In this document: positions 1-64,000 of the stretch, piece by piece
Layout of the letters: the number at the start of each line of letters is the position of its first letter
Numbering within the stretch: the first letter of the stretch is position 1
Origin: a virus
Lineage: Duplodnaviria > Caudoviricetes
Reading direction: 5' to 3' (one strand)
Length of the DNA stretch: 64,000 nucleotides
IMG/VR virus record: IMGVR_UViG_3300028888_000057
Position numbers and translations under genes: made by a program
Notes under the pieces: model-generated
Databases searched by the model: none
Seen by the model: the letters and a program-made list of their open reading frames with translations, nothing else
Told to the model about the DNA's origin: nothing

Positions 1-2903
1 CAAGCCTTAGTGGGATGATCACCAGATCCATCTTGACCAAACACTGCTTTGTTCTTCTTACTGTTGCAAAGATCGCCCATCGCATAAAGAACAGTCTCTT
101 CAGGCTTGATCTCGAGCGAGCTGAACCATTTCGTTTCATTGCTGTTATTTGTAATAAACACAGCACAAGGCTTACCTTCAACAGAGTCACGTACACCCGG
201 CCTTGTTCTGGGTTCGGTAATGTACGGCTGATAAGTATTGTACCAGTCGACTGCGTTAATATTGTTAGCATTCTCAGAAGAAGCAACATTAACCTTGATA
301 TTCAGATAGTTAACGGGAATTGCGTTCTCAGAAATCTTATACTTCTTGCCAGTCTTCTTGAAGTCAATATCCATATTTAGAGAAGATCGACCATAAGCAG
401 CAGAAGACGTACCCTGCACTTTAAATACAGTCCCGTCGTTACCGGACAATTCGAGTACGTTAGAGCCGTCAGTGATCCTGACATCGGCAGTAACCGGGTC
501 GGACTTGTTCAGCGTCATTCTGGGCGCAGAAATCTCGATGATTGTGAGATCCGGAGAAGCAGTATGAAGTACAGCAGGAGTGATCCTTTCATTTTGATCC
601 AAGATTGTATTCTTGGTGTAACGATCTACCTTTTCTAAAGTGGTATTGCCACATGATACATAGTTCTGAATCATGTTTGCCTTAGATAAAGCAGAAGCAT
701 AAATTCTGATTCCGTATACCCATACGTCACAATGTTCAGAACCAATAACCAGCTGTCCTTCATCCTGAACAAGCATGTTGTTGGAATACTTGATCGCTCC
801 GGAAGGAATACCATCCAACCACACGGTAGCAAGCCGCTGAGTTCCTTCACTTGCAACTTCAACGAGAATAGACATGTCAATACGGGTATCTTCACTGTAT
901 CTGAACTCGTTGCCAACGACATTGTTCAGTCTTAATTCACCGTTATTGGATTTCAGAATAATGCCTTTGGATTGCTGGTCGTTCAGTTCGTACATAGCAA
1001 CAGCATCGTACTGATCGCTATTTGTAACACGGAAAGAAATATCGATTGTCTTTCCGTTCGTGTCTCTGTCTTCAAACAATCCACGAGGAAGTCTAGCCGT
1101 ATTGCCTTTCTTAACAACAAAAGCAATTGCTCCATTTTCGTCTGTCTTGAATCCACCATTGACCCAGTCAAAAGGAATCTTATCAGACTCCTGAATAGCC
1201 GTGTCATAGTTATTAAAGATGAGACCTCCAAACTCTTCTCTGTCTGCGTCGGAATTATCGTGTCCAAGAGGATCTAAGACATAGAGCAAACTGTCATCAG
1301 AATAGTAGCTCAGGTTATAACTCACAGCCGCAACATTCAACACTGTCGTTGTGGAAGCCGTGCCGCATCGTAAGACCACGTTGATCGTTCCATATTCAGA
1401 GGGAGAGTATTGATATTTTCTGAGTTCTCGTCTTGCAGAAATAGAAACAGGATTGCCAGATCCAACCTGAATCGTACAATTGGCTGTTTCGTTATTTGGA
1501 TCGAATACAAAGTAATAGATATCCACAAGGTCGTACTGATTGCAATTAATTGAAGATGATTCAAATGCGACAACAGGAGAGGTCACACCTGTACCCCAGA
1601 TAAGAGTATAGTGAATATCATCGGCTTTGTCGTCAGGATCTTCAGTAGAAGCCATGCTCGCTGTAATAACGTTTACGCCGGGGACGAACACCTCTTTGTT
1701 CAACAATACAGTAAGAGTCATACTGCCGTTGACCTGACGTGTAATCGTAGTTTCATTTACGGTAATTGTCACGTTATTTGTTGAGTTTCCTTCAGCCGAT
1801 ACGTTAATCGGAACATAAATGTTGGTATTGGAATTATTCAGCATGATTGCGTCAATTGAACTACCCCATTCAATGCTGAAAGCAACACACTCAATATTCC
1901 ACTTTCTGGTTAACGACGCTCCGCCGACGCTTGTAATTCTGGCTTCAACAGTATTTCTGACAGAAGGCGTAAGATCGTTCTGAACATTTCTGGAGAAAGA
2001 CGAGCCGCTGATATCGCTGCTTGTTCCAACCACTTTGTTGTTAACAAGCCATGTTACAGAGATATCCGTATCGTCAGAAGCCGTGGCTGTGAAGCTGAAT
2101 GTAGCAGGCTTTCCGTTTCGAACAGTACTCGGTCTTACAACATTAGACAAAGCGATAGTCGCAACAGCACCGCCGCCGCCTCCACCAGCTGGAAGCTGAA
2201 TAGGAGTATAAATATCGTTCGACAGCGGTGTTCCATTCTTGGAAAGAATTAGATAGTTGTTTTCATCTACGGTACCGCCATTGAAATCCAATCCAGTGCC
2301 AATTGTAGTTGTTGAGTTATTGTCGTAACGTACGTTGATTCCACCCTCAGATGGCGTGACTTCACGTACAAAGTTACCAAAGTTATTCAGACGATCATTA
2401 AGCGTCGAAACGGTCTCAGAAAGTCCGCTCACATCGGAAGAAGAAGCAGCACCAATGTTGGCTCTTGCCTGTACCTTTTCCGTTCCTTCGAGTTCCTGAG
2501 ATTCATCGTAACGAACATAACCATCCAGCGAAGGAATTTCACTCGCAGAAATCGCTCCGATATTCTGTCTGGCCTGAAGCTTCTGTGCTTCGCTTAATGT
2601 CTGTTGGATATACTTAATACTCTCAGGAGACGAAATGCTGACATATTCATCTTCTTCCCAACGGAACATGTTATTTGTAGACTTATCGATATAAATCTTA
2701 TTAGACTCACCCGTTTCAGGAAATGCTTCCTGATTAGCATATTCGTGTACTTCATACACATCAGAAGGAACTTGAGTGCTTACGAGTTTGCCTGTAGCGT
2801 CAAGCTGAGCCACGCCTTCATTTGCACCGTACTTTGATTCAATATCGGTTTTAAGTTTTCCTTTGAATCGTTCCAGATTTTCCAAAGTAATAAGTATTGG
2901 CAT
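1..2903 (-). CDS. Large virion/tail-associated protein, partial (>967 aa, runs off window edge): fibre-like N-terminus, beta-rich (Ig/LamG-like) region, CotH-like domain
   Basis: Absent from ORF track (no stop inside window). Manual translation from ATG 2903 (RBS AAGGAG 2914-2919) stays open to position 3: MPILITLENLERFKGKLK…GVAQLDATGKLVSTQVPSDV…KVQGTSSAAYGRSSLNMDIDF…KVNVASSENANN…DHPTKA. Confidence 0.85.
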   Translation of the reverse strand, partial: MPILITLENLERFKGKLKTDIESKYGANEGVAQLDATGKLVSTQVPSDVYEVHEYANQEAFPETGESNKIYIDKSTNNMFRWEEDEYVSISSPESIKYIQQTLSEAQKLQARQNIGAISASEIPSLDGYVRYDESQELEGTEKVQARANIGAASSSDVSGLSETVSTLNDRLNNFGNFVREVTPSEGGINVRYDNNSTTTIGTGLDFNGGTVDENNYLILSKNGTPLSNDIYTPIQLPAGGGGGGAVATIALSNVVRPSTVRNGKPATFSFTATASDDTDISVTWLVNNKVVGTSSDISGSSFSRNVQNDLTPSVRNTVEARITSVGGASLTRKWNIECVAFSIEWGSSIDAIMLNNSNTNIYVPINVSAEGNSTNNVTITVNETTITRQVNGSMTLTVLLNKEVFVPGVNVITASMASTEDPDDKADDIHYTLIWGTGVTSPVVAFESSSINCNQYDLVDIYYFVFDPNNETANCTIQVGSGNPVSISARRELRKYQYSPSEYGTINVVLRCGTASTTTVLNVAAVSYNLSYYSDDSLLYVLDPLGHDNSDADREEFGGLIFNNYDTAIQESDKIPFDWVNGGFKTDENGAIAFVVKKGNTARLPRGLFEDRDTNGKTIDISFRVTNSDQYDAVAMYELNDQQSKGIILKSNNGELRLNNVVGNEFRYSEDTRIDMSILVEVASEGTQRLATVWLDGIPSGAIKYSNNMLVQDEGQLVIGSEHCDVWVYGIRIYASALSKANMIQNYVSCGNTTLEKVDRYTKNTILDQNERITPAVLHTASPDLTIIEISAPRMTLNKSDPVTADVRITDGSNVLELSGNDGTVFKVQGTSSAAYGRSSLNMDIDFKKTGKKYKISENAIPVNYLNIKVNVASSENANNINAVDWYNTYQPYITEPRTRPGVRDSVEGKPCAVFITNNSNETKWFSSLEIKPEETVLYAMGDLCNSKKNKAVFGQDGSGDHPTKA

Positions 2904-2922
2904 GAATCTTCATCTCCTTTCA

Positions 2923-3540
2923 TTAAGTATTTTCAAACATCGCATCGATTTGAGCGTCGGTTGCAACAACAGGCTCAAACGTAAGTTCGTCAATGTATTG
3001 TTTGATAGTCTTACTGTTGTTGACAGCAATTTCAATATCGTCGCCGCGAACAACAACCACGCCTGTTTTACCGTTGACAGAGCTGATTTCAACAGAGCTG
3101 TCTATTCCAACATATGAAACACTATACAAAGTACTTGTGGTTCCATCTACCCATCGAAGAACAACTCTCGTCCATACGTATTGCCCTTGTTGCGGGTTTG
3201 GAAGATTGCTCCATGTTCCGCCGCTTGGTGGATTGGTTCCACTCGTAGAATTCTGATAAGAAACGCTTGCAGTTGCGCCCTTATCGGTTGCTGCCATGTT
3301 TACAATAGCCCGAATCCATTCGGATTCAGTCCCTTCATAGCCGTTCTCAACGGCAATTGGATATAAAGTAACATATCCCAGTTCAACAATTCTGCTGTTG
3401 GCATATTCGGCATAAAGCATACCGCTTTCGTTATTATCGCCTCCGCTTCCGTCACCGATCCACACACGTTTCACGTCACGGTATACAGACAAGAATTCTT
3501 TGAATGTGGGATAGAATTCATAAACTCCATTTCCGTTCAT
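2923..3540 (-). CDS. Tail-associated hypothetical protein
   Basis: 205-aa ORF in operon; motifs AVENGYEGTESEW, YVWTRVVLRWVDG and SVNGKTGVV are typical of Firmicutes phage tail-fibre-associated proteins. Confidence 0.65.
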   Translation of the reverse strand: MNGNGVYEFYPTFKEFLSVYRDVKRVWIGDGSGGDNNESGMLYAEYANSRIVELGYVTLYPIAVENGYEGTESEWIRAIVNMAATDKGATASVSYQNSTSGTNPPSGGTWSNLPNPQQGQYVWTRVVLRWVDGTTSTLYSVSYVGIDSSVEISSVNGKTGVVVVRGDDIEIAVNNSKTIKQYIDELTFEPVVATDAQIDAMFENT

Positions 3541-3542
3541 TG

Positions 3543-3866
3543 TTAACGCACAACCTCTCTATAATGTTGTATACCGTTTTCACCTTTGATCTCCACACTG
3601 GAGCAGCGTGAACCGGATGTAAACAGTACATTGAGTTGTACTGTATAACTGTAACCATCATCAAACAACAGGGATTCTTCCTGAGAAAGTTCTACAGAAA
3701 ACTGACTGTTTGTTCCTGTTGCATCTTGAGTTATGTCGATAGGGTAAGCTGTTTTATTCAGAATAATTCGGTCATTCTGATAATAGGTAACAATAATTTT
3801 ATCGACCTCTTCACCGGTAAACGGAATATGAAATTGATGAACGATAGTTTCGCCAGGAATAAACAT
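3543..3866 (-). CDS. Small beta-rich baseplate-type protein (BppU-N-like)
   Basis: 107-aa ORF with RBS, operon spacing; VELSQEESLLF…VQLNVL pattern. Confidence 0.55.
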   Translation of the reverse strand: MFIPGETIVHQFHIPFTGEEVDKIIVTYYQNDRIILNKTAYPIDITQDATGTNSQFSVELSQEESLLFDDGYSYTVQLNVLFTSGSRCSSVEIKGENGIQHYREVVR

Positions 3867-3917
3867 CTTTTCCGCTTCCTTTCTTTGAAAGATAATATTG
3901 ATTCTATATAACAGGTA

Positions 3918-4154
3918 TTACTGCAATATTTCATCCAGCTCTTCTATTGTGATAGGCTGAAGTGAAGCATCGCCTTCAATACCTAAATCTTCAAGAGTTA
4001 GATTTCCGACAACTTCGACACCGTTAATCACCGGCTTGTTAGTTAGTTTTTCGTAGTCTGAAGTGCCGGTGCCACCACCCGTCGCTACAGGAGTAGCGAG
4101 GGTGAGCGTATGATAATTTCCCTTGCGAATAGATTGAGTGTCAGGCTTATACAT
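3918..4154 (-). CDS. Small tail-associated protein
   Basis: 78 aa, RBS GGGGGTG; motif DYEKLTNKPVINGVEVVGNLTLEDLGI is common in phage fibre proteins. Confidence 0.65.
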   Translation of the reverse strand: MYKPDTQSIRKGNYHTLTLATPVATGGGTGTSDYEKLTNKPVINGVEVVGNLTLEDLGIEGDASLQPITIEELDEILQ

Positions 4155-4172
4155 CCACTCACCCCCTTTTAT

Positions 4173-4514
4173 TTATTCATTTTCGTTAAAGGTAATTTCT
4201 TCAGTTAGAATAAAATCACCAACAAAAGTTTCTTTAAGCTGATCTTCATAAACAAATTGGATGTCAAACTTGTAATTTCCATAGGTCATATTCGCAGTGT
4301 CTTCTGGTTCGATTTTTACTTGATATTCACCAAGATTCACTTTCGTAATGCCGCCGGTACTCAGACGTTCCTGAAATTGGAAAGGACGTTCTTTGGAAGT
4401 CTTCTTGACAGTAAAATACACTTCCGTAAAATCAATATCAGTCTGAGTGCCATCAGGATTATTCACAATAAATCGAACCAGTCTAATATCGCCTCGCGGC
4501 ATTCTAATCATCAT
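4173..4514 (-). CDS. BppU-N-like baseplate protein
   Basis: 113 aa, RBS AAGGAG; RGD…YFTVK…VKIEPEDT…YKFDIQ pattern. Confidence 0.6.
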   Translation of the reverse strand: MMIRMPRGDIRLVRFIVNNPDGTQTDIDFTEVYFTVKKTSKERPFQFQERLSTGGITKVNLGEYQVKIEPEDTANMTYGNYKFDIQFVYEDQLKETFVGDFILTEEITFNENE

Positions 4515-4529
4515 CTTGGTTCATCTCCT

Positions 4530-4898
4530 TTACCAGCGGCGCTCTTCTGGATACATCGGATAGTTCATAGGATAGTGTCCAGACATATCCGGCCCATTCT
4601 CTCTGCTTCGACGCATCGCATAAGAGTTATCCATATAAGAGTTATTTCCATAGGAATTGTTTCCATAGGAACCATTCATATAAGAGCCGCTGTTCATAGC
4701 ATAAGAATTATTGTTATATTGGCCCATTTCACTTTGTTTCATAGCCATATAAGTCGCAAGGCTTTTCATTGCGTGAGCAAGCAGATCAATCTTGCGAAGA
4801 TCTCCTTCACTCATTTCAGCCCCGGTGCGATACTTTTCTTCAAGGAGTTCCAGTTCTTTGCAGAGCTTGTTTTCAAGAATCATATATCTCTTATCCAT
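4530..4898 (-). CDS. Hypothetical protein with N/S/Y-rich repeats
   Basis: 122 aa, RBS AAGGAG; repeated xxSY units (NNSYAM, GSYMN, GSYGN, NSYGN, NSYMD). Confidence 0.75.
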   Translation of the reverse strand: MDKRYMILENKLCKELELLEEKYRTGAEMSEGDLRKIDLLAHAMKSLATYMAMKQSEMGQYNNNSYAMNSGSYMNGSYGNNSYGNNSYMDNSYAMRRSRENGPDMSGHYPMNYPMYPEERRW

Positions 4899-4912
4899 AG
4901 TTCAACACTCCT

Positions 4913-5368
4913 TTACGCCAGACGAGTTACTTCAACATTAAGATTGCGGAGATTTAACGCTGGAGCAACAGCCGCAGGAGTTGCACCTACAGATGCGTTC
5001 TCGACAGCCACCGTATAGCAGCATCCAACAGGAACATCTACAATAGCGAAATTGGAAACACTCCAGTAAGCATCAGCAACCGTAGGAGTCGCAGCCGCAA
5101 TGCTTGCCTGATCAATTTCACCGCCAATGGCAACAGCAAGCTGAATCTCACCAACGGTGCCATCGGTCGGAACAGCAATATTCCCAGCATAAGCGACACG
5201 ATACCGTGCAAAGCGTCCGCATGGATTGTTAACAATGCCGCGAAGAGTTAAGATGCCAGAGCCGGGACGATGGATAACATTTCCACGGTTACAACCAATG
5301 TTGTCGTCTAAAAGAGCAGAAGCACCCGGTTGTACAAGTTGTACAGGAATATAATTGTATTGAGCCAT
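4913..5368 (-). CDS. Beta-sandwich protein, BclA C-terminal-like
   Basis: 151 aa, RBS AAGGA; HRPGSGILTLRG…YRVAYAGNIA…VPVGCC motif (family recognised from memory). Confidence 0.55.
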   Translation of the reverse strand: MAQYNYIPVQLVQPGASALLDDNIGCNRGNVIHRPGSGILTLRGIVNNPCGRFARYRVAYAGNIAVPTDGTVGEIQLAVAIGGEIDQASIAAATPTVADAYWSVSNFAIVDVPVGCCYTVAVENASVGATPAAVAPALNLRNLNVEVTRLA

Positions 5369-5465
5369 AATATTTCATCCTTTCAAAATGTTAAAAGATA
5401 AGACAACGTCTTAAAATGAAAGAGATGAAGGGAGACCTATTATGTTAGGCCTCCCTTCAACGAAA

Positions 5466-6176
5466 TCACATATTGCCACAACCGCAGCCAAAGTTCTGAT
5501 TGCAGCAAGCAGGATTCTGAACTACGTAAGCAGGACGCGGAGTCGGAGCGAGATACTGCTCAAGCGCCGTCGTCTGAGCTTCGTTATTAGCCAGAATCGC
5601 AGCGGTCTGAGCACCCTGAGAAGCCGCAAACCGAAGAGCCTGATTGGCATTCTGCTCAGCCGTGAGCTGACTCTGCAGGGCACGAAGCTGGCCTTCATAA
5701 TTCTGCTTAACGCCATCCAGTTCAAGCTGGCAAAGCTTGTCAAGGATCTTCTGATTATTATCATCACAATTGGCGCGAGTGTTGGCGGACTCAGTTGCGA
5801 TGGTATACTTAACGTCAGCAGTTGCTGCACGATTCTCGCAGAAACCATTCTGCAGAGCAAGCTGAGTAGCAAAATTCTGGTTCATGTCCGCCATCTGACG
5901 GCTATTAGCAGAAATTTCGGCCTGAGCAAAACCATTGGTTAAGGAATTCTGAATGCCAGTGATCCCGTTCATAACTGCATTCTGGTCGAATCCACGCTGC
6001 ACTTCGGAATACGCACCGTTGTTGCCGAAACCACCGAATCCATTGCCGCCCCATCCGAACATTGCCATCCAGATGAGGAGGAACCAGAGACCGTTTCCGC
6101 CAAACATATCATTGCCATATCCACCATAAGCGGGAGCCACGGGCATATACATTCCATTGCCATTTTCAGTCATCAT
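5466..6176 (-). CDS. Conserved Firmicutes-phage hypothetical protein (Gly/aromatic N-terminus, coiled coil, GCGC C-terminus)
   Basis: 236 aa, RBS AGGAG; FGGNGLWFLLIW…QRGFDQ…QKILDKLC…GCGCGNM. Confidence 0.8.
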   Translation of the reverse strand: MMTENGNGMYMPVAPAYGGYGNDMFGGNGLWFLLIWMAMFGWGGNGFGGFGNNGAYSEVQRGFDQNAVMNGITGIQNSLTNGFAQAEISANSRQMADMNQNFATQLALQNGFCENRAATADVKYTIATESANTRANCDDNNQKILDKLCQLELDGVKQNYEGQLRALQSQLTAEQNANQALRFAASQGAQTAAILANNEAQTTALEQYLAPTPRPAYVVQNPACCNQNFGCGCGNM

Positions 6177-6618
6177 AATAAATCGCTCCTATTCTAGATA
6201 TTTACTTTGTAAACAAAGTAGGGATTTAGCATTTGCTTACTTAACACGGCAAATACCGAAAGCGTGCCGAATTCTATTGCTTAATAACAACCTGTTAATT
6301 AAGATAAAATTCGTATGAAATTAAAAAGAACGCTACGAGCACAAGTCTCGTAGCGTAGTAATATTTCCAATCTCTCCTTAGATTTAATTACGTGTAGCGC
6401 TATACGTAATTTCATTATTCGTTTCTGAACGAGATGAGGGATGGAAATAGAACTCAATTTTACCCACATCTTACGAGTTCTGCTTTTATTGCAGCGGAGA
6501 TTAGACGTGTTCAACTCCCAAAAAATAATTTTACAATCGTCTGATGCTGTATTCTTGTAATATAACAAGTATTAAAAAGTACAACTTTATACTTCGTTAT
6601 ATAGCAATTAAACATGTT

Positions 6619-8778
6619 TTATTCTTTTACGATATAAGTCCCTCCAAAGTAGAGCCTTTTTGATGTGGTAGCACCATTTAGAGTATAAATTGATACTTGC
6701 CCGTCATTATTAATACTAATAGTAACGCAGGTTCCTCCAATATTTCCGGTTACAAATGTTCTATCTTTCGGACGATCTCCTTCTGGCAACGTTGCGATCG
6801 TTTCGTCCTCGGCGTGTACCCTGCTCACGCCTTGAAAGGATACGGAACGGATTCTTCCTGATCGCATTATAATTCCATTCGCTCCGCTTTCATCTGTTGA
6901 GACATAGTTTGTAAAGCTATTCCAGTCATAGGCCAAATTGCTATTTAACGCAGTAACGGCCGCACCTAAAGCAGTTCCGCCAGATGAATCAGCATTACAG
7001 TTAACATATATATCTCCTTTTAATCTCTCGTTACCATACCAATCTAACGTTCGTGCATTGGAACGATTAGAATCGTTTGATCCATTTCCAACCATTTCAA
7101 TATATGTGCCAGTTGAATTCGTGTTATTCGGATTTGGATCTGGAACGTTTAATTTTCCAAATACATGTTGATAACGATGAGAACTGATTGTGGAATAACC
7201 CTCTACGTGAGAATAATTGCCGTTTGCCTCAGAAGAGTTTCCTTCTGCGTGAGAACATGTACCTACAGCTTTTGTTTGATATCCTTCTGCGTGAGCTGTG
7301 TCGCCGGATGCAGTACTTTCATGGCCTTCTGCATGCGAATAATTTCCAGATGCGGTTGTTGTATATCCTTCGGCGTGCGCTGCATTACCAGAGGCAACGC
7401 TTTGCATTCCTTCTGCGTGACTAGCAATTTCGGATGCTGTTGATGACGATCCTTCTGCATGAGAACCGCCCGCTGTTGCCTTCGCACCATTCCCTATAGA
7501 AAACGAATACATACCTGACGCTTCTACATTAGTTCCTATTGCGACACTATTCGTCCCGACCGTTGTCGAAGCTGCTCTTCCCATGCTGATGCTTCCTGTA
7601 AATACAGGACTTGCCGTAGGAGCTTTGTTGTCGTTAAGAATTTTACCTTGCTTAGCAGTTAAGGCTTCCAAAGTAGAGCTGCTTGTAAGTGTATCGTTTA
7701 GTGGAATGCTCGCTTTCGTTGCGGTAATTACACCTTGTGCATTTTGGCTTATTGTCTTAATAAATGTGGTAGACGTTCCACTAGCCGATGGATCAGACAC
7801 GGCACTTTGTGTATTCTTCTTTCCGGAAATATCTTGATGAGCAGTTAAAACTTTTACTCCTCCGCTATACAAACATCCGTCCGTGCCAACATAAGCCGTA
7901 TTATGAGAGTAAGTTTGAGGATTTGCTGCTTGAGAAGTTGCACCAACTATGTATATTTTCGAAGAAGTATCTGTTGAACCGGCAGTGTTTTTAGTATCAG
8001 TTGTCTTATATCCTTTTCCTTCTACAAAAGACGCTACAGCCGCTGAAGTTGGAAGGTTAACACTTGTCGACGATGCGCTAATCGAGGAATCGACTGCTTT
8101 TGCAGATGCAGCGTTTAGTGTAAAACCGTCAACAGATCCTCCTGTGAGTAATTCTTTTGTATTTGGATTATAGGTCAATGTGCTTGTCTTTCTAGCGCCT
8201 TCTGTTCGGGTCGTATTGTCAGCTGTTCCAGAAAATAAAACTTCATAATCTGCGTCTGTCGCAGTTGCAGTTTGCGTAACGCTGTTATTCGTATCGCTTC
8301 CAGGAATCCCCAGCGCAGTAATATCAGCCTTGGCTACTGCTGTTGCCGCTGTCACATGGCCTTGCGCATTCGTTGTGATTTTATATAATCCAGAAGTGAA
8401 AGCACTACCTGAAGCCGCAGCATGATCATATGCCGTTTTGCCACGGTCGCCACGGTATGCTGTCGAGCTTGTTTCGCCTAAAGCTAATGAAGCAGATATC
8501 TCAACGTATGCAGAACCAGACCATCGATAAGTTTTATTGGTATCTTTAGCTACATATATTTTTCCTGTTTCGCCTGTAGCTGGGAAATCGCTTTGTTTTG
8601 CATACTCAAGCACGTCATCAACATAGCTTGGCAATTGGCTGGATGGAACCTTTCCTGAAGAATCGAGTTCCGCTAATCCATTTGCAGCGCCCTTTAATGT
8701 TGTGTTTAATTTCTTGGAAAATAAATTATCTAATAGTCCTTTAAACGTTTGTAGTCCATGTGTATCAAGGAAAGCCAT
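6619..8778 (-). CDS. Tail fibre / receptor-binding protein with YadA-head-like (SHAEG) repeats
   Basis: 719 aa, RBS AAGGAGG; seven ~14-aa xHxEG repeats (trimeric beta-roll); C-terminal IATLPEGDRP head domain. Confidence 0.8.
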   Translation of the reverse strand: MAFLDTHGLQTFKGLLDNLFSKKLNTTLKGAANGLAELDSSGKVPSSQLPSYVDDVLEYAKQSDFPATGETGKIYVAKDTNKTYRWSGSAYVEISASLALGETSSTAYRGDRGKTAYDHAAASGSAFTSGLYKITTNAQGHVTAATAVAKADITALGIPGSDTNNSVTQTATATDADYEVLFSGTADNTTRTEGARKTSTLTYNPNTKELLTGGSVDGFTLNAASAKAVDSSISASSTSVNLPTSAAVASFVEGKGYKTTDTKNTAGSTDTSSKIYIVGATSQAANPQTYSHNTAYVGTDGCLYSGGVKVLTAHQDISGKKNTQSAVSDPSASGTSTTFIKTISQNAQGVITATKASIPLNDTLTSSSTLEALTAKQGKILNDNKAPTASPVFTGSISMGRAASTTVGTNSVAIGTNVEASGMYSFSIGNGAKATAGGSHAEGSSSTASEIASHAEGMQSVASGNAAHAEGYTTTASGNYSHAEGHESTASGDTAHAEGYQTKAVGTCSHAEGNSSEANGNYSHVEGYSTISSHRYQHVFGKLNVPDPNPNNTNSTGTYIEMVGNGSNDSNRSNARTLDWYGNERLKGDIYVNCNADSSGGTALGAAVTALNSNLAYDWNSFTNYVSTDESGANGIIMRSGRIRSVSFQGVSRVHAEDETIATLPEGDRPKDRTFVTGNIGGTCVTISINNDGQVSIYTLNGATTSKRLYFGGTYIVKE

Positions 8779-8793
8779 ATTTACCCTCCTTTC

Positions 8794-9051
8794 TCAGTAA
8801 TGTGGTATTTGATGCATGATGTTTTGAATCTGCTCGTTTGATATATGTCTTGTTTGTTGTAAATATTGAAGTATTTGATTTGGATTGTTTTGAGCATACG
8901 CGGGAATATCCGGAAACGCCTGCATAATAACTTGCATAGGATAATGCATAGCCTGCATAACCTGATTTACTCTTTGCATAGGATTCATAGGATAAAATGC
9001 GGCAGGACGATTATTCGGATACTGCATTTGTGCATTATATAGAGGATTCAT
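8794..9051 (-). CDS. Q/N/M/P-rich hypothetical protein
   Basis: 85 aa, start overlaps upstream stop (TAATG). Confidence 0.7.
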   Translation of the reverse strand: MNPLYNAQMQYPNNRPAAFYPMNPMQRVNQVMQAMHYPMQVIMQAFPDIPAYAQNNPNQILQYLQQTRHISNEQIQNIMHQIPHY

Positions 9052-9467
9052 TAGTTTCCACCCCGAGTTCTGGAAGAAGTTCCAATGTTCTGAATTGTCT
9101 GGGAAAGATTATGAATTTCTTCTTTCAACATGTCAAAGTCTTGGCGGGTAACAAACTGGTTGTTGTCTCCGGAGATATTGCCCGGAAGCAAAGCAGGATT
9201 AGTTCTTTCTTTGATTTCATAATCCAATTCCTGCATTTGATTAGGCATGCCCATATTATTCCAGCTTTTCAGCCAGATCTTCTTTTCGCTATTGTCCCAA
9301 AGAGCAATAGGAGTTTCAGGCGGCCAGCCTTGCGGCATCTGAAAAGCCTTGGCTCCAACTTCACCATCTACCCATTCCATAGATTTGATGTTGCTCGTAT
9401 AAGACTGAGCCTGAGGATAAGCATAAGGATATTGAGAGTAGTAAGGATTGTAATTATTGTACGCCAT
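9051..9467 (-). CDS. Conserved phage hypothetical protein
   Basis: 138 aa, RBS GAGGTG; WVDGEVGAKAF…LWD…IWLKS…FVTRQDFD motif. Confidence 0.8.
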   Translation of the reverse strand: MAYNNYNPYYSQYPYAYPQAQSYTSNIKSMEWVDGEVGAKAFQMPQGWPPETPIALWDNSEKKIWLKSWNNMGMPNQMQELDYEIKERTNPALLPGNISGDNNQFVTRQDFDMLKEEIHNLSQTIQNIGTSSRTRGGN

Positions 9468-9481
9468 TGTAAATCACCTCA

Positions 9482-9856
9482 TTATTTTATTCTCCAGAAA
9501 AATGATGCTAATTCCTGACCAGAATCCCAGCTGTCCCAATAGTTTCCATTAATAATAGCGACCGCATGAGATCCCGTTCCAATGATGTAAGTACCGTTCG
9601 GAAATTCCCGCGTAAAACCTTCAATCGTTATGCAAGAAGGACAGGACGCAGGAAGCAAAAAAGGCTCGAAACCTTTGAGATATAAGTAGTGCCCCCAGAC
9701 CGTATCAGCTGAGGGCATGTTAAAATCATTTCTTGCAACCGTATACAATTCATCAAATGTTTGAATCCAAGGTTGATTCAAAGCGATTGATATTGCACGG
9801 ACTACACAATCCGGTACTTCTTTTTTAGCCGGATTAGGATTAGCTTTAATCCACAT
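9482..9856 (-). CDS. Conserved phage protein (NPNP…DCVVRAI; Cys-His-Asp, possibly peptidase-like)
   Basis: 124 aa; DCVVRAI…GSHAVAI…YWDSWDS. Confidence 0.7.
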   Translation of the reverse strand: MWIKANPNPAKKEVPDCVVRAISIALNQPWIQTFDELYTVARNDFNMPSADTVWGHYLYLKGFEPFLLPASCPSCITIEGFTREFPNGTYIIGTGSHAVAIINGNYWDSWDSGQELASFFWRIK

Positions 9857-9884
9857 ATTCCACTTCCTTCCTGCGTCTTGTGAT

Positions 9885-10244
9885 TCATTCTGCTGGAGGT
9901 AAAAACTCTAAGAAATCTTCTAACGGTTCTGTAATTTTGTAGGTAATACCGTCTGCAAATGCAATCTGAAGTTTCTTCCATTCGCCGAGTTCAATCTCTA
10001 AATTGCCTATCTCGTTTATATCGGCAATATACTCAGGAATCTTTTCTTGCTTAAGCTTTCCGTTTTCATCGGCAAATTCAGAATACTTTTTACGAATTGT
10101 TTCCTCTTGTTCCATTTGAAATTCGATATGTGGACGCAAGAAATGACGTAATTGATAAACCGCCCACTGTTCTTTCTTTGTAATCGCGCAATTGGATAAT
10201 TCTTCTGTTGCTTTATAAGCTTGAATAATCTTAAACTGTTTCAT
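9885..10244 (-). CDS. Hypothetical protein downstream of tail hub
   Basis: 119 aa, RBS AAAGGA, in operon. Confidence 0.7.
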   Translation of the reverse strand: MKQFKIIQAYKATEELSNCAITKKEQWAVYQLRHFLRPHIEFQMEQEETIRKKYSEFADENGKLKQEKIPEYIADINEIGNLEIELGEWKKLQIAFADGITYKITEPLEDFLEFLPPAE

Positions 10245-10271
10245 GATTATGTCCTTTCTACCTTCAATAAT

Positions 10272-13200
10272 TTAACTAACTACTTTCCATAATTCCATAG
10301 CATTACTACCATAAGAATGCCATTCTCCATTTACTTGGAATCCCCAATACCGAAGTCCAGCAGACTCATACTCACTGCTGGAACCGCCTCCGCCTGCATA
10401 ATAACCTTCTAAATATGAATTTGCACATGCGTCAGATGCATCAGCAAGAATGTATATTAACGTTCCGCCATCACTGTCTAGTATGCTAATATAAGATTTA
10501 TGAGATGATGCTTCAAGGTCGCTTTTGATATCTGCGTCAGTTTTATCTCTTGTCATTTTACCTGATCTATTTGATTTCACAGTTGTAGATGTTGCCCTAT
10601 CAATCATGTCGACTATATATTCGCCGTTGCTCCATTGACCACTTAAATCAAAGGAGGCGGCAGTCTTAAAATTTATAGTTGTACCATTTGACAACGTAAT
10701 TACGTTACCATTAACTTTCTTTATCGTGTGATAGTAAAGTTTCCATAACGGATATTGCGTTGTTGAACTTGAAAGATCAATTGTTGATTCAGTTCCGTTT
10801 TCATTGAAAACTTTCAAGCTCTTGCACCAAAGGTTGCCGGCTTCATCTACCTTAAAATTTCCGCTGCTAATATTAATCGTACCGCCAGATTCAAGCGTTA
10901 ATGTCTTGCCACCTGATATTTTAATGCCAGTTGGAGTAAGATAAACACCGCTTGTATCCTGCAAATCAGTAACATAAGCAGATATAGCAGCATCTCTTTG
11001 TTCGATAGTACTGTATCCTTTCAGCGTATCGCCTACTGTTTTTATTGATTCTTCTACAGCTTTATCTTTTGCTTCAACTAGTTGCCCATATAAGTTTGCG
11101 GTACCGCCACTAAATGGAACACCATTCAATGTCATATTCTCGCAATTTATCTCCAGCGTACCAGAGCTAACGGTAATCTTGTTAGGAGTGAGCGTAATAC
11201 CAGAATTCGATCCACCTAATGAATCAAAATCAGTCGAACTCAAAATAACTTGCCCTGCAGTATTAACATCAATTCCGGCTACAGTTTTCTTTCCGCCGCT
11301 TTTTTCTTCAGTTATTGCTTCCAATGACAAATGGCCATTATCCTGAAGAAGCTGAGTTTTACTTCTCATTTCTGAAGTGTAAGTAGTATATTCTAATTTA
11401 AACTGGTTAAAATCAGCATGGAAATAAAAAAGCTGAGAAGTTCCATTTACATCAACAGCATTGTTTTGTAAAGTTAAAGACTTTGCAACTAAGTCTCCCG
11501 CAACCTTACAGTTTGAAGCAATCATTGCGCCACCGCTTGTAACTTGGAAAGGATATTCACCACTAAAAGGATTATATTTTCCACCTTGAACGACAATCGT
11601 ATTATCGACAACAACATTGTTAGCAATCCGATTCAGCCAGAAATCTCCCTTGTGGATACCAGCAGGCTCGATTTCCCAGCCGCCAATTGTTCCTGATTGC
11701 GCGGTTAAGACCCCGCCATTTGTCACTATAAAGTTTCCACCACCCAAACTGATACCATCTGTGCCCAGATAAATACCGTTTAGATTCGTGGAATCCAGCG
11801 TTGGCATATTATTGTAAATGAAAGATTTTCTACCCGAAGAACCAATTGTGAAAGGAGACGCCAGGCTACCTATGGAAACCGTGCCATTGGTCAAAACGGA
11901 CACCGAAGAACCAGAATTAATCGTTATGTTGTTTGCAGCGAGAACTCCTATAGTACCTGTTATAGCGTCAATGGTTAATGCTGCGCCAGATATAGTAGAT
12001 TTCGCTGTTGTTAATTCACTCCCGAGCGTTATACCTTGCCCTAAAACAATATCGCTTGCCGCAATCGTCAAGTGAGACTTTGTACCATCAGCTGAGAATT
12101 TAAATGCACCGCCGCCGATATTAATTCCGTCTGTTCCGATATACACGCCATTGGACGTGCTATCTAAACTATTATCTTCACCGGCATGCATATAATGTCT
12201 TGTAACACCTTCGGATGTGGCTTTGCCAAGAGTAAACCCAGCGATGTTTCCAGCATCAGCGTTTACCGTTCCTGTAATAGATACAGCATAATTACCTTGC
12301 TGATCTTTAGTAATACTGAAATTAGGTGAATCTACAAGAAACTCACTGTTTGCTTGGATACTTAATGTAGAACCAGATTTGATTGCCATGCTCCCGCCAG
12401 ACTCAAGATTGACAGTGCCGCCTTTAACATTCAGTTCCCCGTTGGATTCGATGTTCATTTTGCCGCCGGGATTGTCGTTGCTTCCAGCTTTAAGATTAAT
12501 TTCACCGCCAGACAAAACAGATATCGATGCAGGAATCGTTTGCCCTTGTTTATTCATATATCCTGCACGGATATCAATTAAAGCATCTGTAGTGTGAAGC
12601 GAACCAGAAGGTCTAAAGCCATCTATCGTAGCGTACAATTCAAGGGCTTTGTTGCTGCCAATTTCCAGCTCCTGACCTACGCTCGCATTAATCTTATCCG
12701 TCGTAATAGAACCAGCTTCGATTAATACACCAGACAATAATCCAGTATAAATGGCATCAGCCGTCATCCCGTCACCAGTCATTGTAGAGCGCCATTCCCA
12801 TTCGCCCCATTTGTCTTTGGTGTTTGATATCATATACCCAGCGCCAGTTAACATCATTGCAGAATTACCATCGGCAGATTCCATAACAATATTGCCTTTG
12901 GGATCTGTGTACCAGTTAGATGCACCGCCTTGAAGCAACGTAACATTTGCTTTGATGGCTCCTTCTAGCTTATCGGTTGCCATCTTACCTGAGCCAGATA
13001 TATTACAAGCTCGTTTATAGACAGACTGATTTGCTTTTGTTTGCTGCGCGACATCCGCGATATGCGAAATAACATCGGTAAAAGAATGCTGATTTAAGAG
13101 AGAGAGATTTGTATCAATACTAACTTTAGTTTCCCAAGGCTTATCATAACATTTTTCAATCTTATCGATAAAAGCCCATTCGTCTACGTTAATATCCGGA

Positions 13201-16200
13201 TCAATCAAATGAGCGGCATAAGACATGTTAATATCAGGCCAGTCTGCAATCGATCTGTCATCAGCTGTTAAACCTTGTTCTGAGCCATACAGATCTAAGA
13301 ATGTAAATGTGTAGTTAGGTTCTGGTCGTGATATTATATCAAGATTTTCTTTTGCGTCAGCATAAAGCTTATCTTCATCGCCTTCAACATAGCTGTCTTT
13401 CTGCCACCAGCCTTCTCGATACAGATCACCAAGATCGGTTGCTAGTTGATTGTTTTGGTCTGTTATTTGCTGGGTGACCACATTATACGCAGGTAATCTT
13501 TCCAGATATAACTGATCGCTTAACGTCACAAGATTTGGAATTAATTCGTTAATGCCAATTCTGTTTCCTTTTAGAGACAATGTTTCTTCTTTAACTTTTC
13601 CGAGAATCTGATACTGTTTTCTTGAAATAAATAGTCTGTTTAAATAATCATGTACTCGCACGTAATGGTCTGACATCGGAATACTGGGACAAACAAATCT
13701 TACGTAACGTACTCTTTCCGAAGTTGTAAAATAGCCTGTGTTTTCAAGACCGAAAGAATCCAGATATCTTCTATTGGAGTCATAGAATATAATATAGCTT
13801 CCGGACGGAAGATGATAATCGTAGCGCGTACTGTAGTTTAACGTAATATTGTTAGAGCGGACATAGTCTTCAGTATTATATTCGACGTGCGTCGTTCTAT
13901 CGATCGCACCTTGATTAAATGTGACATTCGAAAGTTCATTAACTAAAGGATAATCAATCGTATCAAACGTTTTAATTTCTGCTTTTACAATATTATCGTT
14001 TATTTCGCCTTGAAAAACATTGTTTGATGCAGTATCTAGAATGATTTTCTTTCCAGTTGTTACTACTTGATCTGTTGTAAACGTCCAAATGAAACCATAT
14101 TCATCCTCAAATGCATAGTTCCCGGGAATCAGATCACCGTACGTAGTATATTCATATCTATCGTATAATCCCTTATATAACATATCGCGTTTTAAACAAT
14201 AAAACACAACCTTGCTGAAATTATTTGTTAATCTTTGAGCTTCAGCATCTGGAGCATAGTATTTATTGTGACTTGGAATCTGGATTCCACTATCTCCAAT
14301 TTCAACCCACTGTAAGATCCCGTTTTGTGTCTCTCCGTGATAAAGAAGTTTGGTTCTTGGATTGAAATAATATTCACCAGCCACAACAGTAGGCGGAGTT
14401 TCAGACACGTATACTCTTCTCCAAATCGTATCTCCTGCCAAACCGTAGCAGAAGTATAGATTACCAAGAGTTGTTTCGTCCCTGAAAGATCTATAGAACC
14501 AGCCGTAACTGTTCTGCACAAGACGATAATCAGGTAACGGATCACTATCCCAGCCAAAATATGTTGGATGGATCTCAGTGACCTGTTTCGTGGTCTGTTG
14601 TAGAGTTCGAGTCAAAGCTTCAGCTTCGCTTTCCTTGACGCCGAGTTTGCCACTAATAGAATTTGTACAGTATAAATAGAAATGAGTTCTGTCGATAGGA
14701 AAGTTCGAAACATTAACTTCGTTTGTGTTCAACCACACAACCAAAGAATTAGGATCGTCGTTTTCTTTGGCCGAATAAATATAATCTTCTGTGTTGTCAT
14801 TAACCTTTTTAACATATCCTTTTCTCCACCTAGCGGGGGTCACAGAAGGATTGATTGCATATACAACACTACCAACTCCAGAAACAGGATCGCCATTTTC
14901 TTTCAGTTCTTCTGCAACATACCAAGTAAACAGCCGCCTTCTTGGCTCGTCATAATCAGACCTGTACAATACGGGTTGAGAACTATCGAGTATCAGCTTA
15001 AGATAATTGCCATCTTCTTCATACCGAATCACGTTAAGTTTTAGAAATCCAGTATTATGTTCCGCAATAACGCTTAATTCGTTCTGTGTTTCAATAACTT
15101 GTTCATATATTTCTTCAGCCGATGCTAATAAAGCAGGAGCTGTTCTCTGATATATTGCTATTTTTTGAAGTAAATCATCTGATAACAATCCAACCGAATT
15201 ATAATATCCAAAATCAGTAATGAACGAGAAGTAGTTTCTAATGTTAGACACAGAAGGAGTCAAGGATGTTCTATTCTCATACTTTGGTTTTTTATATACA
15301 TGATATGCTTTTTCTTCACGATTATTCCAAACATAAGACATAGACGTAGCATCCAACATAGACCATACAACAGTATCGCCGCCTCGTGCATTTGTGGCAT
15401 AGAAGTAATACGTTGCTGTTCCATCAGAGAAATAATACTCTCCGTTTCCAGAGATTATCATTGTGTATTCTTTATGCTCGCATCTCTGTAAAGAACAGAG
15501 ACCTTCCCGATCTCCGTAAGAACCATACGCATAAAGTTTCGTACAGATGTTTTCTGTGTTTAAGGTTCTCTGTATGTTGTGAGCGTTGCGGTCATAATGC
15601 AGCTCAAGCACGGGAATATTGTTGTTGACCACTTCTGTCGGAGTTCCGTCATCGTTCAACTCTTCAGAGAACGGGTTCATAGGTAGAACATCCACAGTCA
15701 TTTCATTCCCATGATAGATCGGCTTTGCATCGAACAGTTCGCACATCGAAGCAATCATCTTGAATGCACCGGTCTTAGCTGATGCAACTAACGATCTGAC
15801 TTTCTCAACGTTCGGCTGATCTCTTTCCATGAACTGAGCCACGTTACCGCATGTCCAGCCGGTACCTTCAAGGATTGTTTCAAGAAGCTGTCTGGCTGTG
15901 CCAACATTGTTTCCTTCTTCGTCTGAGAACTCAAGATCCATCTTCTTCTGTTTGAGCAGCATTGAGATATGGTTTGCTACAACAGATACGTTCTTTGATT
16001 TTTTATTGTGTGTAATCTTTGGTTCAGAAATCAAATACCAGTCTGTTTCATAATCATCCATTAGCCGAATTCTGTAATCTGCAATCAGGTATTTGATTCT
16101 ATAATTATCTTCCATTCTTTCGTCTGTATAAACTTTAGAAGGAATCGTAAATGACAGTTCTTTCCAACCATTACGTTCGGATGTTACAAATACGTCTGTA

Positions 16201-16301
16201 GCCCGTCCGCTTGTATCGGAAAGATTATCGTATAAATTACAAACAATATTACCGCTGTAATCGCAGACATCCAGCCGTAGATTCCGTATGTTGGCGTTCA
16301 A
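10272..16301 (-). CDS. Baseplate hub / Tal-like tail protein with long beta-rich C-terminal extension
   Basis: 2009 aa (TTG start) following Dit; NGWKELSFTIP, TKLYAYGS, WEWRSTMTGDGMTADAIYTGLL motifs of prophage tail hub proteins. Confidence 0.8.
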   Translation of the reverse strand: MNANIRNLRLDVCDYSGNIVCNLYDNLSDTSGRATDVFVTSERNGWKELSFTIPSKVYTDERMEDNYRIKYLIADYRIRLMDDYETDWYLISEPKITHNKKSKNVSVVANHISMLLKQKKMDLEFSDEEGNNVGTARQLLETILEGTGWTCGNVAQFMERDQPNVEKVRSLVASAKTGAFKMIASMCELFDAKPIYHGNEMTVDVLPMNPFSEELNDDGTPTEVVNNNIPVLELHYDRNAHNIQRTLNTENICTKLYAYGSYGDREGLCSLQRCEHKEYTMIISGNGEYYFSDGTATYYFYATNARGGDTVVWSMLDATSMSYVWNNREEKAYHVYKKPKYENRTSLTPSVSNIRNYFSFITDFGYYNSVGLLSDDLLQKIAIYQRTAPALLASAEEIYEQVIETQNELSVIAEHNTGFLKLNVIRYEEDGNYLKLILDSSQPVLYRSDYDEPRRRLFTWYVAEELKENGDPVSGVGSVVYAINPSVTPARWRKGYVKKVNDNTEDYIYSAKENDDPNSLVVWLNTNEVNVSNFPIDRTHFYLYCTNSISGKLGVKESEAEALTRTLQQTTKQVTEIHPTYFGWDSDPLPDYRLVQNSYGWFYRSFRDETTLGNLYFCYGLAGDTIWRRVYVSETPPTVVAGEYYFNPRTKLLYHGETQNGILQWVEIGDSGIQIPSHNKYYAPDAEAQRLTNNFSKVVFYCLKRDMLYKGLYDRYEYTTYGDLIPGNYAFEDEYGFIWTFTTDQVVTTGKKIILDTASNNVFQGEINDNIVKAEIKTFDTIDYPLVNELSNVTFNQGAIDRTTHVEYNTEDYVRSNNITLNYSTRYDYHLPSGSYIIFYDSNRRYLDSFGLENTGYFTTSERVRYVRFVCPSIPMSDHYVRVHDYLNRLFISRKQYQILGKVKEETLSLKGNRIGINELIPNLVTLSDQLYLERLPAYNVVTQQITDQNNQLATDLGDLYREGWWQKDSYVEGDEDKLYADAKENLDIISRPEPNYTFTFLDLYGSEQGLTADDRSIADWPDINMSYAAHLIDPDINVDEWAFIDKIEKCYDKPWETKVSIDTNLSLLNQHSFTDVISHIADVAQQTKANQSVYKRACNISGSGKMATDKLEGAIKANVTLLQGGASNWYTDPKGNIVMESADGNSAMMLTGAGYMISNTKDKWGEWEWRSTMTGDGMTADAIYTGLLSGVLIEAGSITTDKINASVGQELEIGSNKALELYATIDGFRPSGSLHTTDALIDIRAGYMNKQGQTIPASISVLSGGEINLKAGSNDNPGGKMNIESNGELNVKGGTVNLESGGSMAIKSGSTLSIQANSEFLVDSPNFSITKDQQGNYAVSITGTVNADAGNIAGFTLGKATSEGVTRHYMHAGEDNSLDSTSNGVYIGTDGINIGGGAFKFSADGTKSHLTIAASDIVLGQGITLGSELTTAKSTISGAALTIDAITGTIGVLAANNITINSGSSVSVLTNGTVSIGSLASPFTIGSSGRKSFIYNNMPTLDSTNLNGIYLGTDGISLGGGNFIVTNGGVLTAQSGTIGGWEIEPAGIHKGDFWLNRIANNVVVDNTIVVQGGKYNPFSGEYPFQVTSGGAMIASNCKVAGDLVAKSLTLQNNAVDVNGTSQLFYFHADFNQFKLEYTTYTSEMRSKTQLLQDNGHLSLEAITEEKSGGKKTVAGIDVNTAGQVILSSTDFDSLGGSNSGITLTPNKITVSSGTLEINCENMTLNGVPFSGGTANLYGQLVEAKDKAVEESIKTVGDTLKGYSTIEQRDAAISAYVTDLQDTSGVYLTPTGIKISGGKTLTLESGGTINISSGNFKVDEAGNLWCKSLKVFNENGTESTIDLSSSTTQYPLWKLYYHTIKKVNGNVITLSNGTTINFKTAASFDLSGQWSNGEYIVDMIDRATSTTVKSNRSGKMTRDKTDADIKSDLEASSHKSYISILDSDGGTLIYILADASDACANSYLEGYYAGGGGSSSEYESAGLRYWGFQVNGEWHSYGSNAMELWKVVS

Positions 16302-16316
16302 TTTTCATCACATCCT

Positions 16317-17441
16317 TTACGCATATGTTGGTTTATAATTGAATGAAAGTGTATCTAAATATAATTCTGTAACAGGAGATATCGTAATCTCGTTCAAGTC
16401 ACAGATCATAGTGGATTCGTTTTGATCTCCGAGCGGTTCTTCTTCGCTGACGCGAAGTGTTAATATATTATCCTCAGTTTGATTCAATATTTTGTGCCAA
16501 TGAGAATTAATGAAAATATATCTGCCTACAACATCTTGTTCAAGATTGTTGAAAAGCGTTACTGTGTTGGTTCCTGAAACAGACACAAAAAGCCCTCTGA
16601 TTACGGGATTTGTCGGCTCAATTTCGATGAAACCTCCCGAATGATATAAAAAGCTTATCTCTGAACTGACGTTATTTCTGAGGACAGTTTTGCCGCTGAT
16701 TCCGTCGATATACAGTTCTTTGCTTCTGTCTGTCGTTGCTGATCTTGTCATACCAACAATACGGCATTCCTGTTTGGTTGTGTTGTTGGTGATGATAATT
16801 CCATCGCCAGCATTGCCAGCCAAAGTTAATCCAACAGCCGCACGTTCAGTTCCTGGATTAGCAAGATAGATTGTTTTTGTGTTCGGGGCTGTTAATTGAA
16901 TGTCACCGAAAGTCATCTGAGGAACCATTTCGCTTCGGATGAATAAACCTGTGTTTTGAATAACTTTGTCATGATATTTGTCGATTGGTAATGAGTAGAA
17001 TAAATGTTCGTTAGTAAAAGGTGCATTGACATTAATACCTCTCGCAAATGGATAGCCTGCCTTCATAGTGATTGTGATGAGCCCATTGCGATAATTCGTC
17101 ATGTCGCGATCATTCACTTCGGTAACTGTTACATAGTACGCATACCAAGGCATTCTTTTAAACACTAACTGACCTGACTTTCCAACCCTGAAAAGCTGAA
17201 ACACTTTACTCATCAATCCACGATCAATATCTTTTTCTTCGTAGAAGCATCTGAGTACAAATTCTTTGGGTTGTTTATAAGCGCCATAGTAATAACCACC
17301 ATTATGGCCATCCATTGTTTCTTCGTGAACAATTGTCTTAGCAGGACGATATACGTATGTGTTCTCTTTGTCTGGTGCGTATTCCAGATTGAAGTCCGCA
17401 ATATCGTATCCGCAAAAAGTAAAACCACCTCTCATGCACAT
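16317..17441 (-). CDS. Distal tail protein (Dit)
   Basis: 374 aa directly after tape measure; GFTFCG…, GQLVF…PW, ITMKAGYPFA motifs. Confidence 0.75.
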   Translation of the reverse strand: MCMRGGFTFCGYDIADFNLEYAPDKENTYVYRPAKTIVHEETMDGHNGGYYYGAYKQPKEFVLRCFYEEKDIDRGLMSKVFQLFRVGKSGQLVFKRMPWYAYYVTVTEVNDRDMTNYRNGLITITMKAGYPFARGINVNAPFTNEHLFYSLPIDKYHDKVIQNTGLFIRSEMVPQMTFGDIQLTAPNTKTIYLANPGTERAAVGLTLAGNAGDGIIITNNTTKQECRIVGMTRSATTDRSKELYIDGISGKTVLRNNVSSEISFLYHSGGFIEIEPTNPVIRGLFVSVSGTNTVTLFNNLEQDVVGRYIFINSHWHKILNQTEDNILTLRVSEEEPLGDQNESTMICDLNEITISPVTELYLDTLSFNYKPTYA

Positions 17442-17558
17442 TCACCACCTTTCTATGTTGTCGTCTCTCCCCTTTACGTGCATTTTCGAAAGGTTCGATT
17501 TTGAACGTTTTTAAACGAAATGATAGTATTTTGAAAGTCTCAGATTAAATAGGGTAGG

Positions 17559-17584
17559 GGAGCGGGACGGTAAAGTCCCGCTCC
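17559..17584 (-). terminator. GC-rich hairpin after tape-measure stop
   Basis: GGAGCGGGAC-6nt-GTCCCGCTCC perfect 10-bp stem; weak U-tract. Confidence 0.45.
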
Positions 17585-17587
17585 GCC

Positions 17588-20500
17588 TTAAAATGTATAA
17601 CTCGCAAGATTTAATCCTTCTTTACGAAGCTGTTTCGTAAACTCTTGACCAACTCTTCTTGCGACATCTTCGAAATCAGCATCATCCTTCATCTCTGCTC
17701 CGTTAATCGTAATGTTGATATCTCCGATGGTTTGATTGCTTGTGTTTATCTTATCAAGATTTGGAACTCTAAACGGTTCGATATTGACGTAGTTTAAAGC
17801 ATCAGTAAGAGCTTTAATGTTGGCGGTGTCATAAGCACTAAGGAATGCTTCGGGTTTGGACATGGATCCATCAACCCATGCAAGTCCTGTATAATCAACT
17901 AAGCCACCTTCTGCATTTGGGCCTGTAATATGTTTATTTGTTAGAAGCTTTTCTTGATTTTGTTTATTGGCTTCAGCTGCTTTTGCGCCGAGATCTGATA
18001 TGCCCTCAAAGAAGCTACCTAAAACATTTCCAACAGCATTGCTTAAATCATTAAAAGGTTTAGAAATATCGATATTTAAAGGCGGTACTCCAGTTGCAAC
18101 ATTTGATCCACCGACACCCGCAGATGTAGAAGTATGAGTTGTTGCGCTATATGATGATCCATACTCTTTTTCAACAATCTTTTGTGCTTCCGTTTTTGAC
18201 GACGCTTGAACGGAATAACTTGTCTTAAACCCGTTTTTATCATAAACATCATATGTAGATTTGCTAGCTTGTTGTTTCTGTTGCGTTCCCGTATTGGCAG
18301 ATGGAGCAGGTTGTTCAGGCGCTACTGGTCCTTCGCTCTTCGGAACAACGTCTCCGGTTCCGGCGTAATCGCTTGGATTTGTAGGAGCAGGAGTTGGTTC
18401 AGTTGTAGGTTGATCAGGCTGAGTATCGTCAGGTTTGGTATCCTCTTCTTCACCTTTTTCTTTGCCATCGTTTTTATGATCATCGAATGAAGTGAAGCTT
18501 GGATTGTAGCCGCTGCCGTTGTTGTACCAAGAAAAATCAGGATCCCAACCTAAAGCTTCAAGAATTGCTTCTTCTGAATTTTGAGGAGTAAAGTCTTCGT
18601 GAATATCTGGTGTATAATTAATTGCCTGAAGCGCAACACTAACAGCGCTGGCAGCATTAGTCCAGCCATCTTGCCATTGACTTGCCAGCTGAAGTTGTCC
18701 AGTAACACTGGCATTCGCATAATCCAAACTATTCTCATACATGAATTTCATAAAGCTGTCTTGACTTGAAAGTATCTCATTAATCTCATCCCAATAAGTC
18801 TCGACAATACCCTTCATTGCCATCCATGTTTCTTTCCAGCCTTCTTCAAGCTGTTTCTTTCTTTCATCAAGGCTGTTCTGATAATCAATATCATTCTGCT
18901 GCAACCATAAAACGATATCGGAATAACTTCTGCTTAATACTTCTTTGACTTCGGCTGCAAAATTGTTAGCATCAAGAAGCATTTCCTGCAGATTCTCTCC
19001 GTGAATCTGGACGTATTCGTTGATGGCATTAATTTCATCTTCGATACGTTCAGTTGCAGCTTCTGCTTGCTGGCTTGCTTCGTCCCATCTGATATCCTGC
19101 CTCAGTTCATCGATCTTACGGGTAAGCTCTTTAGATTCCTTGCTTCTTGTTGGATCAGCAGAAATAAGAGCTAATTGCCGCTGATAATCATTAAGCTCGC
19201 TGTATTTATTTTCCGCATTCATCATCTGCCTGCGGTAATTCAGCCGCTCATTAATCAGTTGCTTTTCTTTTTCAAGAGCGTCTTTCTTTCGATCAAGCGT
19301 TTCTTTTTCCAGATCCCATTCGTCTTGATATCTGCGTTTGATAACATTGAGGATAATATTCTGCATTTCGACTGTGTTATTTAACATGTCTCTTTGCTTT
19401 TTCTTATTATCTTCAATGACCTTTAAAACCATCTGTTCAAGTTCAAGACGAGTTTTACGAATTGCTTGCTCGTTCTGTCGCAGAAGCTTGTTATTCTTTT
19501 CAATCGCATTATTGTTCTGTAAAAGAGCTTCTTCCTTCTTCTTGATTGCATCTGATAATCTATAGTAATCTTTTTCACTCAGGTTGATGTTTTCAAGCTC
19601 TTCTCTCAAGAGAGTAAGCTCTTCTTCCATAGCTGTAGTATTCTCTTTGCGATAATCAATCTCTTTCTGCAGCATGATGCCATAGTTGGTAAGCTCGCCG
19701 TTAGTTTGATACCTAGTCTGCTCATACTGCATAAGCGTAATGTTATGAGTACGATTACCTTCGTGACGATTAATTTCGTCAAGCAATCTGTCAACTTTAA
19801 TTCCTTCGAGTTCTCTGTCGAAGTTTTCAAGCTCGACTCTCGCAGAAGAAATAGACTCTTCAAGAGACAATACTTTCTGACGCAGATTATCCCATGCGCC
19901 AGAGCCATAAGGCACTGATCCCATTTCAGCTTTCAGTTGTGCTGCTTGTGCCGTCATATCTGCAACAGAAGAAGTTAACTCTTCACGACGCTTTTCGGCC
20001 ATGACAAAGTATGCATCCCAGTTGCCTTGATTCTGATAAATCTGTCCTTGATCTTTAATCAGCTTTTGAATATGACTGCTTAAATCGTTAATTCTATCAA
20101 TGCCTTCAAGGATTTCATCAACGCGATCTTCCATGATATCCATTTCAGCATTGGCGATATTAGCTTCAAGCTCAGTAATCTTGCCTTCAATTTCTTGAAC
20201 CAACTGAAGTTGTTTATAATACTCTTCAGTTTCTTTTACCATAGCTTTAAGCTTTTGAACTTCGATCGCTAACAGGCTTTTCTGAACGGTAATCATTTTA
20301 CGCCAATTTGCGATCTGTCTTTGCATCATATCCCGATACGCACCGTGATTACCAGCCCGCTTATACGCGTTGGCCATAAGCGCGTAACCGTTGTTCTGAT
20401 GCTCCTCGGTCATCGTCTGACGCTGTAAGCTCTCTCTTGTATCATTCTGTTCTTTCTCAAGCTTATCTTTTCTGGCCTTATCTCTTTGAGTGAGCATGTT

Positions 20501-23500
20501 ATCGTTCTGTTCAAGAAGTGAGTTAATCTCTTGAGTAGTATTTAAAGCATTCTGAGTTTGACCTTTGGAATTATAATAATCTCTCAAAGACTCCAACTGA
20601 GTAACATGTTTATTGTTACGTTCTTCAATCTCTTTATAAATATTTTCCTGTTCTTCGAAGAGCTTATTATACGATTCGGTATCTTCATTAAGATCGGCTC
20701 TCTCCATTTGAGAACTGATCATGTTTAATCTGTGAGTATACGGAATCGCTTCATTCTGCTGATACTGTCTTTGAACGTCTAATCTTGTAGCATCTAGCGT
20801 TATTCTATCGTTGACACTCTTGGCAATCTTTTCTGTTAAACTATCTCTTTCTCCAACAAGATCTCTATATCTGTCCGATTCTCCGTTACGCAGATATTCA
20901 TCTTCCATAGCAGAGACGATTTCAGCCCTCCGTCTCCTGTCTTCGGATTCAATATCGTTTATGCCAGTAAGCTGCTTATCAATCTCACCCAGCGCAGCTT
21001 CTGGATCGTTCACATTCATATAGAACGTATAATCGATCTCAGACATAGTTTGCTTATGTTGCAACAGCGTAGAGTTGTACTCATACAGTTGTTTCTGTTG
21101 AGCATCCATCTTGGCATAGAGAGCATCTACGGCTTCAGCTACTCCAGCAAAAGCTTCCTGCGCAGCCCAAAGTGATTCTGTCAATTTGTTCCAGTCATCA
21201 GATCCTTCTTTGGTACTTCTGCGCATGTTCTCAATCTCTTGGATATTCTTTTGATACTGATCTGCTAATCTTTGTTGGACTTGAATTTGCTGATTGACAT
21301 TATCACGATACGCCGCATCATCATTATAACGATCATAATTCTTTTCTTGAATCTCAAGCATCTTTTGATCGTGTTGGATAGCAGATACATCGAACTTTTG
21401 TTTTTCAAGGAGTTTGTCAGCTGCGGACTTGCCGCCGCCGCCTCCACCACCGCCACGACCATGATACTTTCCGTTTGCATTTTTAGAGATTAATGCCTTT
21501 AAGTTGATCTTTTCTTTTCCTTCTTCTTGTACGAAAGTTAAAGAAGCAAGATCTCCAGCATATGCTTCCAGGCGTGCAATTGCTTCTTCAACAGCTGCAC
21601 GAGCAGTATCATCAAGCGCATCTAGATTCAACGTTCCGTCTGGATTAACAGTGATGTTGCTTAAGTCATAATTTAAAGATAAGTCGTCGACCATGCTGTC
21701 CCAGATTGCTTGGAAGTCATCTGTAGCAGCTTCGTTAACAGCGTCTTCAGCGCCATCTAACAACTCAGCCAGTCGATCCTTAGAAAGCTGTTTAATCTCA
21801 TCGGAACTTATTTCCGGGAACAGGCTATCGATAAACCCAAGTGTTTTAGTATCTAATTGTTTACCTGATTTGCCTTGAGCTTTGGATATTGCAGTCATTT
21901 GATCTTGGAAACCTTCAATGTTCTTACGAATCATTTCGGTTCCTTCAGATGCATCTTTGCCGCCCTTCTTTATTTTAGAAAGAGCCGACGCAAGATTTGC
22001 AGAACCTTTACTGAACTGCGTAACATCTTTCAGTTTATCTTCGTTGACCTGCTCGTTGTATTTTCTTAAAGCTTTCTCAGCTGTATTGGCAGAAACACCC
22101 TCAGATTTAAGAATGTTTGCGAGCTCATCAGAATGATCAAGTGAATTAAAAGCATTTATTTCAGCCGCGTACTGCTCTTGATTCTGCATCCAGTCACGAT
22201 AAGTATCAATCATATTCTGACCGGACATGTTACCGCCGAACAGACTGTTCATCGTGGCCCGTTGAGTTTCAGGTGATGCTTTTCTTCCATACAGAGCGTT
22301 ATAATATGCATCATTAATCATATCTTCTGTAATGGCAGAACCTTCTTGTCCGAAGGAGTTTACCATATACAGAAGACCGTTATCTATCGAACCCCAGTCG
22401 ACATTCTTGTTTTGCTGAAGCGCAGAAACACGTTCACTAAAGGACGCTTCTCCACCTTCACCCCACAGCGTATTGTAAACTTCTGACATTGCAGCGCCGC
22501 GTTTACGTGTAGACTCAAGCGAAGAACTCGCAATATCCGATAATGATTTATACGTATTGTCGCTATGAACACCATTTTTTGCTTCGTTGATCGCATTAAG
22601 GAACGGTTCAATAAGCTCACGTAAATCTTCAGGCACTTGATCTAAAGACGAAATGATATCGTCTAAAGACATAGTATCAAAATCAAGAGAAGTTAATAAC
22701 TCTTCAGGAAGAAGTTCGGTTGCAAGTTTCTGATAGAACTCTTTGACTTTATCGTTAATGGCAGTTTGCAGTTCGCCTTCCTGACCGTTCTGAAGCATTT
22801 CATCTACTTGTTCATCAGACAGTCCGAGAAGAGAAGAGATGTATCCACGGTTCTCAGCCGTGTTTCCTCCTTCTAATCCGTATTGTGCTTGTTGCAAAGC
22901 ACGCATCGTATCACTATAACCGCTAATTAAACCTAACTGTTCCGCAAAGGAACCGTTAGTGAAGATATCCCGAGCCGAGACAATCTGCTGGGCGTTTTCG
23001 CGAACATAACGAGATGCGCTCATGTTGAGCTGTTCGGTTAACTGTTGACGGTCAGCTTCACGTTCATTTTGTGAAGCTTCGAGATCGGCAAGTTCTTTCG
23101 CTCTTCGCATTTCAGCAGAACCGTATACGGCAGTTCCACCAGCAGATACAGCTTCTCTGTTTCGTTCAACCATCCGTCTGAATTCAGTACCGTAAGTACT
23201 CATTGACTGAGCGGCCGTATCATACAGGTTCTTATCTTCAAACTGATCTCTGCTAAAACCATTCAAGATTCTGCGTTGAGCTTGTGCTATATCAGTCTGT
23301 GAATAATGCTGTTGAGCATTTAAGAACGGATTTACCTGATCGATATTTGCACCTTTTCCGGTATACGTATATTTTCCTTGCGTCATATCCCAGAAAAGCT
23401 GCGTCATCTTATCGTTAATCTTTCCGCTGCTTTGACCGACAACATCACCGTTTGAGAGAACATTGAATCCATATCGATCCATGAACTTAACGGCGTCTTC

Positions 23501-26500
23501 GTAAGAATAAAGCGCATCGGTTATTTCGTATCCATTTTGCTTAGCCCAATCAGCAGCCAGTTCAACTTGTCCTAATCTTGCAAGTTCGTTTAACGTCCCA
23601 GCAAAAGCTTCTCTATCATTCTCAGCCATTAATTCCGCACGTCGTAATGATCCAGCTCTATCTTTTTGAATTTCGATATCGCTAATACCATATGCACGCA
23701 TAGCAGCATTTTGCTCTTCGTACGTTCCGTTTTCAAGCATGAGAGCCCGTTGCTGATTTTCGTGCATCTCAGATCCGAACTGTAGCTGAGTCTTGATACT
23801 TACATTTCCGTTTTTCTGTAAATCTTCAAGAAGTTGAGTAGTGCCTTGAACAACTTTTCCGGCTTCTTCAAGCTCTGAAATACCAGAAATATTAAGCTTA
23901 ATCTGAATATTGCGATCAAGATTTATACCTTCTTGTTCTTCGGCCCGTTGTTCAGGTTTCATTTGCAGAAGACTAATAATTTCTGGATATTTACTTTGAA
24001 TAGCTGACCATTCGTCAGTAGTCCAGCCTTCTTCGGTCATTACTGTTTGTGCTTCGGCCAAAGATTGGAAGTTTCTACCATAAAGATTACGAGCTAGATC
24101 GGTAGCTTCTTTATTTGTTATTGTACGGCCAGTGCCGACTTTAATTCCTTTTTCGGCTAATGTTCGTGCAACATAATCTTGCAAATCGGCATCTGTTGAA
24201 AGCGTTCTATTTCGTGCAGCTTCAACAATTCTTTGTGTTTCCTGTTCTCCGAAGAAATTTTGAAACACTTTAAAAAGCTCGGAATAGTTGCCGTTTTCTT
24301 TAGTAAAATCTTCAACAAAATTTGGATTGCCTTGAAGAGCATTAAACATCAACGAAGAGATTGCCTTAGAAGTGTCTTCTCCGTTTAACATTGCAGCTGC
24401 AATACTTTGATAATCGCTCCACCTCACACCACTACGAATCTGACGATGCGAAGCTTGCTCCAACTCGTACAATAAAGGATTGTCTCTCTGAACGTTGCTT
24501 AGTTCCGCGCCTTCAGCAAGAAGATCGTAAATATCGAATAAAGATTGCTCGGTATTTGCTTCTAATACTCTATTTAAATATCTGTTTCTAGCTTCTGTTT
24601 TGGCTAATGCTGGCTGCCGTTCTTGTGTTACAGTTTGAGTTGATTTCTGTGCTGTTGAAGGATAAACAGGAGTTCCATTATTTTTTATTTTCGTTAATGC
24701 AATATTATTATCTCTCGCATATTTTTCTGCGTCTTCTTGATTCCAGAATGTTTGATTGACTCCTTGTATTGTATAAGGAGCATCTGTCTCAGAATAAGAT
24801 TTAATTTCATTTGCTGCATTAGATAAATTATCGTAATCGAATGTTTGAGCAAACCAATTTGAAAGAGCGTATTCGTTAAATTCTCCTTCGTCATTAAGCC
24901 AACTGTAACTTTGACCATTTCTTGTGTATTCGCGTTTAAAGTTTCCATTTTCATCATAAAGTTGACTCGTCAGCAAGGTTCGAAGACCAGACTCAATAAC
25001 TTCAACGGAAGTGTTACCTAAAGAAGCAACCTGTTCTAATGTGCCACTTGTTTTATAACTGTTAATCGCATCATCAATAACTTGTTGGATATTCTGCTTC
25101 CTTTGCTCTTGATTTCTTGCTTCCGTAAAATTACCAGAGAAAAATTGATCCAGAACGTATTCATAAGCGTTCGATATTCTATCAAGTACACCTTCGTTTT
25201 CTAAATCCAACGACTGCGTTCCGTCGAGCCACTGCAATATATCTTCATATCTAGAATCGCTTAAGAATGTTTTTAAACTGTTGCGATATTTTCCTTGGTC
25301 ACTTGACCACAATCGTTTGAAAACATTGGCGCGTCTTTTTCGAGCAAGATTTTCATCCTCACCCTCTACTAATCCTAACCAGCCACCATCTCTAAAGTTT
25401 ATAGACATGGCCTGTTCTTTTGTCAGGTCATCACTAAAATTAACACCTTGCCCACGAATAAATTGTTCATTACTTAACGCGCGCTTAAGGCCGATTTCAA
25501 ATTCACTTGCTCGGCTTTCTGTAATATTTTCACCTTCGAGAGTTCTGTAATTCTCAGGAAGATAATCTCTTACATATTGATTTGCATTATCAACATTTTC
25601 TTTATCTGCATCTTTTTTAAACTTTTGAGCAGTATCTTCTGCTGATTTAACGGCTTCTTCCCAACCAGAAAGTTTTTCAATAGCACTCTGCACTGAATCA
25701 GAAACATTAGGAAATACTTTTGCCAAATCTAATAAAGCAGCCCGGAGATTATTTCCCGCCGTAGCTTTCGCAGCTGCATCAGTTTTTTCATTAAGCGAAT
25801 CGTATACTTTTCCTAATTTCTTAACTTCATCAATTGCATCCTGCTGGGTTTTTACATCGTTATCATTATAAGACTTTGTTGTCCCTAATGTTTCAAGAGC
25901 TTTCGCGTTCTTCTTTTCAAATTTTTCGCGTTCTGTTTCTGTTGATCCGAGTCCGGCAAGTAAATTTGTTCCGTATGAAGCAACCGCAAATCCACCAAGT
26001 GCGGCTAATATCGTAGCTATTCCAGCCAATGGTCCAAGTTTAACAGAGTTCAACGCAACTGCAATCGCTGCAATACCAGCTGCAATACCACCTAAGATAG
26101 GAGCAGCATTTGATCCATTTGCTATATTTTGCAAGAACCCTGACAACAAATCGAGAACATTTGTAATGTCTCCTCCGTTAACAAAGCTCTCTACGACAGC
26201 GTCCCAAGAACTTCTAACGGTATCCATCGATGCCGCAAGGCTCTGCATGGCAATCTCATACTTACTTTGAGTTACGCCTTCAGATCCTTCTGCCAGCCCC
26301 AAGTACTTCTCCAATGTAGCACCGTTATCTTCAGACATACCTTCCATCAATGTAGAGAAGATGTTTGTCTGACGAGTACCAGCCATTGCGTTGGTAACAA
26401 TGGACTTCTGAGCGTCGCTTAAGTTCTTCCAGACTTTGGACAAGTCTAACATTACATCGTAAGCAGATCTCATCTGTCCGACTGTTTTGTTATCCCAGAG

Positions 26501-29500
26501 ATCAACACCTACAGCAGCAAGTGCAGCTTCAGCGTCGGAAGCAGTCGTCTTCTCACCGTTTTGATCGGCTGTGTAGCCTGTAAGGCTCAGCCTTCTCATG
26601 CGGGAGAACACTGTCTGTAAGGCTGTACCGACCTGGGTACCGCTTAACTGTGTATCGGAAGTACCGATAGTAAGTAAGGCTGTTAACTCTTCGTAGGATA
26701 CGCCTGCAACTTTGGCAGAAGCAGCAGCTTTCTGCATACCTTTACCAATCTCAGCCGCAGTTGTAGCAGCAGAGTCACCTAACGCTACCAGCGCGTCCAT
26801 CGCTGCTTCGGCAGAAGGAACTAAGTCATTCTGTAATGCAGTAGTGATAATCTTGGTAGCTTCAGCAACATTAAGCTTAGTGACGGTAGCAAACTTGATA
26901 ATAGATTCTGTACGGTCAGCTACTTCTGTGTCGGATAAGCCTTGACGATAAAGTGCAGCTTCGGTAGTAGCTACGTTAGAAACAGAGGTTCTGAGACCAA
27001 TAGCACGATTAATCGTTCCGGTACGCACGTCACGCATTTCGCCGTTGGACTTCATGGTGATGGCTTGGATCTCGTTCATGGAAGCGTCAAATTCTTTTAC
27101 AAAGCGCTTTGTTTCTTGAAGAGCTTTTTGGAAGAGTTGACGACCAAGACGTTGGGCAACCATACCGATTGCTTGACCTAATTCTCCGAACACAGCCTGA
27201 GCTGTTTGTCCGCCGCTGGTCAGTTGATCAAGTTGACTCTTTGCTTCTTGAGAAGCTTTATCTAAGTTCTTTAGCTGTTGAGTGGCTTGATCATATCCAA
27301 ACTGCGCAGCATTAATCTTTTCCTGATCTCCAGATTTTTTTGCAATCTCCAGTTGTTTAGTGTAGTAATCCTGATTACGCTGAGCATCTTCTTTTTGACG
27401 ATCGATAGAGTAGACTTGCTCTCTTGCATTCTCTCTGCGTTGTTCAACTCCGTAAAGAGCTTGAGCAATACGGGAGCGGCTGTAACGCATTTGTTGTTGC
27501 CGATTCGCTTGACTGAAAGCACGTTGCATATTATGAACGCGAATATCGCCTTGCATTGCAGAAGACGTCAAAGCATTATCTCTTTGTAGTTGACGTAAAA
27601 TTTGATTATTATCATATTGCTCTGTAATGCGCTGCTCTAAGATTGGATCAGTATTAGCAAGTAATAATGCTTCTTGTTCAGAATACCGTTTCGCTCTACG
27701 AAGCTTTTCTGCTCTAGCGTTTCTTGAAGCTTTAGCTTGAGCCAAACGATATTGTATTTCTTCGTCTCTCGTCATCGAGCGACCTTGCAATTGAGCATCA
27801 AGCTGATATCCTTCTGCGTCAAGTTGAAGATTCCGTTGCTCTCTATTAAAACTTACTTGTTCTCTTGCTCGAGCTTTTATTCGTCTATTGGAATATTCTT
27901 GTTCGAAAGCATTTCGATCAAAATCAGGGTCATTTATGTGTTCTGCTTTATAACGATCTCTCTGTAATTTCATTTGATCATACATTTGATCAAATTCTTC
28001 TTTTGCCGAAAAATCCTCACCACTAAATAATGTATCTAGATTGCGCTTAGAAACACGTGTTTGAGCATTTTTCATCACTTCTCTGAAATATTCATCTTCT
28101 CTATTTCGCTTTGAATATTGATCCCATAAATCCTTATTATCAAGTATTTTATCATATTCGTTCCGAAGAGGATCGTCCAGTCCCAAAACGTCTCTTTGAG
28201 CAGTAATCTGATCTTTTAATTGTTGGACTTTTATATCAGCTCTATCAGTCGAAGATAAGTTGCCGTTTGTTAGTTCCCGTTGATATTTGGCTAACTGATC
28301 AAAACGTTGACGGTTCAATCTTGCTAGCATATCATCAGCTTGAGAATTAATTTTATCAACTTTAGTTTCTTCTTCTTTTGACATAATCGAAGAAGCGTCT
28401 CTTGTATAATCAGGCATTAATCCAGTACGCTGAAATTCTTCATATAAAATCGCGTCTGATTCTTCTTGTGTTAACTTATTTCCAGCTACAGCAACTCTTC
28501 TTTGTTTTCTCCAATTTTCTACAATCTCTTCTGGCGTTTGAGTTATTAATCCTAAGCGTTGTTGAAGATCGCGCTGAACAATTGCTTCTGGCTTATCACT
28601 TTCGAGGAATGAATCAGCTTGCTGTATTCTGTCTTGTCTATCTTTGATTATTTTTGCATAAGCTTCAGCTTCATCTTCTGTAATGTCCGGATTTACTATT
28701 TTTTCACTTGCTTCCTTAATTTCATTTGACCAGTTATCTATCTTTTGCTGAATTTGCTTTCTTTTATCGGCAAATGCCGCTTCAATCATTTCCGCCGGAT
28801 CTTGTATTTCACCGATGAGACTTGACCAGTCTGCATCTTGAGCTTCTTTGTCAGATTTTAAATAACGGTCAAGTGCCGGTTTTATCTCTTCCATTGCCAC
28901 TTCTTCAGCGTCAATCGAATCTAAAAATCTCTTTTTTTGTTCTCTTGCGACTTCAGCAAGTTTAGTATTATCTGAATCAACATTGAATAACTCAGCTTGT
29001 TCTTCAGGCGATAAATATGCATCTGCAAGTTCTTTGTATTCACCAGTTGGACCCATTTTTGTAATATAGCCACGGTAAATACTTTCTCCGCCAACTTCCA
29101 TCTTTTTAATGAAGTCTCGACTGCTTTTAGCAGCCAACAATCTACTAGTAACACCAGACAGTGTTTTCATAGTGTTCGATCTTTGGACTCCATTTAGACT
29201 ATTTGTGATATCTTCTCCCGCTTTATCCCAGTCTGTCACAGCGGCTTCAGAACCCAATTTATCAATTTGAGAAAGCAATCTTAACTTTTGTCTTATATCG
29301 TCTGTTAATTTTTCTCTTACTGGAGAATCAGAATCGTATCCATAAGCAACAGCATTGACTACTTCTTCTGGAAGAACTTCCATAAGTTTATTTCGGTAAT
29401 TTTCGAATCGATTAAACTTTCTTTCCGGTAGATCCATTTCACGGAAAATGCTGCTTCGAATCTGATTCATAGTTTCAAGATCGCTTGGATATCTAGACAA

Positions 29501-32500
29501 GAAAAACTCTCTGTCTTTTTGAGACATATCTCTATGATTTTCCTGAGCTCTAGACGTATATTCTTCGGCTTGACGCTTTTCTCTAGACTCTCTAGCTATC
29601 GCAGCTGCATAAGCGCGGCCTTCGTCATCTAATGTTTTTGCGTCAATCATTTTATGCTCCATTGCATATTGAACATCTTTTTCGACTTCTGCAAAAACGG
29701 ACTCATTATCCGCTCTTCTAGCTAAGATATGCGCGTCTTCTCGAGGATTATATCCAATTACACCACCAAGATCAGATACATATTTTTTAGCTACATCGTC
29801 CCAGTGCCCAACTCCAGCAAATGCCTTATATGAAGTTGCATTTGTTTCAGGATTCGGAGAATGCAAATTTTCATAATATTCCTGAGCATATTTGTCCATG
29901 ATGGAATTGTAGAAAATAGACTGAATAAGAGATTCAGCTGCTCCTTCTGCGCTAGACTTATAGTCTATTGTATATAGCAATCCATCATTTTTATTTCGAA
30001 GCATTAAGTCCGGTTTCGCGTGTGTCCGTTTTGAAGTGTCATATCCGACAATCTGGCCGTCTTTATCTCTTATTGGTATTTGAATGTTGAAATCTTTTTG
30101 CATCGGGATTGCGCCGAGGCTTTCTCCGTTTGGTCCATAACTATAAAAATCTCCTTCAACATTCACAGGACGTTCAGTGTCGAAGCCAAGATTATTTAAA
30201 GACTTAATAAACTTAGCTGATGATGAAACTGGATTATTTTTAGTCGGAAGTATTTTATTTAATTTTTGAACAGCTGTGTTACTTCTATCGCCTTTTACTT
30301 CAAATAAAGGCTTTTCACCGTCTTTGCTGATTCTCGATATGTTTATCCCGTATTGGTTTAATTTATCATTATATCCGCCAATATAAGCATCAGTATAAAA
30401 ATCATCTATAGATCTTCCATTTAAAGTTCCATCGGCCGCTGCTTTAAAATATTGCTCGAACGCCCCATGCATCAATAAACCTTGAAGGGTATGCTCGTTT
30501 TCAAACGGTTGATTTCGTAGTTCTGCTTGAGCCTGTAAGATTTGATCAGCAAGATTATTAAAGCTTTTTATTGTCGTTTCGGTGTTTCTTGCACCAGATG
30601 GAGTAAACTCAGTTGTATTTAGTCTATATTCTTTATCTGGCATCCAGTGCTTAAATGATGTCCAATTCATTTGAATATGATCATCATCCCAAACGCCGTT
30701 TTTTAATCTCTCTTCCTCTGCTGCTTTCTGAGCTTCTTCTTCTGCTTTCGCGTCATATGAAGTAATCTTCGCTTGTTCTTTTATTGCATCTCGGACCGCT
30801 GAATCAACAGCTTTGTCACTCTGCCTTTTGCTTTGATGCTTCACAAGACGATCAATTAAACCAAACCTGTCTCTATTTTCTTCAACGTTGTTTCCATTCG
30901 CTATTTCTGTTAAAATACGATCTCTTTCAGTTTGAAGGTTTTTAACAGTAAATCCTTCTCCGCTTTCAAGTTCGTGAATGCGACGAACAAATCTATTGTA
31001 TTTTTTATACTCTTCTTCGTCTGTTGAAACATTTCGACCGCTTAAACTGGCCTCCCAACGTTGTGCAATATCGTAACCATTTACGATATCTTCATCTGTC
31101 ATAGCTCGACCAGTCATCATTTCAGAGAACTTTTTAGCGTACCATCTTGTGGCTTGAGCTTCAGATGACGCGGATTTTCCGTATTTGCGTTCAATTAAAC
31201 GGTTTACATTATTGTTAAAATCGGAGAAATCTGTTGAACCGTTTTCATAATCTATTGCTCGCAAAGCAACAGCAAGTGCTCCTTGAGGGCCTGAAATAGT
31301 CGCGAACTTAACTTTAAAAAGTTGATCAAGAGCTTCTTCTTCTTTTTCGAGATATGGATCTCGACCATCTTCTTCTGCTAACTCATTAAGTTTTGTCACA
31401 AAACGAAGATAGCTTCCGCCATTACTAAGAAAAGATTCAGTATCTTTATCGAGTTTGAGTTCTTGACCTTTCGTTCTCATATCGGAAGAAGCAAAATCAT
31501 AAGCTTTCATTCCTTTATAAGCAAGCTTCCACTTTTGAGGATCTGAGTCGGGAAGATCCATGGCGTCTCGAATTATTTTCGAAGCAGCGCCCATTGCTCT
31601 CGTTGATTTCTGATAATTCTCAAGAGCTTTAATCCTACTTTCAAGCACATCTCCAGTTTTTGCTTTTGGTTCTTCTATATTACCTTTATAGCTTTCTTCT
31701 TTTTCTATTTCTGCTTGAGCTTCTTGTATTTTTTTGCTTATATAATCCATATGTGCATACGAGGCATCTTCAAGTCCGGCATACATACGGATTGTATCTC
31801 CATCGAAGTCTCCAGTGTTCATTTGATATGCTTGTTGAGTAGTTAAATATATTGCATTATCAAGCTGCTCTTGTGTAATCCCGAATTTTCCTAAAGCTTT
31901 AGAAGCCATGTTGTAAGCAACAATGCGCTGATCTGGCGCATCCGGATTTCTATTAAAAGCAGCACGTTTATTAAATGAAAGATTTTTGCCGCCTGTAGCA
32001 ATTCGACCTGTATTGTTTAATTCAGCCGTTGCTATATTTTGTAATTCTTTAGGTAAATCATCTACTGTTTTTCCGGCGGCTTCTAGTAATGGCTCTAACC
32101 ATGCCATAGGAGTAACAGCTGCTACAAGATCTTTCGCTTTGACTTCGTCCGGAAGAGCTATATAACCAGATCGTTCTTTTTCTTTAAGGCCTCTAATTTG
32201 ACTTTGAATATACGATTCAGCTTCTTTTGAGTAAGCGAAATTAGCATCTTCGTCTAAAAGTCTAGAGTAATACGGGCTTCTTCTTAACGCTTCAATTCTT
32301 CCTTCTGCGCTTTGAAGATGGAAACGTCTTCTCGCAAATTCTTCTTTTGACTTTGCTTGTGTTTTAGCGTCAATCCCTATTGCCGCAGCAGTCTGCTGAG
32401 ACATAATCGTCGGATCCGAAGACAAATCGTATGCTGTTCGCATAACCATCCAATGCGGAGTAGCACGATCATGAAATGCACCTTGTTCCTCAGGAAGCAA

Positions 32501-34936
32501 CGTAACAATCCCGCTTGATGAATTCACACGACCTTCTTTTCGCGCTTGTTCATATCCGGCTTCACCATATTCTCCAACGTATGATTTTTTATCTAAAAAT
32601 TTAAACCCTTCAAATTGCTTCACGGATGAATCTGTAAGAATTGCTCCGATGTCGTCCGCATTAGCTTTAAAGAATTTTTGACGTCTTAACTCGCGTTTCT
32701 GATCGTCTGTCAAACTACGTCCTTTGCCCATAAGATCAAGAACATCTTGTTTGTCCGCAGTTGCACTTGGAGCCCAATACATTAATTTGCCATTTTCGTT
32801 TGAAACCATCCAATTGCCATTCGCAGATTCTCCAACTTCATCTGGATTAAATGTTCCCATAATAGATCCAAACATATAATCAAGATCAACAGGATTCATC
32901 ACGTATTTAGCAAAGCCCATCGCTGACCGCATTTGCACTGGACCATTTTTAAATAATTTGTTACTTCCTAACGCAGCTCCGTCTATGCGGTTCGGTTTAC
33001 CTTCATATTTTTTTCCTAAAGCATCATACAATGCTTCCATGTTCATAATACGAGTCTGGAAAGGTTTTTCAAATTCACCAAAAACCTCTTCGTAAGGCAT
33101 AGAAGATGACGCAGATTTAGAAAAGTTATTTATTTGTTTTATAAGTTTATCTTCTGGTATATCTCTCAAACCATTAGCATTTAGACCGCCAAAAAAAGAT
33201 GGGATATGACGTTCTTCAGCCCATGTGTTAATTTGTTTTTTAAGATCATTTTCAATCAGCGAAATCGAATCTTCATTTTGCATTAAATATGAATATTTTC
33301 TTCCGCCATATTCATAATCTTTACTTACAAGATTTTTTAATTCTGGGAGTCGACTTTCATTGATTGTTCCATCTTTTAAAAAATATGGCTTTGTTGATAA
33401 CGTCAAGATTGGCGGCGTTTTATAGATCGGCTTACCTGTACTCTCATCGCGACCAAATCCGAACGTGCCATTACCAACTCCGAAGCTCATATTGTTTCCG
33501 TTGGAATCTTTCCAGATGTCGGAAATAAGTTTCATTATTGGACTGTTAGTTCTTACAATAAATTGATCGTCTTCTGACTGATCAAATAAACCTGTTTTCT
33601 TTTTCCAGTTTGGATCACTTTCAACAAGACGACCCGTAGAAGAATCAACCCTTGTACGAGGAATAATAAATTGAGTCGGCGTACCAACAGTTTTTATTTT
33701 CGAACCTGAACTTCTATATTCAATTGGAGATCTTAAATAATCATTTACATTAACATTAGAATCGGCAACGATAGAACCGTCTCGCGAAAGAAGATCTAAT
33801 ACACCAATAGCAGACCTAACGCGTCCGCTCATGCGTCGATCTTGACGAGTATTTTCGCTGAAATCACGAATGTCTGAATCGTAAAAAGCATATCCTCTTC
33901 TTGAATCAGCGATTTGCCTAAGCGACAATCCTGCAAGTTTTCCAGCTTGAGCTCTAGTCAAACTTTTAGCCCAACGAAGCTCACCGCCTTCTCGTCTTGC
34001 AACGCCAGCCGCCTCTAAAATATCATAAACGTCAGAAGCATCGTCACTGTGTTCGATATAATCTTGAAGTTCTTTATATAATCCGGTTTTAACATTTATT
34101 CTTTGCTTTGGACTTTTTAAAGACTGTCTCCAGTTTTGAATATCTTGTTCTTCTGCTGACCCATTATTATAGTAAGCTCTTCTGAATTGTTCTGGGATAA
34201 TATCATGTGCATAAGTATGCCGTCTACCTGCTTTAAAAGGCGCTTCTGCGAGAAGAGATTGTCCAATTGATCGAGAGGCAGATGTATTATTTGACAGCAA
34301 CATTAATCGTAAATTGTTTTTTATTTGCTGATCCGTAAATTCTTGTCCGTTTCCTGCTGCTTTAAAACTATTTTTTATCGCGTTGTCGTTTGCTAAAACA
34401 GAAACATACCGATCTAAAGTAGGAGTTTGACCTTTGAATTGCTTCGCATTTAACTCAGCAATCCTGTTATTAACAGCGCGATTCATGATCGTAGGCGCGT
34501 TTTGTTTGAATGCGTGTTTACTCCATCCTAAATCCTGATCGTATGCTTCGTTGATCGCATTGATTCTTGCCGCAAATTCACGCAATCCAAGACTTTTAGT
34601 TATTAACGATGTTTCATCTAAACCTTTTCCGTAGTCCCTTTTCATTTGATTAATTAATCCAGAAACAGTTCTGGTGACATCCATAAATGGAGCAACCAAG
34701 GACTGAGAAAAGTTCTTGCCAAATTTAGTAATTTGCGATTGAAGCGTTGTTAATCCGTTTGAATACAAATTTAAGCTTTCTAAAAAATATTGAACAGACT
34801 CATTTTGGGGATCGTTAAATAGATCGATGGGGCTGCTCTTAACATTATTTCTTAATTCTTCTACTGCCTGACTGGCATCGTCAATCCCTTGTTTATTTAA
34901 TGTTGTTAATATCTCAACTGAAACAGTATTTGACAT
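17588..34936 (-). CDS. Giant tape-measure protein fused to N-terminal RNA polymerase and PD-(D/E)XK nuclease domains
   Basis: 5782 aa, RBS AAGGAGG, between tail chaperones and Dit. Tape core at ~aa 2610-2910 (FDASMNEIQ…ATTAAEIGKGM…GTALQTVFSRM…AGTRQTN); C-terminal GGLVDYTGLAWVDGS.SKPEAFL; NTGDFDGD (D1043); PDL…IDYK at aa ~1642-1660. Confidence 0.9.
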   Translation of the reverse strand: MSNTVSVEILTTLNKQGIDDASQAVEELRNNVKSSPIDLFNDPQNESVQYFLESLNLYSNGLTTLQSQITKFGKNFSQSLVAPFMDVTRTVSGLINQMKRDYGKGLDETSLITKSLGLREFAARINAINEAYDQDLGWSKHAFKQNAPTIMNRAVNNRIAELNAKQFKGQTPTLDRYVSVLANDNAIKNSFKAAGNGQEFTDQQIKNNLRLMLLSNNTSASRSIGQSLLAEAPFKAGRRHTYAHDIIPEQFRRAYYNNGSAEEQDIQNWRQSLKSPKQRINVKTGLYKELQDYIEHSDDASDVYDILEAAGVARREGGELRWAKSLTRAQAGKLAGLSLRQIADSRRGYAFYDSDIRDFSENTRQDRRMSGRVRSAIGVLDLLSRDGSIVADSNVNVNDYLRSPIEYRSSGSKIKTVGTPTQFIIPRTRVDSSTGRLVESDPNWKKKTGLFDQSEDDQFIVRTNSPIMKLISDIWKDSNGNNMSFGVGNGTFGFGRDESTGKPIYKTPPILTLSTKPYFLKDGTINESRLPELKNLVSKDYEYGGRKYSYLMQNEDSISLIENDLKKQINTWAEERHIPSFFGGLNANGLRDIPEDKLIKQINNFSKSASSSMPYEEVFGEFEKPFQTRIMNMEALYDALGKKYEGKPNRIDGAALGSNKLFKNGPVQMRSAMGFAKYVMNPVDLDYMFGSIMGTFNPDEVGESANGNWMVSNENGKLMYWAPSATADKQDVLDLMGKGRSLTDDQKRELRRQKFFKANADDIGAILTDSSVKQFEGFKFLDKKSYVGEYGEAGYEQARKEGRVNSSSGIVTLLPEEQGAFHDRATPHWMVMRTAYDLSSDPTIMSQQTAAAIGIDAKTQAKSKEEFARRRFHLQSAEGRIEALRRSPYYSRLLDEDANFAYSKEAESYIQSQIRGLKEKERSGYIALPDEVKAKDLVAAVTPMAWLEPLLEAAGKTVDDLPKELQNIATAELNNTGRIATGGKNLSFNKRAAFNRNPDAPDQRIVAYNMASKALGKFGITQEQLDNAIYLTTQQAYQMNTGDFDGDTIRMYAGLEDASYAHMDYISKKIQEAQAEIEKEESYKGNIEEPKAKTGDVLESRIKALENYQKSTRAMGAASKIIRDAMDLPDSDPQKWKLAYKGMKAYDFASSDMRTKGQELKLDKDTESFLSNGGSYLRFVTKLNELAEEDGRDPYLEKEEEALDQLFKVKFATISGPQGALAVALRAIDYENGSTDFSDFNNNVNRLIERKYGKSASSEAQATRWYAKKFSEMMTGRAMTDEDIVNGYDIAQRWEASLSGRNVSTDEEEYKKYNRFVRRIHELESGEGFTVKNLQTERDRILTEIANGNNVEENRDRFGLIDRLVKHQSKRQSDKAVDSAVRDAIKEQAKITSYDAKAEEEAQKAAEEERLKNGVWDDDHIQMNWTSFKHWMPDKEYRLNTTEFTPSGARNTETTIKSFNNLADQILQAQAELRNQPFENEHTLQGLLMHGAFEQYFKAAADGTLNGRSIDDFYTDAYIGGYNDKLNQYGINISRISKDGEKPLFEVKGDRSNTAVQKLNKILPTKNNPVSSSAKFIKSLNNLGFDTERPVNVEGDFYSYGPNGESLGAIPMQKDFNIQIPIRDKDGQIVGYDTSKRTHAKPDLMLRNKNDGLLYTIDYKSSAEGAAESLIQSIFYNSIMDKYAQEYYENLHSPNPETNATSYKAFAGVGHWDDVAKKYVSDLGGVIGYNPREDAHILARRADNESVFAEVEKDVQYAMEHKMIDAKTLDDEGRAYAAAIARESREKRQAEEYTSRAQENHRDMSQKDREFFLSRYPSDLETMNQIRSSIFREMDLPERKFNRFENYRNKLMEVLPEEVVNAVAYGYDSDSPVREKLTDDIRQKLRLLSQIDKLGSEAAVTDWDKAGEDITNSLNGVQRSNTMKTLSGVTSRLLAAKSSRDFIKKMEVGGESIYRGYITKMGPTGEYKELADAYLSPEEQAELFNVDSDNTKLAEVAREQKKRFLDSIDAEEVAMEEIKPALDRYLKSDKEAQDADWSSLIGEIQDPAEMIEAAFADKRKQIQQKIDNWSNEIKEASEKIVNPDITEDEAEAYAKIIKDRQDRIQQADSFLESDKPEAIVQRDLQQRLGLITQTPEEIVENWRKQRRVAVAGNKLTQEESDAILYEEFQRTGLMPDYTRDASSIMSKEEETKVDKINSQADDMLARLNRQRFDQLAKYQRELTNGNLSSTDRADIKVQQLKDQITAQRDVLGLDDPLRNEYDKILDNKDLWDQYSKRNREDEYFREVMKNAQTRVSKRNLDTLFSGEDFSAKEEFDQMYDQMKLQRDRYKAEHINDPDFDRNAFEQEYSNRRIKARAREQVSFNREQRNLQLDAEGYQLDAQLQGRSMTRDEEIQYRLAQAKASRNARAEKLRRAKRYSEQEALLLANTDPILEQRITEQYDNNQILRQLQRDNALTSSAMQGDIRVHNMQRAFSQANRQQQMRYSRSRIAQALYGVEQRRENAREQVYSIDRQKEDAQRNQDYYTKQLEIAKKSGDQEKINAAQFGYDQATQQLKNLDKASQEAKSQLDQLTSGGQTAQAVFGELGQAIGMVAQRLGRQLFQKALQETKRFVKEFDASMNEIQAITMKSNGEMRDVRTGTINRAIGLRTSVSNVATTEAALYRQGLSDTEVADRTESIIKFATVTKLNVAEATKIITTALQNDLVPSAEAAMDALVALGDSAATTAAEIGKGMQKAAASAKVAGVSYEELTALLTIGTSDTQLSGTQVGTALQTVFSRMRRLSLTGYTADQNGEKTTASDAEAALAAVGVDLWDNKTVGQMRSAYDVMLDLSKVWKNLSDAQKSIVTNAMAGTRQTNIFSTLMEGMSEDNGATLEKYLGLAEGSEGVTQSKYEIAMQSLAASMDTVRSSWDAVVESFVNGGDITNVLDLLSGFLQNIANGSNAAPILGGIAAGIAAIAVALNSVKLGPLAGIATILAALGGFAVASYGTNLLAGLGSTETEREKFEKKNAKALETLGTTKSYNDNDVKTQQDAIDEVKKLGKVYDSLNEKTDAAAKATAGNNLRAALLDLAKVFPNVSDSVQSAIEKLSGWEEAVKSAEDTAQKFKKDADKENVDNANQYVRDYLPENYRTLEGENITESRASEFEIGLKRALSNEQFIRGQGVNFSDDLTKEQAMSINFRDGGWLGLVEGEDENLARKRRANVFKRLWSSDQGKYRNSLKTFLSDSRYEDILQWLDGTQSLDLENEGVLDRISNAYEYVLDQFFSGNFTEARNQEQRKQNIQQVIDDAINSYKTSGTLEQVASLGNTSVEVIESGLRTLLTSQLYDENGNFKREYTRNGQSYSWLNDEGEFNEYALSNWFAQTFDYDNLSNAANEIKSYSETDAPYTIQGVNQTFWNQEDAEKYARDNNIALTKIKNNGTPVYPSTAQKSTQTVTQERQPALAKTEARNRYLNRVLEANTEQSLFDIYDLLAEGAELSNVQRDNPLLYELEQASHRQIRSGVRWSDYQSIAAAMLNGEDTSKAISSLMFNALQGNPNFVEDFTKENGNYSELFKVFQNFFGEQETQRIVEAARNRTLSTDADLQDYVARTLAEKGIKVGTGRTITNKEATDLARNLYGRNFQSLAEAQTVMTEEGWTTDEWSAIQSKYPEIISLLQMKPEQRAEEQEGINLDRNIQIKLNISGISELEEAGKVVQGTTQLLEDLQKNGNVSIKTQLQFGSEMHENQQRALMLENGTYEEQNAAMRAYGISDIEIQKDRAGSLRRAELMAENDREAFAGTLNELARLGQVELAADWAKQNGYEITDALYSYEDAVKFMDRYGFNVLSNGDVVGQSSGKINDKMTQLFWDMTQGKYTYTGKGANIDQVNPFLNAQQHYSQTDIAQAQRRILNGFSRDQFEDKNLYDTAAQSMSTYGTEFRRMVERNREAVSAGGTAVYGSAEMRRAKELADLEASQNEREADRQQLTEQLNMSASRYVRENAQQIVSARDIFTNGSFAEQLGLISGYSDTMRALQQAQYGLEGGNTAENRGYISSLLGLSDEQVDEMLQNGQEGELQTAINDKVKEFYQKLATELLPEELLTSLDFDTMSLDDIISSLDQVPEDLRELIEPFLNAINEAKNGVHSDNTYKSLSDIASSSLESTRKRGAAMSEVYNTLWGEGGEASFSERVSALQQNKNVDWGSIDNGLLYMVNSFGQEGSAITEDMINDAYYNALYGRKASPETQRATMNSLFGGNMSGQNMIDTYRDWMQNQEQYAAEINAFNSLDHSDELANILKSEGVSANTAEKALRKYNEQVNEDKLKDVTQFSKGSANLASALSKIKKGGKDASEGTEMIRKNIEGFQDQMTAISKAQGKSGKQLDTKTLGFIDSLFPEISSDEIKQLSKDRLAELLDGAEDAVNEAATDDFQAIWDSMVDDLSLNYDLSNITVNPDGTLNLDALDDTARAAVEEAIARLEAYAGDLASLTFVQEEGKEKINLKALISKNANGKYHGRGGGGGGGGKSAADKLLEKQKFDVSAIQHDQKMLEIQEKNYDRYNDDAAYRDNVNQQIQVQQRLADQYQKNIQEIENMRRSTKEGSDDWNKLTESLWAAQEAFAGVAEAVDALYAKMDAQQKQLYEYNSTLLQHKQTMSEIDYTFYMNVNDPEAALGEIDKQLTGINDIESEDRRRRAEIVSAMEDEYLRNGESDRYRDLVGERDSLTEKIAKSVNDRITLDATRLDVQRQYQQNEAIPYTHRLNMISSQMERADLNEDTESYNKLFEEQENIYKEIEERNNKHVTQLESLRDYYNSKGQTQNALNTTQEINSLLEQNDNMLTQRDKARKDKLEKEQNDTRESLQRQTMTEEHQNNGYALMANAYKRAGNHGAYRDMMQRQIANWRKMITVQKSLLAIEVQKLKAMVKETEEYYKQLQLVQEIEGKITELEANIANAEMDIMEDRVDEILEGIDRINDLSSHIQKLIKDQGQIYQNQGNWDAYFVMAEKRREELTSSVADMTAQAAQLKAEMGSVPYGSGAWDNLRQKVLSLEESISSARVELENFDRELEGIKVDRLLDEINRHEGNRTHNITLMQYEQTRYQTNGELTNYGIMLQKEIDYRKENTTAMEEELTLLREELENINLSEKDYYRLSDAIKKKEEALLQNNNAIEKNNKLLRQNEQAIRKTRLELEQMVLKVIEDNKKKQRDMLNNTVEMQNIILNVIKRRYQDEWDLEKETLDRKKDALEKEKQLINERLNYRRQMMNAENKYSELNDYQRQLALISADPTRSKESKELTRKIDELRQDIRWDEASQQAEAATERIEDEINAINEYVQIHGENLQEMLLDANNFAAEVKEVLSRSYSDIVLWLQQNDIDYQNSLDERKKQLEEGWKETWMAMKGIVETYWDEINEILSSQDSFMKFMYENSLDYANASVTGQLQLASQWQDGWTNAASAVSVALQAINYTPDIHEDFTPQNSEEAILEALGWDPDFSWYNNGSGYNPSFTSFDDHKNDGKEKGEEEDTKPDDTQPDQPTTEPTPAPTNPSDYAGTGDVVPKSEGPVAPEQPAPSANTGTQQKQQASKSTYDVYDKNGFKTSYSVQASSKTEAQKIVEKEYGSSYSATTHTSTSAGVGGSNVATGVPPLNIDISKPFNDLSNAVGNVLGSFFEGISDLGAKAAEANKQNQEKLLTNKHITGPNAEGGLVDYTGLAWVDGSMSKPEAFLSAYDTANIKALTDALNYVNIEPFRVPNLDKINTSNQTIGDINITINGAEMKDDADFEDVARRVGQEFTKQLRKEGLNLASYTF

Positions 34937-34956
34937 ACCTACTTAACCTCCTTTTA

Positions 34957-34985
34957 TTGACAAATTAAGTATTTCATGTTATAAA
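34957..34985 (+). promoter_or_regulatory. Sigma-A-type promoter
   Basis: TTGACA (34957-62), 17-nt spacer, TATAAA (34980-85) with extended TG; ~40 nt upstream of the ATG at 35027. Confidence 0.7.
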
Positions 34986-35026
34986 AAACGAGCAAACCCC
35001 TGCAATTGAAAAGGAGGAAGACTCGC

Positions 35027-35371
35027 ATGGAAACAATATTAATCAATGAAGTTACTTGTCCTGCCTGCGGAGGGCATTTGTTTGACAAAGAATATATTGA
35101 AAAAAAGTTGTATATATGCAGGCAATCTGTTGATATGTACTTTAGATGTAATCACATACTTGCTTTCTGTAAACAATGCAACAAACTTCAAGACGAAAAA
35201 GAATTCGGAAAGCATGGCGATGTCTGGGAATGCAAAGAATGTGGCGCAATTTGTTGGCCATTAACTGACGAAAAAAGAAGAAGAGAAGAAATTCTTTCTA
35301 AATATGAATCTCGGTCTAAAAAGTTCAACAGCGTTGCCAACGAAATAGAATCTTTACTAAAAAATGAATAA
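35027..35371 (+). CDS. Small multi-CxxC zinc-finger protein
   Basis: RBS AAGGAGG, ATG 35027; CPAC, CKQC, CKEC pairs. Confidence 0.75.
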   Translation: METILINEVTCPACGGHLFDKEYIEKKLYICRQSVDMYFRCNHILAFCKQCNKLQDEKEFGKHGDVWECKECGAICWPLTDEKRRREEILSKYESRSKKFNSVANEIESLLKNE

Positions 35372-35457
35372 TGACATTGTAAAACATCAGAGATTTCACG
35401 ATTTAATTTTCCGTTAATTCAACTTCAATTAATGATTCAAATAAGGAGTGATTAAGA

Positions 35458-35697
35458 ATGGAGCGCATAAGTAACTCGGTGCCCTGCCGCAAATGCGGAG
35501 CCAACGAACATATTCCAAGATATGCACAAAGAGATTTCTTTATATGTAAGAAATGTTCCCAGCCGATCGGTTACAGATGCTCCGGATGTGAAGAGTTTTT
35601 TGAGAATGCCGACAACCTATATTATGACGGCAGTATATACAGATGTAAAATATGTAACACTATACAGTGGGGTTATTCTGATTGGAAGCTACAATAA
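35458..35697 (+). CDS. Small zinc-ribbon protein (4 CxxC)
   Basis: RBS AAGGAG; CRKC, CKKC, CSGC, CKIC. Confidence 0.75.
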   Translation: MERISNSVPCRKCGANEHIPRYAQRDFFICKKCSQPIGYRCSGCEEFFENADNLYYDGSIYRCKICNTIQWGYSDWKLQ

Positions 35698-35740
35698 AAA
35701 AATAGGGGAGAGACAGTTAAATCTCTCCCCTTTTATTATT
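35696..35740. terminator. Bidirectional intrinsic terminator
   Basis: A-tract, GGGGAGAGA-8nt-TCTCTCCCC, T-tract; lies between convergent stops at 35697 and 35736. Confidence 0.75.
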
Positions 35741-36266
35741 TGACAAACTCGTCCAATATGTCTGTTCGTACGATATAAGCACGATTATTGATAGCTTGTT
35801 TTGCCAGCCGCACTTTTCCTTGTATCTCGCTTAAGTAAGATAATGTTCCTATTTCGCTAAGCGCTTGGTATACCGGATATAACAAATCCATTTCGTTCTT
35901 GCAAACTCTTCTTTCACGGCGAACCTCGCACAACTGCTGATATAACTTAAAACCAGCTCTTGCGTTTTTATTTCTGCTCATCTCGATAAAATGAAGAAGG
36001 TCTTGCTGTTCCGATTCTAATTTTGCCAACCGTGCCCGATCTGCTTCGTATCTGGAAAGCATATTCCGGACAGCCTCACAAAATTCTTTGAACGTTTCTT
36101 CAGGATGCAGCGTATCAAACTCTTCGTTGCTTTGTAGTATAGGCTTTGGATCAAAGTGTTCTTTTTCAACTGCAATAGGTTCAATTTCAATCTTTCTAGT
36201 AATCAATGAATCCAGTTGCGCCTGAGACATTCTATCTCTTGTTTTAGCTCTCGTTCTTGCTGACAT
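35736..36266 (-). CDS. Conserved phage hypothetical coiled-coil protein
   Basis: 176 aa, RBS AAGGAG; QDLLHFIE…VRRERRVCKNE…YIVRT motif. Confidence 0.75.
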   Translation of the reverse strand: MSARTRAKTRDRMSQAQLDSLITRKIEIEPIAVEKEHFDPKPILQSNEEFDTLHPEETFKEFCEAVRNMLSRYEADRARLAKLESEQQDLLHFIEMSRNKNARAGFKLYQQLCEVRRERRVCKNEMDLLYPVYQALSEIGTLSYLSEIQGKVRLAKQAINNRAYIVRTDILDEFVK

Positions 36267-36277
36267 AACAAACTCCT

Positions 36278-36664
36278 TTACGCATTATCTGTTGGAGCAG
36301 GGAAGGGAACAATATTGTCCGAAACGGCAGAAGTTCCATGATTTGCTTTCATGAATTCGACTACTTGCTTGATATAATCAGTTTCTTCCTGCATGATAGC
36401 AGGTTCTACAGTAGCGGTGATAAGATCATACAACCAGTCCATAACTTCTTTCTGTTTGGAGTCTCTCTTATTCCGTCTTTCGACTTCAAGCTCGAGTGTT
36501 TCCTTAACCTCTGCCGGGGACACTTCGTAATCTGAAATGTCGTTGAAATACAGCGCGTTATCTGCAAGGACAAGACGCCAGTCTGGTTCAAGATACCAAA
36601 TACCGTTATCAAGCGGATGAACTGCTACTTCCTTAGCTTTGGTAATAAATTCTGAATATAACAT
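36278..36664 (-). CDS. Hypothetical protein
   Basis: 128 aa, RBS GAGGTG. Confidence 0.7.
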   Translation of the reverse strand: MLYSEFITKAKEVAVHPLDNGIWYLEPDWRLVLADNALYFNDISDYEVSPAEVKETLELEVERRNKRDSKQKEVMDWLYDLITATVEPAIMQEETDYIKQVVEFMKANHGTSAVSDNIVPFPAPTDNA

Positions 36665-36673
36665 ACTTTCACC

Positions 36674-36832
36674 TCAATATAGCTTAACAATAAGTCCTTC
36701 ATCGTATGTATTATTTTCTGTATAATATATTTCATCTCGGATGACAACTTCGGTAATCTCAGCGTCCTCCGCTACAACGTGACAGTCCTGTGGGTATTGT
36801 TCCAATATCTCAATTAGATCTCTGACTGTCAT
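36674..36832 (-). CDS. Small hypothetical protein (52 aa)
   Basis: Not in ORF track; MTVRDLIEILEQYPQDCHVV… fills the operon gap. Confidence 0.65.
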   Translation of the reverse strand: MTVRDLIEILEQYPQDCHVVAEDAEITEVVIRDEIYYTENNTYDEGLIVKLY

Positions 36833-36838
36833 TTATAA

Positions 36839-37288
36839 TCACCGTTTCTTATGTTTATTGAAGATGGTTTTCTTTTCTTCAGGAATTACGCCTAATATAT
36901 GAGTCGATTCAGCGACCTTCTCAACAGGCTTTGGCTCTTCCTTCTCGATCTGAGTGCTGCCCTTGATAGCTTCAGGCTCATCCTTTACGGCAACATCAGC
37001 CGACACAATCCCGAATTCCTTAACCTTTGGGTAAGGGTTAGGAAGATTCATCTGTGCAATCTTGCGAACACAATTAATCATACGAATCTTGGAAGAACGT
37101 CCATTAATGGCCTTGGCACGCCAAGCGGCGCAAGCCAGCTTCGCTGTGTAGAACAGTTCGTTTGCTTCAATTACTTCGAAGTGAGGTTCTTCTGCACCTT
37201 CAATCCAGTTCCGAGCACATGCGTTAAAAGTACCTTCGTCGCCGTTTAAGGTTTCCATTACTCTTTCATAAAGTTCATAACTAGTCAT
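36839..37288 (-). CDS. Hypothetical protein
   Basis: 149 aa, RBS AAGGAG. Confidence 0.7.
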   Translation of the reverse strand: MTSYELYERVMETLNGDEGTFNACARNWIEGAEEPHFEVIEANELFYTAKLACAAWRAKAINGRSSKIRMINCVRKIAQMNLPNPYPKVKEFGIVSADVAVKDEPEAIKGSTQIEKEEPKPVEKVAESTHILGVIPEEKKTIFNKHKKR

Positions 37289-37302
37289 TTTACATTTCTC
37301 CT

Positions 37303-37698
37303 TTATTTAAGGTATTCTTCGAACCAGCTGATATCACCAAGGGCTTCCTTAGCCTTTTCTTTCTGGTTCTCGCCAGCCTCAATAACTTTCATTGAACCCG
37401 GCATCGTTAATAATGTAGCCGCACTGTTTGTAGTGCTCTGCTTGTAAAGCGGATTGGCAGCCGCAATCATCTTGTTGATCGCTTCGCCGCCCTTCTTATC
37501 GAATACTGTCTTGCCGTACATATTGGACAGAGACTCGAAGTTCAGTCTCTTTCCCAATGCAGACAGAACGTCTTGGAAGAAGATGTAGTTCATATTATTG
37601 ATTTTGTCTTCGTCTACTTCGCCCAGGTGTGCCGCAATTGCAGCCACAGCTTCGTCAAGACTTAACGCTTCGCTACTGCCTGGGCTTCCCTGTTTTTT
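37303..37698 (-). CDS. Tail assembly chaperone, frameshift extension (gpT-like part of G-T fusion)
   Basis: -1 frame open from the slippery site at 37698 to stop at 37303; annotated GTG 37647 lacks an obvious RBS. Confidence 0.7.
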   Translation of the reverse strand, partial: KKQGSPGSSEALSLDEAVAAIAAHLGEVDEDKINNMNYIFFQDVLSALGKRLNFESLSNMYGKTVFDKKGGEAINKMIAAANPLYKQSTTNSAATLLTMPGSMKVIEAGENQKEKAKEALGDISWFEEYLK

Positions 37699-38258
37699 CT
37701 TGCCGCTTCTTCCTTTTCGTCAATGTGGTTTATCCGGCCAAAGATCTTTACAATCCTATCGATAATGTCTGCATCGAAGTTATCGTAATGATCCCGTACA
37801 AACGTCGAGTCGTCGAACACAGACACAAGGAAGTCATATAACAACTGGTCTGCATCTCTCTTCTCATCTATTACACCCTTGCCGTACGTCAGCAATTCGT
37901 GTAAAGGTACAACCTTTATAATACCGTACCCCGAAGCTCCTTTGTTTCTAAAGTACTTCAGTTTGGTCGGTTTGATTTCGACTTTAATTCCGTCGATAAC
38001 TACGGTATTGTCTTCGTCGTTATCCAAAGGCATTTCTTCTTTGGGAGAAGATTCTTCCGGTGTAGTCTCGACAGGCTCAGACTCTTTTGGAGTCCCTTTT
38101 TTTGCAGACGTTTGAGCGGGTTTTGTTTTGTTGGGTTTAGACGCAGCCGGGGTTTGAACCTTCTCAACCGTCTCTTTAGGAGTGGACACGTCTTGGAGTT
38201 CTCCGGCCGGGGTTTTAGCATCTTCCATTTTAGGATTCGGCAGCTGGACAATCTCCAT
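37662..38258 (-). CDS. Tail assembly chaperone (gpG-like)
   Basis: Between tail tube and tape measure; ATG 38258 with RBS AAGGTG; ends …ARKNREAQAVAKR. Confidence 0.7.
   Translation of the reverse strand: MEIVQLPNPKMEDAKTPAGELQDVSTPKETVEKVQTPAASKPNKTKPAQTSAKKGTPKESEPVETTPEESSPKEEMPLDNDEDNTVVIDGIKVEIKPTKLKYFRNKGASGYGIIKVVPLHELLTYGKGVIDEKRDADQLLYDFLVSVFDDSTFVRDHYDNFDADIIDRIVKIFGRINHIDEKEEAARKNREAQAVAKR
37692..37698 (-). other. Programmed -1 ribosomal frameshift site A AAA AAC
   Basis: XXXYYYZ heptamer in correct phase (AGA AAA AAC) near the chaperone stop; -1 frame joins the downstream ORF. Confidence 0.75.
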
Positions 38259-38397
38259 CGTGCTCACCTTCTTCCTGCCTTATTTCTTTCAGTGTTTTTA
38301 AAATATCATATAGATGATATGAAATATCTTTCAGACTATTCGCAATGCTTTCCAAACTGCATCGAACAGTTCTGATCTTATTGTTGTTGAAAAACAT
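38230..38397 (-). CDS. Small hypothetical protein
   Basis: MFFNNNKIR…, RBS GAAAGGA; overlaps the next start. Confidence 0.45.
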   Translation of the reverse strand: MFFNNNKIRTVRCSLESIANSLKDISYHLYDILKTLKEIRQEEGEHDGDCPAAES

Positions 38398-38417
38398 ATT
38401 CCTTTCTCCCTTCAAAT

Positions 38418-38451
38418 AAAAAAGGGGATACTGTAAGGTTACAGTATCCCC
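38418..38451 (-). terminator. Intrinsic terminator after tail tube gene
   Basis: GGGGATACTGTAA/TTACAGTATCCCC stem followed by U6 on the minus strand. Confidence 0.8.
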
Positions 38452-38517
38452 AAAAGAGATTAACTAACTGAAACCTTTATATAAAAACCTTATCGATAAT
38501 CGTTAGTAATCAAATGC

Positions 38518-41276
38518 TTACCTCTTGTAGTAAGCGGTGCTGTACGCGCCTTCATCGTTACGCTTAGCGTCCCAAATATGTTCAACACAGGTCGTTACTC
38601 TGTGCCCGCCTTTCGGCAGCTCTGCATCGCTGCAGAAGTTCTGACTATATCACGAACTCTTACGAGTCCCTCTTCATTTCGGATCACTTGATCCTACTCT
38701 ACTCGCTCGATCTCTCGGCTTTCGATAGTCGATAGGCATTTATTCACACACACGTTCAAAATAATGACCATTACACGGTTTGTTGTGTTTGATTGACCAA
38801 AAAATTGCTTCAGACGTTCTGTTGATAGAACGTCCTGCTTCTGCGCCGCTTCGGAAAACTTCGCCAGTTGTTAAATCTTTCACTGGAACATGAATTGAAT
38901 TCTTGTTGCCTTTTCTTGCAGCAGAAAAATTCTTCTTCTGCTCTTCGGACATCGGACCAGTTTTAAGCCCTTTATTCCACGGCGCATTGCCTCGGAAATG
39001 TGATTCAGCCAGTTTCTTCTTCTTTTCCTCTGAGAAGTTAAGACGTGCTTGGCTAATCTTCTGTCTTGTTTCTAGTGGCAATGTTCCACGATTTGGTTCT
39101 TCCAGCAGAATATTGTATCCATGTTCCTGTATGTTCGATTGATACTGCTCTATGTAGTATTTCTCTAATCTTACGCTTTCTTCGTAAGATAAGTCTTGAG
39201 CAAGTATTTCAAGTTCAAAGTTTTCCCATCCGTATTTACAGATAGCATTCCAGAATTTTGGACAGGTTTTATACCCGCTTCCATCTTTCTGAGCTCTTGC
39301 GCTAACCTTGCGCATTGTTCGGCCAATGTAAACTTTTGAATTAATCTTGTTAGTGTACTTATATACAATATTGTTGTTAGCTAATAAACTTTTTTCGTAT
39401 ACATGCACTGTTTAATCACTCCTCATATAATCGCTTTTTTGTGTGTGTGAAATTTAGCACGGGATTGTCTTCTTCTCTCCATTACGTCAATTTTCGAATG
39501 GCTTCAAAAATTTGAACCAATAGTATATGACAAAAGATAAGATAGAAGAGTTTCCCCGTTTAGAAGAGTTATTCAATGCAGCTTACGCTGCAAGGCCCCA
39601 GAGTTTATTTAGGGCTTGGAGTTCAAAGCTGAAGGTCGCAGCGCTCTTATAGCTCGTGTCCATACCAGGAATCTGAGTGATTCTAGCGCGGAACACCTTA
39701 ACGATGTAGTAGCCAGCAATAGCGCTCTCGGAGCAGTCGTCACCAGAGCCGTAAACCGGCCAGATTGCACTGCACTCGCCGATAGCGGATTCCTTATTGG
39801 TAACGATAGCTTCCTGCACTTCCTTCGTGTAATTGTACACGACATCCACGAAGTCGATATCATCGTCAGCAGAGAAGGTAATCTCCTTGCCATTGATCAG
39901 GTAATGACCCGCCGTCACAGTACCAGACTGAGTGGTGATGGGTTCCATACCAGCAATGTACACAGACCCTTCGATAGGAGTCTGCAGCAGGGTGATCTTG
40001 TGGTTAGCATCCGGCTCATGCCGCTCGCCAGTAGGCAGAGCATAGTTGGCATTCGCCGCATACTCGGTCTTGTTCGCCATAGCGAACAGGTCGGCATCAA
40101 ATTTGCCACACGTAAAATTCATCGTAAAAGTCGATGATCCGGGCAAAACAGCCACAGGGAACCATTGTGTTCAACGTAGGTCGTTACTCTACGTCCGTCT
40201 TTCGACAGCTGCATGTTGCCATGCAGATCAGACTATATTTATACCCAAGGATTATGCACATACTTGGGCCTATCTCTTTCGGGCCACTTGGCCCTACACC
40301 TTGGTGAGAGGTTAGTCGTTACACTTTACACAACACAATATTTAAATACTAATCCATCTGGATGCTTACGTGCTCCAGACACGTATCTCCAAATAGTCCT
40401 AGGCGTGACACCAAGTTCAGCGGCGCATTCTCTTACTGTTTTCCAAACTTGTCCCGTCTGAACACATGTGACACTATGAGGTTCTTTATTTGGTTTATAA
40501 TTGTCATCATCCACATACTTATAATGTTTGCCTTTACATTTATATCCATGATACAGACTTTCTTGCAAGCTAGCACTGTTGACATCGAGATCTTTTGCGC
40601 AGTAATTTGCACATTCCCACATTTCGCCCGTTTCAATACAAAGTACGGCTCTGGCGTTAGGGTTTTTACCACCTGACAACCCTGCGCCATCTCTACCACC
40701 AGACGTTATGTTGTATCCATATTGTCTTTCGTTGGACTTATACTTCGCAATTAATTCGATCTCAAGTGCATCAGCTTCTTCTCTGGATAAATTTGTTTTC
40801 ACAATTTCATGAACAATATTATCCCATCCGTATTTTCGAATTGCATTATAGAACATTTGTCCTTTGTATCTATGCCCTGTCGCGCCCCATCTTCTACGAG
40901 GATCGCCAGTACATTGACCGACATACTTTTTTCCATTTGCAACGACAGTATGAACATAAACAGTATACATATTAATCACTCCTTGTTATATCTGCTCAAC
41001 AATTGTGCTATTGTTGAGATTGTGTTGTGCTGTAGTTCGGGATTGTCCTCAAAGAGGAGTTCAACCGAATTAAGATAGACTCATTCATGCATTACTGCAT
41101 GAAGCCCCGTTTATTTCCAGGGACCACCCGGCGTTGATGTCCATAGTTTCAATGTTTGCGCTAACGGTCGCAGCGGTCAGTTCATCGAAGTAGAACGCAT
41201 GACCATCGCAGCGACGGAACACTACTTTCGGGACGTCAGCAACGTAACCCTTAAGAGCAGCATTATAAGTTGCCAT
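38518..41276 (-). CDS. Major tail tube protein, spliced from 3 exons (41276-41119, 40162-39611, 38572-38518; 254 aa)
   Basis: Exons of 158+552+55 = 765 nt join in frame: …INAGWSL|FPVAVLPG…FELQAL|DAKRNDEGAYSTAYYKR*; gene lies after head-tail genes and before chaperones. Confidence 0.85.
38573..39610 (-). mobile_element. Group I intron 2 in tail tube gene
   Basis: Exon ends GCCCU, which pairs with intron GGGGC (U·G at splice site); P7 elements UAUCGACUA and GAUAUAGUC; terminal G (…GAACAUAUUUG); removal restores frame. Confidence 0.85.
38740..39408 (-). CDS. Intron-encoded GIY-YIG homing endonuclease
   Basis: IVYKYTNKINSKVYIGRT…GYN; NUMOD-like ETRQKISQA, PWNKG, FRSGAEAGR. Confidence 0.9.
   Translation of the reverse strand: MHVYEKSLLANNNIVYKYTNKINSKVYIGRTMRKVSARAQKDGSGYKTCPKFWNAICKYGWENFELEILAQDLSYEESVRLEKYYIEQYQSNIQEHGYNILLEEPNRGTLPLETRQKISQARLNFSEEKKKKLAESHFRGNAPWNKGLKTGPMSEEQKKNFSAARKGNKNSIHVPVKDLTTGEVFRSGAEAGRSINRTSEAIFWSIKHNKPCNGHYFERVCE
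40163..41118 (-). mobile_element. Group I intron 1 in tail tube gene
   Basis: Exon ends CCCU, which pairs with intron GGGG; P7 elements UAACGACUA and AAUAUAGUC; 3' end …GUUGAACACAAUG; removal restores frame. Confidence 0.85.
40326..40979 (-). CDS. Intron-encoded GIY-YIG homing endonuclease
   Basis: YTVYVHT…KKYVGQC…RRW…GYNITSGG; two C-terminal NUMOD1-like repeats (VLCIETGE, VTCVQTGQ). Confidence 0.9.
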   Translation of the reverse strand: MINMYTVYVHTVVANGKKYVGQCTGDPRRRWGATGHRYKGQMFYNAIRKYGWDNIVHEIVKTNLSREEADALEIELIAKYKSNERQYGYNITSGGRDGAGLSGGKNPNARAVLCIETGEMWECANYCAKDLDVNSASLQESLYHGYKCKGKHYKYVDDDNYKPNKEPHSVTCVQTGQVWKTVRECAAELGVTPRTIWRYVSGARKHPDGLVFKYCVV

Positions 41277-41542
41277 TGCACATGACCTCTTTCATGATTT
41301 ATTTATATCTGACATCAATATTCTGTCCTCCCAGAAACTTCATATATCTGCCCGATATATCGTATAGAGGCCTTCAGATAACCTTTGAAGCTGTAACGTA
41401 GCTTCAGCCGCCCTAAGACAGAGAGACGGGCTGTGTAACCGTCTCTCCGCTTAAGGAGGAATTAACCATGTCGCAACGAGCAGCCTCCTGCCCGGAACTC
41501 GCTGCACTATGCGCCCAAAAAAATGCGCATATCCCCAAAGAA

Positions 41543-42007
41543 TTAATAGACCTTCATGTAATGGAAGGCTATTGTTTTGCGTTGATATCCTGTTACTCTT
41601 GTACCGCCATCCCAATCTCCGGCGATCCAGAAGCGATATCCCGTATCAGCAAGATATCTTTTGCTTGTTAATAACTTCTCAAGTTCTGCAACTATCAGAT
41701 CGATTCTTGTTATTAACCGATCGTCTCCTATGTTGCGCAACTCATCTTGCTTTACGTAAATGTCAAAGAGCATTAAATTCTTTTTGACGTTTGGTACATC
41801 TGTTTCATATCCCTGCATGTCCGAGTATGCGATCCGACATACTTCGTCTGTAAGCAATTTATTGCTATATCCGGCCCGAATAAAGTATCTGTCTACAAAC
41901 TGAATGATACCAGTTTTAGGAGGTAGTTTCATCAGGACTTTAAGGTCGTGATCTGGCCATATAACCTTTCGGATAATCGTATTCCATGCGTCGACCCATC
42001 CCATCAT
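41543..42007 (-). CDS. Putative tail terminator/completion protein
   Basis: 154 aa immediately upstream of tail tube; position-based. Confidence 0.55.
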   Translation of the reverse strand: MMGWVDAWNTIIRKVIWPDHDLKVLMKLPPKTGIIQFVDRYFIRAGYSNKLLTDEVCRIAYSDMQGYETDVPNVKKNLMLFDIYVKQDELRNIGDDRLITRIDLIVAELEKLLTSKRYLADTGYRFWIAGDWDGGTRVTGYQRKTIAFHYMKVY

Positions 42008-42528
42008 CAGTTACCACCTCCCAAATAGTTTTGTATTTCAGCTGCAACTAAAGGTTTTGCTGCTTCGCTTATCTCAGCTGAGCTGTTGCTTATTCCGATT
42101 CGAGTCGCATCTGGTGCAAGAAGCTCAACAATATGCACAGCTTCTTCTTCTCCGTCTAAATGTGGAAGTTCCAGCCACGGTAATTCAGTGCCCCAGAATT
42201 TCTGCGGAACAGAACTTGTATATGTAGAGCCATCTACGTTATGAGCCGTACCATTGTCACCACCAGCAACAGGGATATCATGATTTTTTAAATACTCAAT
42301 GATATAAGATTCTGATGGCTGCACAGAAAACTTAACCGAAGAACCTTCGCCTTCAACTGTGCATACCAGAGCAGACATGTCTTTTAAAAACTGAGCAGCC
42401 GCCTCAGGATTCATTTCTCCGGATAAGGCACCTGCTCGATCTTGAATTCCCTGATTGATTATGCTGACATCTATCTTCGGAGCAACAATTTCTCCGGCAG
42501 GTAAATTACTCATATCCATGTAGTCCAC
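42007..42528 (-). CDS. Putative neck/tail completion protein
   Basis: ~170 aa in head-tail module; start could be a slightly later ATG. Confidence 0.55.
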   Translation of the reverse strand: MDYMDMSNLPAGEIVAPKIDVSIINQGIQDRAGALSGEMNPEAAAQFLKDMSALVCTVEGEGSSVKFSVQPSESYIIEYLKNHDIPVAGGDNGTAHNVDGSTYTSSVPQKFWGTELPWLELPHLDGEEEAVHIVELLAPDATRIGISNSSAEISEAAKPLVAAEIQNYLGGGN

Positions 42529-43282
42529 CTGCCGCTCTTTTTGCCTGAAACTTCAGTACACCATAAGACTTGGTAATATCTACACCTACACCATCAATAT
42601 CAACAATTTCATGAGTGTTTCCGCCCCAGTCAAACTTATCACCAATCTTTACTAATTTTGTATATTCATTATATTGTACAGTTAAAATGGTTAATGCTCC
42701 TGCGATTGTACCGGGAGTACCAGATACCGCAACATATTCCGGCCGCCCATCATAACGGAAAGCGTTTGCCGGAATAGACGGTGTTATTATTTGCATGCCA
42801 TCCGTAGAATTAACAGTATACTTTTCGCCACTAATAACATAACCCAAATCGTCAATTGCATACCCTTCGTCATCAACAAGAGGATGCTCATATCGTTTAA
42901 CTTCCAGAAAGAAATTACAGCGCACCATACGAGAAGGAGCATTGTTGGATTGTAAATGAACAGCCCAGTCTAAAATGTAGATCGAGCCATCAGGTTCAAC
43001 AACCATATCACCCTGTCTGATTCCACTTGTTACAGAAGCTCGAAGGTTCATGTTATTGTCTGTGTTTTCATATCTGGACTTTGTAGCATCGGGATATACT
43101 TCACCACGGATATATTGAGGCTCATAATCCTCTTTTTCTTTGTCGTACCAGTTCTTAATCAATTCCAAATCCATTACGGTATTTGGAATGTCCTGATTTA
43201 AGAAAGCATCAAAGTCTGCGGCCAATGTCCGAGGTACAAAGAACCGCTTCGACGTACCTGTTGGTACATATGGAATAGACAT
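42506..43282 (-). CDS. Putative head closure protein
   Basis: 258 aa, RBS AAGGAG; IRQGDMV…RCN…KIGDKF pattern; position. Confidence 0.6.
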   Translation of the reverse strand: MSIPYVPTGTSKRFFVPRTLAADFDAFLNQDIPNTVMDLELIKNWYDKEKEDYEPQYIRGEVYPDATKSRYENTDNNMNLRASVTSGIRQGDMVVEPDGSIYILDWAVHLQSNNAPSRMVRCNFFLEVKRYEHPLVDDEGYAIDDLGYVISGEKYTVNSTDGMQIITPSIPANAFRYDGRPEYVAVSGTPGTIAGALTILTVQYNEYTKLVKIGDKFDWGGNTHEIVDIDGVGVDITKSYGVLKFQAKRAAGGLHGYE

Positions 43283-43296
43283 TGGCCGTCACTCCT

Positions 43297-43626
43297 TTAC
43301 TTCATTGTCTGATTGATAAATTCTGAAATGGAAACCTGATCAGCACGAATACCATTATGCGACAGGTTCTGAGGTAACCGCTTAATTGCGTTTGCCTGAT
43401 CCAGCATCTTGTGTCGAATCTTCTTAAACCGTTCTTTGATTTCCGGATCCCAGTCTTCTTTCTGTTTGTTTCCGGAAAATACATAGAAAGCATCTTCGAT
43501 TTCCATAATAAGACGCATTAATTCAAGATTGAGCATCTCAGTATAGGAAACGAAATCATATTCTTTCTCAACAACGGTCTCAAGGTCTTTGTTTTTATAT
43601 TCAATTTTCACAGTCCACTCACTCAT
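43297..43626 (-). CDS. Hypothetical protein (head-tail module)
   Basis: Likely start MSEWTV at 43626 after GAGG. Confidence 0.6.
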   Translation of the reverse strand: MSEWTVKIEYKNKDLETVVEKEYDFVSYTEMLNLELMRLIMEIEDAFYVFSGNKQKEDWDPEIKERFKKIRHKMLDQANAIKRLPQNLSHNGIRADQVSISEFINQTMK

Positions 43627-43642
43627 TTTGCCCTCAAATCCT

Positions 43643-44083
43643 TTACGATGCGCCAAGAGTGTACCGAACCATCTTGTAGTAAATGATTCGACGCTCATTG
43701 TCGATTGTGTTGATTGTATCCTTCAGATTTACATATGGTTTATCTGCATTCGTTACCGTAATAGCATCCGTAGAATAACCAAATCGGTTATTCACATCGC
43801 TTTGAACTTTAGAAAAGAAATTAATTTTTGAACAAAGTTCAATATACTTTCTTTCATCCAACGGGAAAATTGCATCATAACCAAAGTATTGTTCTTCAGG
43901 ATCATCTCCGACAAGAACATATTTGTTCTCATCATATTGTTCTGAGCGGCCAGTATCAACAAAGAGCCTTTCGATCCCACCGATAACCATATTGATATAG
44001 TTACTGTCTGTTAATGGATATGGAGTTTCTTGCCACTCCGTCTCTTCTTTTAGCCAATCGGCTAATTTGGTAATGTTCAACAT
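43643..44083 (-). CDS. Putative head-tail adaptor
   Basis: Likely start MLNITK at 44083; position after capsid genes. Confidence 0.55.
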   Translation of the reverse strand: MLNITKLADWLKEETEWQETPYPLTDSNYINMVIGGIERLFVDTGRSEQYDENKYVLVGDDPEEQYFGYDAIFPLDERKYIELCSKINFFSKVQSDVNNRFGYSTDAITVTNADKPYVNLKDTINTIDNERRIIYYKMVRYTLGAS

Positions 44084-44103
44084 ACTGGCAGCCCCCAATT
44101 TAT

Positions 44104-44553
44104 TTATTCGCTAAACACATCAGCTTCGGGAAGTTTTGCCATGATAACCTTCATCTTGCTCGTAGGAAGATCCATTCCTTTCGCTACGTCAAGAATAGAA
44201 TTAAGTTCGATTACATCTTCAATCTTCTCTAACCAAGCTTCGATCTGCTTAGCTGACTTTTTCAAATTTGCGCTGATTTCTTCTTTACTGAAATGTTTTT
44301 CAGAATACGTATCTGTATACCCGCCAAGATCTTCCAGCGTCAGATCCTTGCCGTCATCGCTTACTACAACCAGTTCCTTGGAAGAAAATGGTTTCTTCTT
44401 TCCGCGAGCGATTGTCTCCAGATACAGAATGTCATTAACCGACATAGGTAAGAAACTACCTGCCCGAATAATTGGCTGAATACCGCTTGTCAGCGTTACG
44501 CCAATGTCATAACCGCAACGGTTATAGACGCGAAATACTTTTGATCCATCCAT
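44104..44553 (-). CDS. Hypothetical protein following major capsid
   Basis: Start MDGSKVF with RBS AAGGA. Confidence 0.65.
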   Translation of the reverse strand: MDGSKVFRVYNRCGYDIGVTLTSGIQPIIRAGSFLPMSVNDILYLETIARGKKKPFSSKELVVVSDDGKDLTLEDLGGYTDTYSEKHFSKEEISANLKKSAKQIEAWLEKIEDVIELNSILDVAKGMDLPTSKMKVIMAKLPEADVFSE

Positions 44554-44580
44554 ATTTTCCTTCAATCCTTTCAAAAATTA

Positions 44581-44619
44581 AAAAGCGGGGAGAGGCCGAA
44601 ACCTCTCCCCTTTATTTTT
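44581..44619 (-). terminator. Terminator after major capsid gene
   Basis: GGGGAGAGG/CCTCTCCCC stem flanked by A/T tracts. Confidence 0.7.
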
Positions 44620-44648
44620 CACCTGTTTTCAAGTTAGATATGTCTAAC

Positions 44649-45653
44649 TTACGCAATCTCATGCGCACCGGCCGTAGGATTCTTGCCAACAACGAAAGCC
44701 GCGCCGAACCAAGTGTACAGCAGCACTTCAGTGACACGATCGTCGATGTTCTGAGAAGCCATAGAGTTGATACCGCCTTCGTTGACGATCTTCAGGTTCC
44801 GCATTTCTGCAGACTGTCCACCGGGAACAATATAGATCCAGTCAGGATTCAGCACAGGGGTCACGCCATCGGACTTGTAAGCATTGTTCATGCCTACAAC
44901 ATCAGCGCCCTTCCACTTGCCGATGAAGCCATTGCCGTTATGCTCATCAATCATGGAGCCAGAGTATGCCCAGGTGGGCGTAGCGTTGATCTTCATACCA
45001 GCAGAGGTATCCAGCTGACCCACGGCCGCGATATCACCAAGCAGAGTCACCGGACCCAGCCGACGGAAGTGCAACACCTGAGCCTCCAGCAAAGCGGGAT
45101 TGAAACCACCGGTGCTCTTGGCATACCAAGGAGTCGCATTCACATTCTGGAAGCCAGCCTGCAGAACGTTCTCCACGATCTCCAGCTTCTTCTCCAGAAT
45201 CTTAGCATTCGCTTCACGAATCAGGTCAGCCATATTGAAGCGGCCAGCCTTCAGATCAACAATGTTGATAGCAGGACGAGCGGAGATTTCCTTCGTCCCG
45301 ACCAGCAGCTGATGATCCGTGATGTAGCTACGGGCAGTGGTAGCACCCTTCGCCTGTACATAGGCATGGATGCCGTCAGTGCGAACCTTAAAGGCCGCCT
45401 TCTCGCCGTAGTTGATGGTCTTTTCGTCGGCAATCGCGCCGAGGAAATCCAGAGCCTTATTCTGCAGCTCTTCAACCGTAAACGCAACGATCTGACCGAT
45501 CTGATGGCAAGTCTGAGGATTCAGATCTTCCAGCAGTTCAGAGATCAGGCTGTTCGCCTTTTCGATCTGATCGGAGTCGATGCGTTCATCCTGATTCTGA
45601 GCGGCCAGAACCTTGATCAGCTTCGTGCCGCGTTCAATTTTAATATCAGTCAT
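44649..45653 (-). CDS. Major capsid protein
   Basis: 334 aa, RBS GGAGGTG, strongly biased codons, follows protease and decoration genes, terminator downstream. Confidence 0.8.
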   Translation of the reverse strand: MTDIKIERGTKLIKVLAAQNQDERIDSDQIEKANSLISELLEDLNPQTCHQIGQIVAFTVEELQNKALDFLGAIADEKTINYGEKAAFKVRTDGIHAYVQAKGATTARSYITDHQLLVGTKEISARPAINIVDLKAGRFNMADLIREANAKILEKKLEIVENVLQAGFQNVNATPWYAKSTGGFNPALLEAQVLHFRRLGPVTLLGDIAAVGQLDTSAGMKINATPTWAYSGSMIDEHNGNGFIGKWKGADVVGMNNAYKSDGVTPVLNPDWIYIVPGGQSAEMRNLKIVNEGGINSMASQNIDDRVTEVLLYTWFGAAFVVGKNPTAGAHEIA

Positions 45654-45669
45654 GTCCGTTCACCTCCGA

Positions 45670-46089
45670 TTAACCGATAGCGCCGGTAGCCAGAACGCCG
45701 TAGGCAGTACCCACAACGTACGCATTCGCAGCGCCACTCACAATAAACTCTTCGCCAACCAGAAGGGGATGAGCACGAAGCAGATCGCCCTTCTTCGTGA
45801 CGTATTCACGATTGTCATATTCTCCGCCATCATTGAAGTCGTCCATACCATTCTCAACAAAATAGTACCGCTTGTTCAGCTTGTCGACGACAAAACGATA
45901 GCCCAGTTCACCGTAGATATCGGTGATTTCCTTGCAGACAAACTTGGTAGTAGTATCAGCAGCAGGCAGCACCAGAGCGTCACCATCCTGCACCATGATA
46001 GTACCGTTGGCAACGGGATCAGCCGCGCCGTTTACCAGTTCGCCTTCATACACATAGCCCTGAAGCTTTGTCATGTATCCAGATGCCAT
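45670..46089 (-). CDS. Head decoration/capsid-associated protein
   Basis: 139 aa, highly-expressed codon bias, directly upstream of the major capsid gene. Confidence 0.6.
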   Translation of the reverse strand: MASGYMTKLQGYVYEGELVNGAADPVANGTIMVQDGDALVLPAADTTTKFVCKEITDIYGELGYRFVVDKLNKRYYFVENGMDDFNDGGEYDNREYVTKKGDLLRAHPLLVGEEFIVSGAANAYVVGTAYGVLATGAIG

Positions 46090-46122
46090 AGTAAACCATT
46101 TCCTTTCTATGAAAATTACGCC

Positions 46123-46572
46123 CTATCTTTTCTTATAGGTACGTTTTTCTTGGAACAGGGCTTTTTCTAAAGGCCATTTTCTGTGATAATATCTTCTCTC
46201 AAACTCTTTTACCGATACAACACAAAATCGTTCTATTGCTTCGCACAACAACATTGTTTCACCATTGATCACAACCTGTTTGTTGCTGCTTCTGTTTCGG
46301 CTGTTTTCTTTTCGAGAAACAAATCGACAATTTTCTGGAAAGTAACCCTTTTCATTATCGATTCTATCGATCTCCAGTCCTTGTTTCCAACCATGTTCCA
46401 ATGCCCATGAAATAAATGCTTCTGCATTATCCATAGACCATTCATTACATACGGTAATTCCTTTGCCGCCATAGTCTTTATATTGTGGATGATTCTCGTT
46501 CTCACAACGATAATGCATACAATGTAACACGTTAAATAAAGGCTTATAAGAAAGCCCATGAACAAAATACAT
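46123..46572 (-). CDS. Free-standing HNH-family homing endonuclease
   Basis: RC…YKDYGGKGITVCNEW…LEIDRIDNEKGYFPENCRFV…NSRN signature. Confidence 0.85.
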   Translation of the reverse strand: MYFVHGLSYKPLFNVLHCMHYRCENENHPQYKDYGGKGITVCNEWSMDNAEAFISWALEHGWKQGLEIDRIDNEKGYFPENCRFVSRKENSRNRSSNKQVVINGETMLLCEAIERFCVVSVKEFERRYYHRKWPLEKALFQEKRTYKKR

Positions 46573-46602
46573 AGCATTTATCTCCTAGGTTAGATTTTCT
46601 GC

Positions 46603-47958
46603 TTATCGACTAAGCAGATCCCGTCCGTTTTTCTTCTCTGCGGGCTGAAGCAGATCATAGTAATCAGCCTTAGCCGTCATAGAATCAACAAACGGGTTAA
46701 TCGCTTCTGCCGAAACATTCAGCTTTTCAACAGAAGCAACAACGCGCTGTTCCTTCAGACTCTTTACCTCTTCCGCCAGAGCCTTAATAGTCTCTGTCAG
46801 TTCAGCAATCATCTGTTCAGCGGTCTTCTTCTTCTCGTTATCGTTTTCGACACGAGGCACGGTTTCGTCAGAGGCGTCTCCTTCGGAGTCATCGGAGCCT
46901 TCCGCAGGTTCAGGATCTCCGTTTCCCGTTTCTCCGGGATTGTCTGTGGAAGTATCCGCAGAATCACCATCAGCTTCAGCGACGCGCAGTCCTTCTTCGG
47001 TCTCGACAAGAGTACCTTCAATTTGGTCACTTACGCCTTCTGTCACTTCCACACGCTGGAAAGCAGACTTTCCAGTCTCGCTATCGTAAGCGTGAGTCGT
47101 TTCTACTACAGTGGTGGTGTTCTCTACGTATACAGCCGCAGTTTCCGTTTCTTCAGCTTTTTCTTCCTTTTTTTTGCAGGAAGCGTCTTCTTCAGCTTCG
47201 ACTTCTGTTTCGGCTTCTTTTTCAGCCGTCTCGATCTCCGTCTCGGCTACCGCTTCGGGCTGAGTTTCTTTAACCTGTTCGGTCTCAGAAATCTGAGTAG
47301 TGGCTTCAGTTTCTTCAGCTAAAGCCTGCTCGGTTTCGAGCTTTTCAACATCCGCCATTTCTGTCTCACCCCTTTCGGTGTCATCTGCATTGCTCTCCGC
47401 TACAAACTCAAGAGCTACAGCGTCCTCGCAAGCAGGGAAGGTAACAATGGCAGTTCCTTCCAGATAGTTGTTCTCCGACGCATCAATTACGAGCGTTCCA
47501 TCTTCTTCTTCCGAATAATCGGAACATGCAATTTCAAAAGAGAATTTCAGTGCGCCTTCAGCAAAGAGTTCTGCAATGGCTTTACTTAACTTGACATTTC
47601 GCTTCGGAATTCGAGCGTAGCCTACAAGATAAGCACCACCATCAAATTCTTCTTTTTCGAACTGATAGAAAGATCCAATTTGCGTCGAATAAAATTCTCC
47701 GGTCTTTGCATTGTACATATGGCCGAGATTGGAGTATTTCCCGCTAGTAAGAGACTTAATGTCCGCATACAGCGGCAGTCCAACATACCGTTCTTCATCA
47801 GCGATAATCTCGTCGATAAAAGCTTCAGTAACCTTAACGCCGTTAAGATTCGCTTTAGGCGTTTCGAGTATTCTCATCTTTACAGACATGAATACGTCGG
47901 ACTGTTTCATTTCGGAGATGACAGAAGCAAAGCTGATAAATTTGGCCTTACTATTCAT
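46603..47958 (-). CDS. Prohead protease with acidic scaffold extension
   Basis: Start MNSKAK (RBS AAGGAG); NLNG…LGH…KFSFEI…AIVTFPA protease-like N-half, E/D/T-rich C-half. Confidence 0.75.
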   Translation of the reverse strand: MNSKAKFISFASVISEMKQSDVFMSVKMRILETPKANLNGVKVTEAFIDEIIADEERYVGLPLYADIKSLTSGKYSNLGHMYNAKTGEFYSTQIGSFYQFEKEEFDGGAYLVGYARIPKRNVKLSKAIAELFAEGALKFSFEIACSDYSEEEDGTLVIDASENNYLEGTAIVTFPACEDAVALEFVAESNADDTERGETEMADVEKLETEQALAEETEATTQISETEQVKETQPEAVAETEIETAEKEAETEVEAEEDASCKKKEEKAEETETAAVYVENTTTVVETTHAYDSETGKSAFQRVEVTEGVSDQIEGTLVETEEGLRVAEADGDSADTSTDNPGETGNGDPEPAEGSDDSEGDASDETVPRVENDNEKKKTAEQMIAELTETIKALAEEVKSLKEQRVVASVEKLNVSAEAINPFVDSMTAKADYYDLLQPAEKKNGRDLLSR

Positions 47959-48101
47959 TGTTTGTCTCCTTTTTGCTTTCAATTGTCAATGCTGGGAGTC
48001 AAGGCCAATTGAAGCGAATCTTTATATCAACAACCTTACGGTTGGAGATATTGAAAGTCCCGCCGGGTTGCGCATGAAACAGAGGCGTGGCGGGTTCTGT
48101 C

Positions 48102-48177
48102 TGGCTGCCCCTGTGGGGTTTGAACCCACGGCCTTCGGATTAACAGTCCGCTGCTCATCCAGCCGAGCTCAAGGGCA
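48102..48177 (-). tRNA. tRNA-Asn(GTT)
   Basis: Cloverleaf TGCCCTT/AGGGGCA, D stem GCTC/GAGC, anticodon loop CTGTTAA, T arm GTGGG-TTCAAAC-CCCAC, encoded CCA. Confidence 0.85.
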
Positions 48178-48317
48178 ACAAGAAACACCGGGGCCGAAGC
48201 CCCGGCTCTTGCTATCCGCGTTTAGAGTAGCGGCAACTCAGGTTTTCTGATAAACCATCTAACACACTTAAAGACATAGACTTATTTATAAAGGACGCTC
48301 TGCGCTACACGTCCATA

Positions 48318-49883
48318 TTATTCATCCGGCATAGAACCTTCAGGCGAAGAAGGCTTTGGCTGTTTTGAACGATCAGCCGCATCTGGATCGGATGTCCTTT
48401 CTGTATTATCAAGAGTCGGACGCCCTGCGCCTTCAGAAGATTCCTGAACAGTATTGCCTTCTCTGGAAACAAGAACAGAATCAATTTCTTCAGATTCTTC
48501 CTTACGTTGTTCAACTTCTTTGTCAATGGAATATCCAAATGCATCAAGATAAGTCTTTGTAGAAACAACACCGCGAGACCACAGTTCTTTGCATGCTTCA
48601 CGGAGAGCCTTTTTGCCTTCCATTGATAAAGGCATAAATTTAAATTCAGGAACTTCCTTCAAGTTATTAGTAGCCGGAATAATCTCTGTAAGCTTTTCAT
48701 TTACACGATTCATTAACTCACAGAACTTTTCTCTTGCGTCATTAATGCGTGCTTCAGCTGTTTGCATAGAAATCTGCGCCGATGCAAAAGTAGAGCCGTC
48801 CTGCGAAATACCGCTTACTATAATTCCAGATACACCACCTGCAGAAAGAATATCATTGTTCACATCTCTGTATTTATCCCATTGGAATAAGTCAGCCGTA
48901 TCAGCCTGTACAAACTTGGATTCTGCAAGATGGTTAGTAACCACAAGCGGGAACCCTGTCATGCCTCGTTTAAAGATATTCGATACCTGTCTCAACTGAT
49001 TTGCATCAGGCAGCATATCCTGTCCTTTTGTTGGATCACCATACTTAGCATGAGCAAAACCGTGTGCCGCAAGGTTCAGAATAGCTTTCTCATAAGTAGC
49101 AATCAATTCTTTTCTGGACAATGGTTCCAAAGCAGAAGCAATAAATGGAATTGCATATCTGTTCCAGCTTTCCTTGTTGCCTTGCATAACAAAAGTATTT
49201 TCAGGATTAAGCTGGGCATACTGTTGTCCTTTGTCAATGGCTTTCTTCACTTCTTCCGGATAACCCTTGAAGTAAGCATCCATGTTGTTGTCTTTGATCC
49301 AGCCTTCATAAATAGAGTATCCCTTTTCTCTCCATTCATTCTGAATCGAAAGACAGTCAAAATCCACGATAGGCATTCCATTTAACATCATATTACCGAT
49401 TCTGCATTTATGGATTGGCAATGTGATCAACTGCCCATTCAAAAGATAACAAACAACATTGTAATATTTCCAATATTCCAACATGATACCATTGATTTTC
49501 TCTCTTAGTCTCATTCGTTTATATTGATCTTCATACAATTTGATTGTTTTTTCGTTGTTGCCTGTCAAAAGCCAGCTTGAGCAGGTAGAGAATGGAACGA
49601 ATACATGCTGAATAATACCGCGAACAATCGGATCAGCATCCGTATAATAGTCCGCCAATTGGTAAAGACTGACAATATTATTCTGTTTGTCTCTCAAGAT
49701 AGAGTCATAATCATATCCTGAAAGATTTCCACTGAAAGTAATGTTAGAGTTAGTATAACTTTGAAATACATCTGGTGTATTGTCGCTAGTTGCACCAACA
49801 AATTCATTCCGGCGAGTCTTATCAATTGACTCAGAAGGAACCTTTAAGCGGGCGCTCGCCCTGAATCTGTCAAAAATACCCAA
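48318..49883 (-). CDS. Portal protein
   Basis: 521 aa between terminase and protease; C-terminal GAGRP motif typical of portals. Confidence 0.8.
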   Translation of the reverse strand: MGIFDRFRASARLKVPSESIDKTRRNEFVGATSDNTPDVFQSYTNSNITFSGNLSGYDYDSILRDKQNNIVSLYQLADYYTDADPIVRGIIQHVFVPFSTCSSWLLTGNNEKTIKLYEDQYKRMRLREKINGIMLEYWKYYNVVCYLLNGQLITLPIHKCRIGNMMLNGMPIVDFDCLSIQNEWREKGYSIYEGWIKDNNMDAYFKGYPEEVKKAIDKGQQYAQLNPENTFVMQGNKESWNRYAIPFIASALEPLSRKELIATYEKAILNLAAHGFAHAKYGDPTKGQDMLPDANQLRQVSNIFKRGMTGFPLVVTNHLAESKFVQADTADLFQWDKYRDVNNDILSAGGVSGIIVSGISQDGSTFASAQISMQTAEARINDAREKFCELMNRVNEKLTEIIPATNNLKEVPEFKFMPLSMEGKKALREACKELWSRGVVSTKTYLDAFGYSIDKEVEQRKEESEEIDSVLVSREGNTVQESSEGAGRPTLDNTERTSDPDAADRSKQPKPSSPEGSMPDE

Positions 49884-49901
49884 GGCTTTTCGCCCCTTTC
49901 T

Positions 49902-51548
49902 TTAAAATCTTGAAACGATTCCGATCGCAGGTACTCCACGACGAAAACGTTTAACGTTTTCCTTTTCGAGCTCTGATATATAATCGTTTGCCATTGCCAG
50001 ACTTGAGTATCGGTCCTTGTGTTGTCCGGCGTGAGGAACATCATATGTCTTATTACCTGAGGAAGATGTGCGTTCCACGATATTGCCCATCTCAAACTGA
50101 AGGGCGTCGGCCTGAAGGAATATATCCATTTCTTCCTTGGTAAGTCTTAATCTTTCATCTTCAATTTCCTGCTGTCTTGCGCGCATTGTTCTTTCCTGAA
50201 TTGGAAGCTCAATCTTTTTCTTCTCAAAAGCAACACGCAAATTACTATAGATTCTTTGGTTCAAAGTGTTAACAGCGCGGAAAGGATGCAAAGCCTGAAC
50301 CGCATCAGGGTTAGACAGCGGTTCATCGTCTACAACAAGCGGTGGATATTCTTTACCCGATACAGGATCGATCCACTCCTGATCGAAGAAACGATCGAAA
50401 CTGTCTCCAACGCCTCGTGCGTCGTAGATAATCTTTTCCGTATTCGGGAAACGAAGATGATAATATCTACGTACTTGTTCTGCAAGATAGTCTAACGGTT
50501 TACCGTTGAAAGCACGCATATTGACTAACTTACGTGTGTATGTACCGTCTTTACATTCCACAAACTTAACTACAGAAAGGATTGAGTTATCAGATCCTTT
50601 AGCAGTAGAAGTAGCAATATCCAGACAGATAACATATTTTGATTTTGAATTCTTAGGCTGTTCCATTTCAATCTTATCTAAGTTACGACATGGAGTTGTA
50701 AGGTCAAACGGAAGAGCCGAGTTGGAATTGGCGCCCACAAACTTGGAACCATATTCCATATCAAACGTAGCTTCTGGCATACGTTCTTTTTCTTTCATGA
50801 AGAAGTCTATATCTGTAATACCATTTGCCGCAGCCGAACGATAATCCAATGCGCAGCAGAAGACAGACTTGTCTCCTTTGGCCATACGAGTGAGATCCTT
50901 CATAAAGTTGTCGTAGTACTGATTACTTTTTTCACATGCTGATGTGATAGTAATCGTTTTACTTGCGAAATCTTTGAATCCATAATTAAAGCAGACTTCT
51001 CTTGTCGTATTACGAATAGGAGAAACAACAGCTTCAAGCGTGTCCTGATCTACATCAAGGGCCTCATCGATAATTATAATTTTGGCCCGAATACCTCTGG
51101 CACTATCGATAGAGGCCGAGATAAGCTGACTGCCGTTTTTCAATGTACAGCTTGAGCTATCTTTCGAGACCTGAACAAGACTTTTTGAATTAGAAGCTGA
51201 GATTTCATTTGCTATATTTGGATTCTGTTCCGCCAAAAGTTTTAGCTTGCCCAAAGCAAGTGTCGCCTGCTTAGCCGTGGCCGAAACAATCAACACCGTT
51301 GTTCCCGGATACAGAGAACATAATGCAAAACCACCCAAAGAAGCCAGCCATGTTTTACCATAGCCACGGGAACATGTGTCTTTAGAATCAACACAGTTAC
51401 CCATTTGTCTCAGCATAACATGTTGAGTACGAGTTAGCTTAATTGGACGGTACGCATCTTCCACATAGACATCTAAGTGAGATCTGTAGAACATTACCTG
51501 TTCTTCCATAAGATCCCAATTAGTAATAACACCCATTCTCGGAGTCAT
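49902..51548 (-). CDS. Terminase large subunit
   Basis: Walker A SRGYGKT, Walker B IIIDEA, motif III ITSA, nuclease CLDIA…YDARGVG…KDRYSSL. Confidence 0.92.
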   Translation of the reverse strand: MTPRMGVITNWDLMEEQVMFYRSHLDVYVEDAYRPIKLTRTQHVMLRQMGNCVDSKDTCSRGYGKTWLASLGGFALCSLYPGTTVLIVSATAKQATLALGKLKLLAEQNPNIANEISASNSKSLVQVSKDSSSCTLKNGSQLISASIDSARGIRAKIIIIDEALDVDQDTLEAVVSPIRNTTREVCFNYGFKDFASKTITITSACEKSNQYYDNFMKDLTRMAKGDKSVFCCALDYRSAAANGITDIDFFMKEKERMPEATFDMEYGSKFVGANSNSALPFDLTTPCRNLDKIEMEQPKNSKSKYVICLDIATSTAKGSDNSILSVVKFVECKDGTYTRKLVNMRAFNGKPLDYLAEQVRRYYHLRFPNTEKIIYDARGVGDSFDRFFDQEWIDPVSGKEYPPLVVDDEPLSNPDAVQALHPFRAVNTLNQRIYSNLRVAFEKKKIELPIQERTMRARQQEIEDERLRLTKEEMDIFLQADALQFEMGNIVERTSSSGNKTYDVPHAGQHKDRYSSLAMANDYISELEKENVKRFRRGVPAIGIVSRF

Positions 51549-51552
51549 GTAA

Positions 51553-52464
51553 TCACGCTCCGTTTAAATCGAGTGCTTCAACGATGTATCTAAATTCTTC
51601 AATAGTTTTATCTACATCGTCTTTGGGCCATTCAATCTTACGAGTCATGCTGTGCCCGGTTGTTTCTAATTGGAATGCTATTTCCGACCATGAACCTACG
51701 CCGCTCTTATCACCGGGCTTACGTTTGCACGCAGCGAAGTTACCCGTCTTCATCAGCAGGTCATACTGGGCGATAGCATCTTTAACATCCTGCAAAGAGC
51801 ATTTGCCGGACATATATTTGTCCTGTGCTGTATCAACCAGCAACGACGCTTTAGCTAATTTCTTGGCGTTGTCCCTTAATGAAATATCAGAGAGGTCAAA
51901 GTCATTTTCCAAACCCTGATAGTAGGTTTCCAAGTATTCGATCTCAGAGGGCTTGAACATTCCATTGAACTCATGGGAGTAAATCTTAACGTTAGGATCG
52001 GCAGGCTTCGCGGCTGAGATATCAACGATCTTCCCGGCCTCTTTCGCTTCAGCATAACTATTCGCATAAACATCACCATTGTGATCCTCATACTTATAGA
52101 TCTGCGTCTTCTGCATCATTCCCGGAACAATCTTGCACGCAATACTTTCCAGTATTACCTGCTGTCTGTCTTCAGATGATTTCTGAAACACAGAGTTATT
52201 GGCCGCCTGTAAACCAGCCTGCTTAATTGCATTGGCCCACATCGATTCATTCCAAGCTCTGTTGTTTTCCCAGAAATATTCACGCATCTCATCCTTGGTC
52301 TGACACTGCGCAATACAGTCTTTACACCATGAATCTTTTCCGCCCTGATCGATCCAGTCGCGATTAGAGAAAAACTTTGCTACAGGTACAGTCCTGTGAC
52401 ATTTCACACAAAGCTTGGTTAACGGAGGTTTCTTCGCAGTAGTCCTGTACTTCGAAGTAATCAT
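51553..52464 (-). CDS. Putative terminase small subunit with N-terminal Zn finger
   Basis: CVKC…WCKDC; directly upstream of large terminase. Confidence 0.55.
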   Translation of the reverse strand: MITSKYRTTAKKPPLTKLCVKCHRTVPVAKFFSNRDWIDQGGKDSWCKDCIAQCQTKDEMREYFWENNRAWNESMWANAIKQAGLQAANNSVFQKSSEDRQQVILESIACKIVPGMMQKTQIYKYEDHNGDVYANSYAEAKEAGKIVDISAAKPADPNVKIYSHEFNGMFKPSEIEYLETYYQGLENDFDLSDISLRDNAKKLAKASLLVDTAQDKYMSGKCSLQDVKDAIAQYDLLMKTGNFAACKRKPGDKSGVGSWSEIAFQLETTGHSMTRKIEWPKDDVDKTIEEFRYIVEALDLNGA

Positions 52465-52778
52465 TCCGTATCATCCAAGATCTCCATCAGTTCCTTTTCA
52501 GGTCCTGTAAGATCTTCTTTCTTTACTGAAATGTATCCGTTCTCCATTTGCTTTGTAAGTGTCTCAATGTTCTTGAAAGTTCTTTCATTCCTAACCTGTG
52601 TATAGAACTCCGTTAAAGCAAGAAACAGTTCCGGTGTTTTTGTGTACTTAAAAGTACTGATGTTGTATTCTCCAACTCTCTTAACATACACGTACCGAAT
52701 TCCCTTATCAGCAAGGAACTCTACTTCTCGTCTCCACTGGGTCATATACTCCGAATCAAACGCCTTATTGGGTACCAT
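52461..52778 (-). CDS. Conserved phage hypothetical protein
   Basis: 105 aa, RBS GAGGTG; FDSEYMTQW…EVEFL…YTKTPELF motif. Confidence 0.75.
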   Translation of the reverse strand: MVPNKAFDSEYMTQWRREVEFLADKGIRYVYVKRVGEYNISTFKYTKTPELFLALTEFYTQVRNERTFKNIETLTKQMENGYISVKKEDLTGPEKELMEILDDTE

Positions 52779-53110
52779 TGTTTATCACCTCAATTTTTAA
52801 CTTTGGGAAGCTACTTCTTCCTTTATGTCACGTTTCGGATGGTTACGCTGCGAAAAGTTGTTAAAAGATGGAAATAAGTATTTTATTTGTATCAATGGAT
52901 ATTAAATGCTTTGCTTTTCTCGAAAGAGTTTTTTGTATGATTCGAAATATCGTGTTTTTAAATTTAAGAGGAGGGAGCTGGCCGTCAGGCCAAAGCTCCC
53001 TCTTTTTTTCTTATAGGTTACATAATGAAGATTGTTCGAAAAAGAGATGGAGGTTAATTTTCAAAGAGGACTTGGAAGGAAATAACGTGATATAAAAGGC
53101 TTGCACAGAA

Positions 53111-53150
53111 AGGTTTGAATTTGAAATAGGAGGTTTGAATTTGAAATAGG
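53111..53150. repeat. Perfect 20-bp tandem duplication AGGTTTGAATTTGAAATAGG x2
   Basis: Directly visible in the divergent intergenic region. Confidence 0.95.
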
Positions 53151-53306
53151 AGTTGGAAGAGAATATATATCGAGCAATTTACGCTCACAAAAACTTTTCA
53201 GCGTAAATTACGGCCCTTTTTCTGCAACGAATATCCCAACATTCTTAGAATGTTCTGGATATTTCTGATTTTCTGAAATGGGTCAGGTAGCTCAAAAATC
53301 CAATAC

Positions 53307-53342
53307 AAAAAAAGAGAGTCGCAGCAATGCGGCTCTTTTTTT
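53307..53342. terminator. Bidirectional terminator-like hairpin
   Basis: A-tract, GAGTCGCA-GCAA-TGCGGCTC, T-tract. Confidence 0.6.
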
Positions 53343-53367
53343 GATAAAAAAGAAGGAGGAAACAAAC

Positions 53368-53661
53368 ATGGATTACATCAGTATCATCAAAAAGGAAGCA
53401 GCTCCCTACATGGATCGTCTCTCGATCCGTAGAGAAGCAATGCTTAAGCAGGATGAAGAGCTTTACGAGTATAGTTTTTCATCTGCTTTCGATTGTGCCA
53501 AACATCATGACCACGACAGGTTAGTATCAGCCGTTAAAAAGATTAACGTACAGTTAATCAAAGACGGTAAAAAGCCTCTTTGTAGCGATGATCGCTACGA
53601 GGCAGCAAAGTTTTGCTGCATTATCAGCGGCAGAAAAGAGTTAGTAGACTATGTTTACTAA
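53368..53661 (+). CDS. Early hypothetical protein
   Basis: RBS AAGGAGG, ATG 53368 (MDYISII…), followed by a terminator. Confidence 0.7.
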   Translation: MDYISIIKKEAAPYMDRLSIRREAMLKQDEELYEYSFSSAFDCAKHHDHDRLVSAVKKINVQLIKDGKKPLCSDDRYEAAKFCCIISGRKELVDYVY

Positions 53662-53728
53662 CAAAAACCACAAGGAGAGACTGAAAAGCCTCTCCTTTTT
53701 TTATTATTATCAAATAAGGAGGAAAATT

Positions 53729-53893
53729 ATGTATAACTCTCCATACAAACTGTATATCGATAATGATTATATTGAGTACAAGTTCATTACCGATGCTGCA
53801 CAAGCGTGGGCAGACGAACCCAACGCCAAAATATTCGATGCTAATGGCATTGAGGTAGAACAAGAGGACATCGAATCAGTCCTCTGTTGGTAA
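53729..53893 (+). CDS. Small early hypothetical protein
   Basis: RBS AAGGAGG, ATG 53729 (MYNSPYK…). Confidence 0.65.
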   Translation: MYNSPYKLYIDNDYIEYKFITDAAQAWADEPNAKIFDANGIEVEQEDIESVLCW

Positions 53894-53979
53894 CTTTGAC
53901 AAACAGGAGATCCAAGCGGTCTCCTGTAGTCAGAGCTACTGTCTCTGAAAAAAATAAAATAAGAAAGGTGGTACCCATC

Positions 53980-54378
53980 ATGATTAACATTATCGACATT
54001 TTTCCTGCTCTTGCAGCCGCATTGGCAACGTTCCTTATTTGCTTTGTTGTTTACAAAGCGGTAACGGGAAACCAAACAGCAACGATTATTCTTACCGCGA
54101 TCGTTAGTTTCATAATTCTCATTGGAGCAGCTGCAGCAGGAACAGCAGAAACACAATACAAATACCAATTAGAAATTTGTATTGTTAATGTCTCCGCAGA
54201 AGAAATCAATATTATTCGTTTGTCAGATGGAAATGAATATGCCATCGACTTCGAATATGGTTGGTCTAATGGACTCAACATTGTTATCTTTAACAATAAC
54301 AATACTACATCGCCTTATGATGATATTGTTATTGTAAGAAATGAACTGTTCTATGGTTTTATTAACAGCAACATTTAA
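53980..54378 (+). CDS. Membrane protein (two N-terminal hydrophobic helices)
   Basis: RBS AAGGTGG, MINIIDIFPALAAALATFLICFVV…ATIILTAIVSFIILIGAAAAG. Confidence 0.65.
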   Translation: MINIIDIFPALAAALATFLICFVVYKAVTGNQTATIILTAIVSFIILIGAAAAGTAETQYKYQLEICIVNVSAEEINIIRLSDGNEYAIDFEYGWSNGLNIVIFNNNNTTSPYDDIVIVRNELFYGFINSNI

Positions 54379-54520
54379 ATACTGTTGCTTTTTATACGGC
54401 ATAAGGTAAGCCTGCTCCACGGTGGACGAAACCTTGAAACATGCGGGTGTTTGCCGCAGTAACCTGCAACGGTTACACATTATATGCACCTACTGCATAG
54501 TGTAGGAGAAGGAGGATACC

Positions 54521-54976
54521 ATGTCTATCAATACCATCACACCCATAAACTGGTTTGAAGATTTCAACGGAGCGAATTTTGGCTTTATTAGACAAGCAGC
54601 TTGTAATAATAATTTACCATTCGACGATAAACTGAAAACCATTAGTTTACCAAGATGTATTGAAGCCGTTGATGGGTTCGGGATTCAGGGAAGCTTTGAG
54701 AACCATCAAATTGTATTCACCGTTGTTGTTGTTAACTATGAAGAATGTGGTGGAGATCCAGATGATCCAAATTGGGAATATCAACTGATCCCAACGCTCT
54801 GGCTATACAGTGGGACATGGGACAAACACAAAATAGAAGGGTTAGCTTCTAGCAGCCAATTGGCAGTTGGCAAAATGCTACAGGGCATTTATAGAAACGC
54901 AAATGTTCATAATCCAGAGGTCGCATCTGCATTAAAGACACATAAGTTTAAATTCAGAACATTCGGCTTTTGTTGA
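54521..54976 (+). CDS. Early hypothetical protein
   Basis: 151 aa, RBS AAGGAGG, two terminator-like hairpins downstream. Confidence 0.7.
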   Translation: MSINTITPINWFEDFNGANFGFIRQAACNNNLPFDDKLKTISLPRCIEAVDGFGIQGSFENHQIVFTVVVVNYEECGGDPDDPNWEYQLIPTLWLYSGTWDKHKIEGLASSSQLAVGKMLQGIYRNANVHNPEVASALKTHKFKFRTFGFC

Positions 54977-55251
54977 AGACAAAAGGTAGGTATAAAAGCC
55001 TGCTTTTTTATTTCAACATACGTGAACAGAAGAGCTCTGAGTAATCAGAGTTCTTTTTTATATATCAACATGCATGAAGTACTCGCTCATGCATTACAAC
55101 CGCAAAATCCCAGCGGTATGAGTGTGGCAATTGGGTGCCGTGCTATACGAAACATAGCTCAAGGCCGAGCAGGCGCATCTTAGCTCAAAGATGCAAATGT
55201 TTATCAATTCTATTTTGTTGTCTCTTAAGTGAGACAGAAAGGAAGGAAACC

Positions 55252-58200
55252 ATGTCTAAGATTAATACTTCTATTGCTGTCGTCTCCGCTCTGATCAACG
55301 AAGGGAAAATTCCGACGAAGGTGGCAAATGCTTTAGCGATTTCTCTGTCTGTAACCGAATTAAGACAGATCGTTGCCAACAATGCTCTTGACCGTCTCAT
55401 GAAGATTGAAGGCATCGGTGAAAAGAGAGCTGCAACCATTATTAAGGTGCTTACTGGAAAGATCCCTCAGCGGCTTTCCGAGAGCCGCACCGGCAAGAAG
55501 ATCAGCACTCGGGAACCGAGCGTAGGGTTCTCCCTTCGTTCGTTCGCTTCCAAGACCGTAATGAAGGAATATGTTCCGTACATCGAAGCGATAAATAATA
55601 TCGAACTGTACAAAGAAACCGAAAACGGTCGTATGCTCGATGACGAAGCATTGCTTGATGCCCGTCAGGCATATGCTGAACTCAAGAAGTTTTCGAACGA
55701 ACTGGACGAAAAGAACTTACCGTTCTCTCTGTTCCAGAACGAAGGAACTATCTCACGGATGAGCCGCAGCATCGGCTCTGACATTTTCGGGATCGATTAC
55801 ACCTCAAAGAAACCGACAACCGCATGGATTACTGTCGAACATGGAATCCAAGAGCTGATCAATTTCAATTGGCACGTTTTCGGCAACACGAAAACCGAAG
55901 CCGAAGCTGAAAAGAATCGCCTGCAGCAGGAAATCGAACACAGACTCGGTAACGCCGGTGTTCGGATGTATGTTGGCAACACGAGCGTAGAAAGCTCAAT
56001 GATCCACTACGGTGGATTCGCAGCTTCAGCATCTCACCAGAAAGACGAGAAGTTGGTTATGGCTGACGCAAAACTTATGAAGCTTCATGAAGAAGCAATC
56101 TGGTTCACTATGAAGATGGCCGAAGTATTTGATCTTGAGATCAACGGAGCGGCAATTTGGAAAATGAGAGCAAACCTTCTTAGACCGATCCGTTGCGGTC
56201 TCAAAATCAAAGGTGGTCGCCAGCTTACGCTGAATGACATCGAAATTAAGGAACCGATCATTGTTAATCGTGTCATCAAGAACGCTCGAAAGATTGGTGA
56301 ACTGAACGAAGAGACGGGTGAAATCTTCGAAGACGGCAAAATGGCTGTTGAAAAGACCTTGGCCGACGGCACTCTTATGTCTACCGTGGAACTCGAACAG
56401 TGGGGTCAGACCACTTCTTATGGCATCAAGGGATGCTCGGGAGACGGAGCCGCTCCGATCAAGTACGCAGCGAAACTGGAAGGGAAAGAAGTTCCTTTGA
56501 TGAAACCCATCCTTATGGATGGGGGATGCTGGAAATTCGATAAAGTCAGATGTTCCTGGGAAGAATTCGTTCGTAGAGCGAACAAGCTCGCCGAACGGTA
56601 TCCGAGTTTGAATAAACTCTGGCTGCTCCGCGAAGGAGACGAGCTGGAAGACGACGTTAAAGTTCGTCGACTGACTCGGAGTCTTATTCAGCAGTGGATC
56701 CATCTCGACGCTCGCGACATCCGTATGATCACTAAGAAGAGCCGCAAGAGCCTGAACAAAATGAAGACCTTAAAGGGTGCTATCAACATGATGGCCGAGA
56801 CTGGACGGGAAGAAAAGAGCCAGTTGGGTAAGGTGTTTGAGAAAGCACCGTGGCTGGTACTTAATCCTGAAGTTCAGAGATATCTCGAAACAAGGTTTGT
56901 CCGGAAACAGAGGGAAGCTGCGGCATGTAAGTTTAAGACGACTGGGTTTTATCCTTACATTCAGGAAGACTTTGTTGCCATCGCCCAAATTTGGGTGTTT
57001 GGTGCCGATTCCAACCGTATGGATCTGGGCGTGTTGAAGGCAGGCGAAATGAGCGTCGCTGATGTGGCACCCAAGCAGAAAATGCTGGCAGTCCGGTTTC
57101 CTGCGAACTATCAGACCGCTGCCGTACGTATCAATGTGCCTTGTCGCGAAGCTTTCAGTTCTTGCAGCAACATCTGCATGATCTCAATCTACGACGATAT
57201 CCTGATCCGTCAGGATGGTGACGTAGATGGTGACGAAATGGCCATCATTCTGGATGAAATCGCAATAGCTGCGACTGAAAGAATGTACGAAGAGTTCAAT
57301 CCTCCGGTTGTCGTGTTCGCACACGGAGGAAAGGCTCCGAAGAAAAAGATCAGCAATCGGGCTGGTCTTATTGAAACTATGTATAATGACTTGTGGAAGG
57401 CCAAGAAGTTTGATGGCGTTGGAAAGTATGCCAATCTGGCAACTCTTTGTTGCCACCTTGCTTCTCTGGCTTATGCCCATGGAGATATGGACGAAGTTAA
57501 GATGCGCCTTGTTCAGATGTCTCTGGCATCGACTGGTGCTATCTTAGCGATTGACCAAGTGAAAGGCAACGCCGTCAGCGACGAGCTGATCGAGCGACTG
57601 GAACAGATCAGCAAGTCTGTCAGGAACCAGTGTCTGAACATGATGCCGTTCACTCAGCAGTTCGTCAAAGGCCTGAAGGCTGATGAAGTTCTGCCTGAAA
57701 GTGATGCTTTGTGTGATCAGATGGCTGGTCTGATCATTCGCGATACCAACGACAAGGAAACCAACGGTTATAAACTTGAAGTTGGTAACGCGCAGTGGAA
57801 CGCAAAGGAAGCGAAGCGGGCTATGCTCGACTTTGGCCTGAGAACGACTTCACTCCGGAACTCTCCTGTTCCGAAGAGCATTCTCGATACACTGGCGGAT
57901 AACTGGTTCAACGACAAGAACAATGCTGATCAGGAGACCTTCCGTCTGATCAAGGCTGGTCAGCCCGTTCAGATGAAGGATCTGGTACTTCTCATGTGGA
58001 GAAATGCATGTGCGTTGGAATTCCGTATGACCGGGGATAATCTGACCGCCAAGCGGGAAGAGTATCTGAAGATTGTACGTGAAATGCTGTATACACAGGC
58101 AACCTCTGCTAAATGGGTTGGTAATGACGGGCACGTATTCACCGATGCCGAAAAGAAAGCTTCTGTCGTGAACGTTCTGGTGTATGATGCACTTAACATG

Positions 58201-58500
58201 AGCGGCAAAGGCAATGGTATCGATGATGACAAGAAGGGATCCTATGCAATCTTCGTACTGAAGGTGTTTGCGAAGGAGATCCTCTGGTGTCTCGAACGGA
58301 ACCATGCAGATGCCAACCTGTTCAACATCAAGTATGCGACTGCTACCGATCTGGAGATCGAAGAGTCCGCAGAAGCGATTGAGAACATTCTGGCCGACGG
58401 GTGGGGCAACATTGACGAAGATCAGGAAGTGTGGTTCTCCGATGAGGATAACTACACAGACTATGATCTTGGCGACAATGACTATGTAGAAGAATGTTAA
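55252..58500 (+). CDS. Single-subunit double-psi-beta-barrel DNA-dependent RNA polymerase (YonO-like), 1082 aa
   Basis: RBS AAGGAAGG, ATG 55252; ordered motifs ADG, Q…GIKG, ILMDGGCWKF, AVRFP and QDGDVDGDE (DxDGD at 57220-57234); N-terminal HhH (IEGIGEKRA). Confidence 0.82.
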   Translation: MSKINTSIAVVSALINEGKIPTKVANALAISLSVTELRQIVANNALDRLMKIEGIGEKRAATIIKVLTGKIPQRLSESRTGKKISTREPSVGFSLRSFASKTVMKEYVPYIEAINNIELYKETENGRMLDDEALLDARQAYAELKKFSNELDEKNLPFSLFQNEGTISRMSRSIGSDIFGIDYTSKKPTTAWITVEHGIQELINFNWHVFGNTKTEAEAEKNRLQQEIEHRLGNAGVRMYVGNTSVESSMIHYGGFAASASHQKDEKLVMADAKLMKLHEEAIWFTMKMAEVFDLEINGAAIWKMRANLLRPIRCGLKIKGGRQLTLNDIEIKEPIIVNRVIKNARKIGELNEETGEIFEDGKMAVEKTLADGTLMSTVELEQWGQTTSYGIKGCSGDGAAPIKYAAKLEGKEVPLMKPILMDGGCWKFDKVRCSWEEFVRRANKLAERYPSLNKLWLLREGDELEDDVKVRRLTRSLIQQWIHLDARDIRMITKKSRKSLNKMKTLKGAINMMAETGREEKSQLGKVFEKAPWLVLNPEVQRYLETRFVRKQREAAACKFKTTGFYPYIQEDFVAIAQIWVFGADSNRMDLGVLKAGEMSVADVAPKQKMLAVRFPANYQTAAVRINVPCREAFSSCSNICMISIYDDILIRQDGDVDGDEMAIILDEIAIAATERMYEEFNPPVVVFAHGGKAPKKKISNRAGLIETMYNDLWKAKKFDGVGKYANLATLCCHLASLAYAHGDMDEVKMRLVQMSLASTGAILAIDQVKGNAVSDELIERLEQISKSVRNQCLNMMPFTQQFVKGLKADEVLPESDALCDQMAGLIIRDTNDKETNGYKLEVGNAQWNAKEAKRAMLDFGLRTTSLRNSPVPKSILDTLADNWFNDKNNADQETFRLIKAGQPVQMKDLVLLMWRNACALEFRMTGDNLTAKREEYLKIVREMLYTQATSAKWVGNDGHVFTDAEKKASVVNVLVYDALNMSGKGNGIDDDKKGSYAIFVLKVFAKEILWCLERNHADANLFNIKYATATDLEIEESAEAIENILADGWGNIDEDQEVWFSDEDNYTDYDLGDNDYVEEC

Positions 58501-59083
58501 ACCATAATACACGGGAGCCGCACGATCGGCTCTCGTAATTGTGGCTTAACACACCACAATATCACCCCAAAACCCTAACTTCGACACCGACCGATTCTAT
58601 TAGGGCGGGGGAGTTTTTTGGGACGCTCTAATTTTACGGGGCCAATATTTTTTCGGGCCCTATATATTTTTCTCGCAATATATATTTTCTCCATTGTTAT
58701 TATATTATCTCCGTCCCACAAGTGGGACTACAAATACTTTTGTGAAGAATGTTGTTTTCAAACATTTCTGTGTCACGTTCTTAATTGTCGCGGCGACCGA
58801 ATATTTTACAGGGCGGGAGAGATTTTAAACCCTTCGGACTTACAATTTCTTTCCATCCTTATTTTATCAATCTTTCGCCTTTCCTTAACTTGAAATACTC
58901 ACACGGCCCGCAAGCGGGCCTGCAAATACATCTGCGAAAGGAAAACCATCTCCTTTCAAGGTTTCTCATTAATCAATTTTCCTACTGTTCGCACACGATC
59001 CACCGGATCGCAAGCGATCCTGCTAAGTACCCTTATGGGAAAATCCCGTATTACATAATTAAATATTTTAGGAGGTATTGGTT

Positions 59084-59335
59084 ATGTTCATGGAAACTCG
59101 TAATGCTCTGAAGAAGGCTCTGGCGGACTGGAAGGAACGGCTCGTTGAGCATGACAGGAAGGTTGCCAAGCTTGAAGCTCTCGTTCGCTCTTTTAACGAA
59201 AACACCCCGGAGCATCTGTTTGTTCCTACCATGCAGGTCTTGAAGAAGGCTGAGCAGGAAGCTGATTTGATTCGGCTGAACTGCCGTGCTTTGGAGACTG
59301 AACTGAAGAAATACAGTCTTAAGCCTGCAGCATAA
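59084..59335 (+). CDS. Small coiled-coil protein
   Basis: RBS AGGAGG, helical charged sequence. Confidence 0.7.
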   Translation: MFMETRNALKKALADWKERLVEHDRKVAKLEALVRSFNENTPEHLFVPTMQVLKKAEQEADLIRLNCRALETELKKYSLKPAA

Positions 59336-59771
59336 TCTCGTATATCCAGTAAACCGCCCCGGCTACTGCTTAGCGCTGGTTGGGACGGTTAATTGGCTAC
59401 ACGAGGACTTTCAAGCATGTGACTATGGCAGACTGAAAGTCAATGCTTGAGACATGTCCTACATTTCGCGTCATGTTTTGCGGAAGTTGCCAGTTCTGCT
59501 TGACATGAGCGGCATGGGTCCCGGGGGATTAAGGGTCCCCTGGGATTTCCATTCAATAATGACATTTTCCTACTTCATGGGTTACCTCCTTCCTTTGGAG
59601 AGAATGGATTTCTTCCTTGAGCAAGAAGAATGAAATTCTCTCCTTTCTTTGGTAAAACCAGCCATTGGCTGATTTTATATAACCCGAATTAATCAAAGAC
59701 TGAGATCTCGAATTCGGGCTATTTCTCTCTTGCTTATTAATTATCGATTAATTTTAGGAGGATCAAACAAT

Positions 59772-60209
59772 ATGTTTAACGTTGATATCTACACAGACGG
59801 AGCGTGCTCCGGGAATCCCGGCCCTGGCGGATACGGTGCGATTATTACCTGCAAAGGGCAGGAAAAGATTGTCCGTGGTTTCGTTGAAAATTCTACCAAC
59901 TGCAGAATGGAACTGATTGCCATTATTGAAGCAATCAAAGTTCTGAACAAACCATGTCAGATTCAGGTCTACACAGACGCAAAGTACGTCGTTGACGGTG
60001 TGACCAACTGCAAGAAATGGCTGGCCAAGAAAGATCTTGCCAATCGTGACTTGTGGATGGAACTCATCACAGTAGGCAACGAAGGCAAGCACAAGATGAA
60101 ATTCATTAAAGTCAAAGGTCATTCCGGAGATGTGATGAATGAACGCTGTGACAAAATTGCCAAAGAACAGATTCGTAAATACTGGCATGAAAGGACTGGA
60201 ATGGAATGA
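59772..60209 (+). CDS. rnhA: Ribonuclease HI
   Basis: IYTDGACSGNPGPGG…TNCRMEL…YTDAKYV…VKGHSG…NERCD. Confidence 0.95.
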   Translation: MFNVDIYTDGACSGNPGPGGYGAIITCKGQEKIVRGFVENSTNCRMELIAIIEAIKVLNKPCQIQVYTDAKYVVDGVTNCKKWLAKKDLANRDLWMELITVGNEGKHKMKFIKVKGHSGDVMNERCDKIAKEQIRKYWHERTGME

Positions 60210-60280
60210 AAAAGCAGGTGGCTATCTATCTTTTCGCATTTCTGGTTCCAACGGTTTTATCTCTGATTTTTGTGAGGTGA
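60206..60280 (+). CDS. 24-aa single-TM peptide
   Basis: MKKQVAIYLFAFLVPTVLSLIFVR, ATGA-coupled to the rnhA stop. Confidence 0.45.
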   Translation: MKKQVAIYLFAFLVPTVLSLIFVR

Positions 60281-60286
60281 ATAAAT

Positions 60287-60484
60287 ATGCATGAGTATCA
60301 ATGTATTGATACCGAGTATGGAGTGAAAGGATTCATGCCCAGCGGGGAACAGCGTGAGTTTGCAACAGAGTCGGAATATCGGGATGCATATACCGATGAG
60401 GAAAACGAAATCTACGATGAGATGTACAGACTGAACAATGGTTTTCAGTATGAAATCGAAGAAGATTTCGTGCTTGGCGCATGA
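60287..60484 (+). CDS. Small acidic hypothetical protein
   Basis: 65 aa, RBS GAGGTG; GFMPSG…FATESEY motif. Confidence 0.7.
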   Translation: MHEYQCIDTEYGVKGFMPSGEQREFATESEYRDAYTDEENEIYDEMYRLNNGFQYEIEEDFVLGA

Positions 60485-60732
60485 TCCTGTTATTTACATC
60501 TGTCGCAATGATTGCTATCTCGTTCTGGGCCGGAATGAAGACAGCAGACAGATACCATCGAGAGGCCATGCAGCATGAAGAATATTCCCTGAGATTAGCC
60601 CATGCAAGAATAGAATCAGGAAGTTATCCATCATATGTTGCACCAATTCAACCCATCGGTCAACCATTTATGGACAGACTGAAATCCCAAGGGAAAGCTA
60701 CCCAACAAATTCGAAAATCCAAACAAGCATGA
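60481..60732 (+). CDS. Small membrane-anchored protein
   Basis: 83 aa, N-terminal hydrophobic helix, ATGA-coupled. Confidence 0.65.
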   Translation: MILLFTSVAMIAISFWAGMKTADRYHREAMQHEEYSLRLAHARIESGSYPSYVAPIQPIGQPFMDRLKSQGKATQQIRKSKQA

Positions 60733-60936
60733 TTCCCCGGGGCGCAAGCGCCCCTACAGGAATACATCTGTGAAGGGTAAACCAATTCCCTTCAAATCCC
60801 CATCATGTGGCGTCCGATACCCACAATAAATACCGCCGTCGGATAGGACTGTCTCCCGAAAGAGCTGGGCAGATTGCAATGCAGAAATTGCTGAACCCAT
60901 CGATTAAATTTTATTGATTAACGGAGGATTTTGAAA

Positions 60937-61338
60937 ATGACTAACTTCCTTGCTTCTGGACATATTGTCCGTAATGCTGCTACCCGTACCGTGACCGTTG
61001 GCAACGTGCCGACTCTGGTGACCGACTTCACCGTGGCCGTCAATGACGGATATGATCCCAAGACCAATCAGCCCCGGTATACCAACTACTGGCGCGTGAG
61101 CCTGTGGCGTGAGACCGGCGCAAAGCTGGCTCCGCATCTGGTTCAGGGTCGTGCTGTGAACATCACCGGTATCCCGACTGCCCGTGCGTGGCTGGATCAG
61201 AACGGCAAGCCTCAGGCTCAGCTTGAGGTGAAGGAAGCCCGTGTCGAGCTGATCGGCAAGAAGCCGGGTGATGACATTCCTGAGGAGCCGATTCCTGCGG
61301 ATGTTATCCCGGAAGAGGAACTGCCTTTCAATCAGTAA
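60937..61338 (+). CDS. ssb: Single-stranded DNA-binding protein
   Basis: OB-fold pattern GHIVRNA…FTVAVN…YWRVSLW…LVQGRAVNITG; acidic tail EEELPF. Confidence 0.9.
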   Translation: MTNFLASGHIVRNAATRTVTVGNVPTLVTDFTVAVNDGYDPKTNQPRYTNYWRVSLWRETGAKLAPHLVQGRAVNITGIPTARAWLDQNGKPQAQLEVKEARVELIGKKPGDDIPEEPIPADVIPEEELPFNQ

Positions 61339-61350
61339 TTGAAACCATAG

Positions 61351-61388
61351 GGGGAATCAGAGCGATGGGGCTCTGGTTCCCCTTTTTT
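61351..61388 (+). terminator. Intrinsic terminator after ssb
   Basis: GGGGAATCAGAGC…GCTCTGGTTCCCC followed by T6. Confidence 0.8.
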
Positions 61389-61643
61389 CGACTTCTCCAT
61401 GTTGCATGTTCGATTGCGTTGCTTCGGTACCTAACTTTGAAGCCATGGAAGTGTGACATAAAGGAGAGAGACTAAAAGTTTTTTCTTTTTTTCTTTCCAG
61501 AATATTTTATTTCTTCGTATCTTACGAGAGATTTTTAATCACGAAGGCGTGTCTTGATGAGGGGATGACTATTTGTCCATCTGAAAACGACAGCGGCCTA
61601 TTTGATTATTTTTTCTCGGTAAATACGTTGAAAGAAGGAAAGG

Positions 61644-61913
61644 GTGATATTTTTGGAAACTTGTTTTAACTACTGTGATCCAAAGACTGCATTCTTCAGC
61701 TCGGACGAACGAAAGTGGATCAATAAAATTCACAAGCTGAAAGAAAAGTACCCTTACGAGATCACGATCATTGCTGAGCCAAAGGATAACGACGGGTGTA
61801 TCTATTGCAGACTTCCGGTTGCGTGGCTCAGAGTCCAGCCCAAGATCAAGCGAGAGATGTCCGAAGAACAAAAGGCGGCTTTTGTAGAGCGAATGGGCAA
61901 TCTTCATAAATAA
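61644..61913 (+). CDS. Conserved phage hypothetical protein
   Basis: 89 aa; SSDERKWINKI…NDGCIYCRLP…REMSEEQK motif. Confidence 0.75.
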   Translation: MIFLETCFNYCDPKTAFFSSDERKWINKIHKLKEKYPYEITIIAEPKDNDGCIYCRLPVAWLRVQPKIKREMSEEQKAAFVERMGNLHK

Positions 61914-62345
61914 CGAGAGATTTTTAGTCAAATTCGTTTTGTTTGTGGCAGGATGAGAATTTCTCCACCTAAATATTCAAACAAGCTAATTGGTTTCAAT
62001 TTCATCGTATATTACGAGGGTTCTGAACAAACGTGACTGAATATTACTCTGCAGATTGCAGAATGACTGTCGTATGGCAAATTAGTTCGGTACCGAAATT
62101 TGAAGCCATGCGAAACGAGCCATAAAGGAAGAGGATGTATGAAAGGTGGGTTCGCTCCCCGCTGATCCTTCTTCCAGGCTGTCGGTGTGCGCTATACGCT
62201 TAATCGCAAACCAGCCTTTTGCGGCCGACAGTAATTTAATAAACAGGCTGCTTATCCCGTACCGATGCAAAGAAGAAGAGCAGCCGCTTACCCGATGCTT
62301 ATACAGAATGATATTAGCTAACTGGGTATAGTGTCGGGTTTGTAT

Positions 62346-62420
62346 GGGGCATTAACGCAACGGTAGCGTATCTGCTTTGCAAGCAGAAGGTTGCAGGTTC
62401 AAGTCCTGTATGCTCCACCA
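62346..62420 (+). tRNA. tRNA-Ala(TGC)
   Basis: GGGGCAT/ATGCTCC acceptor with G3·U70, anticodon loop TTTGCAA, T loop TTCAAGT, ACCA. Confidence 0.9.
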
Positions 62421-62518
62421 CGACTGAGGGCGACGTTAGGGCGGTCGTAAAATAAAACTCTGAACAAGTCACTGTCAAAAGCCGGCAAATGTTTGACATA
62501 CTTGACGTCGTATCTATC

Positions 62519-62587
62519 GAAGGTGTGGTGTAACGGTAACACGCGTCACCAGGAATGACGAGTCGCAGTTCGAATCTGACATCTTCG
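62519..62587 (+). pseudogene. Degenerate tRNA-like gene (anticodon AGG, C33, imperfect T stem)
   Basis: GAAGGTG/CATCTTC acceptor, GTGT/ACAC D stem, CGTCA-CCAGGAA-TGACG, TTCGAAT T loop; no CCA. Confidence 0.55.
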
Positions 62588-62721
62588 ACGTGTCGCGACT
62601 GATGTGTGGAGTTTTGATTTCTTTCGGCCATACAGAGAATGACAATCCAATGAAAGAAATAGCGGCATGGTGACAGCCGGTTGAAAAAGAAGGGCTCGCT
62701 ACCCAGTCACCTTATCATTAT

Positions 62722-62808
62722 GGCTCGTTGGCGCAAATGGAAGATTCGCAAGTGATTTAAAATCACTCGGGGCATATCCCCATATCGGTTCGAGTCCGAT
62801 ACGAGCCA
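62722..62808 (+). tRNA. tRNA-Leu(TAA)
   Basis: GGCTCGT/ACGAGCC-A, AGTGA-TTTAAAA-TCACT, long variable arm GGGG…CCCC, ATCGG-TTCGAGT-CCGAT; CCA not encoded. Confidence 0.85.
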
Positions 62809-62878
62809 CTGCTTCCTTTATGGAAGCCCAACACCTCCTTTCATCATAAGGCCGCATGTCAAAGTGCGGCCGACTTAT

Positions 62879-62972
62879 CTCAGCTTAGTGTAACGGAGAG
62901 CACGACGGTCAACTGCATGCCACAGTAAACACTGTGTGACTGGATGAGACAGTTCGAATCTGTCAGCTGGGA
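62879..62972 (+). ncRNA. tRNA-like RNA with expanded anticodon domain
   Basis: Acceptor CTCAGCT/AGCTGGG, D stem GTGT/GCAC, T arm GACAG-TTCGAAT-CTGTC; stem CGGTCA/TGACTG closes a 25-nt insert containing a CACAGT-AAAC-ACTGTG hairpin. Confidence 0.65.
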
Positions 62973-63018
62973 CTTGCCCATTTTCTGAATAGTGGGCATT
63001 CATTAACTAACTCTCCTT

Positions 63019-63105
63019 GACGGTGTCTGTTTCTCAGCAAAGTCACATCGAAAGATGAAGCACTACTGGACTTAATCAGCCGTTCGATTCGGCTGGCCGT
63101 CACCA
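63019..63105 (+). ncRNA. tRNA-like RNA with expanded anticodon domain, CCA end
   Basis: GACGGT/GCCGTC-ACCA, T arm CAGCCG-TTCGATT-CGGCTG; AAGTC/GACTT stem encloses a CATC-GAAA-GATG hairpin plus an unpaired stretch. Confidence 0.6.
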
Positions 63106-63106
63106 A

Positions 63107-63181
63107 TGGGGATTCGTATATTGGCTATTACGCTCGGCTTTGACCCGAGAAAGGGCGGATCGTAACCGTCATCCCCAGCCA
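63107..63181 (+). tRNA. tRNA-Gln(TTG)
   Basis: TGGGGAT/ATCCCCA-GCCA, CTCGG-CTTTGAC-CCGAG; atypical T loop ATCGTAA. Confidence 0.8.
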
Positions 63182-63444
63182 TATTACGACAGGACTTCTT
63201 TAAACACGAATAAAAATAATATTTTTAATCCGTGCCTGTAAGAATCAAAAAAACACCCTGTCGTAAAAAAATCCACTCGGGGAAATCGACAAATCCGAGT
63301 GAGTTCGGTGTACGCTATATACTCAATTGAGAACCAGCCTTTCTCAGCCGGACAATTTATATAATCGCTTCGTGGCCGCACAATCATTCTTATAGGCCGT
63401 CAGAATCAATTTGCTGCTGTCGCCCTTCGTGCGAAGCAGTTCTA

Positions 63445-64000
63445 CGCGTATTATATATATTAACCATATTAAGTATCTCTTAGTATACCTAAGGTATAAC
63501 GTTATTAGTAACATATACGTATCGTTACTTAGATTGTTTTATTATTATTTATTATTATAGGCTTATTTGGTTATATTTTCTTTTGGGAGAAAATATAACC
63601 AATAAGCCATTATATATATTATTAATATTACTATCCTTCTATAAAATCTACATAAAGCATTTAACTCTACGAAGCTATATTATTCTCTTAAAGAGATTAC
63701 TTACTTAAATTAAGAGAATCTTAAAGAGAATAAATAACGTAACAGTCTAATACAAGTAACGTATTTATAATCAAGTAATGAAGAATGAATGATATTCTCT
63801 TAATTAATAAATAAAAAACATTCTCTCTTAGAATAGTAATAATATACGTAACACTATATTCAATAAACTTATATCTTATTACTAACGGACTATAACTAAT
63901 TATTTAGATATATATGTCTTAGGATAATATAATGCAGTATTAAATAAGATTATAGACTTTATACTTTGCAAGTATAAAGGATATAAGATTATTTAATACG
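63445..64000. other. Very AT-rich non-coding region with long inverted repeat (candidate replication origin)
   Basis: No ORFs; inverted repeat 63560-63608 (GGCTTATTTGGTTATATTTTCT…AGAAAATATAACCAATAAGCC); recurring ATTCTCTTA/TAAGAGAAT. Confidence 0.4.

Follow-up and report, generated by a model that had tools for sequence, protein, structure and literature searches.

Does the giant protein encoded in this phage genome join an RNA polymerase (RNAP) to a tail tape measure protein, and could that polymerase be carried into the host cell through the tail? A preliminary description of the window, i.e., the whole stretch of 64,000 nucleotides analyzed here (IMG/VR record IMGVR_UViG_3300028888_000057; Duplodnaviria, Caudoviricetes), had proposed both. 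The sole characterized tape-measure-fused polymerase, gp96, belongs to a thermophile phage, and experimental proof of delivery is limited to that one unrelated hot-spring phage. The contig that carries the window measures 149,320 bp, for a genome of ~149 kb, and by sequence composition (~41% GC) this phage DNA is mesophilic.

The giant reading frame and the tape measure

The protein in question, P0001, is encoded by a single, uninterrupted ORF, whose ATG has a strong ribosome-binding site; the Shine-Dalgarno sequence AAAGGAGG ends 9 nt upstream. The order of its parts is a predicted RNAP domain, a nuclease-like domain, the tape core, and a long helical remainder (Table 1). P0001 is a phage tail tape measure protein: it is giant and helical, it contains the PF10145 core, near the position that had been proposed (~aa 2610-2910), and its gene lies between tail genes and those for Dit and Tal. 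Because the Dit and tail-tip genes (10272..17441, minus strand) are directly downstream, with the head/tail genes on the other side, P0001 occupies the tape-measure position. The hydrophobic segments that follow the core likely insert into the membrane; tape measures typically contain membrane domains, and gp96 is one example (PMC10770324). Given a tape measure of 5,782 aa, the tail is probably very long.

The SPbeta-like architecture that the preliminary description had assigned to this phage stands in part. The links to SPbeta are a YOMG_N match in the tail-tip protein, YonB and YomU matches in relatives, and the YonO-type polymerase P0002. The similarity to SPbeta is not close, with the portal ~22% identical to that of the nearest cultured Bacillus phages.

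Table 1. Features of the window, with coordinates in the numbering of the window
Feature	Coordinates	Strand	Evidence or remark
Giant tape measure protein gene P0001, 5,782 aa	17588..34936	-	ORF list and translation; PF10145; 12 PHROG tape-measure families; Shine-Dalgarno
Two-barrel (double-psi beta-barrel) RNA polymerase domain (predicted), aa ~419-1182	31391..33682	-	AlphaFold2 model and fold searches
First-barrel (beta-like) catalytic block IDGAALG ... QMRSAMGFAKYV	32900..32986	-	D652, R670, K677 invariant (10/10)
R996-N-P998, R-x-P of the second (beta-prime-like) barrel	31943..31951	-	R996 and P998 invariant (10/10)
NTGDFDGD metal-binding loop, aa 1040-1047 (D1043, D1045, D1047)	31796..31819	-	conserved in relatives
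RecB/Cas4-type PD-(D/E)xK nuclease-like domain, aa ~1470-1730	29747..30529	-	motifs LLMHGAFEQY, KPDL, IDYKS, QSIFY; model
Tape measure core domain PF10145 PhageMin_Tail, aa 2649-2853	26378..26992	-	E 6.6e-29; 101.7 bits vs cut-off 33.2
Two overlapping hydrophobic Gly/Ala-rich segments, aa 2942-2988	25973..26113	-	Kyte-Doolittle scan, mean >1.6 over 19 aa
Distal tail protein Dit	16317-17441	-	phrog_33 E 1.3e-16; PF05709 Sipho_tail
Tail-tip protein (Tal), 2,009 aa	10272-16301	-	phrog_6211 minor tail protein; PF24049 YOMG_N; PF06605 Prophage_tail
Free-standing YonO-family RNA polymerase P0002	55135..58500	+	phrog_8308 E 3.5e-17

The predicted polymerase domain and its catalytic residues

The fold of the N-terminal region was predicted with AlphaFold2 for aa 331-1200 (model m9103bd3a56e6; pLDDT 75.3, pTM 0.70, built on 14 aligned sequences), and the predicted structure contains the two double-psi beta-barrels (DPBBs) that the motifs had suggested. 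A Foldseek search of the PDB with this model returned 22 matches at E <= 0.001, all of them two-barrel RNAPs, among them QDE-1 (E 6.6e-8), the virion RNAP of crAss-like phage phi14:2 (E 6.5e-4), and RDR2. Alignment with VIA-align spanned both barrels of RDR2 (Z 14.0, rmsd 4.0, 492 aa) and of QDE-1 (Z 13), and gp64 of phage P32 aligned with Z 9.9 over model residues 89-852. Isolated DPBB domains matched aa 932-1057 of the model (Z ~8, VIA-align), a stretch that includes the NTGDFDGD loop. The top matches in BFVD were phage proteins named 'RNA dependent RNA polymerase' (E 2.7e-12), and in a language-model feature search with the N-terminal domain, which we count as a lead, clusters of PF05183 RdRPs made up 19 of the 30 matches. 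The closest solved folds of the domain are RNA-dependent enzymes.

At the level of sequence, Pfam and PHROGs matched no known RNAP family to aa 1-1500, nor did phrog_8308, the YonO family, at E <= 0.01. Even with the cut-off relaxed to E <= 1, PF05183 matched neither P0001 nor any of the 10 family members. Searches with the N-terminus by phmmer and family-profile hmmsearch against all PDB sequences, and by tblastn against 50,697 deposited phage genomes, returned nothing. With hhalign, the family profile reached a probability of 0.5% against YonO, and the values for YonO and P0002 lay within 0.5-0.6%. As judged from the model, the similarity of the domain to PF05183 RdRPs is structural only.

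Each of the two-barrel polymerase motifs listed in the preliminary description is present in P0001 where it had been located, namely IDGAALG at aa 651-657 (nt 32966-32986), QMRSAMGFAKYV at aa 668-679, ILTDSSVKQF at aa 766-775, FNRNP at aa 994-998, and DFDGD, starting at D1043 (nt 31796-31810). Eight residues are invariant in all two-barrel RNAPs, i.e., D709, R738, K743, R962, P964, D1007, D1009, and D1011 in QDE-1 numbering (PMC2919709). A set of eight in P0001, consisting of D652, R670, K677, R996, P998, D1043, D1045, and D1047, matches these in order and with similar spacing, and is invariant in 10/10 aligned relatives. The distance from R996 to D1043 is 47 aa; that from R962 to D1007 in QDE-1 is 45 aa (PMC2919709). 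We propose that D652, R670, and K677 are the equivalents of D709, R738, and K743, based on order and spacing and not on residue-level superposition. The two basic-barrel lysines that the preliminary description had expected are thus to be replaced: the conserved first-barrel pair is R670 and K677, as with R738 and K743 in QDE-1, and K773 is also invariant. In the same alignment of 10 sequences, whose relatives are 21-47% identical, D652, G653, Q668, R670, K677, K773, R996, and P998 are invariant or nearly so, and N1040-T1048 is the longest invariant block and the best conserved one of the first 1,450 aa. The metal loop likewise proved to be conserved in homologous tape measures, with DFDGD (DYDGD in one) kept in each of the 11 relatives whose sequence extends over the site. 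The pattern D.D.D occurs just twice in the whole of P0001, and a chance occurrence of DxDxD is ruled out by conservation and fold.

Between the polymerase and the tape core, the region of aa ~1470-1730 had neither a Pfam match nor a PDB sequence match. All four nuclease motifs (H..E, PD, (D/E)xK, and QxxxY) are kept in all giant relatives. When a model of this region (m16436ffb9157, pLDDT 77) was compared with 48,161 PDB representatives, RecB-family nucleases took the first four places and eight of the first ten. The Z-scores are modest: 7.8 for Dna2 over 153 aa, 6.3 for AddA, 6.0 for AdnA, 5.8 for the Cas4-like ACE1, and 5.0 for RecB. The motifs argue strongly for a RecB/Cas4-type nuclease, and the model argues moderately for a restriction-endonuclease-like fold.

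Relatives, a second polymerase, and possible roles

Among 1.84 billion representative proteins, no more than 19 are related to the N-terminal 1,200 aa. Full-length relatives are in most cases giant tape measures, and those with lengths of 4,352-6,256 aa share both the N-terminus and the tape core with P0001; at the IMG/VR locus L004, too, the sequence runs from DFDGD into the tape core. The continuous RNAP-tape ORF is kept in at least seven independent contigs or lineages, which rules out an assembly chimera of a polymerase gene and a tape measure gene. The fusion proposed in the preliminary description is therefore borne out as one continuous ORF, in which the predicted two-barrel RNAP lies N-terminal to the PF10145 core. 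In the relatives L002, L007, and L008, a frame change ~400-600 aa past the polymerase domain leaves the tape core in a separate, downstream ORF. In view of these three broken frames, a covalent link between polymerase and tape measure may not exist in every case. A search with a degenerate DNA pattern for NTGDFDGDT found two IMG/VR loci, namely L004, which is the relative already described, and L005. The same pattern has one match in an Acidimicrobiales MAG, which may be due to chance.

The genome also encodes a second two-barrel RNAP, the non-virion P0002. Its ORF opens at GTG 55135, and ATG 55252 is the likelier start. Its metal motif is DGDVDGDE, with RFP before it, and in BLASTP the DVDGD of this motif aligns with DNDGD of YonO (E 2e-6); the phrog_8308 score of SPbeta YonO itself is 1220 bits. 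No similarity between P0002 and the tape-fused domain was detected with hhalign. Thus, a paralogy such as that proposed for gp96 and gp64 (PMC10770324) is not evident from these two sequences. No YonO-type gene was found in the two IMG/VR records with the NTGDFDGDT pattern, both of which are fragments (67% and 13% complete; G001 holds L004). A scan for repeats and promoters, aimed at a polymerase-specific promoter, yielded terminator-like hairpins and weak 20-mers only.

We consider it probable, though well short of certain, that the first ~1,200 aa of P0001 form a single-chain two-barrel RNA polymerase of the phage/QDE-1/RdRP-like branch, predicted to be catalytically intact, which would be delivered through the tail and serve early transcription. 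Packaging of the N-terminus in virions, polymerase activity, and the role in early transcription are what we infer by analogy. As with gp96, assembly would place P0001 inside the tail lumen, and infection would eject it into the cell envelope. Since the lumen of a siphophage tail is too narrow for a folded domain of ~90 kDa, unfolding and refolding must be assumed. The N-terminal polymerase would refold on the cytoplasmic face of the entry channel and transcribe the first-entering phage genes independently of the host polymerase, and it may help to pull in the ~149-kb genome. Later gene classes would then fall to the YonO-type P0002, which is encoded on the other strand, and the RecB-type nuclease domain would be delivered by the same tail route.

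The polymerase might instead be made with the tape measure and act in the producing cell, freed by proteolysis or translated separately and never entering the virion, as a late non-virion polymerase or a primase-like enzyme. Tape measure proteins are often processed, and the broken ORFs of the three relatives indicate that polymerase and tape core can be separate polypeptides. These breaks, however, lie within the nuclease domain rather than between domains, and errors of assembly could account for them; seven independent lineages have one continuous ORF. In addition, the phage already encodes a free polymerase in P0002, and the late tail operon would be a poor site for an enzyme needed before late transcription. 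We therefore regard action in the producing cell as rather unlikely.

A domain that does travel with the tail could be mainly a DNA-import motor, or a primer/RNA synthase with an RNA or single-stranded DNA template, like QDE-1, and not a promoter-specific early transcriptase. QDE-1 and RDR2, the closest solved folds, copy single-stranded templates, and pulling of DNA would be useful for a genome of 149,320 bp and a probably very long tail. Template choice, however, is not fixed by a fold match: YonO, which falls in the same broad clade, transcribes DNA templates processively (PMC5467207), and gp96 transcribes pre-early genes from defined promoters (PMC10770324). A role mainly as motor or synthase thus seems quite improbable. 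The domain might also be the relic of a polymerase that has decayed and no longer catalyzes, retained as a plug or for its structural part in assembling the tail, in line with its lack of sequence similarity to any characterized polymerase outside short motifs. A relic, though, would be expected to lose its catalytic-site residues, and eight of these are invariant at 21-47% identity, with the metal loop the best conserved part; we consider such decay very improbable.

Returning to the tail-delivered early polymerase, host-independent early transcription by way of a long tail would be a recurrent solution if this reading holds, and tape measures would be able to bring enzymes into the cell. A wider reading is one that we put forward only tentatively, and with some doubt: polymerase and tape measure were either fused on two or more occasions or joined very long ago, and the QDE-1/RdRP-like RNAP and the RecB-type nuclease make up a tail-delivered 'first-strike' module in mesophilic SPbeta-like phages, which would be anchored at the entry pore and transcribe (perhaps also pull in) the genome, with the nuclease meanwhile directed at DNA of the host or of competitors. 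If true, tail-delivered enzymes would be a general strategy of long-tailed phages and not a Thermus oddity. The family enlarges the set of minimal, single-chain proteins related to cellular RNA polymerases, and it offers concrete constructs for biochemistry (aa ~400-1200, with the Asp triad 1043/1045/1047).

Comparison with known polymerases

The best structural matches, QDE-1 and RDR2 (PF05183; PDB 2j7n and 7w82), align over ~490-510 residues and both barrels, at a sequence identity of 8-13%. These are eukaryotic silencing enzymes, and their phage look-alikes are free proteins, whereas the domain described here is part of a tail protein. Polymerases within very large virion proteins, injected to start transcription, are found in phi14:2 (gp66, PDB 6vr4) and in N4; gp66 is also a two-barrel enzyme, with a significant fold match to the tape-fused domain. 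The crAss-like phi14:2 and N4 are short-tailed phages that package these proteins in the head, and the N4 virion RNAP belongs to the unrelated T7-like class. The parts to which the gp66 and N4 polymerases are fused are described as 'large proteins of unknown functions', and not as tape measures (PMC10770324).

YonO of the Bacillus prophage SPbeta (Forrest et al. 2017, PMC5467207) is a free protein of 839 aa that transcribes late genes, with no description as a virion component. It shares with the tape-fused domain the single-chain two-barrel architecture, a Firmicutes-type siphophage as its source, the DxDGD loop, and the upstream R-x-P; the tape-fused domain nevertheless has neither a phrog_8308 match nor profile similarity to it. 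Mutation of the Asp triad abolishes polymerization both in YonO (PMC5467207) and in gp96 (PMC10770324).

The precedent that the preliminary description had named, gp96 of Thermus phage P23-45, is a published tape-measure-fused virion RNAP (Chaban et al. 2024, PMC10770324; PDB 8h2n), in an association that its authors called 'previously unsuspected'. The same type is found in P74-26, G20c, and TSP4, and gp96 has DFDGD at 779-783, an active fragment of 327-1124, and a second polymerase in the same phage (PMC10770324). For SPbeta-like phages we found no such description in the literature, in agreement with the earlier claim. P0001 represents a second family, from uncultured phages of ~150 kb, in which no relation to gp96 could be detected outside the catalytic loop, the best-matching fold is another one, and a nuclease domain is added. 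When the P0001 family was compared with gp96 aa 1-1200 by hhalign, the alignment was confined to 26 columns at the catalytic loop (probability 8.9%; E 0.0037 for a single comparison); BLASTP gave E 0.11, and gp96 was not matched in the family-profile search of PDB sequences. Foldseek matches the model only weakly to 8h2n (E 0.38), the gp96 structure, whose specific fold is flat and lacks a clamp, in contrast to Z 13-14 for QDE-1 and RDR2. Like gp96, P0001 is a giant tape measure (5,782 aa, versus 5,002 aa for gp96) with an N-terminal two-barrel RNAP, here predicted, after a leader of ~330-420 aa. Both have the metal loop DFDGD in the context Y-x-x-x-T-G-(x)-D-F-D-G-D-T and, further along, a hydrophobic membrane segment; each of the two phages has a second, free polymerase. 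Unlike in gp96, a putative RecB-type nuclease domain follows the polymerase in P0001, in which Pfam found no metallopeptidase domain. The partner polymerase is of the YonO type here and of the gp64 type in P23-45, and the virion module of the present phage is distantly SPbeta/Bacillus-phage-like, unlike that of P23-45.

The giant tail gene and its surroundings

A module of siphophage morphogenesis genes, encoded on the minus strand of the window, includes a single giant open reading frame (ORF; coordinates of all features in the table). Its product has an N-terminal polymerase domain, followed by a nuclease-like domain and a tape-measure core. The gene starts with ATG, preceded by AAAGGAGG. 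The core (PF10145) lies at aa 2649-2853 (E 6.6e-29), twelve PHROG tape-measure families match the protein, and a Gly/Ala-rich hydrophobic stretch occupies aa 2942-2988. On the basis of these three features, we conclude that the giant protein is the tape measure protein.

Several other elements were noted in the window. A bidirectional terminator-like hairpin stands at the start of the ~800-nt stretch that precedes the tape measure gene, and two related hairpins occur elsewhere. Among the head and tail genes lie two for GIY-YIG homing endonucleases, whose flanking sequences resemble each other and are ~1.6 kb apart; the pair and its repeats look like a duplicated mobile unit. A match to the Rfam abiF RNA (39.9 bits, gathering threshold 37) lies between the portal gene and the next gene and adjoins a tRNA-Asn. 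ARAGORN also predicts a cluster of five tRNAs, three of which are confirmed by Rfam.

Coordinates of the morphogenesis genes, polymerase genes and other elements of the window
Feature	Position	Strand	Remarks
Tail-tip protein	10272-16301	-	2,009 aa; YOMG_N and Prophage_tail domains
Distal tail protein	16317-17441	-	Dit-type
Giant ORF	17588-34936	-	single ORF, 5,782 codons
Eight-glycine run	~21431-21454	-	GRGGGGGGGGKS; distal tape measure, aa 4495-4502
Nuclease-like domain	29747-30529	-	aa ~1470-1730
Upstream stretch	34937-35735		no minus-strand ORF of at least 70 aa
Terminator-like hairpin	35692-35733		GGGGAGAGA...TCTCTCCCC
Related hairpins	44572-44613, 53659-53700
GIY-YIG genes	38740-39408, 40326-40979	-
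Flanking repeats	38579-38621/40168-40210, 39206-39255/40804-40853
Connector genes		-	same morphogenesis module
Major-head-like protein	44649-45653	-
abiF RNA match	48058-48094	-
tRNA-Asn	48102-48177	-
Portal	48318-49883	-
Large terminase	49902-51548	-
YonO-family polymerase	55135-58500	+	likely start ATG 55252
tRNA cluster	62346-63181	+	Ala-TGC, Pro-AGG, Leu-TAA, Gln-CTG, Gln-TTG

The predicted N-terminal polymerase domain

The polymerase motifs that the preliminary description had read from the sequence were each found at the stated position in the translation of the giant ORF. The N-terminal part gave no match in sequence and profile searches of Pfam, PHROGs and PDB, and none by tblastn in 50,697 deposited phage genomes. 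For aa 1-1200, phmmer run exhaustively on 1.84 billion representative proteins retrieved only 19 relatives. Those of full length are giant proteins (4,352-6,256 aa); PF10145 and the same gene order were present in each that was checked. The metal loop, whose conservation in homologous tape measures had been proposed as a check, is kept as D[FY]DGD in 11 of the 11 relatives that cover the site, with DYDGD in one and DFDGD in the others.

Ten N-termini with 21-47% identity to the query were aligned. Their longest invariant block is N1040-T1048 (NTGDFDGDT), and D652, G653, Q668, R670, K677, K773, R996 and P998 show little or no variation. According to Ruprich-Robert and Thuriaux (PMC2919709), the two-barrel superfamily is defined by eight residues that never vary; in the cellular RNA-dependent RNA polymerase QDE-1 they are D709, R738, K743, R962, P964 and D1007/1009/1011. 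The family-invariant D652, R670, K677, R996, P998 and D1043/1045/1047 match this list in the same order, and the distance from R-x-P to the Asp triad is 47 aa, versus 45 in QDE-1.

A structural model of aa 331-1200 was created with AlphaFold2 from a shallow alignment of 14 rows (pLDDT 75.3, pTM 0.70). Foldseek against PDB returned 22 matches at E <= 0.001, among them QDE-1 (6.6e-8), the cellular enzyme RDR2 and the virion RNA polymerase (RNAP) of crAss-like phage phi14:2 (6.5e-4). All 22 are two-barrel RNAPs, so that for the predicted model the fold proposed in the preliminary description holds. P32 gp64, AR9 and bacterial beta-prime matched more weakly. Alignments with VIA-align, spanning model residues 89-852 (aa 419-1182), gave RDR2 at Z 14.0 (rmsd 4.0, 492 residues), QDE-1 at Z ~13 (~500 residues) and P32 gp64 at Z 9.9 (401 residues); isolated double-psi-beta-barrel domains match aa 932-1057, which contain R996-x-P998 and the Asp triad. 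The BFVD matches include phage proteins with the annotation 'RNA dependent RNA polymerase' (E 2.7e-12 and 8.9e-11) and P23-45 gp64 (E 7.7e-3). A language-model feature search, taken as a lead only, placed PF05183 RdRP clusters at 19 of the 30 nearest. Judged on this predicted structure, with the eight residues placed by sequence order, the N-terminal domain very likely folds as a two-barrel polymerase and has its active-site signature intact.

The nuclease-like domain and the second polymerase

Between polymerase and tape core lies a RecB/Cas4-type PD-(D/E)xK nuclease-like domain, a region without a Pfam match. All giant relatives keep the four-motif RecB/Cas4 set, i.e., G-x-LMH-x-x-FE-x-Y, PD, (I/V)DYKS and QSxxY. 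When a model of aa 1440-1730 (pLDDT 77) was compared with 48,161 PDB representatives, RecB-family nucleases predominated among the best fold matches: they take the four highest ranks and eight of the leading ten, at modest Z, 7.8-5.0, and include Dna2 (Z 7.8), AddA, AdnA, Cas4-like ACE1, MGME1 and RecB. In the loci of three relatives the giant ORF is not continuous: L002 (~9800-10300) and L008 (~4650-5300) have a frame change, and L007 (~6200-6800) a stop plus a frame change. In L007 and L008 the break separates nuclease motif I from motifs II/III, and PF10145 lies on the downstream ORF; in L002 the break falls just ahead of the DYK motif. These breaks could be real splits, programmed frameshifts, pseudogenes or errors; as all three arose independently within one ~150-aa stretch, random error is an unlikely source.

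The free-standing YonO-family protein, P0002, matches phrog_8308 (E 3.5e-17), a profile on which SPbeta YonO itself scores 1220 bits, and BLASTP aligns DVDGD of its DGDVDGDE motif with YonO DNDGD. Together with the tape-fused domain, this gives the phage two polymerases of the two-barrel type. No similarity between the tape-fused domain and P0002 was detected.

Proposed delivery and comparison with phage P23-45

The covalent architecture of polymerase, nuclease and tape measure is conserved in the relatives, the catalytic signature is intact, and the same phage carries a second polymerase gene. By analogy with gp96 of Thermus phage P23-45, we infer that the N-terminal polymerase is delivered through the tail and carries out early transcription. 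The giant protein would form an extended, metastable lining of the tail lumen and be expelled at infection; its polymerase would refold on the cytoplasmic side and transcribe, independently of the host enzyme, the genes that enter first, and the YonO-type enzyme would then take later gene classes. The SPbeta late operon is transcribed by YonO (PMC5467207). We regard this whole chain of events as probable. Alternatively, the polymerase might be released inside the producer cell, or might act as a motor or primer synthase in place of promoter-specific transcription. That the domain is an inactive relic is unlikely, because its catalytic residues are invariant.

The precedent named in the preliminary description is real: in P23-45, as Chaban et al. 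2024 showed, the N-terminus of the tape measure gp96 (5,002 aa) constitutes a virion RNAP, with DFDGD at 779-783 and an active fragment at 327-1124 (PMC10770324). This RNAP transcribes pre-early genes, among them that of a second polymerase, gp64, and was proposed to work at the tape-measure pore while DNA enters (PMC10770324). P23-45 shares with the window phage both the layout and the presence of two polymerases. Homology between the tape-fused domain and gp96 is not demonstrable: the family profile aligns over only 26 columns around the metal loop (hhalign probability 8.9%), where both have Y-x-x-x-T-G-(V)-D-F-D-G-D-T, and the gp96 structure (8h2n) is a weak fold match to the model (Foldseek E 0.38).

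In their survey of two-polymerase phages, Chaban et al. include a small number of metagenomic siphophages, not of jumbo size, whose enzymes are of 'YonO', 'Cyano_RUMTOR_01356' or 'CAC1139' type, none described there as tape-fused (PMC10770324), and our full-text literature search revealed no further report of a polymerase fused to a tape measure. In BFVD, the polymerase model also matches segment 1 of a 'Minor tail protein' (A0A8S5SD80, E 8.4e-4) from Siphoviridae sp. ctnpt50, a phage that encodes a free 'RNA-dependent RNA polymerase' as well (A0A8S5SEF1, E 8.9e-11). The former may be another unannotated tail-fused polymerase, and this one match hints that further such cases exist. Since the principle has been published, the tape-fused RNAP is not categorically new; it is an undescribed, distinct variant that combines another polymerase lineage with an extra nuclease and a YonO-type partner, in a mesophilic SPbeta-like phage.

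Follow-up and report, generated by a model that had tools for sequence, protein, structure and literature searches.

A probable RecB-type nuclease domain beside a polymerase-like region in a giant phage tape measure protein

Tape measure proteins have long been regarded as passive rulers; in phage P23-45, one of them carries a polymerase into the cell. The locus described here raises the question of whether such a protein can also carry a nuclease and, if so, what that enzyme would do on arrival. The window, that is, the whole 64,000-nucleotide stretch of viral DNA analyzed (IMG/VR virus record IMGVR_UViG_3300028888_000057; Caudoviricetes), had been given a first-pass annotation from its letters alone, which placed a RecB/Cas4-type PD-(D/E)XK nuclease between an RNA polymerase domain and the tape core of a single polypeptide. 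We followed up that proposal by way of the gene and its setting, the identity of the domain, its possible role during genome entry, and its likeness to systems already known.

A giant tape measure gene with a polymerase-like region

The polypeptide in question is encoded by a gene of 5,782 aa (17588..34936, minus strand) whose reading frame is open throughout and which matches both PhageMin_Tail and tape measure (TMP) PHROGs, 12 in number. The gene occupies the tape measure position of a siphovirus structural module, with terminase, portal, and capsid genes upstream and with Dit and a Tal-like minor tail protein directly adjoining downstream; the structural genes resemble those of SPbeta, c-st, and large Bacillus siphoviruses. 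Its tape measure core (Pfam PhageMin_Tail, PF10145; aa ~2649-2853; 26378..26992, minus strand; 102 bits, E 5e-29) is the best-conserved part of the protein, at a pairwise identity of 0.6-0.7. After the core comes a hydrophobic hairpin, aa 2942-2989 (25970..26113, minus strand), which was the sole transmembrane-like stretch of the protein in a Kyte-Doolittle scan and is likely the membrane anchor of the ejected protein. The protein shows the marks expected of a tape measure protein: a PhageMin_Tail core, the appropriate location in the tail module, and a hydrophobic segment beyond that core.

Toward the N terminus, aa ~300-1250 (31187..34039, minus strand) form a candidate two-barrel RNA polymerase module with an NTGDFDGDT metal-binding loop, in which DFDGD lies at aa 1043-1047 (31796..31810, minus strand). 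DFDGD is invariant in six giants, and hhalign and HMMER aligned the catalytic loop, and the loop alone, with P23-45 gp96. Further, the language-model neighbors of the region in an atlas search were PF05183 RdRP clusters (0.90). Pfam and PDB sequence searches with the region gave no match, and a BLASTP comparison with the window's stand-alone candidate polymerase returned nothing informative. Drawing on one motif and a language-model lead, we regard the N-terminal module as a probable RNA polymerase. As DFDGD lies at aa 1043-1047 and PhageMin_Tail at aa ~2649-2853 of the same polypeptide, the nuclease segment falls after the polymerase-like region and before the tape core. Next to the nuclease on its downstream side, the conservation profile of five giants revealed another conserved block without assigned function (aa ~1800-1950; 29087..29539, minus strand), for which Pfam and PHROGs hold no family match.

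Evidence for a RecB-type nuclease domain

All six elements of the motif series named in the first-pass annotation were located in the uninterrupted reading frame, in order and at the residues it had given. Specifically, the module opens with a W-TSF-KHW motif (WTSFKHW, aa 1425-1431; 30644..30664, minus strand) that is conserved in the giants, with W1425, K1429, H1430, and W1431 invariant, and that is similar to the W..TSYS at the start of the RecB nuclease domain of E. coli. The core, aa ~1479-1720 (29777..30502, minus strand), is supported by residue invariance, a homologue's Pfam match, an AF2 model, VIA-align, BFVD, and hhalign. It carries motif I, G-x3-H1490-x3-E1494 (QGLLMHGAFEQYF, aa 1485-1497; 30446..30484, minus strand), the RecB counterpart of which is GTFLHSLFE. 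Following a mostly helical insertion of ~100 residues between motif I and the first catalytic strand come NVEG (aa 1592-1595), a strand with E1594-G; AKPDLML (aa 1640-1646), with D1643; TIDYKSS (aa 1656-1662), with D1658 and K1660; and LIQSIFY (aa 1670-1676), a helix with Q1672-x3-Y1676. The location proposed beforehand was sound, and the modeled fold, aa ~1479-1720 (29777-30502), makes the extent slightly wider than had been annotated. Of 2,000 shuffled versions of the protein, 0 matched a strict ordered pattern of these motifs and 6 matched a more relaxed pattern; both patterns had been designed after the sequence had been seen.

Conservation singles out the same residues. None of H1490, E1494, E1594, D1643, D1658, K1660, Q1672, and Y1676 varies among five giant homologues that share only 24-50% identity, nor does G1486 of motif I, and so the D/D/K set that had been proposed as catalytic (D1643, D1658, and K1660) is retained throughout. 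When a 94%-identical relative and two fragments were added to the giants, the invariant columns of the resulting eight-sequence alignment were largely catalytic (D1643, D1658, K1660, Q1672, and Y1676), the others being T1638, G1652, Y1659, S1661, and A1666.

Family assignment by sequence came through a homologue. A search of 1.84 billion proteins with the window segment retrieved P0006 (E 1e-5), the two proteins being collinear and the match falling at the same position in both. The orthologous segment of P0006 scored 24.8 bits (E 2.4e-5) against Pfam PDDEXK_1 (PF12705) over the D...DxK...QxxxY core, where the curated cut-off is 22 bits. For comparison, the segment of P0007 scored 17.6 bits and E. 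coli RecB itself 29.6 bits. The window's own segment gave 0 matches at E <= 10 in Pfam, PDDEXK_1 included, and reached no family in PHROG, NCBIfam, or PADLOC, such that the profile check against PDDEXK_1 and Cas4 suggested at the outset came back negative for the segment itself. Among PDB sequences, searched with phmmer and a five-sequence profile, the only match was a designed protein (E 0.04), which we take as spurious. By hhalign, D1643, D1658, and K1660 fall on RecB D1067, D1080, and K1082 (PDLML...IDYKSS; E 0.0028); this direct similarity is restricted to ~26 residues, and a global hhalign to RecB failed, with only the local core being aligned. Language-model neighbors of the nuclease segment include DUF2800 and PDDEXK_1 clusters.

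The Cas4 half of the original "RecB/Cas4-type" label, in contrast to the RecB half, did not survive. One homologue has a weak Cas_Cas4 match (E 0.24), but there are zero cysteines in the window segment, in all seven homologous segments, and in the entire 5,782-aa protein. This makes the 4-Cys Fe-S cluster of Cas4, AddB, and Dna2 impossible, and we therefore rejected a Cas4-type identity and regard the domain as RecB/AddA-like.

The predicted fold bears a resemblance to that of the RecB family. An AF2 model built on the eight sequences had a core pLDDT of ~80-90 and a mean of 67.5, a middling confidence (a single-sequence model was poor, with a pLDDT of 42.6), and the WTSFKHW stretch was modeled with low confidence. 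The modeled elements run in the order helix(H,E), strand(E), strand(D), strand(DxK), helix(QxxxY), with G1486, H1490, and E1494 in a helix, D1643, D1658, and K1660 on or directly beside adjacent strands, and Q1672 and Y1676 in helix 266-292 (model numbering). This order fits the restriction-endonuclease-like alpha-beta-beta-beta-alpha-beta fold, with all VIA-align Z-scores < 8. Across 48,161 PDB representatives, the best VIA-align match was Dna2 (Z 6.4, 143 aligned), with further matches to AdnA (Z 5.1 and 4.9), AddA (5.0), MGME1 (4.3 and 4.1), and the Cas4-like ACE1 (4.2), and a second run aligned RecB residues 913-1137 over 152 residues (Z 3.5); Z-scores of 3.5-6.4 lie below the tool's level for a match standing alone. 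Every match with >125 aligned residues among these representatives was a RecB-family nuclease, and the second run otherwise gave mostly generic helical matches to the insertion (model residues 79-186). The highest-probability rows of a BFVD Foldseek search were phage PD-(D/E)XK and RecB-like exonucleases, while Foldseek against PDB gave 0 rows at E <= 0.001 and every TM in an atlas fold search was < 0.35.

From motifs, conservation, the homologue match, and fold resemblance, we conclude that aa ~1479-1720, together with the motif at aa 1425-1431, very probably constitute a RecB-type PD-(D/E)XK domain with an intact site, in the place between the DFDGD polymerase-like region and the tape core where it had been predicted. 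Among giant tape measure proteins, a small clade carries the domain as a fixed module, in every member after the DFDGD polymerase-like module and ahead of the tape core; these proteins belong to large phages related to SPbeta and Clostridium phage c-st, probably with Firmicutes as hosts. The domain occurs together with DFDGD in 6/6 full-length homologues found, the co-occurrence that the first-pass annotation had proposed to check. An IMG/VR search gave one locus, identical to P0007; a tblastn search with the window segment against 50,697 GenBank phages returned nothing useful; a profile search of a 5.8-billion-protein set gave 8,000 candidates, 0 of them significant; and a species-genome scan found no prophage copy of the domain. 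We considered and rejected stand-alone forms of the nuclease, as P0004 (402 aa) and P0005 (91 aa) are fragments, the former lying on a 1.8-kb contig and continuing, past the domain, with sequence that matches the giants. An insertion by an intein or homing endonuclease was likewise rejected, given that the domain is in the same place in all six giants, at an identity like that of its flanks, and in a protein without cysteine. The order RNAP-nuclease-tape may turn up again in several lineages of uncultured phages.

Possible roles of an injected nuclease

The observations as a whole are best explained, and in our judgment likely accounted for, by a tape-borne nuclease of the RecB/AddA type acting on DNA ends at the entry pore. 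By analogy with RecB (H956, D1067, D1080, and K1082), the domain is predicted to be a cysteine-free, Mg2+-dependent PD-(D/E)XK nuclease in which H1490, D1643, and D1658 would be metal ligands and K1660 the water activator, with E1594 and E1494 putatively supporting the active site and Q1672 and Y1676 putatively holding the DNA backbone. Its place in a tape measure protein means that the phage probably injects the nuclease with its DNA, and we infer, with reasonable confidence, that it is ejected with that protein and active in the cell. Upon infection, the tape measure protein would be ejected and the hairpin at aa 2942-2989 would enter the membrane, such that the first 2,600 residues, with the polymerase and the nuclease among them, could reach the cytoplasm and remain tethered next to the genome-entry pore, where the nuclease would work on DNA ends. 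Tentatively, we prefer a role in which the nuclease resects, to a limited extent, the end of the phage's own genome that leads the way in. Resection would expose single-stranded DNA on which the fused polymerase might start without a promoter-melting factor; alternatively, the exposed single strands could be used for the annealing of terminal repeats. More speculative still is the possibility that nuclease and polymerase form one tail-delivered "entry machine," in which, at the pore, one strand of the DNA that enters first is resected and the 3' single-stranded tail left behind serves pre-early transcription by a factor-less RdRP-like polymerase. If so, a single polypeptide would link the preparation of the template to its transcription and perhaps also to the pulling in of the genome.

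Other readings of the domain have to be set against resection of the phage's own DNA end. The injected nuclease might instead be active against foreign targets (the host chromosome, plasmids, resident prophages, or co-infecting phages), for host shut-off, nucleotide scavenging, or competition; this role, also raised in the first-pass annotation, we consider unlikely, if the strongest of the rivals. The intact and conserved catalytic set suits it, but a siphovirus virion holds only a few tape measure copies, the domain would probably be tethered to a membrane anchor, and RecB-type domains that lack a helicase motor act chiefly on DNA ends, of which an intact chromosome has none. The strict pairing of nuclease and polymerase module (6/6) also suggests that the two work together on the phage's own DNA. 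These counterpoints are not decisive, and multidomain proteins that are delivered by the virion and include DNase domains are well established (PMC5512222). The domain may, on another reading, have kept the RecB fold chiefly for clamping a DNA end or for a part in structure or assembly, such as holding the leading genome end in the tail or shielding it from host AddAB/RecBCD. In siphovirus tails, the N terminus of the tape measure protein faces the head-proximal end, beside the DNA end, and RecB-family domains bind single-stranded ends in a channel, both of which would favor a clamp. We nevertheless hold this to be improbable, since all metal-binding and catalytic residues are invariant at 24-50% identity, the usual signature of selection for catalysis rather than for binding alone.

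Two further readings question the enzyme itself or its substrate. That there is no nuclease, only a conserved linker whose motifs look like those of one by chance, might be argued from the window segment's lack of a direct family or PDB sequence match, the negative Foldseek search on PDB, and the middling Z-scores. Given the shuffles without a strict match, the invariant catalytic residues, a homologue above the PDDEXK_1 cut-off, and the agreement of five separate approaches on the family (the homologue's Pfam match, VIA-align, BFVD Foldseek, hhalign, and the language model), we find it very improbable. Least probable of all, and only faintly credible to us, is an RNA cutter partnering the fused polymerase, whether in transcript trimming or release or in host RNA cleavage. 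It has precedents in influenza PA and bunyavirus L, PD-(D/E)XK endonucleases built into viral polymerases, which this protein would parallel by uniting an endonuclease and a polymerase in one virion-borne chain, and an influenza-like PA stands among the weak BFVD rows (rank 17). However, the motif set (H...E, D, DYK[ST], QxxxY) is that of DNA-end-processing enzymes, every domain-spanning structure match is a DNA-end processor (RecB, AddA, AdnA, Dna2, or MGME1), and bacteria offer no cap to snatch.

A conserved, apparently active nuclease in the same polypeptide as a polymerase would be a second injected enzyme, present when there is one naked genome copy and there are no new proteins yet. It would also widen the list of proteins that host defenses watching the entry site might meet.

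Comparison with known systems

In the literature, we did not find a nuclease described within a tape measure protein. The RNAP-nuclease-tape architecture as a whole had been thought undescribed in the first-pass annotation; that holds for the nuclease module, which is new, but not for the fusion of RNAP and tape, which has been shown experimentally for gp96 of the Thermus phage P23-45 (Chaban et al. 2024, PMC10770324), a type also represented in P74-26, G20c, and TSP4. Like the protein studied here, gp96 is a giant tape measure protein (5,002 versus 5,782 aa) with an N-terminal DFDGD module before the tape core, a polymerase in gp96 and a probable one here, and with no cysteine, and both genomes have a second, stand-alone candidate polymerase gene. 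In contrast, no counterpart of the nuclease was detected in gp96, with no HMM match and no hDYK[ST] motif, the polymerase-region similarity is confined to the catalytic loop, and the host lineage is another one. Because gp96 is a working tape-fused polymerase without a nuclease, a nuclease is not generally needed for that strategy. For lambda, the tape measure protein has been located at the genome entry site (bioRxiv 10.1101/2025.11.03.685801).

Among cellular nucleases, RecB, AddA, and AdnA share the motif order (TS[FY], G-x3-H-x3-E, an acidic first strand, D, D-Y-K-[ST], Q-x3-Y) and the absence of an Fe-S cluster, and they are among the best domain-spanning structural matches. They differ in being fused to SF1 helicase motors in repair machines, whereas the partners here are a polymerase-like module and a tail ruler. 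Cas4, AddB, and Dna2 share the common catalytic core but have a defining Fe-S cluster that is absent here. Polyvalent proteins (Iyer et al. 2017, PMC5512222) are similarly large, multidomain, virion-carried, and delivered with the DNA, and also combine a polymerase with other early-acting enzymes; in our case, however, the DNase is of the RecB type and the carrier is a tape measure protein, a class unmentioned in that study. For the DNase domains of virion-delivered proteins, host-DNA degradation or attack on rival elements has been proposed (PMC5512222).

The crAss-like phage phi14:2 offers a further parallel in gp66, an RdRP-like two-barrel polymerase that consists of a single chain and is delivered by the virion; the window's polymerase region resembles this RdRP-like group in the atlas search. 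Unlike the module here, gp66 is separate from any tape measure protein, and we know of no nuclease module reported in it. Single-stranded or denatured DNA is a good template for gp66, whereas double-stranded DNA is hardly transcribed (bioRxiv 10.1101/2020.03.07.982082), a preference that serves here only as a lead for the nuclease's role. A nuclease carried alongside such a polymerase would provide a testable answer to how minimal virion polymerases that prefer single-stranded DNA start on an injected double-stranded genome.

The tape measure gene and its relatives

A single unbroken ORF (window 17588-34936, minus strand, 5,782 aa; residue i begins at nucleotide 34936-3(i-1)) encodes the giant protein. 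In its translation, WTSFKHW falls at aa 1425-1431, QGLLMHGAFEQYF at aa 1485-1497, NVEG at aa 1592-1595, AKPDLML at aa 1640-1646, TIDYKSS at aa 1656-1662, and LIQSIFY at aa 1670-1676, so that all six motifs occupy the residues claimed for them in the first-pass annotation. DFDGD lies at aa 1043-1047, and the PhageMin_Tail core (Pfam, 102 bits), a region also matched by twelve tape measure PHROGs, at ~aa 2649-2853. The surrounding genes form a siphovirus structural module: terminase, portal, and capsid genes lie upstream, and the genes immediately downstream encode a Dit homologue and a Tal-like minor tail protein of 2,009 aa. Given these motif positions, the PhageMin_Tail match, and this setting, the nuclease segment (~aa 1479-1720) comes after the DFDGD region of a tape measure protein and before its tape core, bearing out the placement first proposed. 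Immediately upstream of the tape measure gene, ~800 bases (window 34937-35735) contain no minus-strand ORF of at least 100 aa; in related loci, several small genes (76-167 aa) occupy this place.

When 1.84 billion representative proteins were scanned in full with HMMER, only seven matches came back: the giant protein itself, two fragments, and four other giants (P0002, 6,256 aa; P0003, 5,646 aa; P0006, 4,352 aa; P0007, 4,565 aa). A further giant, the 94%-identical P0008, was found by a word-indexed search. Every full-length relative carries DFDGD at aa 1043-1104, the nuclease motifs ~400-600 residues after it, and PhageMin_Tail, and the co-occurrence of nuclease and DFDGD is upheld in the full-length homologues found (6 of 6). 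SPbeta-type structural genes of the YonB, YomU_Tube, and YOMG_N families lie in the neighbourhoods of P0006 and P0007, and the window terminase is closest to those of Clostridium phage c-st (30% identity) and large Bacillus siphoviruses. No similar segment was found in GenBank phages, nor a prophage copy in species genomes. The two short matches were rejected as stand-alone nucleases, both being fragments. One of them, the nuclease-bearing P0004 (402 aa), lies on a 1.8-kb contig (L006:1-1800) flanked by two other same-strand ORFs, and its tail runs on into sequence matching the giants downstream of the nuclease domain; judged by this sequence, P0004 is more likely a broken piece of a giant gene, or one disrupted by a frameshift, than a free-standing nuclease.

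The putative polymerase module gave no match to Pfam or PDB sequences. Its NTGDFDGDT loop is invariant among the giants and aligns to the catalytic loop of gp96, which serves Thermus phage P23-45 as tape measure protein, and an atlas search of aa 300-1250 placed 28 of 30 language-model neighbours in PF05183 RdRP-type two-barrel polymerase clusters. A two-barrel polymerase module probably precedes the nuclease. On the opposite arm, a 1,121-aa ORF (window 55135-58500, plus strand) combines a helix-hairpin-helix (RuvA-like) N-terminal region with a GDVDGD motif, with no family match backing a polymerase identity; were it a true polymerase, it would parallel the virion and non-virion polymerase pair of P23-45.

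Identity of the probable nuclease segment

The segment of the window protein itself, searched directly as single sequence or profile, matched nothing in Pfam, PHROGs, NCBIfam, PADLOC, or PDB sequences, and the case for a nuclease is therefore built on several independent lines, each modest by itself. The RecB-type family assignment of the first-pass annotation was thus not recovered by profile with this segment, but the orthologous P0006 segment, aligned across the D...DxK...QxxxY core, passes the curated PDDEXK_1 cut-off of 22 bits (24.8 bits, E 2.4e-5). The P0007 segment reaches 17.6 bits on this model, with a weak Cas_Cas4 match; for calibration, E. coli RecB itself scores only 29.6 bits. 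Across the five giants aligned at 24-50% identity, H1490, E1494, E1594, D1643, D1658, K1660, Q1672, and Y1676 are invariant, so that the predicted catalytic D/D/K residues are conserved in homologues. When P0008 and the two fragments are added (eight sequences), the catalytic D1643, D1658, K1660, Q1672, and Y1676 make up much of the invariant columns, alongside T1638, G1652, Y1659, S1661, and A1666. In 2,000 shuffles of the protein, the strict ordered pattern never arose and a relaxed one arose six times, both patterns having been designed post hoc.

An AlphaFold2 model from the eight-sequence alignment (mean pLDDT 67.5, core ~80-90) orders its elements as helix (H, E), strand (E), strand (D), strand (DxK), and helix (QxxxY). 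Foldseek of this model on the PDB was negative. When the model was compared exhaustively with 48,161 PDB representatives, the best match was the Dna2 nuclease domain (143 residues aligned) at a Z of 6.4, the Z values lying below the tool's own level for a match standing alone; the remaining matches of more than 125 residues were all RecB-family nucleases (AdnA, AddA, MGME1, and the Cas4-like ACE1). A second structural comparison aligned RecB residues 913-1137 over 152 residues, and the highest-probability matches in a viral model library were phage PD-(D/E)XK and RecB-like exonucleases. In a single hhalign comparison of the family profile with the E. coli RecB nuclease domain, PDLML...IDYKSS fell on D1067...D1080-Y-K1082 (E 0.0028); by eye, GTFLHSLFE, an acidic strand, QYQLY, and a W..TSYS start in RecB answer to the other motifs in the same order. 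Language-model neighbours of the segment include DUF2800 and PDDEXK_1 clusters. Taken together, conservation, the family link through a homologue, the fold, direct alignment, and the language model make it very probable that the domain is truly RecB-type and that its predicted active site is intact.

An Fe-S cluster defines Cas4, AddB, and Dna2. Cysteine is absent from the domain, from every homologous segment, and from all 5,782 residues of the protein, which makes such a cluster impossible; the "Cas4-type" label therefore fails, and the domain is, by its sequence, RecB/AddA-like. The six giants (4,352-6,256 aa) contain 0, 0, 0, 1, 1, and 0 cysteines and gp96 (5,002 aa) none, while the other window proteins have ordinary counts (1-20). 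This near-total avoidance extends over window 17588-34936 (minus strand), P0002, P0003, P0006, P0007, P0008, and L003:13288-28296. It may be the trace of an unfolded passage through tail and envelope, and would account for the Fe-S-free nuclease type.

Further conserved features and possible role

Directly after the nuclease, a conserved block (~aa 1800-1950; window 29087-29539, minus strand) shows the nuclease's own level of pairwise identity (~0.3-0.4) and no match to Pfam or PHROGs families; the nuclease may have a partner in this module. All six giants carry 6-11 consecutive glycines in their C-terminal third (aa 4495-4502 of the window protein; window 21431-21454, minus strand). This glycine run, followed by K-S in both the window protein and the alignment consensus, could be a hinge or processing site. 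Near the C-terminus, after a very poorly conserved stretch (aa 4550-5050), a second conserved region without family match (aa ~5051-5266; window 19137-19786, minus strand) reaches aa ~5400 at 0.25-0.43 identity.

The only hydrophobic hairpin of the giant protein (aa 2942-2989) follows the tape core, and for this reason we infer that the ejected protein would have its N-terminal 2,600 residues on the cytoplasmic side, joined to the membrane via a highly charged, poorly conserved stretch (~aa 2000-2600). Most likely, the nuclease would work on the entering genome end at the pore: an end-acting enzyme tethered there in a few copies would be ideally sited for the one DNA end that has to come through, yet ill-sited for destroying a chromosome. 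Single-stranded or denatured DNA is an efficient template for gp66, the crAss-like phi14:2 virion polymerase, which hardly transcribes duplex DNA (bioRxiv 10.1101/2020.03.07.982082). A RecB-type nuclease beside the polymerase could resect the entering end into a single-stranded template, or alternatively expose terminal repeats for annealing. The strict pairing of polymerase and nuclease modules within the clade fits end resection, although this reading is weakened by P23-45, which does without one. In rival readings, the domain would attack host or competitor DNA, hold a DNA end, or cut RNA.

Comparison with known systems

The first-pass annotation took this architecture to be undescribed, which holds only in part. 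The fusion of polymerase and tape is published: in P23-45, the tape measure protein (5,002 aa) carries in its N-terminal part a virion RNA polymerase transcribing pre-early genes, proposed to act at the pore that the protein makes (Chaban et al., PMC10770324). The word "nuclease" is absent from that paper, and our literature search found none that describes a tape measure protein with a nuclease inside it. Unlike the window protein, gp96 has neither an HMM match to the present nuclease family nor an hDYK[ST] motif, and the catalytic loop is the sole part common to the two polymerase regions. The window protein is probably a tape-fused virion polymerase protein to which a RecB-type nuclease has been added.

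Follow-up and report, generated by a model that had tools for sequence, protein, structure and literature searches.

The locus at 55252-58500 of this viral DNA (64,000 nucleotides, the whole of which we call the window) raises the question of whether the phage carries a stand-alone RNA polymerase (RNAP) of its own, and what that enzyme would transcribe alongside an RNAP-like domain fused to the tape-measure protein. In our view the gene is very probably that of a single-chain RNA polymerase belonging to the phage itself and distantly related to YonO of phage SPbeta. The longest frame, intact, spans 55135-58500 from a GTG start; the ATG at 55252 is preceded by a ribosome-binding site (GAAAGGAAGGAAACC-ATG), and the gene calls of independent assemblies begin there as well, which gives a plus-strand gene of 1082 aa (55252-58500 including the stop codon). 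The motifs listed for it in a preliminary description (ADG, QTTSYGIKG, ILMDGGCWKF, VRFP, and QDGDVDGDE) were all found in the order claimed, reading in context TLADGT, GQTTSYGIKG, ILMDGGCWKFDK, AVRFPANY, and RQDGDVDGDE. These are no chance strings, since an alignment of 31 homologues (31-61% identity) has as invariant residues G373, Q386, K393, K428, D430, G565, Y567, P568, Y569, R615, P617, N619, D655, G656, D657, D659, G660, D661, and E662, with D372 conserved in at least 90% of the sequences. At E <= 1e-30 the family counts 84 representatives in a set of 1.84 billion clusters; there were no matches to the ORF among 50,697 GenBank phages (tblastn and megablast), and none in PDB sequence searches with the protein or with its profile.

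That this is a DxDGD polymerase with two barrels, related to YonO, had been proposed from the motifs, and the profile and structural comparisons bear it out. The ORF matched phrog_8308 between residues 468 and 900 (E 3.2e-17), the PHROG to which YonO corresponds over its full length (1220 bits on the same HMM), and hhalign paired it both with YonO (97.2%, E 5e-11) and with the YonO-like alignment (99.4%, E 1.3e-21, 625 columns). The AF2 model (pLDDT 84.5, pTM 0.78) predicts two double-psi beta-barrels (DPBBs) in one chain. Foldseek matched this model to RDR2 and QDE-1 (E ca. 1e-11) and to crAss gp66 (2e-5), and VIA-align gave Z 21.9 for QDE-1 over 668 residues, 19.1 for RDR2, 14.2 for P74-26 gp62, 9.3 for crAss gp66, and 7.9 for P23-45 gp96, all far above the values for unrelated entries. 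QDE-1 ranks first by default, since to our knowledge YonO has no solved structure. In BFVD the model matched a phage “RdRP” (E 9e-25) and the P23-45 protein A7XX94 (E 2e-4), which at 616 aa has the length of gp64. We therefore predict, with high confidence, that the 1082-aa protein works as a phage RNAP and belongs to the YonO family, and its activity is presumably DNA-dependent.

The chain begins with a helix-hairpin-helix (HhH2) domain (aa 1-70, 55252-55461), recognized by a Pfam HHH_5 match under the curated cut-off (E 0.001) and by the resemblance of this part of the model to RuvA domain II, the UvrC C-terminus, and the Hef HhH (Z 7.0-7.6). It is likely a non-specific DNA-binding module, and it is missing in some homologues, namely proteins of 974-1020 aa whose match to the query starts only at about residue 73. 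The beta-like barrel (DPBB-B, aa ~330-475, ~56239-56676), which contains ADG, GQ..G.KG, and CWKFDK, was located by the hhalign alignment to YonO and by the strands of the model (330-474), whose pattern makes its boundaries approximate. The beta-prime-like barrel (DPBB-A, aa ~560-690, ~56929-57321) holds GxYPYI, VRFPAN, and the metal-binding loop, as judged from the invariant residues and from hhalign, in which this region aligns with RSPH...QFDNDGD of YonO. Within it, the catalytic DxDGD (D657-V-D659-G-D661, 57220-57234) can be read directly, is invariant in the 31 homologues, and falls on the DNDGD of YonO. A strongly acidic tail (aa 1028-1082, 58333-58497), disordered in the model (pLDDT <50), ends the protein.

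YonO is a processive DNA-dependent RNAP that transcribes the late genes of SPbeta (Forrest et al., 2017, PMC5467207); a start site has been mapped in the yonN-yonK gap, and the promoter specificity of the family is still undefined (PMC5467207). Both proteins are phage-encoded single polypeptides with two double-psi beta-barrels and DxDGD, unrelated to T7-type polymerases, and their homology is seen by HMM and profile-profile comparison over ca. 500-625 columns. However, identity over the aligned columns is only ca. 17%, and our protein is longer (1082 against 839 aa), with the HhH2 domain, some 90 more residues, a helical extension at the C-terminus, and the acidic tail as extra parts. The setting differs too, as the gene lies in the early arm of a ca. 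149-kb phage, beside a tape-fused RNAP domain, and relatives of this phage have a canonical YonO-like gene in addition.

The tape-measure protein (5782 aa, 17588-34936, minus strand) has PF10145 in its middle part (E 9e-29) and DFDGD in its N-terminal RNAP-like domain, at aa 1043-1047 (nt 31796-31810). All of eight homologues of 4352-6308 aa have DFDGD at aa 1043-1230, with D-G, QMR.A...K, R.P, and NTGDFDGD invariant, and NTGDFDGD and four further motifs are kept at identities as low as 23%. The RNAP-like character of this domain thus stands as far as the invariant DFDGD at the N-terminus goes, but its fold is weakly supported: the model has a pLDDT of 57.7, and at this low confidence its top three PDB matches are RDR2, P74-26 gp62, and QDE-1 (Z 6.2-7.4). 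From its sequence we regard the domain as a candidate virion polymerase. The stand-alone enzyme and the tape-fused domain had been described as sharing little visible similarity besides the motifs, and rightly so: BLASTP between the two gave nothing significant, and in profile-profile comparison the R-x-P...GDxDGD stretch alone aligns, at E 0.016-0.16, which is not significant.

Both genes occur in the same layout in two IMG/VR relatives. One of them (G002, 150.6 kb, complete) has a tape-measure protein of 5898 aa, whose N-terminus aligns with that of the window's protein (98.9%, E 2e-17) and matches the YonO PHROG HMM (E 2.4e-8), together with an orthologue of the polymerase ORF; the other (G001) has a tape-measure protein of 5148 aa with DFDGD and again the polymerase orthologue. 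These tape-measure counterparts came from reading the ORFs, as a genome search with the single tape-fused domain had missed them. There is, in addition, a third and canonical YonO-like RNAP gene in G002 and in the genome fragment G004. The two-polymerase programme of the preliminary description probably sets the number too low, and because of this third gene a scheme with three polymerases is at least as likely as one with two.

The model invoked for the pair was phage P23-45, which has a non-virion RNAP (gp64) and a virion RNAP fused to the tape measure (gp96), its late genes being read by the host RNAP (Chaban et al., 2024, PMC10770324). The layout does mirror this arrangement. There is a giant tape-measure protein (5782 aa here, 5002 aa in P23-45) with an N-terminal DFDGD domain, and a separate RNAP gene that follows small genes within a few kb of the divergent junction that adjoins the terminase arm; the position of that gene, and this refers to gene position only, is conserved in G001 and G002. 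However, orthology to gp64 and gp96 is not demonstrable, since hhalign of the ORF family and of the tape-fused family against both P23-45 proteins was not significant in any pairing. Other differences are that our polymerase does not significantly resemble either P23-45 protein in sequence, that its model is closer to QDE-1 than to P74-26 gp62, the gp64 homologue, and its sequence closer to YonO, that the relatives carry a third polymerase, and that the structural arm has a phage-specific promoter-like motif. Proteins of the same major clade, the single-subunit two-barrel polymerases, include QDE-1, RDR2, and gp66 of phi14:2 (a crAss-like phage); they are the best structural matches, but identity is ca. 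10-12%, the biological setting is unlike, and gp66, at 2166 aa, is found in the virion. The locus is a variation on the P23-45 and YonO scheme, which the third polymerase of the relatives extends.

The polymerase gene lies 2.4 kb inside an arm that diverges from the terminase and structural arm, and it is, as had been noted, the first large gene there, with just four small genes (97, 54, 132, and 151 aa, 53369-54976, plus strand) between it and the junction at ca. 52.8 kb. Genes for RNase H and SSB come after it. The four small genes, a putative (pre-)early block, had no matches in Pfam or PHROG, and most are followed by a terminator-like hairpin, some with a T-run; such sites number 20 in 52-64 kb against 10.7 +/- 3.8 expected. 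To call these genes first-entering is an analogy only, because the assemblies of this long-tailed phage of ca. 149 kb (149,315-149,320 bp) begin at different points. The divergent intergenic region (52779-53368) contains a tandem repeat at ~53104-53150 ending in GAGTTGGAAGAG, and G001 and G002 have similar repeats in the corresponding place; junction repeats ending in GAGTTGGAARAG are present in three genomes.

Immediately upstream of the polymerase gene, a leader of ca. 190 nt (55058-55251, plus strand) begins right after a hairpin and T-run terminator. It includes the palindrome ATGCATGA-N9-TCATGCAT, has a folding z-score of -2.2, and is nearly identical in L018 and in L027, the latter with a different upstream gene; a comparison of nine orthologues' leaders, distant relatives included, revealed no common structure. 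The pair TCAACATRCRTGAA 5' of the gene was considered as an element and rejected, as its two copies are at chance level. The leader contains no sigma-70-like site, and the earlier observation that no sigma-A consensus lies directly upstream is correct, though it is weak evidence; no part of 52-64 kb is enriched in sigma-70-like sites (20 observed, 23.6 expected). In G002 the early arm has a motif of its own, a hairpin followed by TTTTTATTTT-ACG, with eight copies at 98.1-106.9 kb that are confined to the first ca. 9 kb of the plus arm, one of them ca. 190 nt upstream of the polymerase orthologue. It is suggestive, and no more, of an early promoter class for the virion RNAP. No clear motif of this class was seen in the 64-kb window, where a direct-repeat search over the whole length likewise returned no promoter families. 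Rfam matches were to tRNAs and one abiF RNA only.

A conserved promoter-like motif of ca. 31 nt, CCATTCGAAAA-N3-4-ACRTAAWGGRGAGA, was found elsewhere. In the window, G001, and G002 it is placed at the beginning of the structural arm, after the tape-measure gene, and at later units of the plus arm. The five sites in the window score 27.6-41.7 bits with a position weight matrix (PWM), compared to a maximum of 18.6 in 20 shuffles. Three are on the minus strand: at the head of the terminase-portal-capsid-tail arm (52812-52842, 34.7 bits; same place in G001, -73919, and G002, -97850), within that arm 5' of the gene at 38740-39408 (39471-39501, 41.7 bits), and directly 3' of the tape-measure gene (17463-17493, 40.8 bits; same place in G001, -38675, and G002, -63587). 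The two on the plus strand lie past the ssb terminator (61442-61472, 27.6 bits) and before the tRNA cluster (62106-62136, 29.9 bits). The matrix was trained on six G002 sites and detected two more in that genome, as well as sites in two genomes without a role in the training, G001 (six sites) and G004 (three sites). The PWM scan of the window gave no site before the polymerase gene or before the four small early genes. In G004 the canonical YonO-like gene has one copy ca. 130 nt upstream of its start, a position that fits the 1082-aa type of enzyme acting first and fits autoregulation by the canonical enzyme too. Assignment of the motif to the 1082-aa enzyme is thus ambiguous because of the third polymerase in the relatives, and the pairing of each polymerase with a promoter is presumptive. 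There is also no anchor to a characterized YonO promoter, since SPbeta from 1 to 75 kb, including yonO and the yonN-yonK gap, had no PWM site at or above 10 bits.

The explanation that we prefer, and that we regard as a whole as reasonably probable, is that the gene would encode a non-virion, single-subunit, two-barrel DNA-dependent RNAP that forms a divergent YonO-family branch and carries an HhH2 domain and an acidic tail. Transcribed as infection begins, by the tape-delivered RNAP domain, as in P23-45, or else by the host RNAP, the gene would yield a product that in turn reads later classes of genes from long promoters specific to the phage, the 31-nt motif being the best candidate; the late programme would be shared or completed by a third polymerase, a canonical YonO-like RNAP encoded more distally on the plus arm, which is known from relatives and probably present here. 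We infer the absence of the enzyme from virions, its time of expression, and the transcriber of its gene, and for the cascade in exactly this form the scales are evenly balanced. A bolder version, possible but doubtful, sees a siphovirus of ca. 150 kb, probably infecting gut or rumen Clostridia, with a three-step cascade of three diverged YonO-type polymerases (a tape-injected one first, whose transcripts would include the 1082-aa gene, the HhH enzyme on the 31-nt promoters, and a canonical intron-split enzyme late) that would be independent of the host RNAP throughout.

Three other readings have to be weighed against the preferred one. The host sigma-A RNAP may transcribe the early arm, in which case the tape-fused domain would be inactive or have another role and the 1082-aa enzyme, with or without the canonical one, would be a late polymerase. 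This is how YonO acts in SPbeta, the hairpins and T-runs after the early genes resemble ordinary intrinsic terminators, the tape-fused fold is weakly supported, and a gp64 homologue is present even in P23-45 relatives without the fusion. Nevertheless, motifs that stay invariant in the tape-measure proteins at 23% identity speak for an active site that functions, the YonO HMM recognizes the G002 counterpart, and the 190-nt leader has no sigma-70-like site, so that we consider this reading unlikely. Alternatively, the canonical YonO-like enzyme would read the 31-nt motif, leaving to the 1082-aa enzyme a narrow early or middle promoter class, or RNA priming of replication, or its activation through transcription, at the junction with the repeats. 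The RNase H and SSB genes downstream, the adjacent tandem repeats in three genomes, an HhH2 domain suited to structure-specific or non-specific DNA binding, and the eight early-arm copies of the G002 motif all speak for such a task. On the other side, the 31-nt motif precedes the canonical gene itself in G004, which is simplest if another polymerase reads it, and it is absent from SPbeta 1-75 kb, yonO and the mapped start region included; we hold this reading to be rather improbable.

The structural matches raise one further alternative, an RNA-dependent RNA polymerase like QDE-1 or RDR2 that would make dsRNA or amplify phage or host RNAs. These two enzymes are indeed the best matches of the model, related metagenomic proteins have been automatically named “RNA dependent RNA polymerase,” and the canonical YonO-like relatives carry precomputed matches to PF05183, the eukaryote-type RdRP family. 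However, hmmscan found no PF05183 match at E <= 1 in the 1082-aa ORF, YonO, which by sequence is its nearest characterized relative, is processive and uses DNA templates, and crAss gp66 and both P23-45 polymerases, which have the same fold, are likewise DNA-dependent. Moreover, the virus is a dsDNA phage whose DNA has a conserved promoter-like motif, and we judge an RNA-dependent function to be highly improbable.

If the preferred reading is true, phages of this kind would offer compact, orthogonal single-chain polymerase and promoter pairs, and a natural case of polymerase sub-functionalisation inside a single virus; the 31-nt motif gives a concrete promoter candidate for a YonO-family enzyme. 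In the literature searched we found no report of tape-measure-fused virion polymerases outside Thermus phages (the P23-45 group), and the same arrangement now appears in uncultivated metagenomic phages, with polymerases of the YonO rather than the gp64 type and up to three of them per genome. The DNA of these phages has a G+C content of 36-49% and its sole match among bacterial genomes is a Clostridia MAG, with Clostridia / Oscillospirales as candidate hosts, so that the host is probably no thermophile.

The longest reading frame around the stand-alone polymerase gene spans 55135-58500, and the ATG at 55252, which is preceded by a Shine-Dalgarno sequence and is also the start called in independent assemblies of this phage, yields a protein of 1082 aa (55252-58500, plus strand). 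The motifs listed for it in the preliminary description (ADG, QTTSYGIKG, ILMDGGCWKF, VRFP and QDGDVDGDE) are all present in the translation, in that order, and an alignment of 31 homologues identified them as the conserved core of the family. Invariant in this alignment are G373 (next to the near-invariant D372), Q386, K393, K428, D430, Y567-P568-Y569, R615, P617, N619, D655-G-D657-x-D659-G-D661-E662 and D768-QVKGN. An exhaustive profile search over 1.84 billion cluster representatives retrieved 221 members at E <= 1e-3 (84 at E <= 1e-30); the metagenomic homologues (69, with 32-95% identity) all lack a name. The only match in a bacterial genome, L033 (JAZQFG010000001.1, a 100,103-bp contig, 41% identity), belongs to a MAG labelled Acutalibacteraceae; it could stem from a phage whose contig was binned together with that of the host, and gives a weak host clue towards Clostridia.

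Pfam detected nothing in this protein beyond a weak N-terminal helix-hairpin-helix, and its single match in PHROGs was phrog_8308 (E 3.2e-17), annotated as "unknown function". The enzyme YonO of the Bacillus prophage SPbeta, taken from the SPbeta record, matches phrog_8308 along its full length (1220 bits). Profile-profile comparison of our family with YonO gave 97.2% probability (E 5e-11, 503 columns), pairing DVDGD with the DNDGD of YonO, and 99.4% (E 1.3e-21, 625 columns) against an alignment of YonO with 22 YonO-like proteins, so that the proposed relationship to YonO was borne out. The AlphaFold2 model built from the 31-sequence alignment was confident (pLDDT 84.5, pTM 0.78), and two-barrel polymerases were the only PDB entries that it matched with significant Foldseek E-values (RDR2 and QDE-1 ca. 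1e-11, crAss phi14:2 gp66 2e-5). A second, independent aligner ranked QDE-1 at the top (Z 21.9 over 668 residues), followed by maize RDR2 (Z 19.1), with P74-26 gp62, the close homologue of P23-45 gp64, at Z 14.2 over 430 residues, and gp66 (Z 9.3) and P23-45 gp96 (Z 7.9) at lower ranks. Since YonO has no solved structure, the first place of QDE-1 does not make the product RNA-dependent. Residues 1-70 resemble the HhH2 modules of RuvA, UvrC and Hef (Z ca. 7), a module missing in the homologues of 974-1020 aa, as these align only from about residue 73, and the chain ends in an acidic, disordered tail (residues 1028-1082). On the strength of the YonO profile matches, the fold, the HhH2 module and the tail, this is a divergent YonO-family protein with accessory domains. 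The gene very probably encodes an active phage RNA polymerase.

Its companion is the tape-measure protein of 5782 aa encoded on the opposite arm (17588-34936, minus strand), with PF10145 (phage minor tail/tape measure) in mid-protein and NTGDFDGD at residue 1043. In eight tape-measure homologues (4352-6308 aa, identity down to 23%), DFDGD is retained between residues 1043 and 1230, as are D-G, QMR.A...K and R.P, and the order of these motifs is, as had been described, the same as in the stand-alone enzyme. The little visible similarity otherwise noted between the two also stands, as direct comparison of the two families gave nothing significant. The AlphaFold model of tape-measure residues 380-1450 was poor (pLDDT 57.7); its best three matches among 48,161 PDB chains were RDR2, P74-26 gp62 and QDE-1 (Z 6.2-7.4), and the best four Foldseek rows were QDE-1 and RDR2 (E 0.02-0.18), so that the matches of this modelled domain to two-barrel polymerases are weak but consistent. 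Beyond the P23-45 group, the literature searched contained no further account of a tape-fused polymerase. The survey of Chaban et al. (PMC10770324) includes only four non-jumbo phages with at least two single-subunit RNAP polypeptides (eight rows), and neither a tape-measure fusion nor a DVDGD motif appears in the rows shown.

The terminase gene (49902-51548) lies on the minus arm with the portal, capsid-like and tail genes. A junction of 590 nt separates the arms and the plus arm opens with four small genes of unknown function, most followed by a hairpin (with a T-run in several), which leaves the polymerase as its first large gene, as described; RNase H, SSB and a tRNA cluster follow. The GenBank record of P23-45 shows the same geometry: gp64 is next to the terminase arm, 5 kb away from where the arms diverge, and gp96 sits down the structural arm, like the tape-measure gene here. 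The first end of the P23-45 genome to enter is the block on the gp64 side, which the tape-fused enzyme transcribes, and by analogy the corresponding block could enter first and be transcribed in this way here; assemblies of this phage (149,315-149,320 bp) begin at differing points.

Six loci in IMG/VR carry orthologues of the stand-alone gene. G002, a complete genome of 150,578 bp with the same two-arm layout, has an orthologue with 37% identity and a 5898-aa tape-measure protein with DVDGD at residue 978, whose N-terminus matches the tape-measure family of the window (98.9%, E 2e-17); G001 (94.5 kb) has an orthologue with 56% identity and a 5148-aa tape-measure protein with DFDGD at residue 1055. 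As these are both of the relatives that include a structural arm, the pairing is conserved. Of the proposed two-polymerase programme, the presence of the pair is supported, but two is probably too low a number, because G002 and the fragment G004, which has an orthologue too, also carry a third, canonical YonO-like gene. The YonO HMM has four matches in G002: the orthologue (E 3e-26), the tape-measure N-terminus (E 2.4e-8) and the canonical gene in two pieces (E 1.6e-127 and 1.6e-39; 133884-137454, loci L020 and L024), whose catalytic motif is itself interrupted (...LQFD / VDGD...) by ca. 700 nt with a 164-aa ORF, a putative group I intron encoding a homing endonuclease. The canonical family has at least 810 matches, many with precomputed PF05183, and one member lies on a 107,898-bp contig which, being equal in length to that of a tape-fused homologue, may be identical with it. 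Many of its database homologues are N-terminal pieces of ca. 570 aa.

An element of ca. 31-37 nt, with the consensus (TTGAAG)CCATTCGAAAA-N3-4-ACRTAAWGGRGAGA, occurs five times in the window, scoring 27.6-41.7 bits, whereas 20 shuffled versions of the window reached at most 18.6. The weight matrix, trained with six G002 sites, found two more there; of the genomes left out of training, G001 has six such sites, scoring 22.9-34.5 bits, and G004 has three (20.3-23.9 bits). Within the junction, this motif stands at the head of the structural arm (window -52842, G001 -73919, G002 -97850), recurs directly after the tape-measure gene (-17493, -38675 and -63587, respectively), and otherwise sits ahead of later plus-arm units; none was found ahead of the stand-alone polymerase gene or the small genes preceding it. 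This distribution shows a phage-specific signal to be in use for the structural genes and the later units of the plus arm, and to be absent from the early block. Being contiguous, long and purine-rich at its GGRGAGA end, with a spacing unlike that of sigma-70, it looks like a single-subunit-polymerase promoter; the promoter of YonO itself is undefined, and the motif was not found in SPbeta 1-75 kb. The stand-alone polymerase most likely acts second, following an initial phase that the injected tape-fused enzyme, or else the host RNAP, would drive. The signal could be read either by this enzyme or by the canonical YonO-like one; in G004 a copy lies ca. 130 nt upstream of the canonical gene, which slightly favours the stand-alone enzyme acting first.

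G002 has a second element, a hairpin followed by TTTTTATTTT(N0-2)ACG, in eight copies, all on the plus strand (98102-106927), within the first ca. 9 kb of the plus arm on either side of the polymerase orthologue and once ca. 190 nt upstream of it. It is a candidate early terminator/promoter composite and recalls the pre-early block of P23-45; terminator hairpins are present in the early block of the window, where no extended motif was found to be shared. Tandem repeats lie at the arm junction in all three genomes (window 53104-53160, G001 74150-74310, G002 98020-98085), each block ending in GAGTTGGAARAG followed by AT-rich sequence, and might act in packaging, as an origin or in early control.

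Immediately before the polymerase gene, a 151-aa gene (54521-54976) is missing in the 95%-identical relative L027, in which the polymerase leader is nearly unchanged. Downstream, ca. 580 non-coding nt (58501-59083) contain three similar GC-rich hairpins with CAAG or GCAA loops (ca. 58703-58722, 58905-58922 and 59002-59020), each followed by a CTRCWAAKTAC-like sequence, which could represent a small RNA, a processing site or a hairpin-type signal. ARAGORN predicted five tRNAs in the plus arm (62346-63181, plus strand), three of them confirmed by Rfam, and a tRNA-Asn in the structural arm (48058-48177, minus strand) adjoining an Rfam match to abiF RNA (39.9 bits, cut-off 37). Within 38579-40853, gene 38740-39408 and its neighbour 40326-40979 are paralogous copies of each other, upstream regions included (repeat families D8 and D10).
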